DNA of 64,000 bases, from the NCBI GenBank assembly GCA_014729395.1, contig WJJZ01000006.1, positions 7,090 to 71,089 on the forward strand, given 5' to 3'. The notes under the pieces are model-generated. The model saw nothing but the letters and a program-made list of their open reading frames with translations. It had not been told where the DNA came from and did no database searches. The stretch's first letter is position 1, and each line of letters begins with the position of its first letter. The translations under genes and the position numbers were made by a program. The DNA is from Candidatus Magasanikiibacteriota bacterium. Lineage in GTDB: Bacteria > Patescibacteriota > Patescibacteriia > Magasanikbacterales > UBA922. Below are positions 1-64,000 of this stretch, in pieces.

Positions 1-1521
1 GTAAAGAAATCTTATCTGACCATCACAAATACCGCATTAACTAACAAGACTGTAGTAGGCGGTAGTACTGACGTTCAAGTGTACGAGGGTAAGCTGAGTG
101 CGGGAACATCCTCTGACATCAAGATTACTGAAATAGTGTTCAACACCTATGATGCCAGTTCTGATAATGAAGACACACTATTTAGTGATACCAACATCTC
201 ACAGCTAAGACTCTACATTAATGGTGTAATGGTAAAAGCAAAGAGTGGCTCTATTACTGAAGCTGCAAACGACACAAGTGACGGCTCCATGACATTTAGC
301 GCTCTAAATACCACCATTCCATCCGGAGATACTTATACCGTAAAGATTGAAGCTGACTTTGCTTCAAATCTTAGTGGTACAGGTGAGTTTGCTTTGTCAA
401 TACCAACCGCAGCCAGTGTAACAGCACGAGATCAAGATAATGAACTTCTTACCTCTAGCAATAAAAATACCGTAACTGAAATTGAGTCTAGAGAGGTTAC
501 TCTTGCTGCCACCGGTGATTTGTTGGTTGATATGCAAACCGATGGTACCAACTGGAATAGAGATTTATATCTCTTGGCCGGTAATGGTTACGCCGAAGAT
601 AGATATGCCGGTGAGTTATACTTCCGGGCTAAAAACGAAGATGTGCTGGTAGAAGATTTATATCTTGAAGTTACATCTACAACCAATGCCACTGAAGATG
701 ATATTGAATCAATTTCTTTGGTAGATGGTGACGGTGTTGTGGTTATGACTGAAGCTTTTGTCTCACCAACGACGACATTTGATAATTTGGATTATGTTGT
801 TGAAGCTGAGAGCTCACAATCATTGTATATCTTGATTAATGCTAAAGGTAGTAATGTAGACGGTGACCCATCATCTACTGCCACTGCCGGTCGTAGTATT
901 TCTCTTATGATTTACAATGTTGTGGCTCGTGGACAAGATACCGGTGACAGTATTAGTATGTCTTCAGGTTCGGATTCTCCTGCATTTGGAAGTTACGATC
1001 ATGTACGTGATACTGTTAGTTCCACAATTATGACCAGTGTTCTATCGAGCGCTGTCAATGCCATGTCTGACGGAACTTTGACAGGTGGAAACGGCAAAAC
1101 CGTTGGTAAATATACCTTTACCTTCGATAATGCCGACAACCGCAATAGTGATAACACAGTTGCTACTACCACATTGACCACATTGGTACTAAACTTCGCT
1201 TCTTCTACAAATGTAAGAGCAGACAATGTTCAAGCATATATTGAAGGCGACAGTACCAATAAGACTACCGCTGTATCAGTTGATAGTAATGGTGAAGCTA
1301 CCATTAATCTAACTACCCTAAGCGGTGATTCAGAGCAAGTTACAGGTGTAGTAACACTTGTGATTACAGCCGACGTTACCACTTCAGCTTCTGATGGAGA
1401 ATACCTCCAAACAGAAATTGATGACTTATCTACTGACTTTACATGGGTTGGTGGTGTAAGTAACGGTGGTGACAGCAAGCTAAAGATTTCTGAAGTTATC
1501 GGCGGTACTCTAAGTGAGTAA
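1..1521 (+). CDS. C-terminal part (ORF open at window start) of a large Thr/Ser/Asp/Asn-rich secreted surface protein with about three tandem ~100-aa beta-sandwich (Ig-like) repeats
   Basis: Frame 1 has no stop from nt 1. The GTG at 79 is only the first start-like codon, not a real N-terminus. Low-complexity T/S/D-rich repeats have a recurring pattern (L.L...G...Y.V.I.AD). The stop at 1521 is followed by a hairpin terminator. Confidence 0.5.
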   Translation, partial: VKKSYLTITNTALTNKTVVGGSTDVQVYEGKLSAGTSSDIKITEIVFNTYDASSDNEDTLFSDTNISQLRLYINGVMVKAKSGSITEAANDTSDGSMTFSALNTTIPSGDTYTVKIEADFASNLSGTGEFALSIPTAASVTARDQDNELLTSSNKNTVTEIESREVTLAATGDLLVDMQTDGTNWNRDLYLLAGNGYAEDRYAGELYFRAKNEDVLVEDLYLEVTSTTNATEDDIESISLVDGDGVVVMTEAFVSPTTTFDNLDYVVEAESSQSLYILINAKGSNVDGDPSSTATAGRSISLMIYNVVARGQDTGDSISMSSGSDSPAFGSYDHVRDTVSSTIMTSVLSSAVNAMSDGTLTGGNGKTVGKYTFTFDNADNRNSDNTVATTTLTTLVLNFASSTNVRADNVQAYIEGDSTNKTTAVSVDSNGEATINLTTLSGDSEQVTGVVTLVITADVTTSASDGEYLQTEIDDLSTDFTWVGGVSNGGDSKLKISEVIGGTLSE

Positions 1522-1575
1522 TTAGTTTAAACTCTTGAAGAACGAAAGTTGTTTAAGAATAAACTAAAAACAAAC

Positions 1576-1606
1576 CTCGCCCCCTACAAGGGGCGGGGTT
1601 TTGTTT
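1576..1606 (+). terminator. Rho-independent terminator (CTCGCCCC-loop-GGGGCGGGG then TTTTGTTT)
   Basis: GC-rich 8-bp stem with a T-run, about 55 nt after the stop of the 1..1521 CDS. Confidence 0.65.
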
Positions 1607-1642
1607 ATAATAATTCCACCATAATCAAACCATAATTACTAT

Positions 1643-1700
1643 ATAATTATTGTAAAATTATAGTCCAATTATCGTCTAATTATAGCCTAATTTTAGTAAA
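1643..1700. repeat. Four to five phased 11-bp direct repeats (aattatagtcc / aattatcgtct / aattatagcct / aattttagtaa)
   Basis: Read directly in the convergent intergenic region. The period is 11 bp, about one helical turn. Confidence 0.4.
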
Positions 1701-1760
1701 ATTATTGAATAAGTTCCCTCACCCCATCACCTCGCTCGGGCTTCGGGACAAACAAAAAAA

Positions 1761-1834
1761 CACCATTTATCTGGTGTTCTTTTGAATAGGCCGCACTCAT
1801 GAAGCTGGTTTTACCCATACTTCATAAGTGCGGC
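1761..1834 (-). terminator. Two hairpins downstream of the minus-strand giant lipoprotein gene (14-bp stem GGCCGCACTCATGAAG/CTTCATAAGTGCGGC at 1789-1834; CACCA-loop-TGGTG at 1761-1776 flanked by A/T runs)
   Basis: Inverted repeats read directly. On the minus strand the second hairpin is followed by a T7 run. It probably acts as a bidirectional terminator. Confidence 0.5.
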
Positions 1835-1867
1835 AGGCTTCCTCCTTCAACCCAACTAGCCTACAGG

Positions 1868-4800
1868 CTATATCGGGTTACATGTTGTTGATATTTGAAA
1901 CGGGGATGAGCGATTGTAGAGACCGTCTATTATAAAATAGTAAATAGTCCCACCCGTAGTCTGAAACTCCCAGGAATCGCTATACCCCCCGCTCGCGCCG
2001 GCGGCGTATTTGTCGGCCGAACAATCGGCAGCCAAAACGATAATGTCCACGTCATCAGTCATGTTGTCAATTGTCAGATTGACATTCATATCAATATCAG
2101 TCGTGAATACATACACTCGTTCCGGGCCGTTGTAGTTGACCAGGTTTCCACCGTAGTTTAATCGGTTATTCTCATAACCGATAGTGGAGCCGTTTACAAC
2201 CACTCCACACTCAACAATACCACCACCATACTCCGAGCCTTCGTAGCTCGTGGAGCAGACAGTATCGGAACCACTACATTCCAGAGTACCTTCGCCACAG
2301 GCGGCCTCAGTCTCCAGACAAGGATCAGCCGCGATGTTGTCTATCTCATCATCGCAGTCATTATCCTCGCCATCGCAGATTTCGTCGCTCGGATCAGGAG
2401 CATCGCAATCTACCCAGTCGCCCGAGTCATTGCAGTACTCCAGTCCGGACCCGCACAGACTACTACATTCACGAGTCAGGTTTTCGTCACCATCGTCGCG
2501 ACCATCGCAGTCATCGTCCAGGCCGTTGCAGAGTTCTTCGGGTTCGGGACCGCAGTCGCCGCAAGCGTTGCGTACACCCTCATCAACATCGCCATCGCAG
2601 TCATCGTCCAAGTTGTTACACTCTTCGCTCGATGGACGACCGGGGGTACAGGTACCTTCCGGCTGGCCGTTGACACAGCTGACCACTGCCGTGGCCTCGC
2701 ATTCGCCTACACCACATTCAATGGTATAGTCATCGAGACCTTCGTCAATGTCACCATCACAGTCGTCGTCCAGGCCGTTGCACTCCTCGTCAGACGGCGT
2801 ACCCGCCTCACAAGTGTTAACTTCCTCGCCGGCGATGCATACGATGTTGCCGACAGACGCGCACTCACCCTGACCACAAGTAGTCTCGGGTTCAGCCAAG
2901 TCTTCGTCGGTTTCACCATCACAGTCGTCGTCAAGTCCGTTGCACTCTTCGTTAGTGGGGGTGCCGGGTTGACAGCTGTCTACCATCTCGCCGTTTTGGC
3001 AAGAGAGTAGACCGGTGGAAAAGCACTCGCCTTCACCGCAGCCGGTTTCAGAATCCGGTATGTCTTCATCAGTCTCACCATCGCAGTCGTCGTCCAGACT
3101 ATTGCAGGCTTCTGCTTGACTACCGGGTTCTACCAGAGCTACGCAAACGGGCAAGGCTTCTTCAGCACAGATTTTCTCGCCGTCACGGCAAATGCCGAAA
3201 TTGACTTCAACCGTACAGGTATCGCCCAGTCCGGGCAATTCGTCGGTTTCACCATCGCAGTCATTGTCTTCGCCGGGATTGAAACAAGTTTCTTCTTCCG
3301 GAAGAACCTGCTCCAAACATTGCAGATCCCAAGTATAGTCTTCAAGACACACTTGGTATCCTTCTTGGCAAATTCCAATGCCGCGTGTCTCGGCCGACCC
3401 TTCATAACAGGTCTGGGTTTCAGGATCCTGATCGTCATATCGGCAAGGACAGTCCTCATCAACATGACCATCGCAGTCATCGTCCAGACCGTTGCAGGTT
3501 TCTTCCTGTGGGTCAACCGTTCCGACACAGGTGAAAGTCCGTACTTCATTTTCAGTGGTACAGACTTCGCGACCAATGCGGCAAATGCCGGTACTGGTGG
3601 TTCCGCATTCAGAAGGCTCATCACCGGGTTCAACCGGTGGGTTGCCTTCATCCACCAGGCCATCGCAATCGTCGTCGCGGCCATTGCAGAGTTCTATTGC
3701 CCAGGGGTTGACCTCCGGGTTTGATTCGTCGCAGTCGGCTTCACCAAAGAAGCCATCCTGGTCAAAATCTTCTTCCGGACATGGTACATCCCCGGCCAGA
3801 CAATCTTGATCCAAGCCGTCACCACAACGTTCCGGAGCACCCGGGTACATGGTGGGATCGTCGTCATTGCAATCGGCTGAAAAATCGTACCCGTCCCGGT
3901 CACTGTCATTTTCAGGACAGGCCAGGTCTTCACCGTCGCAATCCTGGTCAATGCCATCACCACAAAGTTCCGGAGCATCGGGGAAAATTCCCGAATCAAA
4001 GTCGTTGCAGTCGGCCTGGGTGACCCAACCATCGCGATCAACGTCATCTGGCCATTCCGTAGTCGCAAAAATGCCGTCGCAGTCCTGGTCAATACCGTCA
4101 TCAGGAATGTCTTCGGCATCAGGATGAACGGAGTTGTCGTAGTCGTTGCAATCCCGTATGGAATCATGTTCGGCATCAGCATAGTAGCCGTCTCGATCTT
4201 CATCCCGCTCATACAACGGATTATCCGCTCTCCCGTCGCAGTCGTTGTCCATTTCGTCGATGACTTCCGGTGCTCCGGGGTATACCAGAGCGTTTTCATC
4301 ATTGCAGTCAAGGATGGCTATCCAGCCATCATTATCAGCGTCGGTCTGGTCGCAAATCAAGTCCTCACCATTGGAATCCTCATCAACTCCGTTGCTGCAG
4401 AAGCAGGGTCGGTTTTCAAAGGAAGTCGGTTGGTAAGGGTGAATATCTTGCGCCTTGGTACTGTCAAGTGCTTCAGAACAAATGATGGACACCCCGGGAT
4501 CGTCCAGATAAATCCGGTACTTCTCTTGAAGAGTGTCGTCATTGTCCTCTGCGTCATTGAAATTCGATCGGAGTGAGTCGTCCAGGTTTTCACAGCAACC
4601 GGGAACAGTCTCACCGGTATCATCAAGACAATGGTAGAAGCTGTCCCCATCCGAGTCGCATTCCGGTCGGTATTCTTCGAGCTGAATGGAAAATTCTTTG
4701 TTCTTTTTCACATTCAGCCTTCCGGAGTAGGTAGCAATTATATCGCCACCGGAGGACATACCTACAATATGCAAATAAATGACAGTACTTTGTGACGAGT

Positions 4801-5059
4801 TAATTCCGACATCAACGGGGTCAACCCTAATGTCGTTCTCAAATCCCGAAAATTCCTCCACTTCAGAGTGGATCTCTCGGTAATTGCCTTCTTCATCCTC
4901 TTTTTTGATAAGAAATCTGAGAAGGACGATTTCTTCAGTATCGATGCCAGCTTCCGCGCTAACATGAAGGATAAACGGATACTCCTCGTCTCCGCAGCCA
5001 ACGATACTTGCAAAAAAGGCCAATCCAAGAATACAAAGAGTGGTTTGTCTAATGCTCAT
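1868..5059 (-). CDS. 1063-aa secreted Cys/Asp-rich repeat lipoprotein. It has an N-terminal lipobox-type signal (..ASIVGC). Residues ~240-470 carry five MopE-like putative metal-binding motifs (DC(N/D)D...PGAPE...D.DCDG) with Asp-rich Ca-binding-like loops. Residues ~458-905 carry eight to nine ~55-aa Cys-rich repeats centred on ECNGLDDDCDGETDE. The C-terminal ~120 aa form a pre-peptidase-C-terminal (PPC)-like beta domain.
   Basis: Long ORF with a strong SD (AGGAGGTG) before the ATG at 5059. Motifs were read from the translation. GC and codon usage (GAC/TGC/GGC) are clearly higher than in neighbouring genes. Confidence 0.7.
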   Translation of the reverse strand: MSIRQTTLCILGLAFFASIVGCGDEEYPFILHVSAEAGIDTEEIVLLRFLIKKEDEEGNYREIHSEVEEFSGFENDIRVDPVDVGINSSQSTVIYLHIVGMSSGGDIIATYSGRLNVKKNKEFSIQLEEYRPECDSDGDSFYHCLDDTGETVPGCCENLDDSLRSNFNDAEDNDDTLQEKYRIYLDDPGVSIICSEALDSTKAQDIHPYQPTSFENRPCFCSNGVDEDSNGEDLICDQTDADNDGWIAILDCNDENALVYPGAPEVIDEMDNDCDGRADNPLYERDEDRDGYYADAEHDSIRDCNDYDNSVHPDAEDIPDDGIDQDCDGIFATTEWPDDVDRDGWVTQADCNDFDSGIFPDAPELCGDGIDQDCDGEDLACPENDSDRDGYDFSADCNDDDPTMYPGAPERCGDGLDQDCLAGDVPCPEEDFDQDGFFGEADCDESNPEVNPWAIELCNGRDDDCDGLVDEGNPPVEPGDEPSECGTTSTGICRIGREVCTTENEVRTFTCVGTVDPQEETCNGLDDDCDGHVDEDCPCRYDDQDPETQTCYEGSAETRGIGICQEGYQVCLEDYTWDLQCLEQVLPEEETCFNPGEDNDCDGETDELPGLGDTCTVEVNFGICRDGEKICAEEALPVCVALVEPGSQAEACNSLDDDCDGETDEDIPDSETGCGEGECFSTGLLSCQNGEMVDSCQPGTPTNEECNGLDDDCDGETDEDLAEPETTCGQGECASVGNIVCIAGEEVNTCEAGTPSDEECNGLDDDCDGDIDEGLDDYTIECGVGECEATAVVSCVNGQPEGTCTPGRPSSEECNNLDDDCDGDVDEGVRNACGDCGPEPEELCNGLDDDCDGRDDGDENLTRECSSLCGSGLEYCNDSGDWVDCDAPDPSDEICDGEDNDCDDEIDNIAADPCLETEAACGEGTLECSGSDTVCSTSYEGSEYGGGIVECGVVVNGSTIGYENNRLNYGGNLVNYNGPERVYVFTTDIDMNVNLTIDNMTDDVDIIVLAADCSADKYAAGASGGYSDSWEFQTTGGTIYYFIIDGLYNRSSPFQISTTCNPI
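2345..3690. repeat. Intragenic tandem DNA repeats of ~150-170 bp (eight to nine copies) encoding the Cys-rich ECNGLDDDCDG modules of the giant lipoprotein
   Basis: Recurring ...catcgcagtcgtcgtccaggccgttgca... blocks near 2511, 2600, 2756, 2912, 3080 and 3470. Confidence 0.6.
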
Positions 5060-5236
5060 ATTGCACCTCCTATATTTGAATGAGCGTGTTATGGTTTATG
5101 TATACAATAACACAAAATAATAGCATATTTTAGCTATTAAGTCAAATTTGTGAAGCTTTTGTCTAGTAGATAAAAAATACCTAAATTAAGGAAAAAACAC
5201 CACAAATAGCGGTGTTTGGTGGACTTATTATGTTTT

Positions 5237-6031
5237 TTAAAGCGAAAAACATTTTGCCATAAGATGAAATTGACCGGCGCGGCCGGATGAACCGTCGACA
5301 ACAATGTAATAAAGAGTGTTTGGTTCAATGGTTAGAAGCCATTTATCTTCATAGTTTTCTGATTGTCCTCCACCAATAAAATTTCCAGAACAGCTTTCAT
5401 CAAAAATAAATACATCCAACTCTTCATCTATACTATATAAACTTAGTTCCAAACCCCTCTCATGGGTACTTTTAAAAGCATATACACTTTCCGGTCCATC
5501 GTATGCAATTCGAATCGGAGGGTAACTACTAATATTATTTGGGTTATCTACAGTTGAAGAAATTTCTTCAATATTACAATTCAGCACTTGGCCGATAAAA
5601 TCAGAACCTCCGAATTGGCTGGAACAAATTAGATTACTTTCTTGACATTCTTCTACACCCTCACCACAAGCAGAATTTTCTTCCAGGCAGGGCATGGGTT
5701 CCACATTATCAATGATTCCGTCGCAATTATCATCAAAATCATTACACGATTCTTTTTGACATTCATGTGATAAATTTTCTTCATTTTGGTCACTATTATA
5801 ATTCGGTGTATGTGTATCGGGTGATGCATCATCTTGCAACGAGATATCATTATTTGATGAGTCTTCAATAGTTTCGTTTATATCCATACTCACACAATGT
5901 CCATAGTGACAAACACTATCGTCCGGGCAGTCATCTCTTGAATTGCAAGTCATTTTTTGTGTATCGTTACAAGCAAGAACAAGCAATACCGACACTATCA
6001 AGACAAAAGTATTGAGTTTTATTTTATTCAC
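5237..6031 (-). CDS. 264-aa secreted lipoprotein (signal ..LVLAC). It is a small paralog of the giant lipoprotein, sharing one Cys-rich CDG-type module and the C-terminal PPC-like domain (Y.GPE.VY.F...D....C....GG....YY...DG).
   Basis: GTG start at 6031 preceded by AGGAGGTG. The C-terminal 110 aa align by eye with the C-terminus of the 1868..5059 product. Codon usage is the normal AT-rich usage of the host. Confidence 0.6.
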   Translation of the reverse strand: MNKIKLNTFVLIVSVLLVLACNDTQKMTCNSRDDCPDDSVCHYGHCVSMDINETIEDSSNNDISLQDDASPDTHTPNYNSDQNEENLSHECQKESCNDFDDNCDGIIDNVEPMPCLEENSACGEGVEECQESNLICSSQFGGSDFIGQVLNCNIEEISSTVDNPNNISSYPPIRIAYDGPESVYAFKSTHERGLELSLYSIDEELDVFIFDESCSGNFIGGGQSENYEDKWLLTIEPNTLYYIVVDGSSGRAGQFHLMAKCFSL

Positions 6032-6183
6032 CTCGCACCTCCTTTGGAAAAGAACAGTTGATTATCTAATTTTAACATCTGCCTATCATGTGTCAACATA
6101 GTACTAATATTTTCCAAATGGTTTGACTGAAAAATGCTATTCATGAGATAATACGGCCGTCAAATTATTTTTTATAAAATTTT

Positions 6184-8217
6184 ATGCATCGAAAAATAGA
6201 ACTATTGATAAAGGGGTTGATAGGGGCAAGTTTTATAATGCCTTTGATAGTAATTCCTTCTTCATATATATTTCCTTTTATTGTGCCAAAAATCGTCTTT
6301 TTTAGAACTTTGGTTCTAATAATGCTTGCCGCTTGTATTATTTTGTATGCAACGAATTTTAAAAAATATAAGACCGAATTTACACCAATCAATATAATTG
6401 TTGGATTGTTTTTTATAAGTTTTGCCATATCCACTTTTATAGGGGTGGATTGGTATAGGAGTTTTTGGGATAATCACGAAAGGATGCTTGGACTTTTCAC
6501 TATTTTTCATTATGTGGTTTTTTACTATATAGTCACTACTTTTATAAAAGAGTGGAAAGATTGGAAATGGCTGCTAAGACTATTTCTATTTACAGGATCT
6601 ATTGTAATGGTTATTGGTTTTTGGCAAAAATTAGTAAATCCGGAATTTCTTCTAAATCAAGGTAGTGGTCGTGTTTCATCAACTTTGGGGAATGCAATTT
6701 ATTATAGTGGATTTGGTCTGTTTTTAGCAGCGATAGGATATATTCTTGCGATAAAAGAGAAAATAAACACTGAATGGTGGTGGTATGCTGTTGTTGGTGC
6801 TGTTATCGGTCTTTTGGGAATGTTTTTAGGTGGGACGCGTGGTACATTCTTAGGTTTTCTGTTTGGCTTAATGGTACTAATTATTTCCTACCTTTTTACA
6901 ATAAGAGGACACAAGAAAGTTAAGCAAGTTTTAGCTGGAATCATGATTATTGGTGTTATTGTGATTGGGATAATGTATATTTATAGAGATACTGATTTTG
7001 TAAGAGATTTTCCGGCACTGGGAAGAGTTGTTAATATTTCTTTAAGCGGTGGCGGAGTTGAGACCAGGTTGATGGCATGGGATATTGCTGTAGAAGCATG
7101 GAAGGAAAATCCTGTCTTGGGCTGGGGACCGAATAATTTTTATTACGCTTTCAATAAATATTACAGACCTGAATTTTTGGAATATGGATACCAAGAAACT
7201 TGGTTTGATAATGCTCATAGTGCAGTATTAAATACATTAGCTGTTCAAGGTTTAGTCGGTTTGATTTTCTATCTGGGATTGTTTGCAATACCGCTATATT
7301 ACACATGGAGGAGTTACAAGAAAGACAAAATCGATGGTCATAGTTTGGGTATTATAAGCGCATTTTTGGTGGCTCATTTTATTCATAATGCTTTTGTTTT
7401 TGAAAATCCAACTTCTTATTTATATTTTTTCTTATTTTTAGCTTTTGTTAATTCCAGGGTTAGTAATGAAAAGAAAGAGGTTGAGGCATCCAAGCCGATT
7501 TCCATAGGCCTGAGTGTTACAGTTAGCTTGATAATATTATTGTTAATTTACTCAACAAATTATTATCCGGCCAAAGCAAACAAAATGAATTTGAATGTGA
7601 TCAGAGGACTTTATAGTGGGGCTGATATCGTTTCCTTGTATAATGAGGCCAGTGAAGTGCCAACACCACATATTGATGATATTAGGAATGATTTTGCCAG
7701 GACATCAGCTCAAGTTTTACCCAGTTATTTTCAAGGCGGTCAAGCTCAGGCCGGGATGAAAATTTTCGATTTGGCTTATGATGAGCTTAATAAAAATTTT
7801 TTATTGCATCCGGCAGATATAAGAATTCATATTCAACGAACACAGTTGTCTTTGCTGGGTGCGCAGATTAAACAAGACAAGAGTTACTTGCTTGATGGTG
7901 AAAGAATGCTGGAAGAAGCTTTGGAGTACTCCCCAAAAAGACAGCAAACTCATTATATGTTGTCTATTATAAAAGTTGAACTTGGAAAGACTGATGAGGC
8001 TATTGCCTTACTTCAAGACACCATAGAAGATAATCCGAAAGTCGGCGAGGGTTGGTGGAGGTTGGCTGTAATCTACAGAGATTCCGGGAATTTGGAAGAA
8101 GCAAAAAATGTATTACGCGAGGCAGAGGAGTACGGAGCCAGATTCAAAAAACAGGGACAAAATATCAAGAACGAAATATTATCTACGCCTGATCCAGAAG
8201 AGATCGATACAAACTAA
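6184..8217 (+). CDS. O-antigen ligase/polymerase-like (Wzy_C/WaaL family) polytopic membrane protein with C-terminal TPR repeats
   Basis: About 10-12 TM helices and a periplasmic loop with a W..NP.LGWG..NF motif typical of the O-antigen ligase family. The C-terminal ~200 aa are TPR-like. Confidence 0.55.
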   Translation: MHRKIELLIKGLIGASFIMPLIVIPSSYIFPFIVPKIVFFRTLVLIMLAACIILYATNFKKYKTEFTPINIIVGLFFISFAISTFIGVDWYRSFWDNHERMLGLFTIFHYVVFYYIVTTFIKEWKDWKWLLRLFLFTGSIVMVIGFWQKLVNPEFLLNQGSGRVSSTLGNAIYYSGFGLFLAAIGYILAIKEKINTEWWWYAVVGAVIGLLGMFLGGTRGTFLGFLFGLMVLIISYLFTIRGHKKVKQVLAGIMIIGVIVIGIMYIYRDTDFVRDFPALGRVVNISLSGGGVETRLMAWDIAVEAWKENPVLGWGPNNFYYAFNKYYRPEFLEYGYQETWFDNAHSAVLNTLAVQGLVGLIFYLGLFAIPLYYTWRSYKKDKIDGHSLGIISAFLVAHFIHNAFVFENPTSYLYFFLFLAFVNSRVSNEKKEVEASKPISIGLSVTVSLIILLLIYSTNYYPAKANKMNLNVIRGLYSGADIVSLYNEASEVPTPHIDDIRNDFARTSAQVLPSYFQGGQAQAGMKIFDLAYDELNKNFLLHPADIRIHIQRTQLSLLGAQIKQDKSYLLDGERMLEEALEYSPKRQQTHYMLSIIKVELGKTDEAIALLQDTIEDNPKVGEGWWRLAVIYRDSGNLEEAKNVLREAEEYGARFKKQGQNIKNEILSTPDPEEIDTN

Positions 8218-9424
8218 TTGTTCCTTCAATAAATTTATCAAAATCAGAATTCAAATTATTATACGCTTGAGCTGCATAGTTTTGCAGCTCTTGTTTATTT
8301 TGAAGAGCAAATTCAATTTTTTTATTTAAAACTTCGGGATTATTGGGTCGGCAGAGTAATCCGGTTTTTTTATCTTGTATGAGAGAACCAATACTCCCAA
8401 CGTCAGTGGCAATAATGGGAATTTTATAATTGATGGCCTCAAGGATAGTATAGGGCAGACCTTCTTTTCTGGATGGTAGGACAAACAGGTCAAAAGCCGG
8501 GAAAAGTTTGTAGGCTTTATCTATAAAGCCCGGAACTTCAACAATATTTTCAATTTTGGAATTTGATATTTGTATTTTGGAATTTTTGTATTCCGGGCCA
8601 TTGCCGATGATGACAAATTTTATATTTTTTGGAAGTCGATCTTTTTTGAGTGAAATAGCCTCTAATAATATATCGATACCTTTGGTTGGATAAAAATTGG
8701 CGATTGTGCCTATTAAAAAAGTATCTGACTCAATTTTATTTTTTAAAAAAGTATTCAGTTTTTTTCTGGCTTCTTGTTTTTTAAATTTATGTTTCGGCGG
8801 CTTAATTGCCAGCTTAATTAAGTCTAATTTTTCCGGTTTTATTTTTAAAATGTTTTTAGCATCAGAGAAATCTTTGTCTGATAGAGTTATGATTTTATCT
8901 TTAAATCGAGCTGTAAATTTTTCCGATGATTTGTAAAGACATTTTTTTAGTTTTGGTATTGGTTCATTAAAGACCCAGCCGTGAGCAGTGTAGACAATGA
9001 ACAGTGAACAATGAACAATGAACAATTTTGCGACTGAACCCAAGATGCCCGCCTTGGAGCTGTTTAAGTGGATTATATCCGGTTTTGTTTTTTTGTATAA
9101 TTTTTGTAATTCCAAAATTGCCAGTAGATCTTTTATTGGTGATATATGTCTAACTAAGTATTCAAGTTGAACTATTTTTATTTTTTGTTCTTTGTTTATT
9201 GTTCTCTGTTCATTGCCTGCCCTGAGCGAAATCCTGCCCTGGCGGGACGAAGTCGAAGGGTTAGTTGCTAGTTGTTTTTGTAAGTCAGTTTTGCCGTTTT
9301 TTTCACCCACAGCTACGGTAATATCAAAATATTTGTTTAAATTTACCGCCAAATCAAAAACATAACGCTGGGCGCCGCCCCAGTGACCTTGAGTGATTAT
9401 GAATAGGATTTTTTTCTTTTTCAT
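8183..9424 (-). CDS. GT4-family glycosyltransferase
   Basis: N-terminal ILFI...GGAQRYV, ...SSKAGILG...YTAHGW and C-terminal EGLPYTILEA...P.IATDVG motifs. Its 3' end overlaps convergently by 35 bp with the 6184..8217 CDS. Confidence 0.75.
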   Translation of the reverse strand: MKKKKILFIITQGHWGGAQRYVFDLAVNLNKYFDITVAVGEKNGKTDLQKQLATNPSTSSRQGRISLRAGNEQRTINKEQKIKIVQLEYLVRHISPIKDLLAILELQKLYKKTKPDIIHLNSSKAGILGSVAKLFIVHCSLFIVYTAHGWVFNEPIPKLKKCLYKSSEKFTARFKDKIITLSDKDFSDAKNILKIKPEKLDLIKLAIKPPKHKFKKQEARKKLNTFLKNKIESDTFLIGTIANFYPTKGIDILLEAISLKKDRLPKNIKFVIIGNGPEYKNSKIQISNSKIENIVEVPGFIDKAYKLFPAFDLFVLPSRKEGLPYTILEAINYKIPIIATDVGSIGSLIQDKKTGLLCRPNNPEVLNKKIEFALQNKQELQNYAAQAYNNLNSDFDKFIEGTISLYRSLLDQA

Positions 9425-9439
9425 GGTGTTTAGAAATGA

Positions 9440-9468
9440 TTGACTTATTAGCTGAATTATAGCATAAT
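9440..9468 (+). promoter_or_regulatory. Sigma70-type promoter TTGACT-17 nt-CATAAT upstream of mtnP
   Basis: Hexamers and spacer counted directly. Lies in the divergent region between the GT4 gene (-) and mtnP (+). Confidence 0.5.
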
Positions 9469-9509
9469 ATATCTGCCTAAATTTCGCAATATTTAGCTAA
9501 TTTTAGTTT

Positions 9510-10259
9510 ATGGTAAAAGTAGGTATAATTGGTGGATCAGGTTTGGAGGATCCGGATTTGCTAAAAAATATTCGAATTTTAAAAATCAAAACTCAATATG
9601 GGAAACCATCTTCATCTTTAAAAATTGGTAAAATAAATAATGTAGATGTGGTTATGCTTTCGCGGCATGGATCAGGGCATACAATTACACCATCCGGGGT
9701 AAATTACAGAGCAAATATATATGCCTTAAAGCTTCTGGGCTGTACTCATATCATTTCAACAACAGCAGTTGGTTCATTACGTACTAAAATACAAAGAGGT
9801 GATATTGTAATATTGGATCAATTTATTGATTTAACAAGATTCAGGACAATTACTTTTTTTGACAGGTTTAAACCACATAAAGCAAAACATACTCCTATGT
9901 CACAGCCTTTTTCTCCGTCATTAAGAAATTTTTTGATAGAAACAACACAAGAATTAGGAATTAAATTTCATGATAAAGGAACAGTTATAACTATCGAAGG
10001 GCCTAGATTTTCAACAAAGGCTGAGAGTTTAATGTTTCGGCAATGGGGGGCAGATGTTATTAATATGTCAATTGCTCCCGAAGTAATCTTGGCCAATGAA
10101 ATCGGTATTCCATATGCTTCCATTGCCATGAGTACGGATTATGATTGTTGGAAAGAGGGTGAAGATCCTGTGTCTTGGGAAGCTATAGTTGATATTTTTG
10201 AAAAGAACGTGGAAAAGGTTAAAAAAATTTTAATAAATACAATTTCTAAAATTAATTAA
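9510..10259 (+). CDS. mtnP: S-methyl-5'-thioadenosine phosphorylase (MTAP-type purine nucleoside phosphorylase)
   Basis: Near-collinear similarity to MTAP along the whole length (KIGIIGGSGL, YGKPS, LSRHG..HTI.PS.VNYRANI.AL, GADVINMS..PE, AMSTDYDCWKE). Confidence 0.85.
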   Translation: MVKVGIIGGSGLEDPDLLKNIRILKIKTQYGKPSSSLKIGKINNVDVVMLSRHGSGHTITPSGVNYRANIYALKLLGCTHIISTTAVGSLRTKIQRGDIVILDQFIDLTRFRTITFFDRFKPHKAKHTPMSQPFSPSLRNFLIETTQELGIKFHDKGTVITIEGPRFSTKAESLMFRQWGADVINMSIAPEVILANEIGIPYASIAMSTDYDCWKEGEDPVSWEAIVDIFEKNVEKVKKILINTISKIN

Positions 10260-10793
10260 ATGAATAAGATAATAAAACAAAAAATAAGGACAATTCCAAA
10301 TTGGCCTAAACAGGGGGTAATGTATAGGGATGTAACGACCTTATTTAAGGATAGGATTGGTTTTAAAATGGTAATAGATACTTTATTTGATAGATATAGA
10401 GAAAGTTCAATTGATTCTGTGGTAGGTATAGAGTCAAGAGGTTTCATTGTAGGTTCTGCAATTGCAGAGAGACTTGGTGTCGGTTTCGTACCAATAAGGA
10501 AATCAGGCAAGTTGCCGGCAGAGACAATCGGTGAAGAATATGAGTTGGAATATGGTAGGGATAAAATAGAAATTCATAAAGATGCAATATCAGAAAAAGA
10601 TACTGTTTTATTAGTTGATGATTTAATTGCAACCGGCGGTACAGCATTAGCGGCATGTTCACTTTTAGAAAGATTAAAAGCTCAGATAAGTGAATGTGTT
10701 TTTATAGTAGACCTACCAACTTTAGGTGGAAGCAAGAAATTATCAGATAAAGGATTTGGGGTTTTTAGTTTAGTTTCTTTTGATGGGGAATAA
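10260..10793 (+). CDS. apt: Adenine phosphoribosyltransferase
   Basis: PRPP-binding motif VLLVDDLIATGGT and the typical 177-aa length. The start abuts the mtnP stop. Confidence 0.85.
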   Translation: MNKIIKQKIRTIPNWPKQGVMYRDVTTLFKDRIGFKMVIDTLFDRYRESSIDSVVGIESRGFIVGSAIAERLGVGFVPIRKSGKLPAETIGEEYELEYGRDKIEIHKDAISEKDTVLLVDDLIATGGTALAACSLLERLKAQISECVFIVDLPTLGGSKKLSDKGFGVFSLVSFDGE

Positions 10794-10808
10794 TAATTAA
10801 TAGTATAT

Positions 10809-11744
10809 ATGAATATTTTGATTACCGGAGGAGCCGGCTTTATCGGTTCTCATTTATGTGAAAGATTATTGACCGAAAAACATAAAATTTTTTGTTTGGA
10901 TAATTTGTTTACAGGTTCAAAAGATAATATAAATCATTTAGAAAATAATCCAAATTTTAAATTCATTGAGCATGATATAATTGAGCCTTTTTTTATTGAT
11001 CAAGATCTTGACCAAGTATATAATTTGGCCTGTCCGGCTTCTCCAATTCATTATCAAGAAAATCCGGTAAGAACCATTAAAGCCAATACTATCGGCGTTA
11101 TTAATATGTTGGGTCTAGCCAGAAAACATAATGCAAGAATATTACAAGCCTCCACTTCCGAAGTTTATGGTGATCCGGAAATTCATCCACAACCGGAGGA
11201 TTATCGTGGAAATGTAAATCAAATTGGACCACGAGCCTGTTATGACGAGGGAAAGCGGGCGGCCGAAGCCTTATTTTTTGACTATCATAGGATGCACGGG
11301 ATGGAAATAAAAGTTGCTCGTATTTTTAACACCTATGGATCCAGAATGGCTTTTGAGGATGGCAGGGTTGTGTCAAATTTTATTTTGCAATCTTTAAAGG
11401 GTGAGAATATTACAATATACGGTAGCGGTGAACAGACAAGAAGTTTTTGTTATATAGATAATTTGGTGGATGGTTTGATAAAAATGATGAATAGTCCAAA
11501 AGAAATTACAGGACCAATAAATTTAGGTAATCCAAATGAATTTACAATAAAACATTTGGCAGAAAGAGTAATTAATTTAACCGGTTCAAAAGCTAAATTA
11601 GTTTATAAGGATCTACCTCAAGACGATCCACAAAAGAGACAGCCAGATATTAACAAAGCCAAGGAATTTTTGGGTTGGTCACCAAAGATTGATTTAGTAG
11701 AAGGTCTTGAGAAGACGATTGAAGATTTTAAAAATAGATTATGA
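10809..11744 (+). CDS. UDP-glucuronate decarboxylase (UDP-xylose synthase, UXS type)
   Basis: Very close full-length match to UXS enzymes ([56 protein letters not shown]...[31 protein letters not shown]). Confidence 0.85.
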
Positions 11745-12886
11745 ACGGTAAAAAGATTTTAATTTTTTCCACCGCGTATTTTCCTCTTATTGGCGGGGCG
11801 GAGGTAGCAGTAAAAGAGATAACGGATAGAATGAATGGTTATGATTTTGATATGATAACTTGTCGAATGAACAGAAGTTATCCGAAGCAAGAAAAAATTG
11901 GCAATGTCAATGTGGTTCGCATAGGACCGGGCGTACCTTTATTGGATAAAATATATCTGGCATTTTTTGGTCACAGAAAAGCCTTAAAACTGCACAAACA
12001 GAATAACTATTGTTTGGTTTGGTCGATAATGGCGAGTTTCGGTGGTTTTGCCGCTTTGCGTTTCAAAGAGTTAACTAATGTTAAATTTTTGTTAACTTTG
12101 CAAGAAGGTGACTCGATTGATTATATTTTAAAGCGAGTTAGGTTTTTGAAGAAGAGATTCAAACAAATTTTTGTCAAGGCCGACAGCCTTCATGCTATCA
12201 GTAATTATTTGTTGAAATGGGGAAAAGACATGGGTTTTCAAGGAAAGATCGCTAAAGTAATTCCAAATGGGGTGAATGTTGAACAATTCGCAGCTAACAA
12301 TTCGCAGCTATCAGATTACACTGGTCAGACTAGGGCTGAATTAGATATAAACAGCGATGATAAATTAGTTATAACAGTTTCTAGATTGGTAGAAAAGAAT
12401 GGGGTGGGGGATTTGATAAAGGCAATGGAAAAATTACCGGAAAATGTAAAGTTATTGGTGGTGGGGAGTGGTAAACTGGAGCAAGAATTAAAAAATTTGG
12501 CACGGCATTTGAGCTTAGATAAACGTGTTTATTTTTTAGGATTTGTTCGACATGACCAATTGCCAAAATATCTATGGGCGAGTGATGTTTTTTGTCGACC
12601 TAGTCTTTCCGAAGGTCTGGGTAATGTTTTTTTGGAAGCCATGGCAGCAAAAGTTCCGGTAGTGGGCACATTAGTCGGTGGAATTCCGGATTTTTTGGAT
12701 GACGGCGAGACAGGTTTTGTGTGTAAGCCGGGGAATCCGAGGAGTATTGCCGAAGTTATAAAAAAGGTAATTAATTTAGCGCATGAGAAAAAAAAGGAAA
12801 TAGAAAAAAACTCAATTGATCTTGTGCGTAAAAAATATAATTGGGAAGATATTACTAAAAAAATGGAAGAGTTAATGCAGGTTTAA
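11741..12886 (+). CDS. GT4-family glycosyltransferase
   Basis: C-terminal [28 protein letters not shown] motif. 4-bp overlap with the upstream gene. Confidence 0.75.
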
Positions 12887-12981
12887 AAATACCAGCCTCA
12901 GTTTTAATTAATTGCCGGGTTGGCGGTTGGAAACCAACGACAGGTGACATAGTTTACTTTTATTTGTAAAGACAGAATTTT

Positions 12982-13899
12982 ATGAAGAGGGCACTTTTGA
13001 TTAATCCACAGTTTAATATAGCAAAGGAGAATTATGACAGCTCAATTTCAGTTGGGCTTTTGAGTATTGCGTCGTATTTGGATAGTAAAGGGATAGGAGT
13101 AAAAATTGTTGATTGCGTACGCGAGACCAACTATTTAAAAAAAATAAGAAAATATGCCCGCAGTACTGATTATGTCGGGATTTCTGTAATGACAACGCAA
13201 TTGTCAAATGCTTTACGTTTATCAAAGCTTGTAAAAAAAGTTAATCCCTCTTGTAGAGTAGTGTGGGGCGGACCACATGCAACTTTTTTTAAGGAGCAAT
13301 GTGTCGAATCAAAATTTGTAGATATGGTATGTGTAGGAGAAGGCGAAGAGACTTTTTATGAAATTGTAAATGGTGTTGATCCGGAGAAAATTTTAGGAAT
13401 CGTTTATAAAAAAGATGGGGACATAAAAAAAACTTCGGCTCGACCTTTGCACGATCCTACAAAAATGCCTTTGTTTAATTGGGATTTGATCGCACCGGAG
13501 GTTTTATATAATTTAAAACTTGTCCCCACTCTCACTTCAAGAGGCTGCCCCCATATATGTTCTTTTTGTATCAACGCCATCCTTAAATTAAAGTGGCGTC
13601 AGAGAACAGCGGAACAGGTACTTGTGGATTTGGAAGTGATAAAAAGTAAAACATATTTTAAAGGTAAAAAGTTAAGATTTTGGGATGAGAATTTTTTTGT
13701 TGATATTAAGCGCGCCAAAACCATAGTAAAGGGAATGATAGAAAGAAATCTTATCACTCCGTGGGAGACAACAGTCCGCGCCAATTATATACGGGATGGG
13801 ATGATTGATAACGCTTTTTTAAAGGATATTAAACAAAGTGGTTGTTATCTGTTATCATTTGGTGCGGAATCCGGTTGTCCCAGAATTTTAAAAAAATAA
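12982..13899 (+). CDS. B12-binding radical SAM protein, N-terminal part (cobalamin-binding domain plus CxxxCxxC cluster RGCPHICSFC). It ends at a TAA inside an A7-T-A8 run.
   Basis: B12-binding-like N-domain followed by the radical SAM cysteine triad. The reading frame is interrupted at 13897-13899. Confidence 0.65.
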   Translation: MKRALLINPQFNIAKENYDSSISVGLLSIASYLDSKGIGVKIVDCVRETNYLKKIRKYARSTDYVGISVMTTQLSNALRLSKLVKKVNPSCRVVWGGPHATFFKEQCVESKFVDMVCVGEGEETFYEIVNGVDPEKILGIVYKKDGDIKKTSARPLHDPTKMPLFNWDLIAPEVLYNLKLVPTLTSRGCPHICSFCINAILKLKWRQRTAEQVLVDLEVIKSKTYFKGKKLRFWDENFFVDIKRAKTIVKGMIERNLITPWETTVRANYIRDGMIDNAFLKDIKQSGCYLLSFGAESGCPRILKK

Positions 13900-14426
13900 A
13901 AAAAATGATTGATCCAAAGGATATCATTAGGTCAGCAAAAATGTGCTTAAAACATGATATTATCCCCCAATATTCTTTTATGATAGGCTTGCCCGGTGAA
14001 GAAAAGAATGAGATGATGGAGACATTGAAATTGATTGATAAATTAGTAAAATTGAGTTCCAAAGTTCAAATTTTAGGCCCACAGGCTTTTAGGCCATACC
14101 CGGGTTCTGAGCTATATGAGGAGTGTGTAATGTCTGGTTGGAAAGCACCGGAAACCCTTTATGAGTGGTCTGATTTGGTTGAAAATGAATTAAATTATTT
14201 GACTGTACAAAATTTCCCCTGGGTTAAACATAAGGATTTTGTGGAATCCATGGAAGCTTATGTAAGATTTGGAGCTCACAATATCAAAAGTGCTTTGGGT
14301 TCAACAGTTAGTAGTAATAAATTATTGAAATTGAGTTTTATTTTGCTATGTAAACTACGCTGGAAATTAAAATTTTTTAATTGGCCAGTTGAATTTAAAT
14401 TAGCTAAAAAGTTTGTTAGTAAATAA
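13842..14426 (+). CDS. C-terminal continuation of the same B12-binding radical SAM protein in the -1 frame (interrupted gene, pseudogene, sequencing indel or recoding site)
   Basis: From ...KKIKKMIDP onward the translation continues the radical SAM domain (IGLPGEE...). Joining at the A-run gives ...ESGCPRILKKIKKMIDP.., a normal ~500-aa B12-rSAM. Confidence 0.55.
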   Translation: MLSVIIWCGIRLSQNFKKIKKMIDPKDIIRSAKMCLKHDIIPQYSFMIGLPGEEKNEMMETLKLIDKLVKLSSKVQILGPQAFRPYPGSELYEECVMSGWKAPETLYEWSDLVENELNYLTVQNFPWVKHKDFVESMEAYVRFGAHNIKSALGSTVSSNKLLKLSFILLCKLRWKLKFFNWPVEFKLAKKFVSK

Positions 14427-14431
14427 AAAAT

Positions 14432-15556
14432 ATGAATATTTTAATTTGCACAGGTGTTTATCCGCCTGATATTGGAGGGCCGGCTACATATGTTAAGATT
14501 CTGGAAAGAGAACTGCCTAGACAAGGTTTTGATATAAAAATAGTTACTTATAGTGATAAAAACGAAAGAAATAGTGATAACCTTAAAAAAATATATAGAG
14601 GTAAAAATATACTTTTAAGATATTTTGAATTTTTTTTACAAATAATAAAATCATTGGATTGGTCTGATTTAATTTATGTACAAGGTTCTATGAGCGAGGG
14701 TGTGCCAGCATCGCTAGCTGCCAAACTGAAAAGAAAAAAGTATGTTTTGAAAATTGCCGGTGATCATGCTTGGGAGCAAGGAAGACAACGTTTTGGCGTA
14801 AAAGACTCTCTTGATAATTTTCAGGAAAAGAAATATGGGACAAGAGTCGAAATCATACGTTTTTTACAAAAACAGGTTGCTAAAGGTGCGGGTAGGGTTA
14901 TTGTACCGAGCAAATATTTAAAGAAAATTGTATTAGGTTGGGGGGTTGAAGAGAAAAAAATAGAAGTAGTTTACAATGCAGTAAAATTTACAGATGTAAA
15001 AGTTATGAATAAGCCGGCAAACGAAAGGTGGCTTGTGACAGTTGCGCGCTTAACACCTTGGAAAGGAATTGATACTTTAATTGATCTGATGCCAATTTTA
15101 TTAAAAGAGTTTCCAAATTTAAAGTTGAAGATTATAGGAGATGGCAGTGAATTTGAGAATTTAGAATCTAGAATTTTGAATTTGGGACTTGAAAATTCAG
15201 TAAATCTTTTAGGTAGGTTAGCAAACAAAGAAACTTTAGCATACATTAAATCAGCTGACATGTTTATTCTAAACAGTGCTTATGAGGGTTTGTCGCATGT
15301 AATTTTAGAAGCTTTGAGTCTCGGTACGCCGGTATTAGCCAGTGATGTTGGTGGTAATCCGGAGGTTCTACAGAATGGTAAAATTGGTGAGTTGTTTGGA
15401 TATAATAATAAAGAAGAAATTAAAGAAAAGCTAGTTGAAGCTTTGCGTAGTGGTAGTTTGAGGCAGAGTTTGGATAAAGAGAAAAAAGAGTTTTTAGAAA
15501 ATTTTTCAACCAAGCGTATGATTGATAGAATTTCCACGACCCTTAAACATGTATGA
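14432..15556 (+). CDS. GT4-family glycosyltransferase
   Basis: EGLSHVILEALSLGTPVLASDVGGNPEV motif and N-terminal ILICTGVYPPDIGG. Confidence 0.75.
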   Translation: MNILICTGVYPPDIGGPATYVKILERELPRQGFDIKIVTYSDKNERNSDNLKKIYRGKNILLRYFEFFLQIIKSLDWSDLIYVQGSMSEGVPASLAAKLKRKKYVLKIAGDHAWEQGRQRFGVKDSLDNFQEKKYGTRVEIIRFLQKQVAKGAGRVIVPSKYLKKIVLGWGVEEKKIEVVYNAVKFTDVKVMNKPANERWLVTVARLTPWKGIDTLIDLMPILLKEFPNLKLKIIGDGSEFENLESRILNLGLENSVNLLGRLANKETLAYIKSADMFILNSAYEGLSHVILEALSLGTPVLASDVGGNPEVLQNGKIGELFGYNNKEEIKEKLVEALRSGSLRQSLDKEKKEFLENFSTKRMIDRISTTLKHV

Positions 15557-16626
15557 AAATATTTAGTTTTAGTATTGATAAAAATATATTGGAACCAAAT
15601 TCAATCGTTGCAAAGAGAATGATTTGGTTTGACAATTTTGTTGATAAATACTGTATTATTGTGCCGTCTATAAAAAAAATAAGAGTGAGCCTGTCCTATA
15701 AAATAGAGGTATTTGCTAGTGGTGGTAGATCAAAAATTAGCCAACTTTTTAAAATTTACAAGCTGGCAAACAGGTTACTAAAACAAGAGAACTATGATAT
15801 TATAACCTCTCAAGATAACTATTATATTGGATTTTTAGCTTTAATTTTAGCAAAAAAATTTGATATTGGTTTGGAAATCCAGGTTCACGGTTGGGAAAAG
15901 TATGGAGGGTTAAGAAAAATAATTAGTAATTTTATTTTAAAGAGGGCTAATATTGTACGTACAGTCAGTAAACGTTCAAAAGATAAGCTTGTTAAAGAAA
16001 TTGGCTTAGAGGCTGAAAAGATAGCGGTAATTCCAATTTTTGTAGATACTTCAGATTCTTATGGTTTTGAAAGAGATTATCGTGAAAAAGAAAAAATTAT
16101 TTTTTTGACCGTAAGTAGACTGACTTCTGTAAAAAATATTGGTATGCAAATTGAGGCAATTAAGAAGTTGGTAGAAAATAAATTGCAGGTAGAGTTATGG
16201 ATTGTTGGCAAAGGCGAAGAAGAGAATAACTTAAAGAAAAAAATAGGAGAATTAAAATTAGAGAATTATGTTAAATTACTTGGCTATAAAAATAAGCCGG
16301 AGTTAAATGAAATTTACAAACAAGCTGATTGTTTTTTATTAACTTCACAAAGTGAAGGTTGGGGTATGGTAATTATTGAAGCGGCCGGTTTTGGTCTTCC
16401 AATTATAATGACAGATGTAGGTTGTGCCGGTGAAGTGATTAAAAATGAGATTAGTGGATTGGTAATTCCAGTTAATGACAAAGAGGTATTAAGACAGGCT
16501 ATGAGAAGGTTGGTAGAAGACGTTGAGCTTAGAAAGGGTTTGGGTGTTACTGCTCGAGAAGAGGTTGAAAAATTAGCAGATAGAAAAGAGACCTTAGAAT
16601 TATATTTAGATAATTGGCGTATGTAA
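15553..16626 (+). CDS. GT4-family glycosyltransferase
   Basis: SEGWGMVIIEAAGFGLPIIMTDVGCAGEV motif. 4-bp overlap with the upstream gene. Confidence 0.7.
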   Translation: MKIFSFSIDKNILEPNSIVAKRMIWFDNFVDKYCIIVPSIKKIRVSLSYKIEVFASGGRSKISQLFKIYKLANRLLKQENYDIITSQDNYYIGFLALILAKKFDIGLEIQVHGWEKYGGLRKIISNFILKRANIVRTVSKRSKDKLVKEIGLEAEKIAVIPIFVDTSDSYGFERDYREKEKIIFLTVSRLTSVKNIGMQIEAIKKLVENKLQVELWIVGKGEEENNLKKKIGELKLENYVKLLGYKNKPELNEIYKQADCFLLTSQSEGWGMVIIEAAGFGLPIIMTDVGCAGEVIKNEISGLVIPVNDKEVLRQAMRRLVEDVELRKGLGVTAREEVEKLADRKETLELYLDNWRM

Positions 16627-16628
16627 TT

Positions 16629-17477
16629 ATGCATTCACTAGGTCCTGGTTTGTGTTCCAAGATTAAAATATTTTTTATGAATAAATTTATAATGAATAAG
16701 TTAGTAAAGGCCAAAGCAGAAGCTGAGTCTTTGGCTCATGTTGGCTTATTTTCAAAAACGGATTGTTATTGCTTTTTTATTGGTTACGCGAGGAGTGGTC
16801 ACAGTTTGGTGGCCTCTATCATTGATGCACATCCAAATGCCGTTATAGCTCAAGAATTTCCTGTTGTTGACTATTTAAGACTTGGTTACAATAATCGACA
16901 AATTAAGTACTTAACATTTAAACATGCTAAAAAATTTTACAAAAATGATTATGTTGTTGGTGGGTATAAATATCATATACCAAACCAACATCAAGGTTCT
17001 TTTACTGATATTAGAGTTATAGGTACAAAAAAAGGGGGTAGAAAAAATATTTTTTTTATGAAGGAACCTAATTTGTTAAGTAAAATTCCTGAGAATACAA
17101 AATTCGTACATATAACGAGGAATCCTTATGATATAATGTCAGCGATGATGACTAAGTGGAAAAAGGGTTTTAATTTTCATTTTAATTTGTTTTTTTCAAT
17201 TTGTGATGCAAATTTATTTATCAAACAAAATATTAGTGATAAAAATATACATAATTTGAGACATGAAGATTTTGTTCATGAACCAAAAAGAGAAATTACA
17301 AAGTTATGTGATTTTCTAGGTTTAAAGACGTGCAACAGTTATCTTAACGATTGTGTTTCAATTATAAAAGAAAAACCACATGAAAGGAGATATGAGTTTG
17401 ATTGGAGTAAAGAAATGATCGAAAGAGTTAAAGAAAAAATAGAAGATTATAATTTTTTAAAAGATTATACATTTTGA
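16629..17477 (+). CDS. Sulfotransferase family protein (PAPS-dependent type). The start is uncertain: the ORF opens at TTG 16614, and ATGs at 16629 and 16677 are alternatives.
   Basis: 5'-PSB-like FFIGYARSGHSL near the N-terminus and 3'-PB-like HITRNPYDIMSA mid-protein. Confidence 0.6.
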   Translation: MHSLGPGLCSKIKIFFMNKFIMNKLVKAKAEAESLAHVGLFSKTDCYCFFIGYARSGHSLVASIIDAHPNAVIAQEFPVVDYLRLGYNNRQIKYLTFKHAKKFYKNDYVVGGYKYHIPNQHQGSFTDIRVIGTKKGGRKNIFFMKEPNLLSKIPENTKFVHITRNPYDIMSAMMTKWKKGFNFHFNLFFSICDANLFIKQNISDKNIHNLRHEDFVHEPKREITKLCDFLGLKTCNSYLNDCVSIIKEKPHERRYEFDWSKEMIERVKEKIEDYNFLKDYTF

Positions 17478-17490
17478 AAAATTTTAGTAA

Positions 17491-18576
17491 ATGAATGTTT
17501 TTGAAGAAAATAGAAATATGAAATTATTAATCTTGACTCAAAAAGTAGATGCCAATGACCATGGTGTGCTTGGTTTTTTTCATGGTTGGTTAAAAGAGTT
17601 CGCCAAAGATTGTGAGAATGTAATCGTGGTTTGTTTGGAAAAAGGGGAATTTGACTTACCTGAGAATGTAAAGGTTTTAAGTCTGGGTAAAGAAACATGG
17701 GAATCAAAAATTAAATATCTATATAGGTTTTATAAATATATTATTAAATATAGAAAAGATTATGATGCGGTTTTTGTTCACATGAATCAGATATATGTTA
17801 TTTTAGGAGCGTTATTGTGGAAGGCTTGGAAAAAGAAAATTGGTTTGTGGTATGCACATGGTGCAACCCCATTTAGTTTGAAGGTGGCGGAAAAATTGAC
17901 TGATATGATTTTTACACCATCAAAAAAAAGTTTTAGAGTAAAATCAAAAAAATTAAATGTAGTCGGCCATGGTATTGATATGAATAAATATCAATTAAAA
18001 TCTCATAATAAGAAAAGCGAATTATGTGAAATATTAACTGTAGGAAGAATTTCTCCTATTAAAGATTATGAGACTTTAATTAGAGCAATGGAAAAACTCA
18101 GTAAAAAAGAAAGATACAAACATAAAATTATATTGAGAATCGTTGGTTCGCCAATAACAGAGGAACAAAAAAAATATTTTGATAAAATAAAGAAAAAAGT
18201 TAGAGAAAAAGGTTTATCTGACATAATTAAATTCACCGGTGGAGTTAGTTGTAAAGATATTCATAGTGTATATAAAGAATCAGATATTTTTATACATATG
18301 AGTCAGACGGGAAGCTTGGATAAAGCTATGCTTGAGGCAATGGCGACGGGTTTAACGGTTTTATCTTGTAATGATGCAGCCAGGGAGGTTTTTGGCGAAA
18401 ATAATTGCGATTTATTATATAATATGGCTGACTATGAAGACTTGGCGGAGAAGATGCAATATATTATAGACAACCAAGACAGAGATGGTGATTTGGGTGA
18501 AAGCCTTAGGCAGATTGTTGAAAAAAAACATAATTTAATCAACGTTATCAGAAGGATTTGTACAAAACTTAGTTAA
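17491..18576 (+). CDS. GT4-like glycosyltransferase
   Basis: C-terminal GSLDKAMLEAMATGLTV.S motif and an N-terminal Rossmann-like ILTQK segment. Confidence 0.55.
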   Translation: MNVFEENRNMKLLILTQKVDANDHGVLGFFHGWLKEFAKDCENVIVVCLEKGEFDLPENVKVLSLGKETWESKIKYLYRFYKYIIKYRKDYDAVFVHMNQIYVILGALLWKAWKKKIGLWYAHGATPFSLKVAEKLTDMIFTPSKKSFRVKSKKLNVVGHGIDMNKYQLKSHNKKSELCEILTVGRISPIKDYETLIRAMEKLSKKERYKHKIILRIVGSPITEEQKKYFDKIKKKVREKGLSDIIKFTGGVSCKDIHSVYKESDIFIHMSQTGSLDKAMLEAMATGLTVLSCNDAAREVFGENNCDLLYNMADYEDLAEKMQYIIDNQDRDGDLGESLRQIVEKKHNLINVIRRICTKLS

Positions 18577-18591
18577 GTTTATTAACTTATT

Positions 18592-19320
18592 ATGGAATTT
18601 AAAAAAAAAGAAAAAAAATTTTTAATAGTAGGTACCGGTAGAACCGGATCTTCTCTGCTATCTGCAATACTTTTAAAAAGTGGTGCAGATTTTGGCCTGA
18701 GGTCCAAAGATATTTGGGATAGACAAAAGGGCGATTTTGAACACTCGCTTATTCATGAAGCCTATAAATGGCAATCTAGGGTAGAAAAAATAGACCAATC
18801 AATACTGCCGAATTATTTTACAGTTTCTTTTTTTAACAATATTTGTAATAAGAAAATGGAGCAATTATTGACAGAAGTTGATTATGTAAAATCAAGTCAA
18901 TTAGTCTGGTTGGTTCATAGGGCTAAATACAAATTGGGTTTTGAGGTCAAAGTTATTGGAGTTTACAGGAATTTCTCTGATTATGTGATAAGTAGATATA
19001 AGAAATATGGAAGAAGTCTGGATCACTGGAGAAAAGAGTGGTTGGAGGTAAACAAAACACTTTTTTTGCAGGCTCAAATTATTCCTTCTCTGTTATTAAG
19101 TTATGAAGAAATTGTTGGTAGAAATGAAACTAAATGGATAGATAGGTTGGCACTATTTACAAATATAAGCAGAGAAAAATTAAGTTTTGCAGCCAATGAG
19201 ATAGTAGATAAAAAAAGTCACAAGAGAATTATGCAATATAATTTTGAAGATGACGACACCAGAAGAGTCTATAATCGGTTAAAGATGTTTAGTAATAAGT
19301 CCTCTATAGATAATAGATAA
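18592..19320 (+). CDS. Sulfotransferase family protein
   Basis: FLIVGTGRTGSSLL 5'-PSB-like motif and a mid-protein YRNFSDYVISRY motif. Confidence 0.65.
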   Translation: MEFKKKEKKFLIVGTGRTGSSLLSAILLKSGADFGLRSKDIWDRQKGDFEHSLIHEAYKWQSRVEKIDQSILPNYFTVSFFNNICNKKMEQLLTEVDYVKSSQLVWLVHRAKYKLGFEVKVIGVYRNFSDYVISRYKKYGRSLDHWRKEWLEVNKTLFLQAQIIPSLLLSYEEIVGRNETKWIDRLALFTNISREKLSFAANEIVDKKSHKRIMQYNFEDDDTRRVYNRLKMFSNKSSIDNR

Positions 19321-19356
19321 TAGATTTGGGATTATATAGACAATATTTTAACATAT

Positions 19357-20232
19357 ATGCCAGTAAATAAATGCAATTTATTTTTTATAGTGGGCTCATA
19401 TCGATCCGGTACAACTTTATTGAGGAATATTTTGAATTTACATGAGGACGTGGCCGTGGTGCCGGAAATGCATTTTTTTGACAATTTGATTGCTAACAGA
19501 AAAAAATATGGTGATATTAAAAAAAGAAAAAATAAGGTTGAGCTTGTGGATAACATATTTTTTAAAATAAAGAATTTTAATATTAGCCGTGGTGATTATT
19601 GGGAGAATATCAATTTGGATCATAAGTTATTAAAAAGTAAAATGTTAGACTGTACTGATTTGCGTGAATTATTTTTTGTTTTAGCCAGTTCTTTGTCAAG
19701 CAAGAATTCTTTCTCTGTTTTGATTGAAAAGACTCCGTATAATGTGTTCTTTTTAGAACAAATTACTGAGTTGTTTCCTGAAGCAGGAATAATACACATA
19801 ATTAGAGATGGACGAGAGGTCTGTGCTTCGGCCTGTAAAAGATGGGGTCTTGATTATTTAGGCCCGGCCACCAGGTGGAAAGATTCTATTAAAAGTTATG
19901 AAAAATATAATAAAAAAAATAAAGATAAGAAGGAAAAATTTATAGAAATTAGATATGAAGATTTAGTAGATGAACCAAAAAATACTATAAATAAAATTTT
20001 TAAATTTATAAATTTGGGATTAAACGAAAGTTTTTTTGAAAGAATGTCTGATCTCCCGTCTACAAGTTCATTTACTAGATATAAAAAAAATTTTGGCCTG
20101 TATAAAAGTAATAATTTTAAAAAATTTTTTTCTGATTCAGAACAGGATATAATTAACTATTTACTATATGAAGAGCTTAAGAAAAAAAATATAAGACCCA
20201 AACAACCAAGATTTATTTTTTTAAAAAGATAA
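19357..20232 (+). CDS. Sulfotransferase family protein
   Basis: FFIVGSYRSGTTLL and IIRDGREV (3'-PB RDGR) motifs. Confidence 0.7.
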   Translation: MPVNKCNLFFIVGSYRSGTTLLRNILNLHEDVAVVPEMHFFDNLIANRKKYGDIKKRKNKVELVDNIFFKIKNFNISRGDYWENINLDHKLLKSKMLDCTDLRELFFVLASSLSSKNSFSVLIEKTPYNVFFLEQITELFPEAGIIHIIRDGREVCASACKRWGLDYLGPATRWKDSIKSYEKYNKKNKDKKEKFIEIRYEDLVDEPKNTINKIFKFINLGLNESFFERMSDLPSTSSFTRYKKNFGLYKSNNFKKFFSDSEQDIINYLLYEELKKKNIRPKQPRFIFLKR

Positions 20233-20340
20233 AATTAGAGTTTAGAAGATTGAAATCATTTATTTATATATACTTTCAGAGAATCGGTAGGTTTTATATT
20301 TATAAAAAAATTAGAAAAAAAATAAAAAAATTCTTTTAAC

Positions 20341-21213
20341 ATGAATAAGCCAAGATTACATTATATTGGGATCGGTGGGCAGAAATGCGCAACGAGTTGG
20401 CTATCAAAATGTATCTCTGAACACCCTGAATTAGATATTTTTCCGGGTAAGGAAATTCATTTTTTTAGTGAAACTAAAAAATACAATAAAGGCTTAGAAT
20501 TTTATACAAATTTTTTTAAAGACTGTGATTTCAGTAAGAAGGTGGGGGAGTTCAGTACGACTTATCTGAATTCTTTTAAAGCTGCTGATCGGATTAAGGA
20601 GTATTACCCGGATATTAAAATTATTGTTTCCATCAGAAATCCGATCGATCGAGCCGTCTCACATGTTAGGCATTTATTATCAACCGGAAAAATTAATTAT
20701 TTCCGTAATTGGGATGATCCGTTTTTGATAGAACAATCCCTTATCGAACGTGGATATTATGGAAAATATGTTGAATATTATATCAAACTGTTCGGTAGAG
20801 AGAATATATTGATTATTTTATTTGATGATATTTCGAATAAACCTGACAAAGTAGTTAAAGATATTTATACTTTTCTTGATGTTGATAATTCTTTTAAACC
20901 AAGCAGTATAGATAAAAAATATAATAGTAGTAATGCAAGATCTTTCTCAGCTTTTTGGTTATTAAACAATATATATTTAAAATATAGAAATAATTCATTA
21001 TTTAAAATATCAACATCAATATTTAAAAAAATGGGCATTAATTCAGTTTTGATTAATAATTTTTTTGATAAACTTGGCAAAGTTAAAATAGAAAAAATAA
21101 AATTCAAAAGAAGTGAGTTGATTGAAATATATAGAGATGATATAAAAAAAACGGAACGAATAACAAAGAGAGATTTATCGGATTGGTATACTTTTAATGA
21201 AAAAGAAATATAA
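20341..21213 (+). CDS. Sulfotransferase family protein (subfamily with an IGIG..KCATSW...HPE N-terminus)
   Basis: YIGIGGQKCATSWLSKCISEHPEL and SIRNPIDRAVSH motifs. Confidence 0.7.
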   Translation: MNKPRLHYIGIGGQKCATSWLSKCISEHPELDIFPGKEIHFFSETKKYNKGLEFYTNFFKDCDFSKKVGEFSTTYLNSFKAADRIKEYYPDIKIIVSIRNPIDRAVSHVRHLLSTGKINYFRNWDDPFLIEQSLIERGYYGKYVEYYIKLFGRENILIILFDDISNKPDKVVKDIYTFLDVDNSFKPSSIDKKYNSSNARSFSAFWLLNNIYLKYRNNSLFKISTSIFKKMGINSVLINNFFDKLGKVKIEKIKFKRSELIEIYRDDIKKTERITKRDLSDWYTFNEKEI

Positions 21214-21274
21214 AAAATTATTGTACTTTATATATTAATGTTATAATCAAATAATATAGATTCTTTTAAAAAAT

Positions 21275-22690
21275 ATGATAAGTTTATCTAAGTTTTCAAA
21301 ATTTATAAACAACAACAAGATACCAATTTTTCTATTTTTTTTGGCTCTTTTGAGCGGTTTTTTTTGGAACCACCGTTTTTATTTTCAAGCGATTCCAAGC
21401 GGCGGCGACCAAAGACAATATAGTTGCCTTGCAATCGATATGATCGAAAATGGAACGTATACGGAATGTGGTACTGAAAGTTTCTTAGAACCGGGATATC
21501 CATTATTTTTGGCCAGTATTTTTTTATTTTCAGATACTAGCCCCATTGCTGTGAGATTCGTTCAATTGTTTATTTTTGGTGTTATTGTAGTTTTAATATA
21601 TTTTTTGAGCAGAAGATTATTTGATAGTAAGGTAGCTTTCATAGCAGGGTTATTTACAGCCTTACATTGGAGTCTAGCTAACTATACCGGTTCTCTCATA
21701 CGAGAGGTTTTTTTAGTTTTTTCTATTCTGCTTTTAGTTTATTCATTATATATCGCAGTTTCGAGCAAAAAAAATACACATTTTATAATATCCGGGTTGC
21801 TTTTTGGGGTTGTGGCACTTTCGAATGCTATTATAGAATATTTTTTATTGTTTATAATTATTAATTTTATAATTATATTAAGAAAAAAAATAGAGATAAA
21901 GCAAATTTTTTTAAAGATAGGTTTATTTCTTTTTGCATTTTGTTTAATTTTGAGTCCGTGGATTGTAAGAAACTCTCTCTATTATAATAAACTGGTTGTT
22001 TCGCTTACACCAAAGAAGGGTCATATTTTGAGTATGAGGGCCGCCTTGATGGAGGAGATGTACCCGAATATTCATAAATATTATTTTGGTCATCTTTTTG
22101 GTTATTATTTTGCAGAAAAAGTATATCCGGATTTGGATATTTGGGCGTTTAGGGATTTTAATGCTGCGAATAGCGTCATGTTGGAATTGCGCGAAGAAGG
22201 GTATAATCTGAATCAAATAGATGAAATAATTTCAGAAAGAGCTGTTAATAAAATTATCACACAACCTCATAAATATGTAGCTTTTTGTATTTTAGATTTT
22301 TTAAATTTTAACAGTCCATTGATACCACAAAAAATATTCATGGGTAATTCTTATGTCCATTATACCTTTGCTGAAGGTAGATTCCCAACTGTACCCGGCT
22401 ATGTAAAATCAGGTGTGTTGATATTATTTCGAATCTACTGGTATACATTTTTGTTTTTAGTTATTTATGGTCTTTGTAAAAATATAAAAAATTGGGAAAA
22501 AATAAGTTGGTTTTTTTTGATTATTTTATATTTTAATGGTGTATATAGTGCGGTTCATGCACTCCCTCGCTATGCTGTCCAAATTTATCCTTTTTATATA
22601 ATATTAGCTTCAGCAGGAGTATTAATCTTATTTAAAAAATATAAGCATAAAATCAAAAGTTTAGTCGGTAAATTAAGTAAAACCAAATAA
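21275..22690 (+). CDS. GT-C fold polytopic membrane glycosyltransferase (ArnT/PMT-like, GT39/GT83-type)
   Basis: About 11 TM helices. The first periplasmic loop has a D/E-rich GGDQRQY..AIDMIENG motif reminiscent of ArnT/PMT_2 enzymes. Confidence 0.5.
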   Translation: MISLSKFSKFINNNKIPIFLFFLALLSGFFWNHRFYFQAIPSGGDQRQYSCLAIDMIENGTYTECGTESFLEPGYPLFLASIFLFSDTSPIAVRFVQLFIFGVIVVLIYFLSRRLFDSKVAFIAGLFTALHWSLANYTGSLIREVFLVFSILLLVYSLYIAVSSKKNTHFIISGLLFGVVALSNAIIEYFLLFIIINFIIILRKKIEIKQIFLKIGLFLFAFCLILSPWIVRNSLYYNKLVVSLTPKKGHILSMRAALMEEMYPNIHKYYFGHLFGYYFAEKVYPDLDIWAFRDFNAANSVMLELREEGYNLNQIDEIISERAVNKIITQPHKYVAFCILDFLNFNSPLIPQKIFMGNSYVHYTFAEGRFPTVPGYVKSGVLILFRIYWYTFLFLVIYGLCKNIKNWEKISWFFLIILYFNGVYSAVHALPRYAVQIYPFYIILASAGVLILFKKYKHKIKSLVGKLSKTK

Positions 22691-22693
22691 ATT

Positions 22694-23629
22694 ATGTTCA
22701 TGCCGATTATAAAAAAAATTAGTGTTTTCATACCATTTTTAATAACCGGTCTGATTATATATCTACTTTTTAGTAATTTTGATATTGGACAGACTGTAAG
22801 AATAATCCAAACCGGCTCAAAATTTTTTTTGTTTTTATCAATATTTTTTATTTTTTTGACCACTTTAGTTCTGGCTTTACGATGGAAAATAATGCTTGGT
22901 TTATGCGGGCACAAAGATTCTTATAATAATATATTAAAAAAATATTTAGCGAGCGTGCCTTTTTCCAAAACAACTCCTTCAAATAGTGGAGATTTTATAC
23001 GAGCCGTATATACAAAAAATAAAATTGGTCTTACAAAAGGTTCCGGTATTGTTTTTATGGAAAATTTACTTGATATTTATGTTTTGACCTTTTTTGCGTT
23101 ATTCGGATCCTTAATAAAAGGAATGTTAGGTATATTTTTGATTATTTTTTTTATTGTAGTATTATCGTTTTTTTTACTGTTCATCTTAAATAAAATTAAT
23201 TTATCAAAATTAAGGTTAAATAATAAGTTCAAGCAGAAAATACAGTCTTTTTTTTCTATTTTTAGAGAATTTAAGAAAAATTCCATATCGTTTTTTTTAA
23301 AAATTTTGATCTTGACATCGTCAGCTTGGATACTTGTGATAGGCAGCTTTGTTTGCCTATTCATTGCTTTTGGGATAGATGTTCCCTTTTTTGAAGTTGT
23401 ATTTTTGCAACCGATTATTATTTTTTTAGGTTTGTTGCCGATTACGGTTTCCGGGGTGGGTATAAGGGAGTCGGCAATAATATTTTTTTATGCCGGCTAT
23501 GGATCAGCTGCATCATTAATGGCGGTAGGATTGTCTTATTCATGTTTTTCTGCTATTATTTTACCACTGTTATACCTGCCTTTTAGTTATCAGATTATTA
23601 AGAAAAAGCTTTTTTATGCAAGAAAATAA
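22694..23629 (+). CDS. Flippase-like / lysyl-PG-synthase-TM-family (UPF0104) membrane protein
   Basis: Eight TM helices and an LLPITVSGVGIRES motif. It sits between the GT-C gene and a Dpm1-like GT2, as in polyprenyl-phosphate-sugar pathways. Confidence 0.45.
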   Translation: MFMPIIKKISVFIPFLITGLIIYLLFSNFDIGQTVRIIQTGSKFFLFLSIFFIFLTTLVLALRWKIMLGLCGHKDSYNNILKKYLASVPFSKTTPSNSGDFIRAVYTKNKIGLTKGSGIVFMENLLDIYVLTFFALFGSLIKGMLGIFLIIFFIVVLSFFLLFILNKINLSKLRLNNKFKQKIQSFFSIFREFKKNSISFFLKILILTSSAWILVIGSFVCLFIAFGIDVPFFEVVFLQPIIIFLGLLPITVSGVGIRESAIIFFYAGYGSAASLMAVGLSYSCFSAIILPLLYLPFSYQIIKKKLFYARK

Positions 23630-24503
23630 ATATGAAATAAATGATAAATTGTCAATTTCATTCGTTATTCCCGTTTACAACGAAGAAATAATAATAAGAA
23701 ATGTGCTCGAAGATTTGAAGCAATATTTACGGTCTTTGGATATAAATTATGAAGTCATTGTCGTTAATGACGGTTCAAGCGACGATAGTAAAGAGATATT
23801 GGAATCCATAGATAATATTAGAGTTGTGAACCACCCATACAACAAAGGTTATGGTGCAGCTTTAAAAACCGGAGCCATGTTAGCTCGGTTCAAGTGGGTT
23901 ATGTTTTATGATGGCGACGGACAGCACAAGCCGAAATTAATTGGAGACTTAATTAAACATAATTCTCAATATGATATGATAGTAGGTGCGCGAGTCGGAT
24001 ACAAAGGTCCATGGATTAGGCAGCCGGGAAAAAAAATTTTAGGTGTGTTGGCAAATTATTTGGTAGATTTTAAAATTCCTGATTTGAATTCAGGTTTAAG
24101 GATGGTAAAGAAAGATTTTTTTGTCAAATATATCCATCTTTATCCGGATTCTTTCTCTCTTTCTACGACTATCACCATGGCTTTTTTAAAGGCCGGTTTA
24201 AATGTAAAATATGTACCGATTGAGATAAATAAACGGGTGGGTAAGAGTTCGGTCTCACCCAGGGACGCACTTAAAACTTTTATTTTGCTCATGCGAATGA
24301 TAGCCCTATTTGCGCCAATGAGAATTATTTTTCCAATAAGTCTTATATTTTTTGTTATGACACTGGTTTCTGTATCTTATGATCTATGGTTAAAAAATAT
24401 TTCTGATATTTCAGTAATTTTATTTGTTACAACAATTTTATTTTTTATTTTTGGAGTGATTTTAGATCAAATATCAGCCGTTAGAAGGGAGTTGAATAAA
24501 TAA
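23616..24503 (+). CDS. GT2 glycosyltransferase, Dpm1/ArnC-like polyprenyl-phosphate sugar synthase with C-terminal TM helices
   Basis: ISFVIPVYNEE, VIVVNDGSSDDS, NKGYGAALKTG and DGDGQH motifs plus two C-terminal TM segments. Confidence 0.75.
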   Translation: MQENKYEINDKLSISFVIPVYNEEIIIRNVLEDLKQYLRSLDINYEVIVVNDGSSDDSKEILESIDNIRVVNHPYNKGYGAALKTGAMLARFKWVMFYDGDGQHKPKLIGDLIKHNSQYDMIVGARVGYKGPWIRQPGKKILGVLANYLVDFKIPDLNSGLRMVKKDFFVKYIHLYPDSFSLSTTITMAFLKAGLNVKYVPIEINKRVGKSSVSPRDALKTFILLMRMIALFAPMRIIFPISLIFFVMTLVSVSYDLWLKNISDISVILFVTTILFFIFGVILDQISAVRRELNK

Positions 24504-24507
24504 TTAT

Positions 24508-25038
24508 ATGGCTAAATTAGATTATTTAGGTGAAAAATTATTAGATTCAAGAATTAAAGTTTCAATGCCTTATATAACCGGACGTCTTTTAGATTTGGGG
24601 TGTGGAACTAATAAGCTGGTTAGAAATTATAGAGGAGAAGGAGTGGGAGTTGATGTTTTTGATTTTGGTGATGTGGATTTGATTGTGGAAGACAGCAGTA
24701 AAATTCCTTTTGAAGATGAAAGTTTTGATACGATAACCATATTAGCCGCTTTAAATCATATTCCAAATAGGGAGCGGGTTTTACAGGAGATGCACCGATT
24801 ACTAAAGCCGGACGGTAAGTTGTTGGTAACGATGATCAGCCCGTTAATTTCTTTTTGTTGGCATACTTTGCGTGCTCCTTGGGACAGGGATCAAAAAGAA
24901 AGAGGAATGGAAGAAGGGGAAGTTTATGGTATAACCCCCCAAGAAATGATTAAAATGCTGGAGACAGCTGGTTTTTGTGTACAAAGTAAAAAACGTTTTA
25001 TGTTAGGTTTAAATAGACTATATATAGTTCAAAAGTAA
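24508..25038 (+). CDS. Class I SAM-dependent methyltransferase
   Basis: LLDLGCGTNKL motif I and an LLKPDGKLLV post-I region. Confidence 0.6.
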   Translation: MAKLDYLGEKLLDSRIKVSMPYITGRLLDLGCGTNKLVRNYRGEGVGVDVFDFGDVDLIVEDSSKIPFEDESFDTITILAALNHIPNRERVLQEMHRLLKPDGKLLVTMISPLISFCWHTLRAPWDRDQKERGMEEGEVYGITPQEMIKMLETAGFCVQSKKRFMLGLNRLYIVQK

Positions 25039-25044
25039 AGTTGT

Positions 25045-27036
25045 ATGTGTGGTATATTTGGAGCAGTTATTCCAAAAAAAAATAAATTCGATGATAAAGA
25101 ATTAGAAAAGTTTACACAAAAACTTTTTAAATTTTCTGAATCAAGAGGTAAAGAAGCTTCGGGTTTAGCAAGATTGTTTCCAAAAAAAATTGATGTTATA
25201 AAAGAACCTTTTCCAAGCTCTTTTTTAACAAAAATACATAAATTCAAAAAAATTATAAGTGAAAAATCTGACTCTTTTGTAATTATGGGCCATACCAGAT
25301 TGGTTACGAATGGGACACTTGAAAAAAAAGAAAATAATCAACCGGTAGTAAGAGAAGATATTGTTACCGTCCATAATGGAATTATAGTAAACGAAAAGGA
25401 TATATGGTCCGAGATTAAAGATGTTGAACGTGAGTTTGAAGTGGATACGGAACTAATCCCGGTTTTGTTAAGGAAATATTTAAAAAACGGTGACAGTTTT
25501 TCGATTGCAATTTCAAAGACGTTTTCTAAAATAGAAGGTATGGCTTCTATTTGTGCTTTTTTTACGGATTCAGACCATATTTTACTTGCCACAAACAATG
25601 GTTCATTGTATTTTTTAAAAGATAAAAATAATTATCTTATATTTGCATCTGAATATAATATTTTGAAATCTCTGTGTAAAAAATTTAAAAGTCAATTTAC
25701 AGAGGAAAACATTAAGAAATTGAATGCAAACAAAGCTTGTCTTGTGAATACGAGGGATTTGGAAGAGTTAATTTTTTTTGATTTAACTGATGAAAAAGCA
25801 GTCGCCAATAATAATTTGAACATTATAAATACCACCAAACGTACTATTAATGTGTTACCGAGTGAGAAAGCAAATCATTATAATATTACTCAAAATGTAA
25901 ATTATAATGATAGACAAGATTTTATTGATAATTCTGATTATGAAAAGATAAAAAAAATGCGTAGGTGTAAAATATGTATTTTGCCCGAGACTATGCCTTT
26001 CATAAATTTTGATAAAAATGGAATTTGCAATTATTGTAAAAGTTATAAGAAAATTAAACTAAAAGGAAAAGAAAAATTGAATGATGACATTAATAAATAT
26101 TTAAATAAAAAAACAGACAAGATTGTCGTTGCTCTAAGTGGTGGAAGAGATTCTTGCTACGGACTCCATTATGCGAAAACGGTTTTAGGGCTGAATGTGG
26201 TAACTTTTTCTTATGATTGGGGTATGATTACCGACTTGGCTCGACGTAACCAGTCTAGAATGTGTGCCAAATTGGGTGTAGAGCATATTTTAGTATCAGC
26301 CAATATAAAAAGAAAAAGAGAAAATATTAAAAAAAATGTAAAAGCCTGGCTTAGAAAACCTGATTTGGGAACCATACCTTTGTTTATGGCCGGAGACAAA
26401 CAATATTTTTATTATGCTAACAAAGTAATGAAGCAAACCGCATCTAGAGCTATAATAATGAGTGAAAATAATTTGGAAAGAACGCATTTTAAACATGGTT
26501 TTTGTGGGGTTGAACACAATGATAATATCAGGCCGGCTTATTTTTTGTCCAGTGGGGATAAATTTAAGATGATGCTGTATTTTTTTAAAAAGTTTGTTGG
26601 AAATCCCGGCTATATCAATAGTTCGCTACTTGATTCATTTGGTGGTTACCTATCTTATTATTTCGTTCCGCATAATTACATTTATTTGTTTAATTATGTT
26701 CCGTGGCTAGAAAGTAATGTTAATAATGTTTTGGTTAACGAATACAATTGGGAGTTAGCTGGCGACACTGAATCAACTTGGCGGATAGGAGATGGGACAG
26801 CTCCATTTTATAATTATATTTATTATACCGTAGCCGGATTTACAGAAAACGATACTTTTCGTAGTAATCAAGTTAGAGAAGGGATTATATCAAGGGAGGA
26901 AGCTTTAGAATTGGCAGATAGAGACAATCAACCTAGATTGGAATCGATAAAATGGTATTGTGACACAATCGGTATTGACTTTAAAGAAAGTTTAAAAATT
27001 ATTAATTTAATTCCCAAATTATATGGTGATGTTTAA
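25045..27036 (+). CDS. Two-domain amidotransferase. The N-terminal class-II (Ntn, asparagine-synthase-type) glutamine amidotransferase domain is fused to a PseA/WbpG-like N-acetyl-sugar amidotransferase (Zn-ribbon plus PP-loop ATP pyrophosphatase).
   Basis: Starts with MCGIFG (catalytic Cys2) and has GHTRLVTNG and VHNGIIVN. The middle has CKICILPE...CNYC and the PP-loop VVALSGGRDSCY. Confidence 0.6.
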   Translation: MCGIFGAVIPKKNKFDDKELEKFTQKLFKFSESRGKEASGLARLFPKKIDVIKEPFPSSFLTKIHKFKKIISEKSDSFVIMGHTRLVTNGTLEKKENNQPVVREDIVTVHNGIIVNEKDIWSEIKDVEREFEVDTELIPVLLRKYLKNGDSFSIAISKTFSKIEGMASICAFFTDSDHILLATNNGSLYFLKDKNNYLIFASEYNILKSLCKKFKSQFTEENIKKLNANKACLVNTRDLEELIFFDLTDEKAVANNNLNIINTTKRTINVLPSEKANHYNITQNVNYNDRQDFIDNSDYEKIKKMRRCKICILPETMPFINFDKNGICNYCKSYKKIKLKGKEKLNDDINKYLNKKTDKIVVALSGGRDSCYGLHYAKTVLGLNVVTFSYDWGMITDLARRNQSRMCAKLGVEHILVSANIKRKRENIKKNVKAWLRKPDLGTIPLFMAGDKQYFYYANKVMKQTASRAIIMSENNLERTHFKHGFCGVEHNDNIRPAYFLSSGDKFKMMLYFFKKFVGNPGYINSSLLDSFGGYLSYYFVPHNYIYLFNYVPWLESNVNNVLVNEYNWELAGDTESTWRIGDGTAPFYNYIYYTVAGFTENDTFRSNQVREGIISREEALELADRDNQPRLESIKWYCDTIGIDFKESLKIINLIPKLYGDV

Positions 27037-28090
27037 TGTAGCAAAATCAATTGTCAAAAATAAATTTAATAAAATTTCCTATCCTTCTTTTATTACCTAT
27101 TTAATCACATGGCGTTGTAATAGCCGGTGTATTTTTTGTGATGTGTGGAAAAAGAGAGCCGGGCAAATTGATGAGCTTGATATCGATGAAATAGAAAAGG
27201 CATTTTCTCAATTAAAAAAGCTCGATGTCTTGCGTTTGAGCGGGGGAGAGCCTTTTCTTAGAAAAGATTTGGCAGAAGTGATAAATTTGATCGATAAAAT
27301 TAACAAGCCAAGTCTAATTCATTTAACGTCCAATGGAATGCTGACCGAAATAATATCTGAAACTGTAAAGAAAATTAAGCCTTTAAATAAAATCCATATC
27401 AAGATTTCAATAGATAATGTGGGTGAGAAACATGATAAAGTTCGACAAATACCCGGCGCATACAATAAGGCAATGGAGACAGTAAGGATGTTGTCTAATG
27501 TCAGTAAAGAGACCGGTCTTCATGTTGGGGTTAATCAAGTGGTCGTGAATGAATCTGATATAGATTCGTATTTTGAATTAAAGAAAATTTTGAGTGAATA
27601 TAATGTACCGATTTATCCGGTTATTGCCAATCAACCAACTAATAGTCTGTATAGTGACAGTGGTGTGGTAGACCCCAACATATCTTTCAAACCTTTTGGG
27701 GATTTTTCAAAAGAGGGTATTAAAAAATTTATGAAGATTTTACTGAGACATGGTAAAGAGGTGAATGATTTTAAAGAGCAAATGGTGGATAGGTACCATT
27801 TAAAGGGTTTGTATAATCGTTTAGTAGAGGAGAAAAATAATCCTAATCCGAAGTGTGTAGCATTGAATAACCACCTAAGAATTTTACCAAATGGTGATAT
27901 TCCGGTATGTATGTATAATGGTTCTATAGTTGGTAATTTGAGAAATGAAAAATTTAAAGATATTTGGTTTGGAGACAAAATTAAAAAATATAGAACTTAT
28001 GTTAATAATTGTCCCGGTTGTTGGCAGAGTTGTGAGACAGCCGTAAGTGCTATTTATACCGGTGATATTATGAAAGGTATGTTTTATTAA
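27023..28090 (+). CDS. Radical SAM / SPASM-type enzyme
   Basis: CNSRCIFC (CxxxCxxC) near the N-terminus, a GGEPFL glycine-rich motif, and a C-terminal Cys cluster CPGCWQSC. It overlaps the upstream amidotransferase by 14 nt. Confidence 0.65.
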   Translation: MVMFNVAKSIVKNKFNKISYPSFITYLITWRCNSRCIFCDVWKKRAGQIDELDIDEIEKAFSQLKKLDVLRLSGGEPFLRKDLAEVINLIDKINKPSLIHLTSNGMLTEIISETVKKIKPLNKIHIKISIDNVGEKHDKVRQIPGAYNKAMETVRMLSNVSKETGLHVGVNQVVVNESDIDSYFELKKILSEYNVPIYPVIANQPTNSLYSDSGVVDPNISFKPFGDFSKEGIKKFMKILLRHGKEVNDFKEQMVDRYHLKGLYNRLVEEKNNPNPKCVALNNHLRILPNGDIPVCMYNGSIVGNLRNEKFKDIWFGDKIKKYRTYVNNCPGCWQSCETAVSAIYTGDIMKGMFY

Positions 28091-28136
28091 TATATTTATT
28101 TGGTAACTGTCTGATGTTTATATTAATATAATTACG

Positions 28137-28967
28137 ATGAATATAGTTTTTATACTTGGGAGTGGACATTGTGGTTCAACATTGCTTGACCTTATTTTGG
28201 ATTGTCATTCTAAAATAATCGGGGTTGGTGAATTTGAAAATGTAGGTAAGGAGAAACTGTGTAGTTGTGGCAGGGATTTTGAGGAGTGCGAGCTTTGGAA
28301 AAATATTTTAAAGCATAGGGATTTGTCGAAATTGAAGATATTTAGAACTAAAAAAGATTTTTTGTTAAACAAAAATAATTTTTATTACTATAAAAAAGAG
28401 ATGCGGTCGGTTGATTTAAATTCCTATATTACTGAGAATGAAAATATGTTTGATCAGGTTTTGGGTTTTTTTGACCAAAAGAAGGATTTTATAGTTGATT
28501 CTTCAAAGAACGTTGATAGATTTGAGCTACTTTTTAAAAGTAATTATATTAGACCGATTATTTTACATGTTGTCCGTGATGGTCGGGCTGTAACCTGGTC
28601 ATATTTTAAAAAGTACAAGAAAGCTATGCCTTATATGTGGAAATGGTTTGCACAAAATTTTAAAATTTATTATCTAAAAAAAAGAAACAAAGCGGATTAT
28701 GTTTTTGTACGTTATGAAAACTTAGCTAAAAATCCTAAAAAAGAAATTGAACGTATACTTAATAGCTTAGGTTTGGTTTATGAAGAGAATATGTTAAATT
28801 TTAGAAATTTTACTCATCATCAGGCTGGTGGTAATAGAATGCGTTTGTCCGGCACTAATGAGATAAAAGAAGATGTAAGTTGGAAAAAGAATTTACCTAT
28901 GAAATATCGACTGTTATTCAATATTTTGTTTGGCTGGTTAAATTTTTATTATGCAAGAAAAAGGTAA
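28137..28967 (+). CDS. Sulfotransferase family protein
   Basis: VFILGSGHCGSTLL and VVRDGRAVTWS motifs. Confidence 0.65.
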   Translation: MNIVFILGSGHCGSTLLDLILDCHSKIIGVGEFENVGKEKLCSCGRDFEECELWKNILKHRDLSKLKIFRTKKDFLLNKNNFYYYKKEMRSVDLNSYITENENMFDQVLGFFDQKKDFIVDSSKNVDRFELLFKSNYIRPIILHVVRDGRAVTWSYFKKYKKAMPYMWKWFAQNFKIYYLKKRNKADYVFVRYENLAKNPKKEIERILNSLGLVYEENMLNFRNFTHHQAGGNRMRLSGTNEIKEDVSWKKNLPMKYRLLFNILFGWLNFYYARKR

Positions 28968-29850
28968 TAAATTTAAAATTAATTTTATTGGCGTGGGGAC
29001 ACCAAGAAGCGGTACTACATGGATATCCAAATGTTTATCTGAACACTCGCAAATTTGTTTCTCAAAGGAAAAAGAAACTCATTTTTTTGATAAAGATTAT
29101 AATTTTGACAAGGGTCTGGAATACTACCGGTCTTTTTTTGAAAATAAAGAGAAGCAAGAGGGTGTGATTCTGGGTGAATTTACACCGAGCTATTATCGTG
29201 ATGAGAAGTGCGCAAAAAGAATTAAAACATTTTTTCCTGATGTAAAAATTATATTATGTTTGAGAAATCCCGTTGATAGAGCTCTGTCTGATTATCGTTA
29301 CAATAAAAAGAGAGGTGCTAAGCTGGGTCAAAATTTACTTGAAGAGCCTGAATTAAACTTGGATGAAAGAGTGGTGTCAGACGGTTTTTTTTATAATCAT
29401 TTAGAAAAGTTTTTAATTCCTTTTAATTTCAATAATATTCATATTATCCTGCATAAAGATATTAAAAAACACCCGGATAAAGTTCTTAGAAAGCTTTATG
29501 ATTTTTTGGGGGTGAATAATGATTTTATTCCGTCCTCGCTACATCAGAGGGTCAACACCACCGAAGGCACCAATTATCGTTACCCGGCGATAAATAGAAT
29601 TATTAATTATAGAAAAAAATTGAAAAACGATGCTGTAGGTCGATTTATATTAAATATTTTTAAATTACTTGGCATTGGTTATTTGTCAAAAAAGTTAATT
29701 CAAGCCAATAAGACATCCAAACAAAAAAATATTTTTTCTGAAGAGGAAATTAACAATTTTAAAATAAAATTATTTGATGTTTACTTAAAGGATATTAATA
29801 AATTGGAAGACTTGATAAAAAAAGATCTTAGTATATGGAAACAGATTTAG
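28951..29850 (+). CDS. Sulfotransferase family protein (IGVG..RSGTTW...HSQI subfamily)
   Basis: FIGVGTPRSGTTWISKCLSEHSQI and LCLRNPVDRALSDY motifs. Confidence 0.7.
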   Translation: MQEKGNKFKINFIGVGTPRSGTTWISKCLSEHSQICFSKEKETHFFDKDYNFDKGLEYYRSFFENKEKQEGVILGEFTPSYYRDEKCAKRIKTFFPDVKIILCLRNPVDRALSDYRYNKKRGAKLGQNLLEEPELNLDERVVSDGFFYNHLEKFLIPFNFNNIHIILHKDIKKHPDKVLRKLYDFLGVNNDFIPSSLHQRVNTTEGTNYRYPAINRIINYRKKLKNDAVGRFILNIFKLLGIGYLSKKLIQANKTSKQKNIFSEEEINNFKIKLFDVYLKDINKLEDLIKKDLSIWKQI

Positions 29851-31025
29851 AGGCCAAAAAAATCAATATTAAATATATTACTAATGCCAGGATGCCGACA
29901 GAAAAAGCACATGGATATCAGATTTGTAAAATGTGTGAGGATTTTTCTAATTGTGGGGTAGAAATAGAATTAATAGTTCCCAAAAGAGATAATCATATCA
30001 AGGAAACAATTTTTGGATTTTATAATTTAGAAAAAAATTATAGTATAAAAAAAATTAAGAGTTTTGATTTTTTTAAATTACAAAAAGTTATCGGTTCTAG
30101 ATTAAGTCATTATTTACAGAGTTTAACTTTTCTTTTTCACCTTTGTTTTTTGAAAGTCGATGGTAATGAAATAATCTATACTAGAAATCCGGGAATTATT
30201 TTTTTGTTTAAGATGCGAGGGTGTAAAACTGTCTATGAGTGCCATGATTGGTTTTCCAGATCAAAAATTTTATCTTTGTTTTTTTTAAAGAAGTGTGATT
30301 TTATCATTACAACTAATAATTTCATAAAAAAAGAATTTTTAAAAAATAAATTTAATAAAGATAGGTTATGTGTTGCGCCTAACGGAGTCAATTTGGAAAT
30401 GTTTGATTTGAGTTTGAACAAGAAAGAGGCAGTTGAAAAATTATCTCTGGATAAAATGATAAAAGATAGTTTGCTTAATAATTTGGTTCTATTATACACT
30501 GGTAGTTTTAGAACAATGGGGGAGAGTAAGGGGATAGATGAGATTTTAGAAGCACTCGTAAGGTTAAAAAATAAGAATATAATATTTATTGCTGTTGGTG
30601 GGAATAAGAGTGATATAAAATATTATGAGTCTAAGGCAAAAAATTTAAACTTGAAAAATGCTTTATTTTTAGATAAAGTAAACCAAAATAAATTGGCTAT
30701 TTTTCAGAAAGCATCAGACATTTTACTAATGCCTTTTCCTAATAAAGCGCACTATAAGTATTTTATGACACCCCTCAAAACTTTTGAATATATGGCTTCT
30801 AAAAGGCCTATAATTGCATCAGATTTGCCCAGTATTAGAGAAATTTTGGATGATAACACAGCACTTTTCTGTCGGCCTGATAGTATTGATAGTTTGGTGG
30901 AAAAAATTAATGATTTAATTTCAAATAAAAATTTGGTTGAAAGAATTACAAAAAATGCTTATACAAAAGTTCAACAATACACCTGGAAGAAAAGAGCTCA
31001 AAAAATATTGAATTTTATAAAATGA
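29835..31025 (+). CDS. GT4-family glycosyltransferase
   Basis: C-terminal TPLKTFEYMASKRPIIASDLPSIREI (E..E region). Confidence 0.7.
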   Translation: METDLEAKKINIKYITNARMPTEKAHGYQICKMCEDFSNCGVEIELIVPKRDNHIKETIFGFYNLEKNYSIKKIKSFDFFKLQKVIGSRLSHYLQSLTFLFHLCFLKVDGNEIIYTRNPGIIFLFKMRGCKTVYECHDWFSRSKILSLFFLKKCDFIITTNNFIKKEFLKNKFNKDRLCVAPNGVNLEMFDLSLNKKEAVEKLSLDKMIKDSLLNNLVLLYTGSFRTMGESKGIDEILEALVRLKNKNIIFIAVGGNKSDIKYYESKAKNLNLKNALFLDKVNQNKLAIFQKASDILLMPFPNKAHYKYFMTPLKTFEYMASKRPIIASDLPSIREILDDNTALFCRPDSIDSLVEKINDLISNKNLVERITKNAYTKVQQYTWKKRAQKILNFIK

Positions 31026-32092
31026 AAAAAATATTAATAATAGGTTCATATAATAAAGAATATCCCAGAAATAAAGTATTAATAAATACACTTAAGGACT
31101 TTTTTGATATTGAAGAAATTAACAACAAATATGAAAAATGGACCAGGCATGTATTTTTTTTAAAAGCAGTTTTAAAACATAGAAAGGAAAAAGATTTTTT
31201 ACTTTTGTTACATCCAGCTCGTAAATTTGTCTTTAGTTTGTTTCTGTCTAAAATATTTTTTAGTGGTAAAATCATTGTGGATGCTTTTAACTCGGTTTAT
31301 GATTCCTTTATCTATGATCGTAAATTAGCGAGTAAATATTCGATTAAAGCTTTTTATTATTTTCTTTCGGATTATTTAATGTGTAGATTGACCGATATCA
31401 TATTTTTTGATACACGGGAACACAAAGATTACTTCATTAATAAATTTAAAATTAAGGATTTTAAGAAAAAAGTTGTCCTACCTGTTTCTGTTGATTTAAA
31501 TTTATTTGAAGATGTTCCTGACTTATCTGATAAAGGTATCTTTCCTAAGGATAAATTTAATATTTTTTTCTATGGTTGTTATATACCCTTGCAGGGTATA
31601 GAGTATATTGTAAAAGCTGCTAAAATTTTAGAAAAAGAAAAGTTAATGAATTTTGTCCTGTTAGGTGCGGGACAAACTAGAAAAGAGATAAATGCTTTAT
31701 GCGAAAAATTACAATCAAAGAATATTACCTTTATTGATCGAGTTCCTTATGAAGATTTAATAAAATATATAAATGCATCGGATGTGTGTCTGGGTATTTT
31801 TGGTGATACTGATAAGGCTATGAGGGTTGTTCCCAATAAAGTTTTGGAATACGGTGCTTGTAAAAAAATAGTTGTAACAGGTAGAAATAAAGCAATGGAG
31901 AGATACTTTGAAGATGGCAGAGATTTATTATATTGTAATATGGCAGACGAACATGATTTGTCAAAAAAAATACTCCGGGTTTATCATGATTATGATAGTT
32001 ATATTAAAATGGGGGATAATATCTATAAAAAAATTAAGCAAAATTTTACTAAAGAGTCGTTGGCTGAAATTATAAATAAAGAGCTAACATGA
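31022..32092 (+). CDS. Probable GT4-like glycosyltransferase
   Basis: Two Rossmann-like halves, with KVLEYGACKKIVVT near the C-terminus. The motifs are weak. Confidence 0.4.
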   Translation: MKKILIIGSYNKEYPRNKVLINTLKDFFDIEEINNKYEKWTRHVFFLKAVLKHRKEKDFLLLLHPARKFVFSLFLSKIFFSGKIIVDAFNSVYDSFIYDRKLASKYSIKAFYYFLSDYLMCRLTDIIFFDTREHKDYFINKFKIKDFKKKVVLPVSVDLNLFEDVPDLSDKGIFPKDKFNIFFYGCYIPLQGIEYIVKAAKILEKEKLMNFVLLGAGQTRKEINALCEKLQSKNITFIDRVPYEDLIKYINASDVCLGIFGDTDKAMRVVPNKVLEYGACKKIVVTGRNKAMERYFEDGRDLLYCNMADEHDLSKKILRVYHDYDSYIKMGDNIYKKIKQNFTKESLAEIINKELT

Positions 32093-33429
32093 GTATTAAA
32101 AATTTTTACAATAAAAAAGTATATAAAAAAATTAACAGATTTCGTAGGAAGGCTATTTTGAGTTTTATAAAGAAAAATAATCCGGTTGTACTTGATGTGG
32201 GCTGTGGTCGCGGTTTGCTTGGTGAAATAATTAAAAAAGAAAAAAAAGCTACTGTTTTTGGTATTGATATTTCAGAAGACGCAACAAAGGAGGCATCTAA
32301 AAAGCTAGATAATGTTTTTTGTTTTAATTTGGAGACAAATCAGGAGTGGCCGGATGAATTAAAGATGCAAGAATATGATTATGTTGTTATTTCCGAAGTT
32401 TTGGAACACTTGATGGAGCCCGAGGAGATTTTATTTAAAATAAAGCAGGCAATTAGCCATAATACCGAGATAATAATTACAGTCCCCAATATTTTATGGT
32501 GGAAAAATAGATTAAAGATTTTTCTAGGACATTTTGAGTATACTGATAGTGGTCTTATGGACAAAGGGCATATCCATTTTTTTTCCTGGAAAAGTTTTAA
32601 GGATTTAATTAGAAAGACCGGCTATCATATAACACAAGAAAATCACCACATCCCTACACGAGGGACAAAATATTTTGGTAGGATTTGGCCCGGACTTTTT
32701 GCTAAACAGTTTATTGTGAAAATTAAAAAAAATAACATTGTTATATATACTGCTATCTTGGGGGGCAAAGATGCTCTTACAGAACCAAAGTTTATTCCGG
32801 ATAATTGTGATTTTATTTGTTTTACAGATGATGAGGTTTTAAAATCAAAGACTTGGAAAGTGGTAAATATCGGGGTTGGTTCCGGTGACCCGGCTAGGGA
32901 TTCACGAGAAATGAAATTATTACCACATAAGTATTTATCCGATTATGAATATAGTATTTGGGTTGATGGTAATATGTTGGTTCACGGCGACGTTAATGAG
33001 TTAATTGATAAGTATTTGAAAAGCAACAATATTGCCATGTTTGATCATAATCAATTGACTGGGGATAAAAGGAATTGTATATACAAAGAAGCCGAAGTGT
33101 TGGTGAAAATGGCAAAAACAGAAAAATACAAAGATGACCCTAGTTTAATATTAAAACAAGTTAGTAGATATAAAGAAGAGGGGTACCCAGAGGATAATGG
33201 ATTGATATCGGGTATGGTTATTTTAAGGAAGCATAATTATTACGATGTAAAGAAGGTAATGGAAGATTGGTGGTCCGAATTAAAAAATAATAGTAAGCGC
33301 GATCAGTTGAGTTTTAACTATGTGGCATGGAAGAATAATTTGGATTTTGTGTATATCCAAGGTGATTCAAGAGATAATAAGTACTTTAAGCGTTTACCCC
33401 ATTTAAGAAAAAAGAACTATAAAATATGA
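32089..33429 (+). CDS. Fusion of a class I SAM methyltransferase (N-terminal) and a DUF616-like putative glycosyltransferase domain (C-terminal)
   Basis: VLDVGCGRGLLG methyltransferase motif. The C-terminal half has IVIYTAILGGKD...FICFTDDE, recalled as typical of DUF616/TOD1-like proteins. Confidence 0.5.
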   Translation: MSIKNFYNKKVYKKINRFRRKAILSFIKKNNPVVLDVGCGRGLLGEIIKKEKKATVFGIDISEDATKEASKKLDNVFCFNLETNQEWPDELKMQEYDYVVISEVLEHLMEPEEILFKIKQAISHNTEIIITVPNILWWKNRLKIFLGHFEYTDSGLMDKGHIHFFSWKSFKDLIRKTGYHITQENHHIPTRGTKYFGRIWPGLFAKQFIVKIKKNNIVIYTAILGGKDALTEPKFIPDNCDFICFTDDEVLKSKTWKVVNIGVGSGDPARDSREMKLLPHKYLSDYEYSIWVDGNMLVHGDVNELIDKYLKSNNIAMFDHNQLTGDKRNCIYKEAEVLVKMAKTEKYKDDPSLILKQVSRYKEEGYPEDNGLISGMVILRKHNYYDVKKVMEDWWSELKNNSKRDQLSFNYVAWKNNLDFVYIQGDSRDNKYFKRLPHLRKKNYKI

Positions 33430-34298
33430 GCCCTAAAGTATCAGTTATCATTCCGACTTATAATCGACCTGAATTTATTGACAAAGCCATAAAGTCAGTT
33501 TTAAATCAAACTTATCAGGATTTTGAAGTTATTGTTGTTGATGATGGTACAAGGGTTAGGGCTGAAGATGTGGTTAAGAAAATAAAAGACAATAGAGTGG
33601 TGTATATAAAACATCCGGAAAATAGGGGTGGAGGAGCCGCCAGAAACACAGGGATAAAAAAATCCAGGGGAGAATATGTTGCCTTTCTGGATGACGATGA
33701 TGAGTGGTTGCCGGAAAAATTGGAGATACAAATGAAGGAATTTGAAAAGGCGGGTGATGACGTGGGTTTTTGTTTTTCTAGTGTGATCAATAAAACAAAA
33801 GAAGGAGACAAAACCAAAGAAGTCTACGATGGGATAAAAAATTTCCACGAGGATGTCTTACGTAATTTTAAAGGGTTTTTAACTGTCACTCTAATAATAA
33901 AAAGAAAAGTTTTTGATGAGGTGGGTGGTTTTGATGAAAGATTTCCAAGCCATCAAGAACCGGATTTGATTATTAGAGTAACAAAAAAATATAGGGGTTT
34001 GGGTGTAAATAAGCCATTGGTAAAAGTGAATATGATGGGGGACCATGATCATATTGGAGCCAACTTAGATAAAAGAATTGCGGGACGCAGGATGATATTG
34101 AATAAATATTTGGGTGAATTTAAAAAAAAGCCAAGATTTTTGGCAAAGCATTATTTTCAGTTGGCTATTTTTTTAAGAGACGATGGAGAAATTGAAGAGG
34201 CGAGTGAGTTTTTTAAAAAAGCGTGGAAAACAAATTTTCATTGGCGGTATTTTGCTCATTATGTTGTTATGAAAATAAAAACCATTTATATATATTAA
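33426..34298 (+). CDS. GT2-family glycosyltransferase
   Basis: VSVIIPTYNRPEFI, VIVVDDG and FLDDDDEW (DxD) motifs. Confidence 0.75.
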   Translation: MSPKVSVIIPTYNRPEFIDKAIKSVLNQTYQDFEVIVVDDGTRVRAEDVVKKIKDNRVVYIKHPENRGGGAARNTGIKKSRGEYVAFLDDDDEWLPEKLEIQMKEFEKAGDDVGFCFSSVINKTKEGDKTKEVYDGIKNFHEDVLRNFKGFLTVTLIIKRKVFDEVGGFDERFPSHQEPDLIIRVTKKYRGLGVNKPLVKVNMMGDHDHIGANLDKRIAGRRMILNKYLGEFKKKPRFLAKHYFQLAIFLRDDGEIEEASEFFKKAWKTNFHWRYFAHYVVMKIKTIYIY

Positions 34299-35233
34299 TT
34301 ATCCCAATTTAGCTTGCGGTTAAGAAATTTTTCTAATTTTTTATTTTCTTCTCTATATATATCGTTTATAATTTTGCGATATTTAGGTGATAATTGAGGT
34401 CTTTTTTGTAGAGATGTTATTGAGTGTACTGACCTGTCGCAAAATTTTAGTGTATTAAGGGCTAAGTTATTTACTGTATTATTTTTAATAATCGGCATTA
34501 CTCTTTTTTTTATAGAGGATTGCATAAGGTTGTTTTTAATTTTTTGGTAAGTTTTTAGTGTTTTATTATTTTTTTTCCAGGTAGGGTTTGGCACATAATT
34601 TAAAAGCGATGGTGTAAAATTTTTATCCACATCCAAAAAAATATAAATTCTTTTAATAAATTTTTCGGGGTTTACCTTTAGGTCGTCGTGTAATAATAAA
34701 AGAATTTTATCTTTATCAAAAAAATTTAGGTAATTATTTATATGTTTCATATAAAATCCCGTGGATATAATTTCATCATTATTTAAAAAATGATCGAACG
34801 AGAAGAATTTTTTTTCATATTTTTTTTCATAGTTTCCTTTAGCATGTAGATAGTGAGAGTAAAGGCGATCTGTAGGATTCCTTAGGATTGCTATTATTTT
34901 CGTTTCAGGAAAATGTTTTTTGATTAATTTTGGTGTGTCTTTGTCAAATAAGTAATAAACACTGAATTCACCTATTATATTTCCCGGCTTACAATGCCTG
35001 AAATTTTTTTTGTATTCATCAATCCCTTTTGTGTATTTCCACTCTTCATCTTTTCTATAAAAAGGCCTGAATTTGTTAAAAAAATCCAATTCTTTATTGT
35101 TTGAAAGACATATTTGTGGGTGCTCCCTTAGGCATTTTGCCGTCCAACTGGTACCGCATTTGGGAGCACCAACTCCTATGAAATCTATTTTAAAATCATC
35201 TTGATTCATTTTTTTAGCATTTTTTTTGGCCAT
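34295..35233 (-). CDS. Sulfotransferase family protein (IGVG..KCGTSW...HPQI subfamily)
   Basis: FIGVGAPKCGTSWTAKCLREHPQI and AILRNPTDRLYSHY motifs. Confidence 0.7.
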   Translation of the reverse strand: MAKKNAKKMNQDDFKIDFIGVGAPKCGTSWTAKCLREHPQICLSNNKELDFFNKFRPFYRKDEEWKYTKGIDEYKKNFRHCKPGNIIGEFSVYYLFDKDTPKLIKKHFPETKIIAILRNPTDRLYSHYLHAKGNYEKKYEKKFFSFDHFLNNDEIISTGFYMKHINNYLNFFDKDKILLLLHDDLKVNPEKFIKRIYIFLDVDKNFTPSLLNYVPNPTWKKNNKTLKTYQKIKNNLMQSSIKKRVMPIIKNNTVNNLALNTLKFCDRSVHSITSLQKRPQLSPKYRKIINDIYREENKKLEKFLNRKLNWDN

Positions 35234-35572
35234 GATGTTTTTTTGTTAATTCATTATAATAAAATCAGATTCTTTGAATTTAATTTTTCTCCTATTCGTG
35301 GGTTCCATTAGAATATTAATAAATGACTATTTTAAAATGGTAAATCTAAAGTATGATTTCCACATTTTTTCTCCAATTGGATTTTTAATTCCTTCAGGGG
35401 TCATGTGGTTGTAAAAACCCTTGTTATTTGGTGAGTGTTGATATTAATCGTCGTCATTTTTTAGTATGTGGAAATAGATATAATAATATTTTCCTTGTTA
35501 CAATGTTTAGTAAGATTAATTTTTACGCTGATGCCATAACTTTACTTAATTTTATAAACATATATGATCATA

Positions 35573-36823
35573 TTACATTCTTTTAAAAAGATATAATTTA
35601 AATAAAGTAAGTAATATATTTGTTATGATAATGGAAATTATAGCACCCCATATTCCAAAAAATACTATCATAGGGAGAAGTAATATAATTTTTAATACTG
35701 CCCCAAAAATTCTCATATAATATAACTGCTTTTTAAGACCTTGTGAAGTAAAGGTAGTACCAATAAGTATATAGGGTGTCAGTAGTACCGAAATAGCAAA
35801 AACTTGGGAATATTTAACAGAATCTAAATATTGAGGGAATAATATCTTAAAAATAAGAGGTGAGAAGAGAATGTATAAGATAGTGGGAATTATAAGCAGT
35901 AAGGTCATTTTAACTATTTTAGAAGGTAAGGTTTTTTTGATAATATTTTTATCTTTCGAGGCCATTTTAGGCATTGCCAAAGTTGAGATGGCATTAAAAA
36001 ATGACTTCATTTCTTTTATTGGGACGGTAGCAAATGAATATATGGCCAATTGAGCCGCACCCAAAAAATGCCACATTATAATTTTGTCTATGTTGTTGGT
36101 AATCGTTCCAAAAAAATCTATGATTGTTAAATGTTTTCCGAAAGATATAGTGTCAGCTGCTCTTTTTTTGTTTAATTTAAATTTTTTATAAATGTAGATT
36201 GAAAAAAAAGTTTGTATGATTAGTGAGGAAAGGTAAAAAACCGTTATTAAATAGGTCACTTTAGGATAAAATATTAGCGTTATGATAATTAAAATAGCAG
36301 AGCTTACCTGTATTATGGTGCTGTATATGGCACTTTGCTTAAACAATTTTCTTCCCTTGAGAAATGAACCATGAACAATCAAGCCGTTTGTGGTTGGTGC
36401 AAGAGTACCGGCAATTAAAAAACAAAATCCAAGTATAGAATTTCCATTGTGAAAGTAGTAAGCGGAAATAATAAGTCCGGCCAATGAACCCAGGAGTGAC
36501 CACTTAAATTTTTTTTTAATTATCCGCATGGTGTCGTTTTCGTAGCCACGGGCTACGGATCTCGTAAGGGCCGTGTTTAAACCTGGTAAAGCCGTTAAAC
36601 TAAGAATACCGGCGATGGATAGTACGTATTTATATAAACCATAATCCGTTTTTGATAATAGATTGGCATATGCTATGGCTAAAATAAGAGAGCCAACAGA
36701 AGTTATGATTTTGTTTAAACTTAACCATAAGCCACCCTTAGCAATATAAATCATGTCAGTGTGTGTGTATTTCTGACTCCAGATAAGCAGATTTTTTACC
36801 TTGTATTTTAATTTTTTATACAC
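35573..36823 (-). CDS. Wzx-type oligosaccharide/polysaccharide flippase (MOP superfamily)
   Basis: 416 aa with ~12 TM helices, a GTG start, and the typical Wzx hydropathy pattern inside a glycan locus. Confidence 0.6.
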   Translation of the reverse strand: MYKKLKYKVKNLLIWSQKYTHTDMIYIAKGGLWLSLNKIITSVGSLILAIAYANLLSKTDYGLYKYVLSIAGILSLTALPGLNTALTRSVARGYENDTMRIIKKKFKWSLLGSLAGLIISAYYFHNGNSILGFCFLIAGTLAPTTNGLIVHGSFLKGRKLFKQSAIYSTIIQVSSAILIIITLIFYPKVTYLITVFYLSSLIIQTFFSIYIYKKFKLNKKRAADTISFGKHLTIIDFFGTITNNIDKIIMWHFLGAAQLAIYSFATVPIKEMKSFFNAISTLAMPKMASKDKNIIKKTLPSKIVKMTLLLIIPTILYILFSPLIFKILFPQYLDSVKYSQVFAISVLLTPYILIGTTFTSQGLKKQLYYMRIFGAVLKIILLLPMIVFFGIWGAIISIIITNILLTLFKLYLFKRM

Positions 36824-36878
36824 ATTTTAATATCTTAATTATTAGTGGATTATTATATCACTATTTTGTTCGATTTTA

Positions 36879-37826
36879 CTATTCGCTCCACTCTAATTTA
36901 CGATTTAAGAATATTTCTAATTCTTTATTTTTGTCCTGGTAAGTTTGATTTAATTCTTTGATTATTTCTTTTGGGACTCCTTTTTTTTCTTTGTTATGTG
37001 TATATTTTTTGATTAGTTTATCAGTTGGATCAAAAACTATTTTTAAAATAAGTTTATTGAGTTTTAGTGGTTTAAGAAAAAACATTATATTTTTTTTAAT
37101 TTTACTAGACATTATTTTGTTTTTCCAATTTATATAATTGGATCTCAATAAACTAGTTTTTGGCCCGGTTACATTCACTCTTTTATTTAAGCTTTCTGGC
37201 ACAAAATTATCATCTACATTTAGAAAATTGTAAATTGATTTAATGAATTTTTGAGGATCTCGTTTGATATCTTCGTAGATTAAAATTAAAAGTTGTTCTT
37301 TGGAAAAATATCGCAAGTATCTCTTGATATGGTCTATATAGAAGCCGGTTTCGATAAAGTCAGTCTTTTCTTTTATAATTTTTTTGATATCTGGTAGTTT
37401 TCTTTTGCGTTTTCCATCAAATTTACCTTGGAAATAACTAGAGATTAGACGCTCGGTAGGATTCCGAACAATAAAGATTAACTTAATATTAGGAAAATGT
37501 TCCTTAATTAGGGCAGGGGTCTTTGGATCATGATGGTAATGTGTACTGAATTCTCCCTTTATACTAGCTATACTGCAATGCTTGAATTGATCTAAGTACC
37601 AGCTGATTCCTTTTAGGTATTGCCAATCTTTTCTTTCATGGTAAAAATTAGCTTTTTTATTATAAAAATGTAATTCTTTATTTTTGGGAAAGCAGATTTG
37701 TGGATGTTGGGATAGACATTTAGCTACCCAGGTGGTAGCGCATTTTTGGGCCCCGATCCCAATGAAATCTACTTTAAATTGTTTTTTTTGTTTGGAATTT
37801 AGATTTTTTAATATCAGCTCATTCAT
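36879..37826 (-). CDS. Sulfotransferase family protein (IGIG..KCATTW...HPQI subfamily)
   Basis: FIGIGAQKCATTWVAKCLSQHPQI and FIVRNPTERLISSY motifs. Confidence 0.7.
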   Translation of the reverse strand: MNELILKNLNSKQKKQFKVDFIGIGAQKCATTWVAKCLSQHPQICFPKNKELHFYNKKANFYHERKDWQYLKGISWYLDQFKHCSIASIKGEFSTHYHHDPKTPALIKEHFPNIKLIFIVRNPTERLISSYFQGKFDGKRKRKLPDIKKIIKEKTDFIETGFYIDHIKRYLRYFSKEQLLILIYEDIKRDPQKFIKSIYNFLNVDDNFVPESLNKRVNVTGPKTSLLRSNYINWKNKIMSSKIKKNIMFFLKPLKLNKLILKIVFDPTDKLIKKYTHNKEKKGVPKEIIKELNQTYQDKNKELEIFLNRKLEWSE

Positions 37827-37926
37827 AAAGATGTTTTGTTTTTTTTGTTTAGTCTGTTAACATACACACTACCTTAACATTGGATTAGATTTAGCTTATC
37901 ATAATTATTTATAACTGAAAAGATTT

Positions 37927-38733
37927 ATGAAAGATGCATTATATGATGAAATTTTAACTGATTTAAAGCAAATTACCAGCCAAGCCGGAGCAAAAATCTT
38001 AGAATTTTATGCTGAAGATTACACTGATTCTGAAAAAAAAGAATTCCCGGTCACCAAAGCCGACTTGGCTTCAGATAGTATAATTTCGCAAGGATTGGAA
38101 AAGTATCTTGAAAATGGTTTTGGTATTCTTTCCGAAGAGACCTCGGCTGACAAAGATTACTTGAATCATGACAAGGTTTTTATTGTTGATCCGATTGACG
38201 GCACCAAAGATTTTGTTCATAAGACCGGTGATTTTTCTATAATGATTGCTTATGTTGAAAATGGGGAGCCGGTGGTCGGGGTAGTATTTAAGCCACTGGG
38301 AGGGGTTTTATACTATGCACAAAAAAATGAAGGTGCTTTTGTGGAAGTTGGCGGTAATTCAGAAAAAATAGAAGTTTCTCCGCAAGAGGATTTTACAGAG
38401 ATGAGATTACTTGTTAGCCGGTATCACTTGAGAGATCCGGAAATAAAATTGAAAGAAGAGTTATATTTAGCCGATAATTTGGCTATGGGCAGTGCCGGAC
38501 TCAAATTATGTTCAATCGCGGCGGGCAAGGCTCATATTTATGTTAATACCAGTGATAAAACCGGGGAATGGGATACGGCTGCCGGTAGTATTATTCTACA
38601 AGAAGCCGGAGGAATTATAACTGATTTAGATGCTAAACCACTTGATTTTTTGAAGGAAAAGCCCTATAATACTCGCGGTTTTGTGGCCTCAAACGGCACC
38701 CAACACGAACAGATTTTAAATAAATTAAAATAA
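37927..38733 (+). CDS. cysQ: 3'(2'),5'-bisphosphate nucleotidase (PAP phosphatase, inositol-monophosphatase fold)
   Basis: IVDPIDGTKDF and WDTAAGSIILQEAGG motifs match the CysQ signatures. Confidence 0.75.
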   Translation: MKDALYDEILTDLKQITSQAGAKILEFYAEDYTDSEKKEFPVTKADLASDSIISQGLEKYLENGFGILSEETSADKDYLNHDKVFIVDPIDGTKDFVHKTGDFSIMIAYVENGEPVVGVVFKPLGGVLYYAQKNEGAFVEVGGNSEKIEVSPQEDFTEMRLLVSRYHLRDPEIKLKEELYLADNLAMGSAGLKLCSIAAGKAHIYVNTSDKTGEWDTAAGSIILQEAGGIITDLDAKPLDFLKEKPYNTRGFVASNGTQHEQILNKLK

Positions 38734-38743
38734 ATTTTAAATT

Positions 38744-39280
38744 ATGGAAAATAATGGGAAAAAGGGAATAGTATTGTGGTTCACGGGTCTGTCAGGAGCG
38801 GGAAAAACCACTGTAGCTGATGAGATTTTTAATCGTTTACAAGAATTAAATTTAAGGTGTGAACGCCTGGATGGTGATGTGATAAGAAGTAATTTGAATG
38901 AGGATTTGGATTTCTCCAAAGAGGGAAGGGATAGAAACGTCAGGATCGCCGGTTTTGTGGCCAAAATGTTGGCCGAACATGGGGTAGTTGTCTTATCAAG
39001 TTTTATTTCACCATATAAAGAACAAAGAGATAAATTAAGAGAAAAAATTGATTGCTTTGCAGAAGTGTTTGTTAATGCTCCTCTTGAGGTTTGTGAACAA
39101 AGAGATGTAAAAGGGTTGTATAAGAAAGCTCGTAGCGGTGAAATAAAAAATTTTACCGGCATCGATGACCCTTATGAGGCGCCGGATAATCCGGAAATAG
39201 TTTTAAATACCCATGAAGAAGAGATAGAAGAAAGTGTCAATAGAATCGTTTCATATTTAAAATCAAAAGAATTAATATAA
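38744..39280 (+). CDS. cysC: Adenylyl-sulfate (APS) kinase
   Basis: GIVLWFTGLSGAGKTT P-loop, the typical 178-aa length and strong overall APS-kinase similarity. Confidence 0.9.
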   Translation: MENNGKKGIVLWFTGLSGAGKTTVADEIFNRLQELNLRCERLDGDVIRSNLNEDLDFSKEGRDRNVRIAGFVAKMLAEHGVVVLSSFISPYKEQRDKLREKIDCFAEVFVNAPLEVCEQRDVKGLYKKARSGEIKNFTGIDDPYEAPDNPEIVLNTHEEEIEESVNRIVSYLKSKELI

Positions 39281-39283
39281 TTT

Positions 39284-39913
39284 ATGAATTTAGAAGAAAA
39301 AATGGAGCTTTCCCGTATTGTTATTCAACATGCATTAAGCAATTATGAAAAAATTTTTACCAGTTGTTCTTTTGGCAAAGATTCTTTAGTGGTGGCAGAC
39401 TTGGCTCAGGGCATAAAAAAAGATATTCAGTTTATTGGGATTGATACCGGTTATGAATTTGAAGAAACTTTGGAATACGCAGATAGGGTAATTAAACAAA
39501 GAGAGATGAATTTTTTTTGGGCCAAGCCAAGCATGGAAGATGTTGAAAGAATAGATAAGGAATATGGTGATTCTTTTTTAAAAAATGGCCAGTATAAATG
39601 TTGTGAAATGAAGCTGCCGGCAATTGAAAAACATTTATCAAGTTATGATGCTTGGATTACCGGGATTAGGCGTGACGAAACGGAAAGTCGTAAAACCACA
39701 AAAATTTTTGATCAAGGAAAAATTGTCAGAGTCAGTCCGATAGCTTTCTGGACAGAAGCCGATGTTTGGGGTTATATTAAAGACCGAGGGTTGGAATACC
39801 ACCCCTTGTATGATCAGGGATACAAGTCTTTGGGCTGCAAACCATGCACTACAGAGGGTACAGAAAAAAGTGGTGGCGGTAGACAGGGTCAATTTGAAAG
39901 AGCTGGGCAGTAG
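39284..39913 (+). CDS. cysH: Phosphoadenosine-phosphosulfate/adenylyl-sulfate reductase (thioredoxin-dependent, Fe-S type with CC...CxxC)
   Basis: SFGKDS, GIDTGYEFEET, GIRRDE..SR and HPLYDQGY.SLGC.PCT motifs align with CysH. The CC...CxxC pair indicates an APS-reductase-type Fe-S cluster. Confidence 0.75.
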   Translation: MNLEEKMELSRIVIQHALSNYEKIFTSCSFGKDSLVVADLAQGIKKDIQFIGIDTGYEFEETLEYADRVIKQREMNFFWAKPSMEDVERIDKEYGDSFLKNGQYKCCEMKLPAIEKHLSSYDAWITGIRRDETESRKTTKIFDQGKIVRVSPIAFWTEADVWGYIKDRGLEYHPLYDQGYKSLGCKPCTTEGTEKSGGGRQGQFERAGQ

Positions 39914-39970
39914 CATGTAAGATTGGGGCCTGTATATCCTTCACAGCTATTTATTTGCTGATAAAGCAAT

Positions 39971-40060
39971 GTCATTCCCGCGAAAGCGGGAATCCAGGAA
40001 AGAAGTTCGTTGTGATAGGCTGGATTCCCGCTTTCGCGGGAATGACACGGTTGATTTTTT
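39971..40060. repeat. Compound palindrome made of two 26-nt arms, each itself a hairpin (cccgcGAAAgcggg / cccgcTTTCgcggg), separated by 24 nt and followed by a T-run. Probably a terminator or REP-like element.
   Basis: Perfect inverted repeat read directly. GC-rich against the AT-rich background. Confidence 0.6.
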
Positions 40061-40112
40061 AATTGTTTGCTATTTGAAATTTTTATAGAAAATTAGTTTA
40101 ATATTTTTTATT

Positions 40113-41501
40113 ATGAACATCTTATACATCGGAGGAGGTTTTGTCGGGACATGTTCGGCCGCGGTGTCCGCTGATAGTGGCCACAATGTTTTGGTCTATG
40201 ATATTGATGAAAAGAAAATTGATAAGCTAGGTTCATACCAAAAAGACAGGATTGAATCTTGTATGTTTGAGGAAGGCCTTTATGATTTGTTGTCCAGAAA
40301 TAAAGAAAGAATTAAATTTACTTCGGATTATTCCAAAGTAAAGAATTTTCTCGATAAAGCACATGTTGTTTTTATGTGTTTACCAACGCCGGAGATCGGC
40401 GAGACGGGTGAGAGCGATTTAAGTTTTTATTTTGACGCAGCGGAAAAATTGGCAAATACATTAATTAAAAGGCAAGACGGAAAGCAAGATAATTATATTG
40501 TAATTGTAAATAAAAGCACGGTACCGATTGATATGGTTGGCAAGACAAAAGAAATAATGACCCAAGCCGGAGTAAAAAAATTTGGCGTTGTTTCAAACCC
40601 TGAATTTTTGGTTGAGGGTAAAGCGGTTCATGGTTCTGTGAGGCCTGACAGGGTTGTTATTGGTGGAGAGACTGAAAAGGATTTTGAAATAATGCGCAAA
40701 CTTTATGATCGTTTTTACAGTTCTTCCGGTGTAAAATATATTGAGGTTGGGGCAGGAGAAGCGGAAGCGGGTAAGTTACTTTCAAATTATTTATTATTCA
40801 ATAAATTGACTCAGTGTTTTGATGTGGTGGGTCGTACCTGTGAAACTTTTCCGGATTTGAAATTTGAGAACGTCAGAAAAATATTGATTACAGACCCTAG
40901 AATTGGTAATTGGGGTCTATATGATAGTTTGTATGCCGGTGGAAGTTGTTTTATAAAAGACTCCAGATCTTTATCCTATCAATTACAGACGGCAGGCAAA
41001 AATGCCACACTGGTAAATGAGTCTTATTTGGCAAATAAGCGCCAATTGGAATTATTTATAGGTCGTGCAGAGAGAGAATTGGATTATAATTGGGAGGGTA
41101 AAAAGGTGGCCTTACTAGGCTTGGCTTTCAAGCAAGACACGAATGATATTAGGAATGCCCCGAGTATAAATATAGTTAATTTTTTACTTGAGAATAGAGT
41201 GGAAGAAATAAAATGTTATGATCCGGTAGCCAATGGCGATTTTAAAAGATTGTTTGAACAGAGTAAAGAAGTTAAGTATTTTGAAACTGCTCTTGAGGCT
41301 TTACAGGACACAGATGCTGTCATCATAGCTACAGATTGGCCTCAATTTAGGGGTTTATATGACAGTTTGGTCGGACTTTATCGCGGTAAAAAAGGTTTAA
41401 TTATGGACGGTAGACGGATGCTCCAACATAAATATAATGATCTCTCTAGAGAAGGTTTTGATATTATAGCGGTCGGCTCTCCTTTACTTAAAGCTAAATA
41501 A
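40113..41501 (+). CDS. ugd: UDP-glucose 6-dehydrogenase family nucleotide-sugar dehydrogenase
   Basis: N-terminal GGGFVG NAD fold and a catalytic GGSCF.KD motif. Confidence 0.7.
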   Translation: MNILYIGGGFVGTCSAAVSADSGHNVLVYDIDEKKIDKLGSYQKDRIESCMFEEGLYDLLSRNKERIKFTSDYSKVKNFLDKAHVVFMCLPTPEIGETGESDLSFYFDAAEKLANTLIKRQDGKQDNYIVIVNKSTVPIDMVGKTKEIMTQAGVKKFGVVSNPEFLVEGKAVHGSVRPDRVVIGGETEKDFEIMRKLYDRFYSSSGVKYIEVGAGEAEAGKLLSNYLLFNKLTQCFDVVGRTCETFPDLKFENVRKILITDPRIGNWGLYDSLYAGGSCFIKDSRSLSYQLQTAGKNATLVNESYLANKRQLELFIGRAERELDYNWEGKKVALLGLAFKQDTNDIRNAPSINIVNFLLENRVEEIKCYDPVANGDFKRLFEQSKEVKYFETALEALQDTDAVIIATDWPQFRGLYDSLVGLYRGKKGLIMDGRRMLQHKYNDLSREGFDIIAVGSPLLKAK

Positions 41502-41504
41502 AAT

Positions 41505-42809
41505 ATGATATTACTTGAAGAACTAAAAACAAAAAAAGAAAAAATTTGTATCGTGGGGCTCGGCTATGTAGGTTTGCCGCTTGCAGTTTTGTTGTCAAAG
41601 AATTTTAATGTTATAGGTTTTGATATAAATGAAGAAAAAATAAATAATTTGAAAAATGGATTAGATAAAACAAACGAAGTTGAAAATCAAGAATTATTAT
41701 CATCCAATGTTGAATTTACAAGTTCACCGGATCGTATAAAAGAAGCAAAATTTATTATAGTGGCTGTACCAACGCCGATTGATAGAAATAAAATTCCCGA
41801 TTTAAGTATTTTAAAAAAGGCAAGTGAATTGGTTGGAAAAAATTTATCCCCCGGTAGTATAATTGTCTATGAATCAACCGTATATCCCGGAGTTACAGAA
41901 GATATATGTGCACCAATTTTAGAGAAATATTCCAATTTAAAAAAAGGAGTTGAATTTAATATTGGTTACTCACCAGAGAGGGTTAACCCGGGAGATAAGA
42001 AGCATACGATTGATAAAATAACAAAGGTTGTTTCAGCCGGTGATCAGCAGTCTCTCGAGGTTGTGGCGGGAATATATGAGAGTATAACATCAGTATTTAA
42101 AGCTAAGTCAATCGCGGTGGCCGAGGCTGCAAAAGTAATCGAAAATACGCAGAGAGATTTAAATATAGCACTTATTAATGAGTTAACAATTCTTTTTAAT
42201 AAGATGGATATTAGTATTTATGATGTTTTAGATGCTGCCGGAACCAAGTGGAATTTTTTAGGATTCAAGCCCGGGTTGGTCGGTGGACATTGTATTGGGG
42301 TGGATCCATATTATCTCACCTTCAAAGCAAGGGAAGTTGAGCATAATCCTGAGGTTATCTTGGCAGGTAGGGGTATAAATGATTCAATGCATAAATATAT
42401 TGCTCACCAAATCATAAAAAAAATGATATTACTTGGTAAAGATGTGAGTACCTCCAAGTTTGTTATTTTTGGATTGACATTTAAAGAAGATGTAAGTGAC
42501 GTAAGAAATTCAAAAGTAGCCGCACTCTATGAAGAATTGAGACAATTTGGAGTCAAACCGATAGTTTATGATCCTTTGGCTGATCCCAAGGATGTGGAAG
42601 AGGAATATGGTATTATATTAACAAAAAAAGAGGACCTGCCCAAAGCTGATACTCTAATAGTGGCTGTTACTCATGATGAATTTAGAAAAATGACTCCTCA
42701 GGAAATAAAAGAATACATGAATGATCATAATTTACTCTTGGTTGATTTTAAAAAAATTTATGATCAAGGGGAAATAGAAAAAGAGGGTATCAATTATTGG
42801 ACACTATAG
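41505..42809 (+). CDS. UDP-N-acetyl-hexosamine 6-dehydrogenase (WbpA/TviB/WecC-like)
   Basis: GLGYVGLPLA NAD fold and a GGHCIGVDPYYL catalytic motif typical of the UDP-GlcNAc/ManNAc dehydrogenase branch. Confidence 0.7.
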   Translation: MILLEELKTKKEKICIVGLGYVGLPLAVLLSKNFNVIGFDINEEKINNLKNGLDKTNEVENQELLSSNVEFTSSPDRIKEAKFIIVAVPTPIDRNKIPDLSILKKASELVGKNLSPGSIIVYESTVYPGVTEDICAPILEKYSNLKKGVEFNIGYSPERVNPGDKKHTIDKITKVVSAGDQQSLEVVAGIYESITSVFKAKSIAVAEAAKVIENTQRDLNIALINELTILFNKMDISIYDVLDAAGTKWNFLGFKPGLVGGHCIGVDPYYLTFKAREVEHNPEVILAGRGINDSMHKYIAHQIIKKMILLGKDVSTSKFVIFGLTFKEDVSDVRNSKVAALYEELRQFGVKPIVYDPLADPKDVEEEYGIILTKKEDLPKADTLIVAVTHDEFRKMTPQEIKEYMNDHNLLLVDFKKIYDQGEIEKEGINYWTL

Positions 42810-42847
42810 TTTTCAAAAAAAATAATCTACCATAATTTAAAATATTT

Positions 42848-43765
42848 ATGTCACATTATCTAGTAACAGGAGGTGCCGGTTTTATTGGCACAAACTTGGT
42901 AAAAAAATTACTTTCAGACGGTCACAAAGTGCGCGTTATTGATAATTATGCCGGTGGTAAAAAAGAAGAGAGAATTCAGCCCGGTGCGGAATATATTGAG
43001 GGTGATATAAGAGATGAGGCTGATTTGGAAAAAGCTTGTTCCGGAGGCATTGATGGCATTTTTCATTTAGCTGCTCTGCCGAGGGTAACTTATTCTGTGG
43101 AAAAACCATGGGAAACGCATGACGTGAACGTAAACGGTACTTTAAAATTGTTACTGGCTGCCAAAGAGCACGGCATAAAAAGATTGGTGTTTTCATCTTC
43201 TTCGTCCACTTATGGAGCTGAAGAAAAAGAATTGTTGTCTGAAGACGACAAAATAAAAAAACCAATCAGTCCTTATGCTCTGCATAAATTGATAGGTGAG
43301 CATTACTGCCGGTTGTTTTCAGAGTTGTATGATTTACAAACAGTAAGTCTAATATATTTTAATGTTTACGGCCCTTATTTTGATCCGGATGGAGCTTATG
43401 CCCTTGTAATTGGAAAATTTTTAAAACAAATCAAAGAAGGAAAGCCAATGACCGTCTGTGGGGATGGGGAATATTATCGTGATTATACACATGTTGATGA
43501 TGTGGTAAAAGCCAATATTCTGGCTATGACGAATGACAATGTGGGAAAGGGTGAGACTATAAATATTGGTAACGGCAAGCCAACCACTGTTAATGAATTG
43601 GTTAGTATAATCGGCGGTCCTCATGAATTTATTCCACCTAGACCCGGTGACCCACGTTTTTCCGGGGCTGATAATACCAAAGCAAAAAAACTCCTTGGTT
43701 GGGAGCCGACAATAAAGCTTGAAGATGGAATAGCGGAATTGAAGAAGGAGATGGGTTTAGAATAA
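42848..43765 (+). CDS. NAD-dependent nucleotide-sugar epimerase/dehydratase (WbpP/TviC-like 4-epimerase candidate)
   Basis: [12 protein letters not shown], a YxxxK (SPYALHK) catalytic motif and 305 aa. Confidence 0.65.
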   Translation: MSHYLVTGGAGFIGTNLVKKLLSDGHKVRVIDNYAGGKKEERIQPGAEYIEGDIRDEADLEKACSGGIDGIFHLAALPRVTYSVEKPWETHDVNVNGTLKLLLAAKEHGIKRLVFSSSSSTYGAEEKELLSEDDKIKKPISPYALHKLIGEHYCRLFSELYDLQTVSLIYFNVYGPYFDPDGAYALVIGKFLKQIKEGKPMTVCGDGEYYRDYTHVDDVVKANILAMTNDNVGKGETINIGNGKPTTVNELVSIIGGPHEFIPPRPGDPRFSGADNTKAKKLLGWEPTIKLEDGIAELKKEMGLE

Positions 43766-43857
43766 CAGTTTACAGTTCTCAGCCACCATTTCACAGACAT
43801 TTATTAAGTTTAAACATAATTAATGTCTGTTGGCTGCGAACTGATAACTGTGAGTTG

Positions 43858-45249
43858 CTACTGTCCCATCATCCTGACAACCACATTTACAGTTCGAAGT
43901 AATATAGACAGGTCGAGCAAAGCCGATCTGTTTTTTATATAATAAAGATCATATTGTAGTTTTTGTAATGAATCTTCTAAGGTATCGGTATATGATTGAT
44001 GTATTACAGCCCAACCGGTAAGCCCCGGTCTTACAGTATGGCGCAAAGGATAGTATGGCATTTTTTCTTCCAATTTTTTTGTTATTTCCGGCCTTTCAGG
44101 TCTGGGTCCTATTAGTGTTATATCTCTTTTTAACAAATTCAAACACTGCGGCAGTTCGTCCAGTCTTGTTTTACGTAAAAATTTTCCTGTTACGGTTATA
44201 CGCTTGTCATTTTTTTTGGCAAACTGAAAACCATCTATTTCAGCACTGCCATCAGTAGATAAGGCATACATGGATCTGAATTTATACATGGTAAATACCA
44301 AGCCATTCTTACCGACTCTCTTCTGTTTAAAAAAGATCGGTCCTTTTGAATTTATTTTTATTGCAAGTGCAACCAGTGGAAATAAAATTACAAAAAATAG
44401 AGCAAAAATTAATCCCGCACTAAAATCCATAAGGATTCTGAATTTATTGTAAATCGGCTGGTCGCTATTTTTTAAATGTTCCAAAAACCAACCCTCGGAA
44501 AAAACAGTTGGCGTGATTCTACCGGTAATGATTTCATAGAATGTTGGTGTGTCGGTAATATTGACATCCCAAAAAAGAAGTTCATACAATTCTCGAAGAG
44601 CCTCAGAATTTTTTTGTAATTGTGGCGCAATTACAACCAGTTGAGCCGATCTGGTTGAAATTACGGGTCTAATTGTATGCAAACCATGATAAATATCCAA
44701 ATCCGGATATTCATCGCTTCTGATTGTGTGATCGGGATCAATAAAAGCTATGATCTTATAACCTTTTTTAGGGTGTTTTTGAAGGGTATCGATAATTTCC
44801 GGGGTTTCGCGAGTACTGCCAACCATCACAACTTTTGTAACTAATTTTTTTGATCCTACAAATTTATTATATAGAAATCTCCAAAGAGCACTTAAGCTGT
44901 ATCCGAATATAATATTAAGTAATAAAATGGTTTTTGGACTTATTCTTGTGCCGGTAACCAGGTAAAAAAATATCACGCTGATTACAAGAGACATGATAGC
45001 GACCTCAACAAAACGTCTGTAAAATTTCCTATCGTTGGCCTGTTTTGATAAATCATAAAGTCCGTTAATATAATTTACAGTCAACCATAATAAAAAAACT
45101 ATGGAAAAAATAGCCGCATTGTATTCAATGCTTTGCCAAATTGGCAGTTGAAAATGCCTGATGGTGAGACTTAGACCAAGAGCCAACAAAAAAGCAGCCA
45201 AGTCACCGCCCATCAGTATGAATTGTTTTATTCTGTAAATAATTCTCAT
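43858..45249 (-). CDS. Initiating polyprenyl-phosphate sugar-1-phosphate transferase (WbaP/PglC bacterial sugar transferase family)
   Basis: N-terminal TM helices, then a C-terminal KRVGKNG..F..YKFRSM...DELPQ..N.L.G.MTLIGPRP catalytic domain. Confidence 0.8.
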   Translation of the reverse strand: MRIIYRIKQFILMGGDLAAFLLALGLSLTIRHFQLPIWQSIEYNAAIFSIVFLLWLTVNYINGLYDLSKQANDRKFYRRFVEVAIMSLVISVIFFYLVTGTRISPKTILLLNIIFGYSLSALWRFLYNKFVGSKKLVTKVVMVGSTRETPEIIDTLQKHPKKGYKIIAFIDPDHTIRSDEYPDLDIYHGLHTIRPVISTRSAQLVVIAPQLQKNSEALRELYELLFWDVNITDTPTFYEIITGRITPTVFSEGWFLEHLKNSDQPIYNKFRILMDFSAGLIFALFFVILFPLVALAIKINSKGPIFFKQKRVGKNGLVFTMYKFRSMYALSTDGSAEIDGFQFAKKNDKRITVTGKFLRKTRLDELPQCLNLLKRDITLIGPRPERPEITKKLEEKMPYYPLRHTVRPGLTGWAVIHQSYTDTLEDSLQKLQYDLYYIKNRSALLDLSILLRTVNVVVRMMGQ

Positions 45250-45341
45250 AAATCAATAATGGAATTTAACCATAAAATCAGTCAAAATTCAATACCCTGT
45301 AAACATTGATTAAATGCTTATTTAAAGTTATAATAATAGAT

Positions 45342-47345
45342 ATGACTGAGTTAATCAAAAAAAGAATAATATTTTTCTTGACTTTTTTTATTTTAAGTTT
45401 GTTTTTCGGATTGTTAAAACCGGTACAAGCTTTTTTTCCGAATGATGAATATGTTGAGCAATGGGCATATAGTGATACTAAGGTATATGAAGCTTGGAAT
45501 TATGCTACCGGTACCGAAGATGTTGTAGTAGCCATAATTGATAATGGTTTTGATACTTTTCATCCGGATATTAGAGAAAACGCGTGGAAAAATGAAGATG
45601 AAATTGAATACAATGGAATCGATGATGACGCCAACGGTTACATTGATGATGTATGGGGTTGGAATTTTGTTAATGATAATAATATTCCAAGACCAAATGT
45701 ATCCAGATTAACAGATGAAGAAAGACAAAGGGGCGTTTTTAATCATGCAACCGCAATAGCCGGGATAATAGGTGCGGCCGGCAATAATGCTAAAGATGGT
45801 GTCGGATTGAATTGGAAAGTAAAATTGATGAATCTAAAAGCTCTTGGCAATAGCGGTAGTGGTGACATGAGCAAAGTTTATGAAGCGATCATTTATGCGG
45901 TTGATAACGGAGCGGATATAATCAATATCAGTGTGGTTGGTTATGCTGCCGAAGAGTTGAAACAGGCAATCAAATATGCCTATGACAATAATGTACTCGT
46001 TTTTGCAGCCGCCGGAAACGAGGATATTTTTTTTGAAAATATTTTAAGATATCCGGTTTGTGCCGATCTGGGAGAAGATGAACAATGGGTAATCGGAGTG
46101 AGTGCGGTTGATTCCAGGCATTTTATTGCCCCTTTTTCAAATTATGGTGCAGGGTGTATTGACATTACCGCTCCCGGAGTTGATATCGCCAGTACCCTAA
46201 GGTATTCACCAACAAATGGTTTAAGTGAGAGATTTGGTGGTAGTTGGAGCGGCACTTCATTTGCGGTTCCTTTTGTTAGTGGTGCGGCGGCATTGGTAAA
46301 GTCGGTACAACCGGATTGGGGACCAAAACAAATCTATAATGTATTATTAAATTCGGTTCATCACACACCCGGTCAGAATGAAGAAGCATATGCACACCTT
46401 TTTGGAGCCGGACTGTTGCAGATTGATACGGCTGTAAAAACAGCTTTGGGAGAAAATCTTTACAGTCATTCTATAAAGAGTATAAGCTTGTTTAATAGTC
46501 TGGAGAGTAATTTGGTTAAAATAGACGGCTTTGCTTCTCCTGTGATAAATGAAAAAACTCCCGATTTGAGTAATATTTATGATATGGATGTTTTTAGAAA
46601 TGATAATGGCAAGCTTGGTTATGTTACTATTGAGCGACACAAAAAAGGTTTAGCAAAAGTAAATATATATGATAATAATTGGGTTTTAATTGATAGTTGG
46701 TTGACTGAATCCTGGGGTAGAATGACCATAAAAGTTGCCAATGTTGCTGTTGAGAATGGTGATGAGATTATCATATCACCAAAATTTTTTGACAATGAGG
46801 TTTTTAGAGTACTGAATTTTAGCGGTCAAGAAATTGGTAGTTATGAATTACTAGGATCTCATCGGGGTGTAAGTTTATCTTTTATTGACACGGATAATTC
46901 TTTGCAGCATATTTTGGTAAAATATCGATTTGACGATTTGGTCAGATTTGAGGAATTTAATTATTCCTTTGAAAAAATTAATAGTATTGATCTGCCATTT
47001 TTGAAGGATAATGGCTCTATAGATAGTGGTGATATAGATGGTGATGGGGAGCAGGAAATTGTTGTTTCAGCCAGTGAAGGCGATGCCCCTTTTATTGCCT
47101 ATTATGAAAGGGATGGAACTATGATAAAAAGATTTTTCAGTTATGATTTATCAGTACGGGGCGGAGTGCAAATAGTGGTAAGCGATGTTAATAATGATGG
47201 TAAAGATGACATATTAAGCATTAATAGAACAGGCCGAGATGAAGTTATTAAAGTGTGGGATGAAGAGGGCAAGAAAATTGACGAATTAAATTTTACATAC
47301 GAAGGGACTACACCCATATGGAAAATATTAATTAGCAAACAATAA
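45342..47345 (+). CDS. Secreted S8 subtilisin-like serine peptidase with a C-terminal FG-GAP/VCBS-like repeat region. The ATG at 45342 gives a signal peptide; the ORF opens at TTG 45306.
   Basis: Catalytic triad motifs VAIIDNGFD (Asp), NHATAIAGIIGA (His) and GTSFAVPFVSGAAAL (Ser). The C-terminal DGDGEQEIVV / NNDGKDDIL repeats are VCBS-like. Confidence 0.75.
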   Translation: MTELIKKRIIFFLTFFILSLFFGLLKPVQAFFPNDEYVEQWAYSDTKVYEAWNYATGTEDVVVAIIDNGFDTFHPDIRENAWKNEDEIEYNGIDDDANGYIDDVWGWNFVNDNNIPRPNVSRLTDEERQRGVFNHATAIAGIIGAAGNNAKDGVGLNWKVKLMNLKALGNSGSGDMSKVYEAIIYAVDNGADIINISVVGYAAEELKQAIKYAYDNNVLVFAAAGNEDIFFENILRYPVCADLGEDEQWVIGVSAVDSRHFIAPFSNYGAGCIDITAPGVDIASTLRYSPTNGLSERFGGSWSGTSFAVPFVSGAAALVKSVQPDWGPKQIYNVLLNSVHHTPGQNEEAYAHLFGAGLLQIDTAVKTALGENLYSHSIKSISLFNSLESNLVKIDGFASPVINEKTPDLSNIYDMDVFRNDNGKLGYVTIERHKKGLAKVNIYDNNWVLIDSWLTESWGRMTIKVANVAVENGDEIIISPKFFDNEVFRVLNFSGQEIGSYELLGSHRGVSLSFIDTDNSLQHILVKYRFDDLVRFEEFNYSFEKINSIDLPFLKDNGSIDSGDIDGDGEQEIVVSASEGDAPFIAYYERDGTMIKRFFSYDLSVRGGVQIVVSDVNNDGKDDILSINRTGRDEVIKVWDEEGKKIDELNFTYEGTTPIWKILISKQ

Positions 47346-47349
47346 AAAT

Positions 47350-48375
47350 ATGCCAAATGACAAACCAATTTTTGAAAAAAAGAATATTTTAGTAACAGGG
47401 GGTGCGGGTTTTTTGGGCTCCCATCTATGCGAAAAATTATTGGAGTCGGGAAAAATAATATGTATGGATGATCTTTCAAACTCTTCGATTCAAAATATTG
47501 ACCACTTGTTGCAATACCCAGACTTTGAGTTCATAAAATATAATGTTAACGAACCGATTGACCTATCTGCTTTCGAAGAATTGGATAAATTTAGGATAAA
47601 ATATCAGGGCATTCAAGAGATCTATCATTTGGCATGTCCAACAAGCCCAAAGAATTTTGAAGATTTAAAAATTCATTCATTAAAAGCAAATTCAAATTCA
47701 GTTATAAACACATTGGAATTATCTGCGAAATACAAAGCTAAATACTTGTTTGCTTCCAGTTCGGTCGTATACGGAGACGCAACAGAAGAAAATTCTATGT
47801 TTTCCGAAGATTATGAGGGAAGGGTAAATCATTTGTCTCCGCGAGCTTGTTATGATGAGGGGAAAAGATTTGCGGAAACTTGTGTAGCTACTTACAAACA
47901 GGTTTATAATATAGATGCCAATATTGCCAGGATTTTTACCACCTATGGTCCGAGAATGAAACTGCGGGATGGTCTTCTTATTCCTGATTTTATCCTGGAT
48001 GCGCTCGATGGTCGTGATTTGGTAATATACGGAGATGAAACTTTGACTCAATCTCTATGTTTTGTGTCTGATATGATCGATGGTCTGGTAAGGTTGATGA
48101 ATTCTGACGAGAGTGTTTCTATTGTAAATTTAGGTTCAGATCAAATTGTTAAAATGGCTGATGTAGCGCGTAAGATTATCGAGATGACCGATTCCAGCTC
48201 AAAAATTATTTTTGAAGAGCCATTGATGTTTTTGACAAAAAAAGGTACTCCGGATTTGCGTACGGCAAAAGAGCAGCTGGGTTGGATACCGCTTGTCAGA
48301 CTGGAAGATGGTTTGAAAAAAACTATTGATTATGCTATAGCAAATAGAGAGATATTAACTTTAAATAACAAATAA
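47350..48375 (+). CDS. UXS/ArnA-like NAD-dependent UDP-sugar decarboxylase/dehydratase (second copy, divergent)
   Basis: VTGGAGFLGSHL, SSVVYGD and [14 protein letters not shown]...ARIFTTYGPRM motifs. Confidence 0.65.
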   Translation: MPNDKPIFEKKNILVTGGAGFLGSHLCEKLLESGKIICMDDLSNSSIQNIDHLLQYPDFEFIKYNVNEPIDLSAFEELDKFRIKYQGIQEIYHLACPTSPKNFEDLKIHSLKANSNSVINTLELSAKYKAKYLFASSSVVYGDATEENSMFSEDYEGRVNHLSPRACYDEGKRFAETCVATYKQVYNIDANIARIFTTYGPRMKLRDGLLIPDFILDALDGRDLVIYGDETLTQSLCFVSDMIDGLVRLMNSDESVSIVNLGSDQIVKMADVARKIIEMTDSSSKIIFEEPLMFLTKKGTPDLRTAKEQLGWIPLVRLEDGLKKTIDYAIANREILTLNNK

Positions 48376-48376
48376 T

Positions 48377-49036
48377 ATGCTAGTTGCGGTTGTACCGGCT
48401 TACAACGAAGAAAAACGAATAGGTTCCGTCATCCGGGACCTTTTTGAGCATGTTGATAAAGTACTAGTGGTTGACGATGCTTCTACTGACAACACGTTCC
48501 AAGAGGCTCGTAAAGCCGGTGCGATAGTTTTGAAGCATGTTTTGAACCGAGGTCAGGGTGCAGCCCTGCAAACGGGTCATGAGTATGCTAATATTATAGG
48601 CGCAGACTATGTAATTCATTTTGATGGTGACGGTCAGTTCAGTACCAAAGATATATCCGGTGCCATGCAACACATGCAAGAAGCTGAAGTTGATGTTTTA
48701 TTGGGTTCCAGATTTTTACAAAAAAAATCTAACATACCGTGGTTTAAAGCCAAAATTCTTTTGCCTCTCGGCAGAATAATAAATAATTTATTTAGTGGAT
48801 TGAAATTGTCTGATGCTCATAATGGTTTTAGAATCTTAAACAGAAAGGCGTTTAATAAAATTAAAATTAATCAAGATAGAATGGCCCATGCAACTGAGAT
48901 ACCGGCACAAATAAAAAAATATAATTTGAAATATGTTGAATTTCCCATTGAAGTTAAGTATTATGAATATGGACAAAACATGGCCGGTGGTTTTAAAATA
49001 TTAAGAGATTTATTATTGGGTAAATTTTTGAGATAA
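48377..49036 (+). CDS. Small GT2 glycosyltransferase (Dpm1/GtrB-like catalytic domain only)
   Basis: AVVPAYNEE, VVDDASTD and HFDGDGQF motifs. 219 aa with no TM tail. Confidence 0.65.
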   Translation: MLVAVVPAYNEEKRIGSVIRDLFEHVDKVLVVDDASTDNTFQEARKAGAIVLKHVLNRGQGAALQTGHEYANIIGADYVIHFDGDGQFSTKDISGAMQHMQEAEVDVLLGSRFLQKKSNIPWFKAKILLPLGRIINNLFSGLKLSDAHNGFRILNRKAFNKIKINQDRMAHATEIPAQIKKYNLKYVEFPIEVKYYEYGQNMAGGFKILRDLLLGKFLR

Positions 49037-49152
49037 ATCAGGTATTGAATTTTAAATTTCGAATTTTGAATTTAGAATCAATTTTGAATAATTTAATTTA
49101 TAATTAAGTTATTAGTAATTCAATCAAAATTCAAAATTTTAAATTCAAAATT

Positions 49153-49482
49153 ATGTTAATCTTATTTCAAATTTTGTTCATACTTTTTGCCGGTTTTGCG
49201 GTTTTTAATGTTATTTCTCGCAAGCGGAGTGGTCTACTTGGTCAGAGAGCGGTATTTTTTTGGATATTTTTTTGGATTTTGGGTGTGATTGTGGTGATCT
49301 GGCCGAATAGTAGTTCTATTTTAGCGGCATATTTGGGAATAGGTAGGGGAACCGATTTGGTAATATATATTTCTTTGGCTTTGCTTTTTTTCTTGGTATT
49401 TAAATTAAATGTTAAGTTGGACTCACTAAATCGTGATTTGACAAAAATAGTAAGAAAAGACGCATTGGATAATAATGAATAA
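49153..49482 (+). CDS. Small membrane protein with three TM helices, DUF2304-like. This family often partners small GT2 enzymes.
   Basis: 109 aa and hydrophobic. Assigned by position next to the GT2 and from recalled family features. Confidence 0.35.
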   Translation: MLILFQILFILFAGFAVFNVISRKRSGLLGQRAVFFWIFFWILGVIVVIWPNSSSILAAYLGIGRGTDLVIYISLALLFFLVFKLNVKLDSLNRDLTKIVRKDALDNNE

Positions 49483-49562
49483 CTTGGTAGTAAGTTGTAG
49501 AGTTGTAAGTAGTAAGTTAAAAAATTTATAACTCTAGAACTTTCTACTTACAACTGTTAGAT

Positions 49563-50708
49563 ATGAAAATAGGTCAAATAGTTTCCACATATCCGCCATA
49601 TTACGGAGGTATGGGTAATGTGGTTTTTCAAACCGCATCTGAATTGGCAAGACAGGGTCATGAGGTTGAAGTTTTGACACCTCAATACAAAGAACCTATA
49701 AAAAAAGAGGTGGAGTTCGCACGTCGCCTTCGCCCCAGTTTGCGTTATGGTAATGCGGCCAGACTTGGAAATATTGCAAAACATTTGGATGAATTCGATT
49801 TGGTGCATTTACACTATCCTTTTTTTGGTACAGCCAATATAGTTAGAAGATGGAAAAAGAAAACAAATAAACCTTTGGTTTTGACTTATCATATGGACAC
49901 GAGAGCCCCGGGGTGGAAAGGTTTGATTTTCAAAATGTATGCCAAATTTTGGATGCCAAAAATATTAGAAGTAGCCGATAAAATTATTGTCAGTTCATTT
50001 GACTATGCAAATGCATGTGATGCTTCAGAGATATACAAAGAAAATAAAGAAAAATGGACAGAATTACCCTTTGGAATCGATACAAATCGTTTTCAAGCTC
50101 GTAATAAACCGGAGGCTCTACTCAAAAGATATGGTTTAAATCCGGACATCCCAACAATTTTATTTGTTGGTGCTATGGATAGAGCACATTATTTCAAAGG
50201 TATACCCGATTTACTCAAGGCTTTAACTATTACCAAACAAAAAGATTTTAATTTTCAATGTATATTTATCGGAGATGGTGAACTTAAAAACAACTATGAA
50301 ATGAAAGCCAGGGGTCTGGGTCTTTCCAAAGAAGTCAGGTTTATCGGTTTTGTAACAGACGAAGAATTGCCATATCATTACAATCTCGCTGATTTATTTG
50401 TCTTACCATCCACTAGTGCAAACGAAGCATTTGGTATGGTACTACTCGAAGCAATGGCCAGCTCAGTACCGGTAATAGCGTCAGATTTGCCGGGTGTTCG
50501 TCAAGTGGCTCAAGACGGGGGTATTACGGTCCCGTATAAAAAGCCCTTGCTTTTATCTGACGAAATAATTATTTTTTTAAATTATTCGGTGCAAGAAATG
50601 AAGGAATTCAAGAGAAATGTTAGGATTATCACGGAAAAAAAATATGCCTGGCCGCAAATAGCAATAAATTTGGAAAAAATTTATAACAGCTTGTTGACTA
50701 AATATTAA
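49563..50708 (+). CDS. GT4-family glycosyltransferase
   Basis: STSANEAFGMVLLEAMASSVPVIASDLPG motif and N-terminal KIGQIVSTYPPYYGG. Confidence 0.75.
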   Translation: MKIGQIVSTYPPYYGGMGNVVFQTASELARQGHEVEVLTPQYKEPIKKEVEFARRLRPSLRYGNAARLGNIAKHLDEFDLVHLHYPFFGTANIVRRWKKKTNKPLVLTYHMDTRAPGWKGLIFKMYAKFWMPKILEVADKIIVSSFDYANACDASEIYKENKEKWTELPFGIDTNRFQARNKPEALLKRYGLNPDIPTILFVGAMDRAHYFKGIPDLLKALTITKQKDFNFQCIFIGDGELKNNYEMKARGLGLSKEVRFIGFVTDEELPYHYNLADLFVLPSTSANEAFGMVLLEAMASSVPVIASDLPGVRQVAQDGGITVPYKKPLLLSDEIIIFLNYSVQEMKEFKRNVRIITEKKYAWPQIAINLEKIYNSLLTKY

Positions 50709-50783
50709 TTTGCTATAATTGATTCAGATACGCATAATATTGTATTATTTTTATTATAATTTAACTTATTAAAATTAAAAAAT

Positions 50784-51113
50784 ATGGGTAGATTTAAAAA
50801 AGGCCTCTTTCTTGGTGGGCTAGTAGGAGCTATCATGATGTGGCTAAATACAACAACAAAGGGTAAAAAGGTAAGAAAGCAAATAGTGGAAAACTCAGCT
50901 GATGTATATGAAAAATTGAGCGACCAGATTATGAGCTCGGAGAGTTGGGATAAGATGACAAAGACAAAATATGCAAAAATGGTTCAAGAATATGTGGATA
51001 AGTATGCTGTTGATAACGGTTTGGCCGATAATGTAAAGAAAACCATAAAAAAACTAGTGGTTTCGCAATGGGGTAATTTGAAAAAAGAAGCAAAAACTAA
51101 GAAAAAAAGTTAG
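50784..51113 (+). CDS. YtxH-like small protein (N-terminal TM helix plus Lys-rich coiled region)
   Basis: The GLFLGGLVGAIMMW N-terminus is typical of the YtxH/DUF948 family. Confidence 0.35.
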   Translation: MGRFKKGLFLGGLVGAIMMWLNTTTKGKKVRKQIVENSADVYEKLSDQIMSSESWDKMTKTKYAKMVQEYVDKYAVDNGLADNVKKTIKKLVVSQWGNLKKEAKTKKKS

Positions 51114-51252
51114 TTTATAAAGTTAAAATTATTTATAATTAATAATCTCGTTAAAATCGAGATTATTTTTTATTTGAAATTGTTGACAACATTTTCTGGA
51201 AAACAAGCTTTAATTATGTTAAGATTAATATATAAGATTTTAATAAATATCT

Positions 51253-52287
51253 ATGAGTTCAATAGATTCGTATTTTGAATTTGCAATAAAAAAAGGAGCA
51301 TCTGACATACATTTGGTAGCGGACGAAAAACCAATGATACGCGTGGATGGTCAGTTACAAGAACTTTCTGAGGATCCTATGCCGGTTAAAGAAGTTGAAA
51401 CATTAGTGTCATCTTTGTTAAGCGATGACCAAAAAGAGAAGTTTGAAGAAAATTTGGAATTGGATTTCAGTCATGACTTTGACGGAGTGAGATTTCGAGT
51501 TAATTTACACCTACAGTCCGGTAAGTTGGGACTAGCCGCAAGACTAATACCGGATGAGATTCCCACACCGGATGATTTACGTTTTGAGCCGGCTCTGCGT
51601 GATTTTTCAAACCTTTTGGATGGTTTGGTTTTGGTGGTAGGTCCAACCGGATGTGGAAAGTCCACTACGATTGCTTCAATGATAGAAGAAATAAATAAAG
51701 ACAGAAAATCTCATATTATAACCATAGAAGACCCAATAGAGTTTATTTTTGAGGATAAAAAAAGTTTAATAGAGCAGAGAGAGGTGGGTAGCGATACAAA
51801 GTCTTTTGCATCCGCTCTGAAGCATGTATTAAGACAAGATCCAAATATAATAATGGTAGGTGAGATGCGTGACCCGGAGACCATTGCTACGGTTTTAACG
51901 GCAGCGGAGACCGGACATTTGGTTTTTTCAACCTTGCATACTTCAACGGCTGCCGAAGCTGTGGAAAGAATAGTGGATGTATTTGATGGTAGTAAACAAA
52001 GACAAGTACTTATTCAGTTATCGGCCGTATTAAGAGGTGTGGTAGCACAACAGTTATTACCTTCCTCTGACGGAAAAAGAGTTGCCGCCAGAGAGATATT
52101 GGTAAATACTCCGGCCGTATCCAATTTGATAAGGGAGAATAATATTGCGCAGATTCAGAGTTCTATTCAGACAGGTGCCAAAGAAGGGATGATATCTATG
52201 GAGAATTCTCTTAAAGCATTAATAAAAGAAGGTTTGGTAGATAAAGAAATTGCAGAAAAAAGAATGGGAAGACAGAGAAAAAATTAA
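51253..52287 (+). CDS. pilT: Type IV pilus retraction ATPase PilT
   Basis: Walker A LVVGPTGCGKSTT, IITIEDPIEF and Walker B/His-box region (GEMRD, TLHT). 344 aa. Confidence 0.85.
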   Translation: MSSIDSYFEFAIKKGASDIHLVADEKPMIRVDGQLQELSEDPMPVKEVETLVSSLLSDDQKEKFEENLELDFSHDFDGVRFRVNLHLQSGKLGLAARLIPDEIPTPDDLRFEPALRDFSNLLDGLVLVVGPTGCGKSTTIASMIEEINKDRKSHIITIEDPIEFIFEDKKSLIEQREVGSDTKSFASALKHVLRQDPNIIMVGEMRDPETIATVLTAAETGHLVFSTLHTSTAAEAVERIVDVFDGSKQRQVLIQLSAVLRGVVAQQLLPSSDGKRVAAREILVNTPAVSNLIRENNIAQIQSSIQTGAKEGMISMENSLKALIKEGLVDKEIAEKRMGRQRKN

Positions 52288-52294
52288 TTTAATT

Positions 52295-54070
52295 ATGAAC
52301 CCGGTTTCCTATAGACAGCAAAATAAAGATGTAAAAAAAGGTTCAATTCATATCCGTATAAGAGTCTTGTTTATTCTGATTATATTGGTTTCAGTGGCGA
52401 TATGTTCGAACCTTTTTTTAATAATGATAATGCAGCATGATTTTTATACTGCTATGGCAGCCGGTTCTCATGAAATGTATGAACAATTATTCCCAAAGCG
52501 AGGAGAGGTTTTCATTCAGGATTCCAGAAGCGGAGAGGAATATCCACTGGCAATCAATAGGGATTATTTTACAGTATACATAAATACCAAGAAATTAGTT
52601 GACGAAGAAGAAGCCGAAGATGTTACGAAAAAAATATCTGAATTCTTTGGCTATGATGACGAAGAAAAACTTTCATTATTTTTAAAAATAAACGAACGTG
52701 ACGACCCTTATGAACCTATAGAAAAAAAAGTTGAAGAAAGTAAAGTTGAAAAATTAAGAGAATTAAACTTAACCGGACTTGGTTTCGTACGCAGACCCTA
52801 TCGCTACTATCCGGAGGGTGAATTAGCCGCTCATGTGGTCGGTTTTGTGGGTAAAAATGAAGATGGGATGGATATTGGACGTTATGGAGTGGAGGGTTAT
52901 TGGCAAAATCAATTGGCGGGTAGTGGTGGTTTTTTTGAAGGTTTCAGAACCGCTGTGGGGGAGTGGATTCCTCTTGGTGGTCGATCATTTCAACCGGCAG
53001 AGGATGGTACGGATTTGCTATTGTCCGTTGACAGAACGGTTCAATATATGGCCTGTAAGAGAATGCAAGAAGCAATTGATGAGTATGAAGCTTCAGGCGG
53101 GGCTCTGGTGGTAATAGAGCCTGAAACCGGCGCTATTAGAGCAATGTGTTCTTTTCCGGACTTTGATCCAAACAAATACAATGAAGTGGAGTCAATTGAG
53201 ATTTTTAACAATACAGCCATTTTTACTCCTTATGAACCGGGATCAATTTTCAAACCTGTTACCATGGCGGCAGCAATAAACGAGGGGGTGGTTGAACCGG
53301 ATTCAGTTTTTGAGGATACCGGTCCGATAGAAGATTTATGTATGAAACCGATTAACAATGCGGAAGGGACGGTATATGGGAAACAGACTATGACACAAGT
53401 TTTGGAAAACTCTGTCAATACGGGGATGGTACATGTTGTGGAAAAATTAGGAAAATATAATTTTATAGATTATTTGGAAAATTTTGGATTTGGCATGAAA
53501 GAGGGGATTGAGCTGGACAGCGAGGTTTCGGGAACAATTGAAACATTACGTGAAATAAAAAAAGATAAACTTGATTGTTATACCGCTACGGCTTCATTTG
53601 GTCAGGGAATAACAGCCACACCTTTGCAAATGGCTTCTGCCTTTGCTACCATCGCCAATGGCGGTATACTTATGAGGCCTTTTATAGTGGAAGAAATAAG
53701 GTATGCGAATGGAAAGGTGGAAAAGACAAAGCCAAAAGAAATAAAAAGAGTTTTGGATAAAAGAACGGCATCATTGCTTAGCGGAATGTTGGTGAGTGTA
53801 ATTGACAATGGACAATCACAAAACGCTCAGGTGGATGGTTATTATGTTGCGGGAAAGACTGGTACAGCTCAAATTGCCGGTAAAGGTGGCTATACCGATG
53901 AGACCAATCATTCTTTTGTCGGGTTTGCCCCAGTGGACGATCCGGCATTTGTTATAGTTATAAAAATTGAAAAACCTAAGCGTAAATACGCATCTTATAC
54001 GACTACACCGGTTTTTAGAGATATAGCGGAATTTTTGCTTAAATATTACCAAGTTTCACCAGTTAGATAA
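52295..54070 (+). CDS. Class B penicillin-binding protein (peptidoglycan D,D-transpeptidase, FtsI/PBP2-like). The ATG at 52295 follows directly after the pilT stop; the ORF track opens at TTG 52250.
   Basis: An N-terminal TM segment, then the SIFKP (SxxK), SVN (SxN) and KTGTA (KTG) transpeptidase motifs. Confidence 0.8.
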   Translation: MNPVSYRQQNKDVKKGSIHIRIRVLFILIILVSVAICSNLFLIMIMQHDFYTAMAAGSHEMYEQLFPKRGEVFIQDSRSGEEYPLAINRDYFTVYINTKKLVDEEEAEDVTKKISEFFGYDDEEKLSLFLKINERDDPYEPIEKKVEESKVEKLRELNLTGLGFVRRPYRYYPEGELAAHVVGFVGKNEDGMDIGRYGVEGYWQNQLAGSGGFFEGFRTAVGEWIPLGGRSFQPAEDGTDLLLSVDRTVQYMACKRMQEAIDEYEASGGALVVIEPETGAIRAMCSFPDFDPNKYNEVESIEIFNNTAIFTPYEPGSIFKPVTMAAAINEGVVEPDSVFEDTGPIEDLCMKPINNAEGTVYGKQTMTQVLENSVNTGMVHVVEKLGKYNFIDYLENFGFGMKEGIELDSEVSGTIETLREIKKDKLDCYTATASFGQGITATPLQMASAFATIANGGILMRPFIVEEIRYANGKVEKTKPKEIKRVLDKRTASLLSGMLVSVIDNGQSQNAQVDGYYVAGKTGTAQIAGKGGYTDETNHSFVGFAPVDDPAFVIVIKIEKPKRKYASYTTTPVFRDIAEFLLKYYQVSPVR

Positions 54071-54076
54071 TTTTTT

Positions 54077-55339
54077 ATGAGATTAATTGTCAGATATTTT
54101 TTAAAATTATTCACCGCCAGGATACTAAAAAAATACAATCCCGATGTTGTTGGAATTACCGGTTCGGTGGGAAAAACAAGTGTAAAAGATATCACCTTAA
54201 AGATATTAAGTAAAAAATTCAGAGTTTCCGGAAGTCCGGATAGTTATAATACTTTTTTTGGAGTACTTTTAACCGTGGTGGGTGAAAAAAGTCCGGGCAG
54301 ATCATTTATAACTTGGTTTTACATTTTAGGTAAAGCGCTTTTTTTATGTATAAAAAAGAAAAAAAGTTATGCGGAAATACTGGTGCTTGAAATGGCAGCT
54401 AATCGTCCCGGTGACATAAAAGAACTTACAGAATTGATCCAGTGCAATGTTGGTGTGGTAACCGCTATTTCACCGGTTCATATTAAATTTTTTAAAACAA
54501 TAAAAAAGTTATTTAGAGAAAAACAGCTGCTTGTTAGGAGTTTGGACCGTACCGGTTTTGCAATATTAAATAGAGATGACCTGGAGCTTTATTCAATGAG
54601 AAAAAAAACCGATGCTGATGTAATTACTTACGGTTTTCATCCGGACTCTACTGTGAGAGCTAGCGACATTAATATAAAAAAGGATCCGCAAACCGGCTGG
54701 CCGGAAGGTGTTTTTTTTAAAGTTATATACCAAGGAAGTGTTGTGCCCATATATTTGCCCGGTGTAGTGGGGGAGCATGTTATTTATTCAGCCCTTGCTG
54801 CAATTAGTATTGCTATAGTTTTTGGTTTAAATTTGGTTGAAATATCTCGTGCTTTACAAGAGCTAAAAATGCCACCCGGAAGAATGAGGGTGTTGCCGGG
54901 AATAAAAAATACATTAATAATAGATGATAGTTATAATGCTTCACCCATTTCCGTAAAGGCGGCTTTGAATACATTCTCCAAGTTAGATTTAAGTAATGCT
55001 AAGAGATACATTATTTTAGGTGATATGTTGGAGTTGGGTCAGCAAACGGAGAAATATCATCGAGAGATGGGAATTAGAGTGGCTGAATTGAATTTTGATT
55101 ATTTAATAACTGTTGGCTCGGCTACCAAGAATTTGGCTAAAGCGGCGATTAACAAAGGCGTGTCGGAAGATAAGGTTGCCAGCTTTTCGGATACAAAAAA
55201 AGCCGGTTTATTTTTACAAGAAAAATTAAAACCGGGGGATGCTTGTCTAATTAAAGGGTCGCGGGCCATGAAAATGGAAAAAGTGGTAAAAGAGGTCTTG
55301 GCCAAACCATTGAAAGAGAGTGAATTGTTGGTACATTGA
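54077..55339 (+). CDS. murF: Mur ligase, most like UDP-MurNAc-tripeptide:D-Ala-D-Ala ligase (MurF)
   Basis: VVGITGSVGKTS ATP-binding motif and IIDDSYNASP. MurE cannot be excluded. Confidence 0.55.
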   Translation: MRLIVRYFLKLFTARILKKYNPDVVGITGSVGKTSVKDITLKILSKKFRVSGSPDSYNTFFGVLLTVVGEKSPGRSFITWFYILGKALFLCIKKKKSYAEILVLEMAANRPGDIKELTELIQCNVGVVTAISPVHIKFFKTIKKLFREKQLLVRSLDRTGFAILNRDDLELYSMRKKTDADVITYGFHPDSTVRASDINIKKDPQTGWPEGVFFKVIYQGSVVPIYLPGVVGEHVIYSALAAISIAIVFGLNLVEISRALQELKMPPGRMRVLPGIKNTLIIDDSYNASPISVKAALNTFSKLDLSNAKRYIILGDMLELGQQTEKYHREMGIRVAELNFDYLITVGSATKNLAKAAINKGVSEDKVASFSDTKKAGLFLQEKLKPGDACLIKGSRAMKMEKVVKEVLAKPLKESELLVH

Positions 55340-55422
55340 CCCAAGTTGACAAGAGTCTGTTTTTGTGCCATGATTCTACTGTTCTTTAAACATCAATTTA
55401 GACCAAAAAAGGAGACAGGAGG

Positions 55423-55785
55423 ATGAAACAGAGATATATTGTCGTTTGTGAAGACGGACATGAAGCTCTGGTAGCGAAGCCCGCAGTTAGTAACATTTCA
55501 GTTTCAATGTCTTGCATAAGGTGTGGCAAGGATTTGGTTCGAATAACTGCCATAGGGAGTGTAGTAATTAAAGAACGCCAGATCTCACACGACGCATTGC
55601 GGAGTACAAATGAATACATTGCTGCATGCATAAACGGACATAAATTTGAGGTGACATCAGACTTTGGACCCGAGACGGTAATAAATAATATTTGTTGTCC
55701 GGATTGTAAAGCAGATATACTAACCTTGCATAAACAGGGTAGAGGTACGTTCTGTTTTGACTCTCGTCATTTTCGTATTAACTAA
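55423..55785 (+). CDS. Small hypothetical protein made of two tandem Zn-ribbon-like halves (YI..C.DGH...C.RCGKDL / YI..C.NGH...CPDCKADI)
   Basis: Strong SD (AAGGAGACAGGAGG) 5 nt before the ATG. Internal duplication read from the translation. GC is higher than in neighbouring genes. Confidence 0.5.
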   Translation: MKQRYIVVCEDGHEALVAKPAVSNISVSMSCIRCGKDLVRITAIGSVVIKERQISHDALRSTNEYIAACINGHKFEVTSDFGPETVINNICCPDCKADILTLHKQGRGTFCFDSRHFRIN

Positions 55786-55846
55786 CTGACAATTACTTCT
55801 ATTTTACCGCGATATCTATGGATTCGTATTTTAATTTTCTTGGTAA

Positions 55847-55878
55847 GCCCGTTTTTTTAAAGAACGGGTTTTGTTTTA
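55847..55878 (+). terminator. Rho-independent terminator (CCCGTT-loop-AACGGG then TTTTGTTTT)
   Basis: Hairpin plus T-run 60 nt after the 55423..55785 CDS. Confidence 0.55.
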
Positions 55879-55911
55879 TTAAAAAACTCAGTATTAGTGT
55901 TGTTTTTCTGA

Positions 55912-55940
55912 TTGACAAAAAATTAATTCAACTGTATAAT
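55912..55940 (+). promoter_or_regulatory. Consensus sigma70 promoter TTGACA-17 nt-TATAAT driving the tRNA cluster
   Basis: Hexamers and spacer counted directly. The -10 box ends 18 nt before the tRNA-Glu 5' end. Confidence 0.7.
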
Positions 55941-55958
55941 TTTCACTGTTCACAGCCA

Positions 55959-56030
55959 GCCGCCATCGTCTAATGGCTAGGACGCCAGGTTCTCATCCTG
56001 GTAATAGGGGTTCGATCCCCCTTGGCGGTA
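55959..56030 (+). tRNA. tRNA-Glu (anticodon CTC)
   Basis: Cloverleaf folded by hand. Acceptor GCCGCCA/TGGCGGT, D-arm with G18G19, anticodon stem CCAGG/CCTGG with loop TTCTCAT, T-arm AGGGG-TTCGATC-CCCCT, discriminator A. 72 nt. CCA is not fully encoded. Confidence 0.85.
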
Positions 56031-56032
56031 CC

Positions 56033-56279
56033 GAGCTTTTCTATGTCGAGACGAAGCTGTGCTCGCTGGCCGGATTCCAAATAAAAAAGGTTTACCCGGC
56101 GCAGTCCTGTCCCGAACTCGAAGGGTGGGGGATCTGGATGGAAACGGGTCAGGGTAGCTCCCGCCTTCGTCCTTCGGACTACGGCGGGCAGGCAGTTGGA
56201 CCAACTTCTGTTCGAACTGCTATTATAAGTTTATCCTGGAAGCGAAGTTATTATTTACAATCAAAATATGTCAGGGTAG
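56033..56279 (+). ncRNA. Candidate structured RNA (unassigned family) in the ~250-nt spacer between tRNA-Glu and tRNA-Met
   Basis: GC-rich against the AT-rich genome. It has nested helices, for example ACCCG...CGGGT, CCCGCC...GGCGGG enclosing GUCC-UUCG-GGAC (UUCG tetraloop, 56169-56179), GTTGG-ACC-CCAAC and GCAGTT...AACTGC. The 14-mer ggtcagggtagctc repeats the 5' end of the tRNA-Met gene. Confidence 0.3.
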
Positions 56280-56356
56280 CTCAGTTGGTAAGAGCGTCGG
56301 ATTCATAACCCGGAGGTCGGGAGTTCAATTCTCCCCCCTGACACCAGGACACAAAA
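56280..56356 (+). tRNA. tRNA-Met (anticodon CAT). G1-C72 is paired, so it is an elongator type, or a tRNA-Ile2 (lysidine) candidate.
   Basis: Acceptor GTCAGGG/CCCTGAC is perfect. D-loop AGTTGGTAA, anticodon loop TTCATAA, T-arm GGGAG-TTCAATT-CTCCC and encoded CCA. There is one A31-C39 mismatch in the anticodon stem. Confidence 0.75.
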
Positions 56357-56362
56357 ACCCCC

Positions 56363-56390
56363 TGGCGGGGGTTTTTAATTTTTTTCTTTA
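56363..56390. terminator. Bidirectional rho-independent terminator (AAAAA-CCCCC-TGGC-GGGGG-TTTTT)
   Basis: Perfect 5-bp GC stem flanked by A5 and T5. It lies after the tRNA cluster (+) and after the hup stop (-). Confidence 0.8.
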
Positions 56391-56393
56391 TAA

Positions 56394-56753
56394 TTACATT
56401 CCCATGCCCATTCCACTTTCATTATCCTGAGTCTGACTTTCATCATTATCCTGAGAAGAATTATCTTCAGGCTTTTTTTCTTTTAAAGCATCTTTTAATC
56501 TTTTACCTGCTTTAAATTTTGGTACTGTTACCGGTGGAATTTGAATTTTTTCGCTTGGGTTTTGTGGATTAACACCAATGCGTCCGGCTCTTGTTTTTGC
56601 ACTGAATGCGCCAAAACCGGCGATATTTACTTCTCCACCAGACTTTAGTGTATTAATAACTATTTCAACATAGGCCTGTACCATATCTTCTGCTTCTTTT
56701 TTAGAAGTTCCGACTTTGTCGGCTATGGTTTGGGCAAGTTGTGCCTTGTTCAT
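56394..56753 (-). CDS. hup: HU-family nucleoid DNA-binding protein with an acidic C-terminal tail
   Basis: MNKAQL...GFG.F....RAGRNP.T.E.I.IPA...P.F..GK.LKDA is the HU signature. Confidence 0.85.
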   Translation of the reverse strand: MNKAQLAQTIADKVGTSKKEAEDMVQAYVEIVINTLKSGGEVNIAGFGAFSAKTRAGRIGVNPQNPSEKIQIPPVTVPKFKAGKRLKDALKEKKPEDNSSQDNDESQTQDNESGMGMGM

Positions 56754-56917
56754 ATGAATGGTATTATTAAATTTCTTTAAAATTTAACTTAATTAACACT
56801 AATATCATAGCATAAAGTATTATTATTGTCAATAGAGCCAAATTTAAAAAAAGATAAAAATAAAGTCGTTGCTATGCAACGACTTTAGTATATCATTTTT
56901 TGGCTTATTTTAGTCAA

Positions 56918-58480
56918 TTATCTCGCATATTCAATTACTCTTGTCTCTCTTATGACGTTCACTCTTATTTCTCCGGGGTACTGTAATTCATTTTCTATTC
57001 TATGGGCAATATCTTTAGCCAAGTTATATGCTTCATAATCATCTATTTCATTTGGTTTAACAAATACTCTGACTTCGCGTCCGGCTTGAATTGCATAGAC
57101 CTTTTCAATACCGGGGAAATCACTGGCTGTTTGCTCTAGTTCTTCCAGTCTGGCAACAAATTGTTCATATGTATCTCTTCTGGCACCAACTCTTGATCCG
57201 GAAATAGCGTCAGCAGCTTTTACAATTTGAGTAATTAAAAGCTCCGGTTTGTCTTCATGATGATGCATGGCTGCGTCCTGAACTTCTTCACTGAGACCGA
57301 ATTTTTTTAATATGGTAAATCCAATTTCAGGATGACTTCCCTGAGTGTCTTGGTCAACCGCTTTTCCAATATCATGGAAAAAACCGGCTTTTTTTGCTTT
57401 AATTGCATCAACATCCAATTCTTCAGCCATTAGTCCGGCCAGATGAGCAACTTCCATAGAATGGTTCAATACATTTTGGCCATAACTGGTTCTGTATTTT
57501 AATCTACCAACTATTGAAACCAATTTGGGATCTATACCGGTAAAACCAAGTTTATACAAAGCTTCTTCCCCCGCTTTTTTAATATCGATTGCTAATTCTT
57601 TTTTAGCTTCTTCAATAAAATTTTCTATTCTGGCCGGCTGAATTCTTCCATCTTTGATAAGTTTTTCCAGTGCCAGCTGACAAACACGTCTTCTGATTGG
57701 AGAAAAACTTGATATGAGTAGAATTTCCGGAGTTTCATCAATGATAAGTTCACAACCGGTCATTTTTTCAATGGTCTTGATATTTCGTCCGTCTTTTCCT
57801 ATGATTCTACCTTTCATTTCTTCGCTGGGAAGATTAATAGCGGTTGAAGTTGTTTCACTGGAGTGATCAGCTGCGCATCTTTGAATTGTATCCAGGATAA
57901 TTTCTTTTGCTTTGGTTTCATAGGTTTCAGTATTTTCTTTTTCCAATTTCATAATACGGACTGATAAATCTCCCTTTACTTGTTGTTCTATTTTTTTGAA
58001 CAATTCTTCTTTGGCCTCATCTTTTGAAAAACCGGAAACAGTTTGAAGTTTTTCAATGGTTTTTTCATGTAAATCATCCACTTTCTTTTTTACCGACTGA
58101 ATTTCTTCCACTTTTTTTTGCAGCTTATTTTTTCTGTCTTCAAATTCCATTAATTTTTTATCAAACATAGACTCTCTCTTTTCGAGCCTGCTTTGCATAT
58201 GTTTGATTTCTTTACGTCTTTGTCCTTCTTCTTTTTTTGCGTCATCAATCACCTTAATTGCTTTTTCTTTGGCTTGAAGAAGAAGTTGCTTTTCTTTATT
58301 TTTTGCCTCGATTAGGACTTTTTCCGCTCTAGCTTCGGCTGAGTTTGAACGAGCTTGAGCGACTTGTTTTCGTAGGAGATAACCCAGACCGATTCCGATA
58401 GTTATACCACCTACAGCCATGATGGCTATAATAAATTCTGACATACAAAAAAATTTCTCATATTCATGAGTTTTCGGCAT
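56918..58480 (-). CDS. rny: Ribonuclease Y
   Basis: N-terminal TM helix, coiled-coil, KH domain (IGKDGRNIKTIE) and HD domain (HDIGKA...HH). 520 aa. Confidence 0.85.
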   Translation of the reverse strand: MPKTHEYEKFFCMSEFIIAIMAVGGITIGIGLGYLLRKQVAQARSNSAEARAEKVLIEAKNKEKQLLLQAKEKAIKVIDDAKKEEGQRRKEIKHMQSRLEKRESMFDKKLMEFEDRKNKLQKKVEEIQSVKKKVDDLHEKTIEKLQTVSGFSKDEAKEELFKKIEQQVKGDLSVRIMKLEKENTETYETKAKEIILDTIQRCAADHSSETTSTAINLPSEEMKGRIIGKDGRNIKTIEKMTGCELIIDETPEILLISSFSPIRRRVCQLALEKLIKDGRIQPARIENFIEEAKKELAIDIKKAGEEALYKLGFTGIDPKLVSIVGRLKYRTSYGQNVLNHSMEVAHLAGLMAEELDVDAIKAKKAGFFHDIGKAVDQDTQGSHPEIGFTILKKFGLSEEVQDAAMHHHEDKPELLITQIVKAADAISGSRVGARRDTYEQFVARLEELEQTASDFPGIEKVYAIQAGREVRVFVKPNEIDDYEAYNLAKDIAHRIENELQYPGEIRVNVIRETRVIEYAR

Positions 58481-58733
58481 TTTTCAATACGAAACAATCG
58501 CAAACTAATAATCCGCATTTCTACAAAGCGAATTTTCTAAATATTTTATTGTCGAGAATTATTAATCTTAAAAAAGATTTAATTTCGCTAATTTTATTGC
58601 TTTTTTCAGCCGGTTTCAACATGCTTCGTGATTTTTTCATACCGATCCCTCATGATATTATTAATTATTTACACATTAATAATATCACTATTACAGCCTT
58701 TTGTCAATCAGATAATTTTATCCCATTTATGTC

Positions 58734-59474
58734 TTATAAATTGTGGATAAGTCTTTCAATATTGTCAATTTTAACCAGTTTTGGTTTTATTGCATTCTCA
58801 ACTTTGAAATTTCCTATTTTTGTTCTTCGAAGTTTTTCGCAATATCCGGAAACTTCTAATTTTTTACCTATGTCATGAGCAAGTGTTCTAATATAAGTTC
58901 CTCTGGAGCAATCAACCTCCACTACTAAATTTGGCCATTTGTAATTTATTATTTTAAGATTATAAATATTAATTTTTACCGGTTTTCTGTCTATTGTTTT
59001 ACCCTGCCGAGCCAATTCGTATAATTTTTGACCTTTTATTTTTTTTGCGGAATACATTGGCGGAATTTGTTCTTGCGGACCTATGAAATTTTTTATAACT
59101 TCTTCAACATGTTTTGGCCCGGGTCTATGTTCTTTGGAAATATTATTAAAGATTATTTGGCCGGTACTATCTTGAGTATCGCTATAGGCTCCAAGTTTAA
59201 TATTTGCCAGATATGTTTTTTTCATATCTTTGAATTGATCAATTTTTTTTGTTGCATCTCTACCAAGGGCCACAATCAAAAGACCGGTTGCAAACGGGTC
59301 TAATGTTCCTGCGTGCCCGACTTTGGGTCTTTTCGGTTTTGGAGAGTCATTGTGCCGCAAATATCGTTTATAAATTTTTCTAATATAAGCAACTACATCA
59401 TGACTGGTCCAGTCTTTTGGTTTATCGATGAGTAAATAGCCGTTTTTCATAGTAATTGAGGAATTTTTTCGCAA
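58734..59474 (-). CDS. truB: tRNA pseudouridine(55) synthase
   Basis: GHAGTLDPFATGLL catalytic Asp motif. 246 aa. Confidence 0.8.
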   Translation of the reverse strand: MRKNSSITMKNGYLLIDKPKDWTSHDVVAYIRKIYKRYLRHNDSPKPKRPKVGHAGTLDPFATGLLIVALGRDATKKIDQFKDMKKTYLANIKLGAYSDTQDSTGQIIFNNISKEHRPGPKHVEEVIKNFIGPQEQIPPMYSAKKIKGQKLYELARQGKTIDRKPVKINIYNLKIINYKWPNLVVEVDCSRGTYIRTLAHDIGKKLEVSGYCEKLRRTKIGNFKVENAIKPKLVKIDNIERLIHNL

Positions 59475-59544
59475 ATTAGCTTAGTATAGTCCATATTTTT
59501 ATATAAATAGCGATATGTATTAAATAATGATATAATAACAACAT

Positions 59545-60459
59545 ATGAGCAATAATAAAAGCCTTCAAATTAAATCTGTAGGTTGGGGTAGAACGGACGA
59601 AGGTGGAATAGAAATTTGGGACACAAAACCTGTTTTTTGTAATCATGAAATTGGTTATAAAGATAGACTAAAATTGCTTTTTTATCCAAAAAAATATCTA
59701 TTGTACAATTACGTAAAAAAGCATTTTAAAAAAAAATTAAGCTCTGACTTTAAAAAACCGGTCAGAATTTTGGATGTAGGCTGCGGTACGGGAGCAACTT
59801 TGATAGATTTTAAGAAAATGTTTGGCAGGAGGGCTGATATTATTGGCTTGGATGTAATCAGGGCCCAGGTGGATTTAGCCAAGGAAAAAACCAAAAAACA
59901 TGGCGTGTGGGTGGAAATTTATCACTATGATGGCTTGAATTTTCCTTTTGAAGATGGATCTTTTGATATAATTTACAGCTCTGATGTGTTGGGTCATGTA
60001 AAAGATGTACCGGCATGGCTAAGAGAAATTCGTCGCATACTAAAGCCTTCCGGAATATTAGCTATGTTTGCGGAATCCAGTCTAGGGAAGCATGCTTATA
60101 TTAGAAATTATATGTTGGAGCGTGGTTTAAATACCGATCCGCATGCGGAATTTCATATTTCTTTATATTCAAAGTTAACTTTGAAGGAATTTTTGGAAGC
60201 ATCCGGTTTTGAAATTAAAAAAATGTATAGTAGTTTTTGGCTAAAATTTGTACTTCATCCTGATGAGTTGTATCCGGCAATGCAAAAGTCAAATAAATTT
60301 CCTATTTTGAAATTTTTTAATAAATTACTCTATAGTATTAAAAAGAAATTACATCCATACTCAGCTGCTGTTTGTGAGTTGGTGGGTCTAATCGAAATGG
60401 TGACTGTTGGTCGGTTTTTGGAAAGTCAGGGTTATATTATTCTAGCTAAAAAAAAGTAA
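59545..60459 (+). CDS. Class I SAM-dependent methyltransferase (substrate unknown)
   Basis: ILDVGCGTGATL motif I and an ILKPSGILAM post-I region. Confidence 0.55.
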   Translation: MSNNKSLQIKSVGWGRTDEGGIEIWDTKPVFCNHEIGYKDRLKLLFYPKKYLLYNYVKKHFKKKLSSDFKKPVRILDVGCGTGATLIDFKKMFGRRADIIGLDVIRAQVDLAKEKTKKHGVWVEIYHYDGLNFPFEDGSFDIIYSSDVLGHVKDVPAWLREIRRILKPSGILAMFAESSLGKHAYIRNYMLERGLNTDPHAEFHISLYSKLTLKEFLEASGFEIKKMYSSFWLKFVLHPDELYPAMQKSNKFPILKFFNKLLYSIKKKLHPYSAAVCELVGLIEMVTVGRFLESQGYIILAKKK

Positions 60460-60468
60460 TCTGAATTT

Positions 60469-62709
60469 ATGAAATACAATTTAAGTGATGATAAGAGTTT
60501 AAAAAAATTAAGAAAAAAACAACCAAAACGTTTCTCAAAAAAAATAAACGGTGGTGGACAGTATTTAAATTTAATGAATATTAAATTGGATTTGGTTAAC
60601 GGTCTCGATAAAGAAATGTTTGAAAAGGCTTCTAGAATAATGAGAGCCTTGATTTTTGCTTCTGTAGAAAGCGCCCGATCAGGTCATCCGGGTGGTTCCA
60701 GTGGAAAAGTGGAACAGTTTTTGTCAATGACATTAACCGGTGGCATGGCCTTTGATTTATTGGATCCCAAAAATTCGGGACGTGACCGTTTTGTTTGGTC
60801 AGCGGGTCATTGTTCGCCGCTTTTGTACGCCGGTTTGTCACTTTATTACGAAGCATTAAAGAAAACAGGTCATAATTTCAATGCAAAAAAGATTAACGCG
60901 GTTTTAGCCAAGGATTTGGTGAATTTTAGAAGACCAAACGGTCCGCAGGGTCATATTGAAGGCCATTATCCCTTGAGTGATTTTTCAACCGGACCATCCG
61001 GACATGGTTTTCCGGCTGCAGGCGGTATGGCGATTGTACATAAGTCTGTAGGTCTTGATACAAAGGTGTGGGTAATGATGGGCGATGCGGAAAGCGAAGA
61101 GGGTATGACTTATGAAGCTAGAAATATCTTGTCTACGATGGGTATGGATAATATGATCGTAAGTTATTCTTATAATCATTATGGAATTGATGGGGATATA
61201 GATGAAGTTATTTCAACTCCAATAATTAACCACTGGCTTGGTTTGGGTTGGAATGTTATTGAAGTTGACGGTTATCATATAAATAATTTAGTCCAAGCGT
61301 ACAAGAGAGCCAAAAAAGGCTTTGACAATCAGCTACCAACCTTGGTTTTGGTTCATACGATAAAAGGCAAGCTATATGGTGATTTGGAAGACACGGCTGA
61401 ATCACACGGAACACCGACATCTCATGATAAGTATATTGAGATTATGAATAATTTAGGTTTTGATATCCCCGGGGAAGAAGGCGGGGTTGGTGACGATATA
61501 AAGGTTGTAATGAAGGATTTGGATATTGGTCTTGCCAGGTATTTGGAAAAAAGATTAACAGAAGCCAAAAGAAGAATTAAGACGGAAACTAAATTGGTTT
61601 CTCAGATGAGGTCTTCTTTAAAGCGTAGAAAACTGGAAAATCCGATAAACATAACCAGACCAAAAAAACTTCCAAATGATTTGCAATTTAAATCGGGCGA
61701 AAAGATAGCTACCAGAAAAGCGACAGAAGCTTTTTTCAGGTGGTTGATGGGGGAGACTGCTTTTTTTTGGGCGGGAGCCGGTGATTTGAGCAAGTCTGTT
61801 CTCACCAGTAAAGCGGAAAAAGTTTATGGAATAATAAACAAAAAAAATCCGCTTGGGCGTGGTATCAGATATGGCATTTCAGAGGCTAATATGGCTATGA
61901 TGGGTTCGGCCATGACTCACGATAGACTTCCGGGGGGTTTTCAACCTGTTTCTGTTTTCGGCAGCTATGGAGTGTTCACAAATATTATGTGCAATGCTAT
62001 TCGATTAACTGTAATCAGTAATCATCTTTGTCCAAAAAATGCCGGTTTTTTTATTGCTTTGGCTGCGCACGATGGACCTGAGACCGGAGAGGACGGACCA
62101 ACACACCAAGGATTGTATTGGATGAGTTTGTACAACGCTTTACCCGGAATTAAGGTTTATAAACCACTTGATGCTAATGAAACTATTGAGATGCTTTTTT
62201 ATGCTCTAAAGAAAGCTGAACCGATTGTTTTGTCTGTCTCCAGACCGAATACCTTGGTTTTTGAGCGAAGTAATTTTAATAATGCCAAAGAAGCTGTAAA
62301 CGGAGCATATATATTCAAAAATTTTAAAAGAAACAGTAAAAAGAAGGTTACTTTGGTTGTTTCCGGTGGGCAACTGTTAAGTAATTTACTAGAAACCTTG
62401 CCCGAGTTGGAGACAAAATTAAATATAAAAATAGTTGCCGTTACTTCACCGGAGTTGTTTGAGGATTTAAAGATAAAAAATCCGACTAAAGCAGCTAAAA
62501 TTTTTAGTAAAGAAGACAGATCAAGAGCGGTGTTGATGCATAATGGTTGGAAAGGGTTTTTATATCCGTTTTTATTACCTGAAAATTATAGTAATAAAAT
62601 AATTGCGATCGATACATATTTAAAGTCAGGTTCTGTTGAAGAGGTCTATGATATAGCCGGTTTGAGTTCTGATAAATTGAAAGAAAAAATAAAAGCCGCT
62701 ATAAAATAA
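60469..62709 (+). CDS. tkt: Transketolase (long form with N-terminal extension)
   Basis: SGHPGGSSG TPP-binding motif and a GDAESEEG (GDG...E) motif. The pyrimidine-binding and C-terminal domains have transketolase-like layout. Confidence 0.65.
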   Translation: MKYNLSDDKSLKKLRKKQPKRFSKKINGGGQYLNLMNIKLDLVNGLDKEMFEKASRIMRALIFASVESARSGHPGGSSGKVEQFLSMTLTGGMAFDLLDPKNSGRDRFVWSAGHCSPLLYAGLSLYYEALKKTGHNFNAKKINAVLAKDLVNFRRPNGPQGHIEGHYPLSDFSTGPSGHGFPAAGGMAIVHKSVGLDTKVWVMMGDAESEEGMTYEARNILSTMGMDNMIVSYSYNHYGIDGDIDEVISTPIINHWLGLGWNVIEVDGYHINNLVQAYKRAKKGFDNQLPTLVLVHTIKGKLYGDLEDTAESHGTPTSHDKYIEIMNNLGFDIPGEEGGVGDDIKVVMKDLDIGLARYLEKRLTEAKRRIKTETKLVSQMRSSLKRRKLENPINITRPKKLPNDLQFKSGEKIATRKATEAFFRWLMGETAFFWAGAGDLSKSVLTSKAEKVYGIINKKNPLGRGIRYGISEANMAMMGSAMTHDRLPGGFQPVSVFGSYGVFTNIMCNAIRLTVISNHLCPKNAGFFIALAAHDGPETGEDGPTHQGLYWMSLYNALPGIKVYKPLDANETIEMLFYALKKAEPIVLSVSRPNTLVFERSNFNNAKEAVNGAYIFKNFKRNSKKKVTLVVSGGQLLSNLLETLPELETKLNIKIVAVTSPELFEDLKIKNPTKAAKIFSKEDRSRAVLMHNGWKGFLYPFLLPENYSNKIIAIDTYLKSGSVEEVYDIAGLSSDKLKEKIKAAIK

Positions 62710-62751
62710 CGGCTTGATAAGAGGTAAGCAAGGGGACATCTTTGGTCTCCT

Positions 62752-62955
62752 TTATTGTTGATCACGAAGTGGGAAGATGTACTTTTCGTCTCTTTTGTCT
62801 ACACGGCGTATTACCAAGCCTCTACCCGGTTCATGACATTGTATTACAATAGATTCTCTTTCATCATCTACTGCTACTATGCGCCCTGGATATTCATTTA
62901 GGTAGGTAATTAACCTTCCCGGGGTTAAAATTAAAGAGCAAAATTTGTTTTTCAT
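62752..62955 (-). CDS. 67-aa hypothetical protein with moderately elevated GC. A possible small beta-barrel (AbrB/MazE- or Sm-like) is speculative.
   Basis: An ORF with GRIVAVDDERESIVIQ resembling the ...YVDDEKIIL... strand pair of swapped-hairpin proteins. The similarity is weak. Confidence 0.3.
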   Translation of the reverse strand: MKNKFCSLILTPGRLITYLNEYPGRIVAVDDERESIVIQCHEPGRGLVIRRVDKRDEKYIFPLRDQQ

Positions 62956-63080
62956 CTTTCACCTCCTTTTGTTAAGGGTCTGTTTTTATTATAAAACAAT
63001 ATTTTTATTATTAAAATCTAGTCAAGTGTTTCAAATAAAAAAAAGGCCCGTTTGAAAGGTGGAACCCATACCTTATGTGC

Positions 63081-63587
63081 CTAGGCAGCCTTCATCTCAT
63101 CCCCGAACGACTTTTTGATTTCGAGAACGATCTTCTCGAGCAGGTCGTTCGTATCGACATCAATATACATTCGACCCTTTTCGTCGCAAGGTAGTGTTAC
63201 AACTGTCGATTCGTAGATCGTCAGCTGGTAGTGTGCCTTGCGAACTTTTCCCTGTGGGACAAACTTTATTGTTGCCCCGTGTCCGGCCAGAATGAGCAGC
63301 AGTTCGATCTCTCGGTATGTTTCGCCAAGAAGTGAAACAACTTCCAGATCACTGCTGAAGTCATCCACCAGAGATTCAAACATCTCGTCGTCAATCATGG
63401 GGATGAACGGGTCATTCGAGTAGGCGCGGAAGCGTTCGGGTTGGCTCTCGGCTCTTTGCCCATGCGGAATCAGGAGCCAGTGACTGAACCATTGTGAGTC
63501 CTCGGCATAGAACTCTATGCGCAAGCTGTTGTTGATCCAGGCTGCGAGGAAAACCAAAATTTTACGTTTTCTGTTGTCCCTGTCCAT
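63081..63587 (-). CDS. 168-aa hypothetical protein in a GC-rich (~48%) patch. No recognisable family.
   Basis: Clear ORF ending in TAG. Composition is sharply different from the flanking tkt and infB regions. Confidence 0.45.
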   Translation of the reverse strand: MDRDNRKRKILVFLAAWINNSLRIEFYAEDSQWFSHWLLIPHGQRAESQPERFRAYSNDPFIPMIDDEMFESLVDDFSSDLEVVSLLGETYREIELLLILAGHGATIKFVPQGKVRKAHYQLTIYESTVVTLPCDEKGRMYIDVDTNDLLEKIVLEIKKSFGDEMKAA

Positions 63588-63720
63588 AGCACCTCCTAGT
63601 TGGTAACGTTCTTTGCTTTTATCCTTTGCTATTAATGTAGCAAATTATCTTACTATATATCCATATTTATGTCAATAAACTTGTTTTCATTTTAAATATG
63701 GGCAAAATTAGCTAAAAAAG

Positions 63721-63749
63721 TTGACTTATCAGTCTTTTGCCAGTATAAT
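63721..63749 (+). promoter_or_regulatory. Consensus sigma70 promoter TTGACT-17 nt-TATAAT upstream of infB
   Basis: Hexamers and spacer counted directly, 28 nt upstream of the infB ATG. Confidence 0.65.
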
Positions 63750-63777
63750 GCATACACTAAATTATACATACTTATTC

Positions 63778-64000
63778 ATGAACGTCACTGAATTAGCCAG
63801 ACAACTAAGAGTAAATACCAAAGAACTCCTCGAAATTCTTCCGGAGTATGGTTTTGATATTGGAAAAAAAGCTATAAAAATCGATAATCGGGTTGCCAAT
63901 AAAATAATGCGTCAATGGCGGCATATAAAGAGGGAGTTGGATGAAAAAAAGCGTATAGAGGCTGAAGAGAGAAAACAAAAAGAAAAAGAGATGAGACGAC
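63778..64000 (+). CDS. infB: Translation initiation factor IF-2, N-terminal fragment (continues beyond the window)
   Basis: The translation MNVTELARQLRVNTKELLEILPEYGFDIGKKAIKIDNRVANKIM matches the IF2_N domain, followed by a Lys/Glu-rich linker. It is not in the ORF track because there is no stop within the window. Confidence 0.7.
   Translation, partial: MNVTELARQLRVNTKELLEILPEYGFDIGKKAIKIDNRVANKIMRQWRHIKRELDEKKRIEAEERKQKEKEMRR

Follow-up and report, generated by a model that had tools for sequence, protein, structure and literature searches.

A possible PAPS module for surface-glycan sulfation in Candidatus Magasanikiibacteriota, with an APS reductase homolog that lacks the catalytic cysteine

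The window, that is, the whole 64,000-nt stretch that was analysed, comes from contig WJJZ01000006.1 of Candidatus Magasanikiibacteriota (GCA_014729395.1), and all positions are given in window numbering (Table 1). This Candidatus Magasanikbacteria glycan locus holds a tight trio of genes, cysQ-like, cysC and a PAPS_reduct (CysH-like) gene, together with 7-8 sulfotransferase ORFs. The three ORFs lie on the forward strand at the positions that the original prediction had given them, with intergenic gaps of 10 bp (cysQ-like/cysC) and 3 bp (cysC/cysH-like), so that they probably form a single transcription unit. The divergent intergenic region in front of cysQ is the likely promoter region of this unit and contains a sigma-70-like sequence on the forward strand (37874-37902), which is a match to consensus only. 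Beyond the cysH-like gene lies a perfect inverted repeat, each arm of which has its own CCCGC-GAAA-GCGGG hairpin, and a T-run then follows. The repeat occurs once in the window, where chance would give 0 matches; a simple terminator scan did not flag it, and it is possibly a terminator or a repeat element at the end of the unit.

Table 1. Features of the glycan locus around the cysQ-cysC-cysH-like module
Feature	Position	Strand	Details
Sulfotransferase-domain block	16614..21213	+	16614-17477, 18592-19320 (weak), 19357-20232, 20341-21213; GT4 gene interleaved
Two sulfotransferase-domain ORFs	28137..29850	+	28137-28967 and 28951-29850
Sulfotransferase	34295..35233	-	PF00685 74.5 bits; motifs KCGTSW, RNPTDRLYS
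Wzx-type polysaccharide flippase	35573..36823	-	PF01943 75 bits; syntenic in L001, L002, L109
Sulfotransferase	36879..37826	-	PF00685 77 bits, PF13469 64 bits; divergent from cysQ
Divergent intergenic region, 100 bp	37827..37926		Between sulfotransferase gene (-) and cysQ (+)
cysQ-like 3'(2'),5'-bisphosphate nucleotidase, Inositol_P family, 268 aa	37927..38733	+	PF00459 182 bits
cysC, APS kinase, 178 aa, MBD3311265.1	38744..39280	+	PF01583 208 bits
cysH-like, Fe-S APS-reductase-like, 209 aa, MBD3311266.1	39284..39913	+	PF01507 149 bits; NF002537 157.5 vs cutoff 154
Inverted repeat, perfect 28-nt arms, 22-nt spacer	39970..40047		Inside 199-bp spacer after the cysH-like gene
NDP-sugar dehydrogenase	40113-41501	+	Always directly 3' of the cysH-like gene in the tail-less clade
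TviB-like UDP-GlcNAc 6-dehydrogenase	41505-42809	+	Sugar-nucleotide gene, downstream of the cysH-like gene
TviC/GalE-like epimerase	42848-43765	+	Sugar-nucleotide gene, downstream of the cysH-like gene

Sulfotransferase-domain ORFs flank the module (36879-37826 and 34295-35233, both on the reverse strand and 39% identical to each other), and 5-6 others lie upstream, giving a Sulfotransfer_1/_3 total of 7-8. The translation of the ORF divergent from cysQ contains KCATTW (5'-PSB) and RNPTERLIS (3'-PB), which, with KCGTSW and RNPTDRLYS in the second ORF, we take to be PAPS-binding motifs. The three genes at 40113..43765 would supply the uronic-acid sugar substrates of the glycan. Glycan genes surround the module in conserved order in five genomes, with the flippase and sulfotransferase upstream and the NDP-sugar dehydrogenase downstream.

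The cysC product scores above two curated cutoffs (NF002059, 253.6 vs 244; TIGR00455, 237.6 vs 138.7) and its translation contains the Walker A loop GLSGAGKTT. For the cysQ-like product the best NCBIfam model is CysQ (TIGR01331, 192 bits, below the equivalog cutoff of 228.8), and HisN, IMPase and the other Inositol_P subfamily models all score below it. L001, L002 and L109 have the gene in the same syntenic place, and the CysQ assignment, under which the product would clear PAP, is supported by its association with cysC in four genomes. The original prediction had seen in this pair of genes a fit to sulfation, with PAPS supply by one and PAP removal by the other, and the analysis supports such a module beside PAPS-type sulfotransferases.

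The third gene of the module is more unusual. Its product is named phosphoadenylyl-sulfate reductase by PGAP, and the CC...CxxC motif noted in the original prediction is real, consisting of C106, C107, C185 and C188. These putative [4Fe-4S] ligands of the APS-reductase subclass are invariant in family members with the C-terminal ECGLH tail (tailed) and without it (tail-less). The protein also keeps S-F-G-K-D-S (S29-S34), DTG, K110 and RRDE alongside the CC and CxxC pairs. The ORF ends in FERAGQ, followed by TAG at 39911-39913, within the lid motif that positions the substrate, R(S/E/A)GR(W/F) as defined in PMC8173546, and so the protein lacks both the mobile C-terminal lid and the catalytic cysteine of ECGLH. 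What is left of the lid motif is R-A-G, with Q at position 4 and the W/F absent. No remnant of ECGLH was found downstream of the stop in any frame, and no ECGLH-like motif elsewhere in the window or in the syntenic loci. The core is complete in the AF2 model (pLDDT 88.5), for which the top Foldseek matches are 6VPU, 2GOY, 4BWV, 1SUR and 7LHR (TM 0.72-0.81), the nearest fold being that of the APS reductase 2GOY (TM 0.81). The lid motifs are required for catalysis and not for binding (PMC8173546), and a Cys249Ser APS reductase binds APS, forms no intermediate and is inactive (PMC1175818). Judged from its sequence, the truncated protein cannot be a reductase by the established mechanism, because the catalytic cysteine is missing. 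It had been described as a reductive (P)APS consumer, a description that must be dropped on the Cys249Ser precedent (PMC1175818), and as an odd partner for cysC and cysQ, which it is.

Loss of ECGLH was seen in 11 of 120 relatives, eight of which form a single NJ clade (61-80% identity) with the truncation common to all. Seven of the eight clade members are linked to cysC, which lies directly upstream of the cysH-like gene in the window, L001, L002, L109 and L110; P0004 and P0026 are likewise tied to CysC proteins, in their case through contigs of identical length. There is no space for a tail in L109, L110 and L001, since the 3' neighbour begins 7, 19 and 29 bp past the stop, respectively. 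Between genome pairs, pS of the cysH-like gene is 0.72-0.93 (saturated) and pN is 0.11-0.27, no higher than that of cysC and cysQ in the same pairs, which indicates equally strong purifying selection. No clade member departs from the Fe-S cysteines, SFGKDS, DTG, K110 or RRDE. Only the two lid arginines are relaxed, to R/K/Q and Q/R/N/K/S, where 106 of 109 tailed members have R, and Arg35 is replaced by Leu or Ile. Two further proteins, P0013 and P0088, are independent truncations at the same site with no adjoining cysC. Strong purifying selection and strict cysC linkage together point to a retained, non-reductive role, and the non-canonical role that the original prediction offered as one option is directly backed by the missing cysteine, by the conserved, cysC-linked tail-less clade and by the selection on it.

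The tailed Patescibacteria CysH proteins resemble the window's protein in sequence (58-67% identity), in the SFGKDS loop, GGGRQG insert and Fe-S motif, and in their place in surface-glycan loci. They differ in that RFxGT...ECGLH and Arg35 are kept, and in that the next gene is an SQD1 ortholog (UDP-sulfoquinovose synthase; 475 bits against 1QRR, 457 bits with NF041015), a pairing found in L005-L010 and in about 30 further loci. None of the tailed genes lies beside cysC, cysQ, sat or sulfite reductase, and none in a cysteine-assimilation operon. Because they sit beside UDP-sulfoquinovose synthase, the tailed enzymes appear to make sulfite for a sulfo-sugar.

The source of APS was sought in the window and in related loci. 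In agreement with the original prediction, no Sat, CysD or CysN was found in the 64 kb by a Pfam scan of ORFs of at least 150 aa and small intergenic ORFs, by motif scans, or by tblastn with a Patescibacteria Sat and with CysD, in which the sole match to CysD in the window was the cysH-like gene itself; as a positive control, the same probes detected Sat in L112. Neither the window nor the syntenic loci have a GTP_EFTU/CysN ORF or G1 motif. The window has no sulfate permease, sulfite reductase or cysteine synthase, and in about 70 family loci no sulfite reductase, cysteine synthesis or cysDN/sat gene lies within 10 kb on either side. Sat was not found in the window, at the locus of any clade member or in 1.28 Mb of family loci. 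Patescibacteria do encode Sat, however, and in L112 (Parcubacteria) the gene order is sulfotransferase-sat-cysC. Since other Patescibacteria carry sat-cysC, 64 kb without sat says little by itself, and APS is most probably made by a conventional Sat whose gene, we infer, lies outside the window. The nearest other CysC lineage is linked to sat where that of the tail-less clade is linked to the cysH-like gene, a swap beside cysC that resembles gene displacement.

Our preferred reading, to which we give a probability of about 0.5, is that the three genes are a surface-glycan sulfonucleotide module and not part of cysteine biosynthesis, that the CysH-like protein is a lid-less, binding-only former reductase, and that Sat is encoded elsewhere. 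CysC would convert APS to PAPS, with which the 7-8 PAPS-type sulfotransferases would O-sulfate the glycan, and the CysQ-like phosphatase would clear the inhibitory by-product PAP. The CysH-like protein would descend from a Patescibacteria-specific [4Fe-4S] APS reductase family, intact members of which, adjoining UDP-sulfoquinovose synthase, would supply sulfite for the sulfo-sugar; in the window's lineage the mobile lid at the C terminus would have been deleted together with its ECGLH nucleophile. The remaining protein is predicted to fold, to hold its cluster and to have an open active site that still binds APS, PAPS, AMP or PAP. It would form no S-sulfocysteine intermediate, and therefore could not divert activated sulfate to sulfite against the sulfotransferases. 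Where CysH is active, it and the sulfotransferases compete for PAPS, and sulfation in E. coli needed the removal of CysH (PMC7925653). We infer that the protein serves the PAPS module as a lid-less sulfonucleotide-binding partner, for example in APS/PAPS hand-over, buffering or sensing.

Several observations sit uneasily with this preferred reading. An Fe-S protein that only binds has, to our knowledge, no established specific biochemical role. If it bound APS tightly, it should hinder CysC and not help it, and the invariant, CysD-type S-x-G-K-D-S loop, which is lost in characterised reductases, would be left unused. In addition, Sat is seen in no clade locus, P0013 and P0088 are truncated without cysC, and the cysC linkage looks like gene displacement.

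The module can be compared with several known systems. Two assimilatory [4Fe-4S] APS reductases, 2GOY from P. aeruginosa and 7LHR from M. tuberculosis, share with the window's protein the PAPS_reduct fold, the CC...CxxC and DTG motifs, the Arg loop, the Lys that follows CC and, in the R-x-G-R lid motif, the first Arg. The window's protein, in contrast, stops 16 residues earlier, is without ECG(L/I)H and the lid W/F, does not conserve the second lid Arg, and has S-F-G-K-D-S as its P-loop where 2GOY and 7LHR have F-S-G-A-E-D; its genomic partners are cysC, cysQ and sulfotransferases, whereas those of the 2GOY/7LHR type are sulfite reductase or cysDN. The behaviour predicted for it is that of the Cys249Ser mutant, in which the catalytic thiol is likewise gone and which binds APS without forming a thiosulfonate intermediate (PMC1175818). 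That mutant, however, retains the whole lid, while in the tail-less clade the lid was lost naturally and the loss has been kept by selection. PAPS modules for sulfated glycans or Nod factors, such as those of Cobetia marina (cysNC-cysD-cysQ-permease; PMC11766843) and L112, also have an APS kinase and a PAP phosphatase beside sulfotransferases in a polysaccharide locus, but the window's module has no recognisable ATP sulfurylase or sulfate permease and instead has a CysH homolog without its nucleophile. The locus also mirrors the engineering of E. coli for sulfated polysaccharides, in that CysH activity is gone and PAPS is free for the sulfotransferases; the E. coli delta-cysH strains are laboratory deletions of the whole gene, whereas here the nucleophile and lid alone are lost and the remainder is conserved (PMC7925653).

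The likeness of the truncated protein to CysD raises another explanation, in which it is a stand-alone, GTPase-independent, CysD-like ATP sulfurylase (ATP + sulfate -> APS + PPi) that feeds CysC, so that no Sat is needed; the same site in the tailed sisters might then make APS and reduce this sulfate-derived APS to sulfite. Both proteins belong to superfamily PF01507, and the S-F-G-K-D-S PP-loop and RRDE match CysD (1ZUN; L077 cysD, S-I-G-K-D-S and ARRDEE), whereas the loops of characterised reductases are degenerate (SFGIQA, FSGAED, SFSIED). CysD, FAD synthase and TtuA, which have the same fold, carry out adenylyl transfer with release of PPi, and CysD is the usual PF01507 member in the PAPS modules of sulfated capsules (PMC11766843). 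The cysH-like gene, moreover, occupies the position beside cysC that sat has in L112 and in the sister CysC lineage, and Sat, CysD and CysN are missing within about 10 kb in roughly 70 family loci. The CysD match is confined to the N-terminal half (NF003587, 76.3 bits vs cutoff 195, residues 12-142; TIGR02039, 62 vs 396.6; family profile against 1ZUN, 63.7 bits, positions 4-142), and the protein is closer to reductases, both in score (NF002537, 157 vs 76 bits) and in fold (TM 0.81 vs 0.66 for CysD). The tailed sisters (60-67% identity) retain ECGLH and are paired with SQD1, which makes the shared core a reductase core. The K-D-S loop occurs in tailed and tail-less forms alike and so does not single out the cysC-linked clade. 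The P-loop of solved APS reductases touches adenine and ribose and not pyrophosphate (PMC8173546). The conserved Fe-S cluster, which CysD does not have, is without a role in sulfurylase chemistry; CysN and the extra C-terminal domain, both needed by CysD, are missing here; the lid arginine that contacts the sulfate is no longer fixed in the clade; and Sat may simply be encoded elsewhere. We therefore regard a sulfurylase as unlikely.

It is also improbable, in our view, that the protein reduces sulfonucleotides, or transfers the sulfo group to thiols, with a nucleophile provided in trans (thioredoxin, a small thiol or a carrier cysteine), yielding sulfite or an S-sulfonate that would serve some sulfonation step of the glycan pathway. 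Historically, plant APS reductase was viewed as an APS sulfotransferase with thiols as acceptors. Strong selection has kept every substrate-binding and Fe-S residue, the modelled lid-less active site would admit an external thiol, and the ancestral job of the family is sulfite supply to the sugar-modifying SQD1. In characterised enzymes, however, thioredoxin or DTT cannot replace the C-terminal cysteine, and the Cys249Ser enzyme is inactive with thioredoxin (PMC1175818); the window and syntenic loci have no SQD1 or known sulfite-using enzyme, no thioredoxin gene adjoins the module, the two sulfate-positioning lid arginines are relaxed, and sulfite production would compete with the sulfotransferases of the locus (PMC7925653). 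The original prediction had also allowed that this might be an ordinary assimilatory cys cluster lying by chance beside the glycan locus, with sat/cysDN and sulfite reductase elsewhere. The PGAP name, an NF002537 cutoff exceeded by 3.5 bits and the occurrence of Sat in Patescibacteria speak for such a cluster, which we find very hard to reconcile with the missing catalytic cysteine and lid, with the absence of sulfite reductase, cysK, cysE and a sulfate transporter from the window and every family locus, and with synteny to glycan genes across five genomes; even the tailed relatives adjoin and serve SQD1, and not sulfite reductase, cysK or cysteine synthesis. Decay of an ancestral cysH-SQD1 pair into a pseudogene, or an assembly or annotation artefact, is similarly remote. 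C-terminal truncation is a classic first step of gene decay, and the P0013 and P0088 lineages were truncated independently without cysC linkage, but eight diverged clade members, each assembled independently, all end at the same point, with ORFs intact past synonymous saturation, pN no higher than in the neighbouring enzymes and invariant catalytic-core and Fe-S residues. The tight spacing, 3 bp behind cysC and, in relatives, 7-29 bp ahead of the following gene, also argues against decay.

Annotation pipelines, PGAP among them, call MBD3311266.1 a phosphoadenylyl-sulfate reductase, and metabolic reconstructions would therefore wrongly score assimilatory sulfate reduction in genomes of candidate phyla. 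A natural Fe-S APS reductase without its nucleophile, kept through deep divergence and tied to cysC and cysQ, offers a clean case of enzyme repurposing, with sulfonucleotide chaperone, sensor or even APS synthase as candidate functions. The last of these is doubtful; it would make the protein a novel single-subunit ATP sulfurylase, evolved from an Fe-S APS reductase, that has taken the place of Sat/CysDN and feeds CysC directly. If it were true, the cysH-like gene, cysC and cysQ would be a complete and previously unrecognised PAPS pathway, the tailed enzymes beside SQD1 might turn sulfate into sulfite in one active site, and many reduced genomes scored as lacking sulfate activation would possess it. 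The tail-less and tailed forms appear to mark, respectively, O-sulfation (through PAPS) and C-sulfonation (through sulfite and UDP-sulfoquinovose) of Patescibacteria surface glycans, two sulfur routes that bear on how these ultra-small episymbionts build a charged cell surface.

The three open reading frames that the original prediction read as cysQ, cysC and cysH are present at exactly the coordinates it gave; these are listed in the table together with the other features discussed here. In a family scan the best subfamily for the cysQ-like product was CysQ (TIGR01331, 192 bits), under that model's cutoff of 228.8, and the cysC product scored over all curated APS kinase cutoffs. The third product, which lacks the C-terminal lid and catalytic cysteine and is called CysH* here, barely cleared the NCBIfam CysH model NF002537 (157.5 against 154). 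It is 100% identical to MBD3311266.1 from a Candidatus Magasanikbacteria MAG (Patescibacteria/CPR), where it lies on a 107-kb contig. Because the gaps are only 10 bp (cysQ-cysC) and 3 bp (cysC-cysH*), the three genes are probably one unit, and a 100-bp divergent spacer parts them from a sulfotransferase gene on the opposite strand. In the inverted repeat listed in the table each arm has its own GAAA-looped hairpin, with a T-run after; the repeat could act as a terminator or belong to the REP-like elements, and a simple terminator scan made no call there.

Coordinates of the module and of other features in the window and in related loci
Feature	Sequence	Coordinates	Strand	Details
cysQ-like	window	37927-38733	+	268 aa; Inositol_P family 182 bits
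cysC, APS kinase	window	38744-39280	+	178 aa; PF01583 208 bits; NF002059 253.6 against a cutoff of 244
cysH*	window	39284-39913	+	209 aa; PAPS_reduct PF01507 149 bits
Inverted repeat	window	39970-40047		perfect 28-nt repeat TGTCATTCCCGCGAAAGCGGGAATCCAG; 22-nt spacer; unique in window
Surface-glycan locus	window	~6-51 kb		numerous GT4 and GT2 glycosyltransferases; Wzy-like polymerase, Wzx flippase, initiating sugar transferase; NDP-sugar dehydrogenases and epimerases, TviB-like and TviC-like among them; methyltransferases, radical-SAM proteins
Modification-gene region	window	16614-37826		7-8 sulfotransferase-domain ORFs, radical-SAM/SPASM protein, asparagine-synthase-like amidotransferase, several methyltransferases
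MopE-repeat ORF	window	1868-5059	-	1063 aa; at least 5 MopE-type putative metal-binding repeats (PF11617, 186 bits)
B12-binding domain ORF	window	12982-13899
Partial radical-SAM ORF	window	13842-14426		194 aa; C-terminal part of the domain only
sat	L112 (MNWH01000012.1, Parcubacteria)	1612-2682		full-length, 356 aa
Acetyl-CoA-synthetase-like adenylate-forming enzyme	L112	3238-5085		615 aa
Tail-less cysH, P0013	L003 (also L004, L040)	10001-10633		stops at FERAG-x
Tail-less cysH, P0088	L111	495-1124		stops at FERAG-x
CysH-SQD1 pair	L005	10001-11884		also L007, L009, L015-L019, L021, L023, L026-L032, L038-L052, others

Annotation of every ORF of at least 150 aa, and of small intergenic ORFs, identified a single large surface-glycan locus in which seven ORFs have a clear sulfotransferase domain and an eighth has a weak match. 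In translation, the two sulfotransferases adjacent to the module have the motifs KCATTW/KCGTSW and RNPTERLIS/RNPTDRLYS, which we take to bind the 5'-phosphosulfate and the 3'-phosphate, respectively; this implies PAPS, not APS, as the donor, and with it a need for CysC. The modification load of the region of the locus listed in the table is unusually heavy for a genome of this type. Outside the module, the MopE-repeat ORF lies in a 54% G+C stretch (against ~33% for the remaining window) and may represent foreign DNA or a repeat protein of biased composition. The overlapping B12-binding and partial radical-SAM ORFs have the appearance of a single B12-radical-SAM gene broken up by a frameshift or by an error in sequencing. 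The only Rfam matches in the window are two tRNAs, which have no bearing on the module.

In sulfonucleotide reductases, an S-sulfocysteine intermediate arises when the cysteine of the C-terminal ECG(L/I)H motif attacks the APS or PAPS sulfate. CysH* has the [4Fe-4S] ligands C106, C107, C185 and C188, and its chain stops at ...GGGRQGQFERAGQ-TAG, whereas all characterised sulfonucleotide reductases run on through R(S/E/A)GR(W/F) to ECG(L/I)H. This segment is a mobile lid that catalysis requires and nucleotide binding does not (PMC8173546), and a Cys249Ser enzyme keeps APS binding, forms no intermediate and is inactive (PMC1175818). The predicted role of CysH as a reductive (P)APS consumer is thus, without the catalytic cysteine, impossible by the established mechanism. 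Translation of all three frames past the cysH* stop gave no tail remnant, and no [EDQ]CG[LIVM]H motif was found elsewhere in any frame of the window or of the syntenic loci L001 (GCA_964433095.1), L002 (JGI 3300009105 bin), L109 and L110, so that a tail supplied by another ORF was rejected. In relatives the next gene starts 7-29 bp past the stop, a distance that excludes both readthrough and a split gene; recoding or frameshifting was rejected on the same spacing, on the missing remnant and on the differing stops (TAG in the window, TGA in L111). In L111 the cysH stop overlaps the ATG of the next gene. An AlphaFold2 model of CysH* (mean pLDDT 88.5) has a complete core over residues 1-190 with the last ~20 residues disordered, and the closest solved structure is the P. 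aeruginosa APS reductase 2GOY (TM 0.81). On this model the truncation takes away the flexible lid only, which may be why it has recurred.

We collected 120 homologs (49-100% identity), nearly all of them unnamed or from Patescibacteria. The tailed form, ~225 aa long and ending ...FERAGRFxGT...ECGLHxx, accounts for 109, and ECGLH is absent from the other 11; ten of these tail-less proteins end 1-2 residues past FERAG, and the remaining one, P0026, carries a short extension that is degenerate. A neighbour-joining tree of the core places eight tail-less sequences in one clade, whereas P0013 and P0088 branch within the tailed sequences. Their positions suggest that truncation arose independently at the same site, a reading that is provisional because the tree carries no support values. 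The P0013 and P0088 genes adjoin neither cysC nor SQD1, the UDP-sulfoquinovose synthase gene. In every clade member with readable context (the window, L001/L013, L002, L109 and L110), cysC is immediately upstream of the tail-less gene and the same NDP-sugar dehydrogenase gene immediately downstream, and cysQ is present wherever the contig extends that far. In a protein-database search the closest CysC homologs lie on contigs of the same bp size as those of the tail-less P0004 and P0026, which brings the cysC linkage to 7/8.

The tailed relatives occur in glycan loci with an abundance of genes for nonulosonic acids (NeuB, NeuC and CMP-sugar synthetases), and in ~35 of ~58 loci an ortholog of UDP-sulfoquinovose synthase is directly downstream of the tailed gene. 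This ortholog matches Arabidopsis SQD1 (1QRR) with 475 bits (E = 2e-141), and its sole NCBIfam match, NF041015, scores 457 bits, below the 575 cutoff. SQD1 requires sulfite, so the tailed enzyme appears to provide sulfite specifically for a sulfo-sugar and not for cysteine synthesis. No cysC, cysQ, sat or sulfite reductase gene was found within 10 kb of the tailed loci. An Acidobacteriota-like tailed subgroup and one Microgenomates member have no SQD1 nearby. An SQD1 in the window itself was rejected, as the sole match is a generic SDR at 21% identity. In L007 a TauE-family gene lies close to the CysH-SQD1 pair. The MAG taxonomy labels of the family-locus records look unreliable: L013 (CAYSPW010000014.1) and L028 (CAZSQN010000002.1) are labelled 'uncultured Gammaproteobacteria' yet are clearly syntenic with Patescibacteria loci, and further loci carry Saccharibacteria or Acidobacteriota labels.

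The prediction that the 64 kb holds no ATP sulfurylase was borne out by ORF annotation, motif scans and tblastn with a Patescibacteria Sat and with CysD, all of which were negative; the sole CysD-like match was the cysH-like gene itself. By annotation the window also has no CysD, CysN, sulfate permease, cysteine synthase or sulfite reductase, the last a check that the prediction had named, and its small ORFs include no HIT-type ADP-sulfurylase, only DUF2304, YtxH, HU and zinc-ribbon proteins. Sat was found in one family locus, the Parcubacteria L112, where an ORF between a sulfotransferase gene and cysC scores as Sat above curated cutoffs. The L112 Sat has RNIPH, outside the strict HxxH-type Sat regex, and we therefore used a GRDHAG regex and tblastn with this Sat, which were negative for the window and, across 1.28 Mb of family loci, for every locus but L112. 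The L112 gene is absent from the stored gene table, and cysC and then an adenylate-forming enzyme follow it. Among the closest 120 homologs of this Sat are several from Patescibacteria, along with numerous Sat-CysC fusions, so a conventional Sat does occur in Patescibacteria. The CysC lineage next to that of the clade in closeness (60-64% identity) shares contigs of 4395, 5654, 22282, 102900 and 195919 bp with Sat, whereas CysC proteins from the clade itself lie on contigs with CysH* and not with Sat; in both cases contigs were equated by bp size across match tables, a proxy that cannot prove absence of Sat. The parsimonious reading is that sat is encoded elsewhere in the genome, as must hold for the tailed reductases too, and the pattern also matches the expected look of non-orthologous displacement of sat by cysH*. 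The tailed CysH P0022 and the Sat-CysC fusion P0299 agree in the size of the longest contig (3775 bp) and in source type, and may be neighbours, which would place a tailed CysH beside a complete sulfate-activation gene.

That CysH* is itself the APS-forming enzyme is unlikely. In alignments with PDB sequences, all family members show an S-F-G-K-D-S loop without variation, together with an RRDE motif; both resemble CysD (S-I-G-K-D-S and ARRDEE in P. syringae 1ZUN and in the cysD product of locus L077) and leave room for ATP handling, and the fold relatives CysD, FAD synthase and TtuA transfer AMP from ATP. Characterised reductases, in contrast, have degenerate loops (S-F-G-I-Q-A in E. coli, F-S-G-A-E-D in P. 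aeruginosa), as does the canonical cysH product beside cysD in L077 (S-F-S-I-E-D). However, the loop is common to tailed and tail-less forms, P-loop residues in the M. tuberculosis structure touch adenine and ribose (PMC8173546), and reductase models score CysH* far higher than CysD models do. S-G-G-K-D-S is retained in PF01507 proteins that are more remote and lack ECGLH. We also consider it improbable that CysH* remains active as a reductase or thiol sulfo-transferase by using a nucleophile provided in trans. Membership of an ordinary assimilatory cluster is very improbable for a module embedded in glycan genes, in a window with no sulfite reductase or cysteine synthase.

There is likewise very little chance that cysH*, for all its missing tail, is a pseudogene or artefact. 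Among five clade members (the window, L001, L002, L109 and L110) synonymous sites are saturated (pS 0.72-0.93), so that dN/dS proper is not computable and pN and pS are given instead; pN is 0.11-0.27, no higher than in cysC and cysQ when the same pairs of genomes are compared. Invariant features are the Fe-S ligands, the P-loop, DTG, the lysine that follows CC and the RRDE loop, and this, with the low pN, rejects a decaying pseudogene. Only three positions are relaxed or changed: the first lid arginine (R/K/Q among clade members), the second lid arginine (Q/R/N/K/S; 106 of 109 tailed sequences have R at both) and Arg35, directly after the P-loop (Leu/Ile in 8/8 clade members, Arg in 89% of tailed sequences). 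Judged from these sequences, CysH* is maintained, with residues that would aim sulfate at the lost cysteine freed of constraint.

It is highly probable that the operon is a PAPS supply and PAP clearance module for glycan O-sulfation and that CysH* is an ex-reductase, whose loss of lid and nucleophile removes a sulfite branch in potential competition with the sulfotransferases; intracellular polysaccharide sulfation in E. coli required removal of cysH (PMC7925653). These two parts rest on observed features. The full reading, to which we give a probability of about 0.5, adds by inference that CysH* would persist as a lid-less Fe-S protein that binds sulfonucleotides and partners CysC and CysQ, while Sat is encoded elsewhere. 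The capsule-linked PAPS module of Cobetia (cysNC-cysD-cysQ-permease; PMC11766843) and the sulfotransferase-sat-cysC arrangement of L112 are similar, but the module in the window has no recognisable sulfurylase.

CysH* shares the fold and Fe-S subclass of sulfonucleotide reductases but lacks their defining ECGLH nucleophile and complete lid motif, and so should not be filed as a CysH reductase; of the CysD features examined it shows only the PP-loop. The PGAP name of MBD3311266.1, 'phosphoadenylyl-sulfate reductase', is an annotation over-call, given a CysH model passed by just 3.5 bits and no catalytic motif, and it will spread into metabolic reconstructions. In the open-access literature we found no earlier description of a tail-less CysH, of the CysH-SQD1 pairing or of sulfoquinovose in Patescibacteria, or of cysH in sulfation clusters. 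The tailed loci suggest that CPR bacteria have sulfoquinovose-containing surface glycans with a dedicated sulfite supply. CysH* is a clear case of enzyme repurposing that can be tested; it matters concretely for annotation and has a modest chance of leading to an APS route that is new.

Follow-up and report, generated by a model that had tools for sequence, protein, structure and literature searches.

Rickettsia palindromic elements (RPEs) are small and are found inserted in intergenic DNA and RNA genes, and also in protein-coding genes, where they keep the reading frame. In bacterial tRNA operons, RNase P and 3'-end processing free the internal and external transcribed spacers, some of which yield sponge RNAs, as does E. 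coli 3'ETS-leuZ. When integrases target a tRNA gene, it is reportedly the 3' part that they restore and not the 5' part. In the published description of GTAG-tagged REPs (repetitive extragenic palindromes) with complex loops (PMC3733652), a dinucleotide separates a GTAG from a stem; unpaired trinucleotides lie between this stem and a self-complementary inner part, and a 3-nt motif sits on the far side. Our literature search found no paper that describes palindromic repeats or REPs in CPR bacteria.

Here, we analysed a stretch of 64,000 nucleotides, called the window below, from a CPR bacterium, Candidatus Magasanikbacteria. It holds a tRNA operon in which tRNA-Glu(CTC) and tRNA-Met(CAT) are separated by an unusually long, GC-rich spacer (Table 1). 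Since the insert that makes up this spacer is absent from relatives, we judge that the spacer is not a conserved RNA gene. Probably, a composite insertion specific to this lineage has expanded the operon's internal transcribed spacer, put together from a partial duplicate of tRNA-Met, a mobile hairpin and further GC-rich DNA.

Table 1. Features of the tRNA operon, its spacer and the hairpin family. Positions refer to the window unless a related locus (L) is named; z and n/200 give the fold score and the number of shuffles at least as stable.
Feature	Position	Strand	Remark
Mur ligase	54077-55339		neighbour upstream of the operon
120-aa ORF	55423-55785	+	weak zinc-ribbon (Brz-type) match; between Mur ligase and tRNA operon
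Operon promoter, TTGACA-17-TATAAT	55912-55940	+	12/12 consensus match
tRNA-Glu(CTC)	55959-56032	+	ARAGORN; Rfam tRNA model 60.8 bits
Spacer tRNA-Glu/tRNA-Met	56033-56269	+	237 nt
5' part of spacer insert	56033-56147	+	115 nt, 55% GC; two predicted hairpins (56034-56058, 56095-56148)
5' hairpins as folded	56033-56060; 56094-56148	+	z -1.05 (29/200); z -1.35 (20/200); like shuffles
Exact copy of tRNA-Met nt 1-13, GTCAGGGTAGCTC	56148-56160	+	equals 56270-56282; direct repeat
GTAG 'tag'	56154-56157	+	inside the 13-nt tRNA-Met copy
98-nt Y-shaped domain	56148-56245	+	MFE -38.0; z -3.08 (0/200)
REP-like hairpin with 13-nt copy	56148-56200	+	z -0.58 (50/200)
Outer stem CCCGCC/GGCGGG	56160-56165 / 56183-56188	+	6 bp
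Inserted two-tier hairpin, REP/RPE-like	56161-56193	+	33 nt; from fold; boundary ambiguous by one C
Second hairpin	56191-56221	+	folded as 56190-56225; z -3.16 (3/200)
AGTTGG, tRNA-Met nt 14-19	56194-56199	+	continues the interrupted fragment
Weak extended -10-like site, TGGACC-18-TATTAT	56197-56226	+	9/12 with TG upstream; consensus match only
AT-rich spacer tail	56216-56269	+	last 54 nt, 26% GC; overlaps the -10-like site
tRNA-Met(CAT), CCA encoded	56270-56346	+	ARAGORN; Rfam 68.5 bits
Intrinsic terminator of operon	56353-56376	+	10-bp stem, then T run
HU	56394-56753	-	neighbour
RNase Y	56918-58480	-	neighbour
TruB	58734-59474	-	neighbour
Hairpin family copy, window	56160
Hairpin family copy, L044	1528
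Hairpin family copy, L031	313
Hairpin family copy, L019	19014	-
Hairpin family copy, L020	14955	-
Hairpin family copy, L027	4014	+
Hairpin family copy, L027	4109	-
Hairpin family copy, L030	11547	-
L044 segment as folded	1516-1580		z -2.01 (6/200)

The tRNA operon and its spacer among relatives

One promoter and one terminator frame tRNA-Glu(CTC), the spacer and tRNA-Met(CAT). The consensus promoter named in the original prediction was found at 55912, and its TTGAC and -10 box are conserved in four related loci (L038, L033, L032 and L045). Because the unit of promoter, tRNA-Glu and tRNA-Met is conserved among relatives, it is reasonable to expect that transcription from this promoter would read through the spacer. 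The feature had been placed at 56033-56279; its start was right, but its end lies 10 nt inside tRNA-Met, the spacer ending at 56269. The genes around the operon are housekeeping genes, and a Pfam scan of ten window proteins near the locus revealed no transposase. At the ends of the tRNA genes, the window tRNA-Met encodes its CCA (56344-56346), the same body being followed by CGA in L038, while CCG (56031-56033) comes after the window tRNA-Glu. The 120-aa zinc-ribbon ORF may also be lineage-specific, since the Mur ligase of L045 directly abuts the tRNA promoter.

Relatives were collected through RNase Y from contigs representing one genome per species, and nearly all of them are Candidatus Magasanikbacteria or Patescibacteria MAGs, the best being L038 with 87% identity. 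Four of these relatives keep the promoter-tRNA-Glu(CTC)-tRNA-Met unit and none of the four has the long spacer: the two tRNAs are 10 nt apart in L038, whose 75-nt tRNA-Met body is identical to that of the window, 12 nt in L045, which has the same Mur-ligase/HU synteny, 27 nt in L033 and 3 nt in L032. The window spacer is thus 9-80 times as long as its counterparts. The two tRNAs lie in separate units in L037, where the gene between them resembles by eye a CorA-type transporter, and the sequence of P0003/L043 ends before the tRNA locus. Neither blastn nor nhmmer found a homologue of the spacer among 42 related loci (about 700 kb). Judged by this comparison, this lineage has gained roughly 210-235 nt by insertion. 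The original prediction had offered an uncharacterised small RNA and had named a lack of conservation in related genomes among the grounds for giving it up; no conservation is seen, the corresponding spacers being 3-27 nt long.

The spacer also stands out in composition. The GC content of 100-nt windows is 0.53-0.65 in the spacer against 0.24-0.45 around it, and the 150-nt window at 56045-56194, with 0.607, is exceeded by only one other across the 64 kb (mean 0.347, s.d. 0.076). The GC richness seen earlier holds for the first 183 nt of the spacer (56033-56215, 57% GC against 35% in the genome), but not for its AT-rich tail. For the 5' part of the insert, no similarity was found in Rfam (E<=10), the phage and plasmid collections, the related loci or the predicted proteins. 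The only other large GC-rich zone of the window, 1868-5059 (-) with 50-61% GC, is the gene of a protein of 1063 aa that is rich in Cys and Asp, contains many repeats of the CNGLDDDCDGxxDE type and has an N-terminus that resembles a signal peptide by eye; the GC content of the zone follows from the amino-acid bias of this protein. The only other GC-rich palindromic repeat noticed in the window is GGATTCCCGCTTTCGCGGGAATGACA at 39990-40050, read on both strands, which looks like the GTCATTCCCGC..GCGGGAATCC repeat type of L027 and L011.

Does the spacer belong to a known class of element? No Rfam family matches 56033-56269, whether at gathering score or, under permissive filters, at E<=10, in agreement with the earlier failure to match RNase P, SRP or tmRNA by eye; ARAGORN found no tmRNA either. 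SRP, RNase P, 6S and tmRNA were rejected on two counts, as no model matches and the insert is missing in relatives that would need these RNAs too. Riboswitches, ribozymes and group I/II introns likewise lack a match in the spacer at both Rfam thresholds. Searches with blastn against phage and plasmid collections returned only tRNA matches or noise, and pattern scans of IMG/VR for the hairpin or its junction found none. A 111-aa ORF at 55973-56308 spans both tRNAs; a protein-coding reading was rejected because no word of the translated spacer recurs among 5.8 billion predicted proteins, leaving the spacer part of this ORF without a relative. A MITE was dismissed, as no terminal inverted repeats or target duplication are seen by eye at the ends of the insert. 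TIGR-Tas arrays are common in CPR bacteria. In such (Tas-associated) guide RNA arrays, which adjoin a tas gene, the units repeated in tandem contain a box C (RUGAUGA) and a box D (CUGA) motif (PMC12045711). The spacer contains neither TGATGA nor CTGA and no tandem array, and there is no Nop-domain gene among its neighbours.

A tRNA-Met fragment and a dispersed two-tier hairpin

The longest substring shared by the spacer and tRNA-Met has 13 nt, against a maximum of 11 across 2000 shuffles, and is therefore beyond chance. The copy of the tRNA-Met 5' end that had been reported as 14 nt long is real, but its exact length is 13, as the preceding bases differ. Excision of 33 nt (56161-56193, CCGCC...CAGGC) joins this copy to AGTTGG and restores the tRNA-Met 5' end at 19 of 19 positions. 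Hence, the hairpin sits within a tRNA-Met 5' fragment, between nt 13 and 14 and directly 3' of GTAGCTC. Past nt 19, nothing in the spacer is convincingly tRNA-like. The Infernal tRNA model has no match in the spacer at E<=10, and ARAGORN found no tRNA there with its default thresholds or with these lowered to 80%, whether the 33-nt hairpin was kept or cut out, nor with introns allowed. Of the degenerate tRNA suggested by the original prediction, the 19 nt from tRNA-Met thus stand, but neither program recognises a tRNA. A likeness of the hairpin to the tRNA-Glu 5' end (10/11) is not significant (p 0.14).

The hairpin is built in layers: the outer stem, a 3x3 internal loop UUC/UAC, the inner GUCC-UUC-GGAC and a 3' tail CAGGC. 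The fold confirms the CCCGCC/GGCGGG stem with a nested hairpin; an extra-stable UUCG tetraloop does not hold up, as the inner loop is the triloop GUCC-UUC-GGAC and not C(UUCG)G. We scanned metagenomes with the 22-mer GTCAGGGTAGCTCCCGCCTTCG and retrieved one contig, L044 (Ga0114925_10123723, 1660 nt, about 48% GC). Its match runs past the query, GTCAGGGTAGCTCCCGCCTTCG[TTAAAA]CTACGGCGGGCAGGC, with 16 more identical bases after the hairpin tip, and the same 13 nt precede the hairpin. The tips differ yet both pair, GU-UAAA-AC in L044 versus GUCC-UUC-GGAC in the window. Outside the tip, the window and L044 1516-1562 are identical at 38 of 38 positions. This match, confined to 46 nt, is to be read as real homology. 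The L044 organism is unrelated to that of the window, and the match lies upstream of a gene whose product resembles by eye a beta-helix/dockerin-type secreted protein.

Is the hairpin confined to this operon? A scan of the window, the 42 related loci and L044 with the pattern stem6-UUC-inner-UAC-stem6' found eight two-tier hairpins, one in the 64 kb of the window and seven in about 660 kb of related loci and L044, the density in the related loci being about one per 100 kb. The outer stems differ (CCCTCC/GGAGGG, CCCGAC/GTCGGG, CCGTCC/GGACGG, CCCGGC/GCCGGG, CAGGGC/GCCCTG), although their complementarity is no evidence in itself, as it was a search criterion. Inner pairing and 3' tails lay outside the search criteria: the inner part is self-complementary in all eight hairpins, and seven carry the 3' tail CAGGC or TAAAC. 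A reversed-sequence control gave six pattern matches, none of which showed, on reading, a paired inner part or CAGGC/TAAAC tails. The GTAG tag is found in two of the eight, those of the window and L044. Because MAFFT put the 5' stems out of register when aligning the eight hairpins, no covariance model was built and the family rests on the pattern scan and the reversed-sequence control. Rfam searches at gathering score and at E<=10, which took in L044 and six related loci, gave no match to the hairpins. A further match in L020, GGCGGGCAGGCAsTTGGACCA (21/22, E 0.01), is possibly related to the insert; its pairing context differs.

The sites occupied by the hairpins speak for mobility. The L031 copy forms a 23-aa in-frame insertion (..SFALATEGRPTPRAACIAFGDAWPKR..) in TruB in comparison with the window and L043 orthologues; it lies at about 300-385 (+) of that locus, inside the gene (34-747), and consists of CCCTCC..GGAGGG CAGGC and a second GC hairpin. 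As this insertion demonstrates, family members sit at non-orthologous sites, even inside a gene, and judged by their distribution the family is mobile. In L027, the intergenic region after RNase Y (3930-4115) is packed with GC-rich palindromes, and an inverted pair of two-tier hairpins lies there within GTTTACAGGGC/GCCCTGTAAAC arms, reminiscent of a REP dimer.

Structured sequences were also noticed at other tRNA-Met loci. In L011 17933-18119 (+) (SCQK01000007.1, Patescibacteria MAG DP16D_bin.9), a 112-nt cassette interrupts the anticodon of the tRNA-Met orthologue, separating nt 35 from nt 36. The cassette is an 18-bp helix (AUUCACCCUCCCACCAAA / UUUGGUGGGAGGGUGAAU) with a whole second tRNA(CAT), 17984-18058, at its tip. 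When folded, the 187 nt form one cloverleaf nested in another (MFE -90.5, z -5.9), and deletion of the cassette restores a canonical 75-nt tRNA-Met. The arrangement is reminiscent of tRNAs that are split or bear an intron, or else of a mini-element that carries a tRNA; we know of no bacterial precedent for such a tRNA inside a tRNA. A GC-rich element of ~85 nt lies directly 3' of tRNA-Met in L016 (19842-19930, +) and L023 (12057-12137, -), two different genomes related to Magasanikbacteria, with 78% identity and closed by CACCCCG/CGGGGUG. Rfam has no match for it at gathering score, and the element may be either a small RNA or a further mobile insert. In L019, a related hairpin (CCCGCC TTCG ... 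GGCGTGG) at 21419-21446 (+) lies 3 nt upstream of tRNA-Met and, by eye, downstream of a promoter-like sequence. Taken together, these loci suggest that tRNA-Met loci are insertion hotspots in this clade.

Origin and possible roles of the spacer

How could such a spacer arise? We infer the following order of events. The 3' half of the spacer would derive from a partial duplicate of the adjacent tRNA-Met, of which 19 nt of the 5' end survive, and a 33-nt GC-rich hairpin would then have interrupted this fragment between nt 13 and 14. The hairpin belongs to a small dispersed palindromic family of Magasanikbacteria-related genomes and at least one unrelated organism, and the 5' half (115 nt) would be further inserted GC-rich DNA. 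The spacer would be transcribed by read-through from the promoter at 55912 and freed by an RNase P cut at the tRNA-Met 5' end (56270) together with tRNA-Glu 3' maturation. The freed RNA would be a discarded by-product, and its GC hairpins may only slow its decay.

Folding bears on this scheme in two ways. We compared minimum free energies with 200 shuffles, which for the whole spacer preserved dinucleotides. The whole spacer reaches -77.1 against -71.3 +/- 4.8 kcal/mol for the shuffles (z -1.22, 26/200 as good), and a fold no better than that of shuffles counts for inserted debris. The high degree of structure originally ascribed to the entire spacer is therefore not borne out, but it does apply to one sub-domain, the 98-nt Y-shaped domain. 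It consists of a closing helix, UCAGGGUAG.. / ..UUUAUCCUGG, which includes G-U pairs and uses the GUCAGGGUAG copy, of the REP-like hairpin and of the second hairpin. The stability of this domain (z -3.08) and its G-U closing helix fit selection at the RNA level and speak against mere debris. Likewise, the retention of 57% GC in a 35% GC genome and the perfect 19/19 fragment could reflect constraint rather than recency, and function, instead of transfer, could account for the 38/38 identity that links the window to L044 across phyla. REPs are usually abundant, and the single hairpin copy in the 64-kb window also counts against the composite insertion.

It is nevertheless unlikely, in our view, that tRNA-Met gave rise in this lineage to a young functional RNA that consists of the 98-nt domain or of the whole spacer. 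Such an RNA might be a decoy or processing module resembling a tRNA, or a stable sRNA that RNase P and 3' maturation release from the spacer. Such a role would suit a domain more stable than all 200 shuffles, a second hairpin with a z of -3.16, a spacer as GC-rich as the flanking tRNAs and a position inside a strongly promoted and terminated unit. It would also suit the pairing of GUCAGGG with a downstream acceptor-like strand, which occurs in the window and again in L044 (CUUGAC; z -2.01), where the sequence ends in CTTGACAC, by eye matching the L032 tRNA-Met 3' end. However, the insert is absent from every sampled relative, including L038 with its identical tRNA-Met, it has no Rfam match, and Infernal and ARAGORN see no tRNA in it, the latter even with the hairpin excised. 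Moreover, L044 shares only the hairpin and 13 nt, and two sequences provide no real covariation test.

A bolder combination of mobility and function is to our mind doubtful. Here, the acceptor/D-arm 5' strand of tRNA-Met, the GTAG-tagged two-tier hairpin and the acceptor-like 3' strand would together form a tRNA-derived mobile or functional RNA module that spreads between phyla, from which the CPR bacterium and the L044 organism come, by inserting 3' of GTAGCTC in tRNA D-arms, where this motif is near-universal. The module would be part of a wider, undescribed tendency of Magasanikbacteria-related CPR to have their tRNA-Met remodelled by small structured cassettes, as in L011.

The two 13-nt repeats (56148-56160 and 56270-56282) could in principle be att cores (attL and attR) left by an integrative element. 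This element would have integrated into the 5' part of tRNA-Met, providing the gene with a new 5' end and promoter, and would since have been deleted down to 109 nt (56161-56269), L044 displaying the same left junction in another host; we regard this as improbable. The direct repeat does begin exactly at tRNA position +1 and flanks a segment whose extended -10-like site could drive the restored tRNA, and the identical 13 nt and hairpin junction recur in the unrelated L044 with no tRNA body after them. Yet no integrase or other element gene lies in or near the locus, and an unusual integrase that restores the 5' part of a tRNA would be needed. The AGTTGG that continues the tRNA after the hairpin would have to be a coincidence (about 1 in 4096 per position), and 56033-56147 would be left unaccounted for.

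Finally, an assembly chimera, in which foreign reads were joined through conserved tRNA sequences, would agree with a left boundary exactly at the end of a conserved tRNA gene, a composition foreign to the genome and a source that is a singleton MAG, exact look-ups of the window HU protein having given no second copy of the genome in the collections, but is highly improbable because no long k-mer is shared at the return junction, where only 13 nt are followed by hairpin and not by tRNA, while the AT-rich tail grades into host-like sequence and the related hairpins are genuine residents of related genomes.

The composite insertion thus remains the reading that we favour. A GC-rich, foldable stretch in the tRNA operon of an AT-rich genome mimics an RNA gene, and here close relatives expose it as inserted DNA. 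If the side observations on the hairpins and on other tRNA-Met loci hold true, CPR bacteria would carry REP/RPE-like two-tier hairpins that land in spacers, tRNA fragments and reading frames, and their tRNA-Met loci would be hotspots for small structured insertions. This would have a bearing on how very small genomes tolerate and use selfish elements.

Comparison with known systems

Like tRNA pseudogenes or the partial tRNA duplications found at integration sites, the spacer contains an exact partial copy of the adjacent tRNA in direct orientation. Unlike in those, it is the 5' end (nt 1-19) and not the 3' end that is copied, and the copy comprises 19 nt, is interrupted by a hairpin and has no integrase. 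The segment is also comparable to tRNA-operon spacers, in that it is predicted to be co-transcribed and could persist as a by-product RNA, but in contrast to spacer sponge RNAs it has neither conservation nor a known partner RNA.

In structure, the hairpin resembles the GTAG-tagged REPs (Di Nocera et al. 2013, PMC3733652). The window hairpin is likewise a GC-rich imperfect palindrome of 30-40 nt, within the 20-40 bp of such repeats, with an unpaired GTAG at one end. The dinucleotide CT leads from this GTAG to the 6-bp stem, within which lie the 3x3 loop and the inner stem of 4 bp, and the CAG tail is on the other side. As in the REPs, the stems of the family vary yet stay complementary, and most copies are intergenic with occasional intragenic ones. 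Such REPs occur in many copies per genome, often as inverted dimers, and go with a RAYT (Y1 transposase); one inverted pair is seen among the related hairpins, in L027. The differences are the low copy number of one per 64-kb window, the restriction of GTAG to the window and L044 copies, a host that is a CPR bacterium, and the fact that the window GTAG is the U8-A9-G10 region of a tRNA fragment. Owing to the low copy number and the presence of GTAG in two of eight copies, we do not file the hairpin as a strict REP.

RPEs are larger (100-150 bp) and AT-richer, are not known outside Rickettsia, and have no sequence relationship to the hairpins described here. The 23-aa insertion in the TruB of L031 is nevertheless comparable to the in-frame insertion of an RPE. 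The RPE-like pattern of presence and absence at orthologous sites is likewise seen, the spacer insert being missing in four operons of relatives and the TruB insertion being missing in the window and L043.
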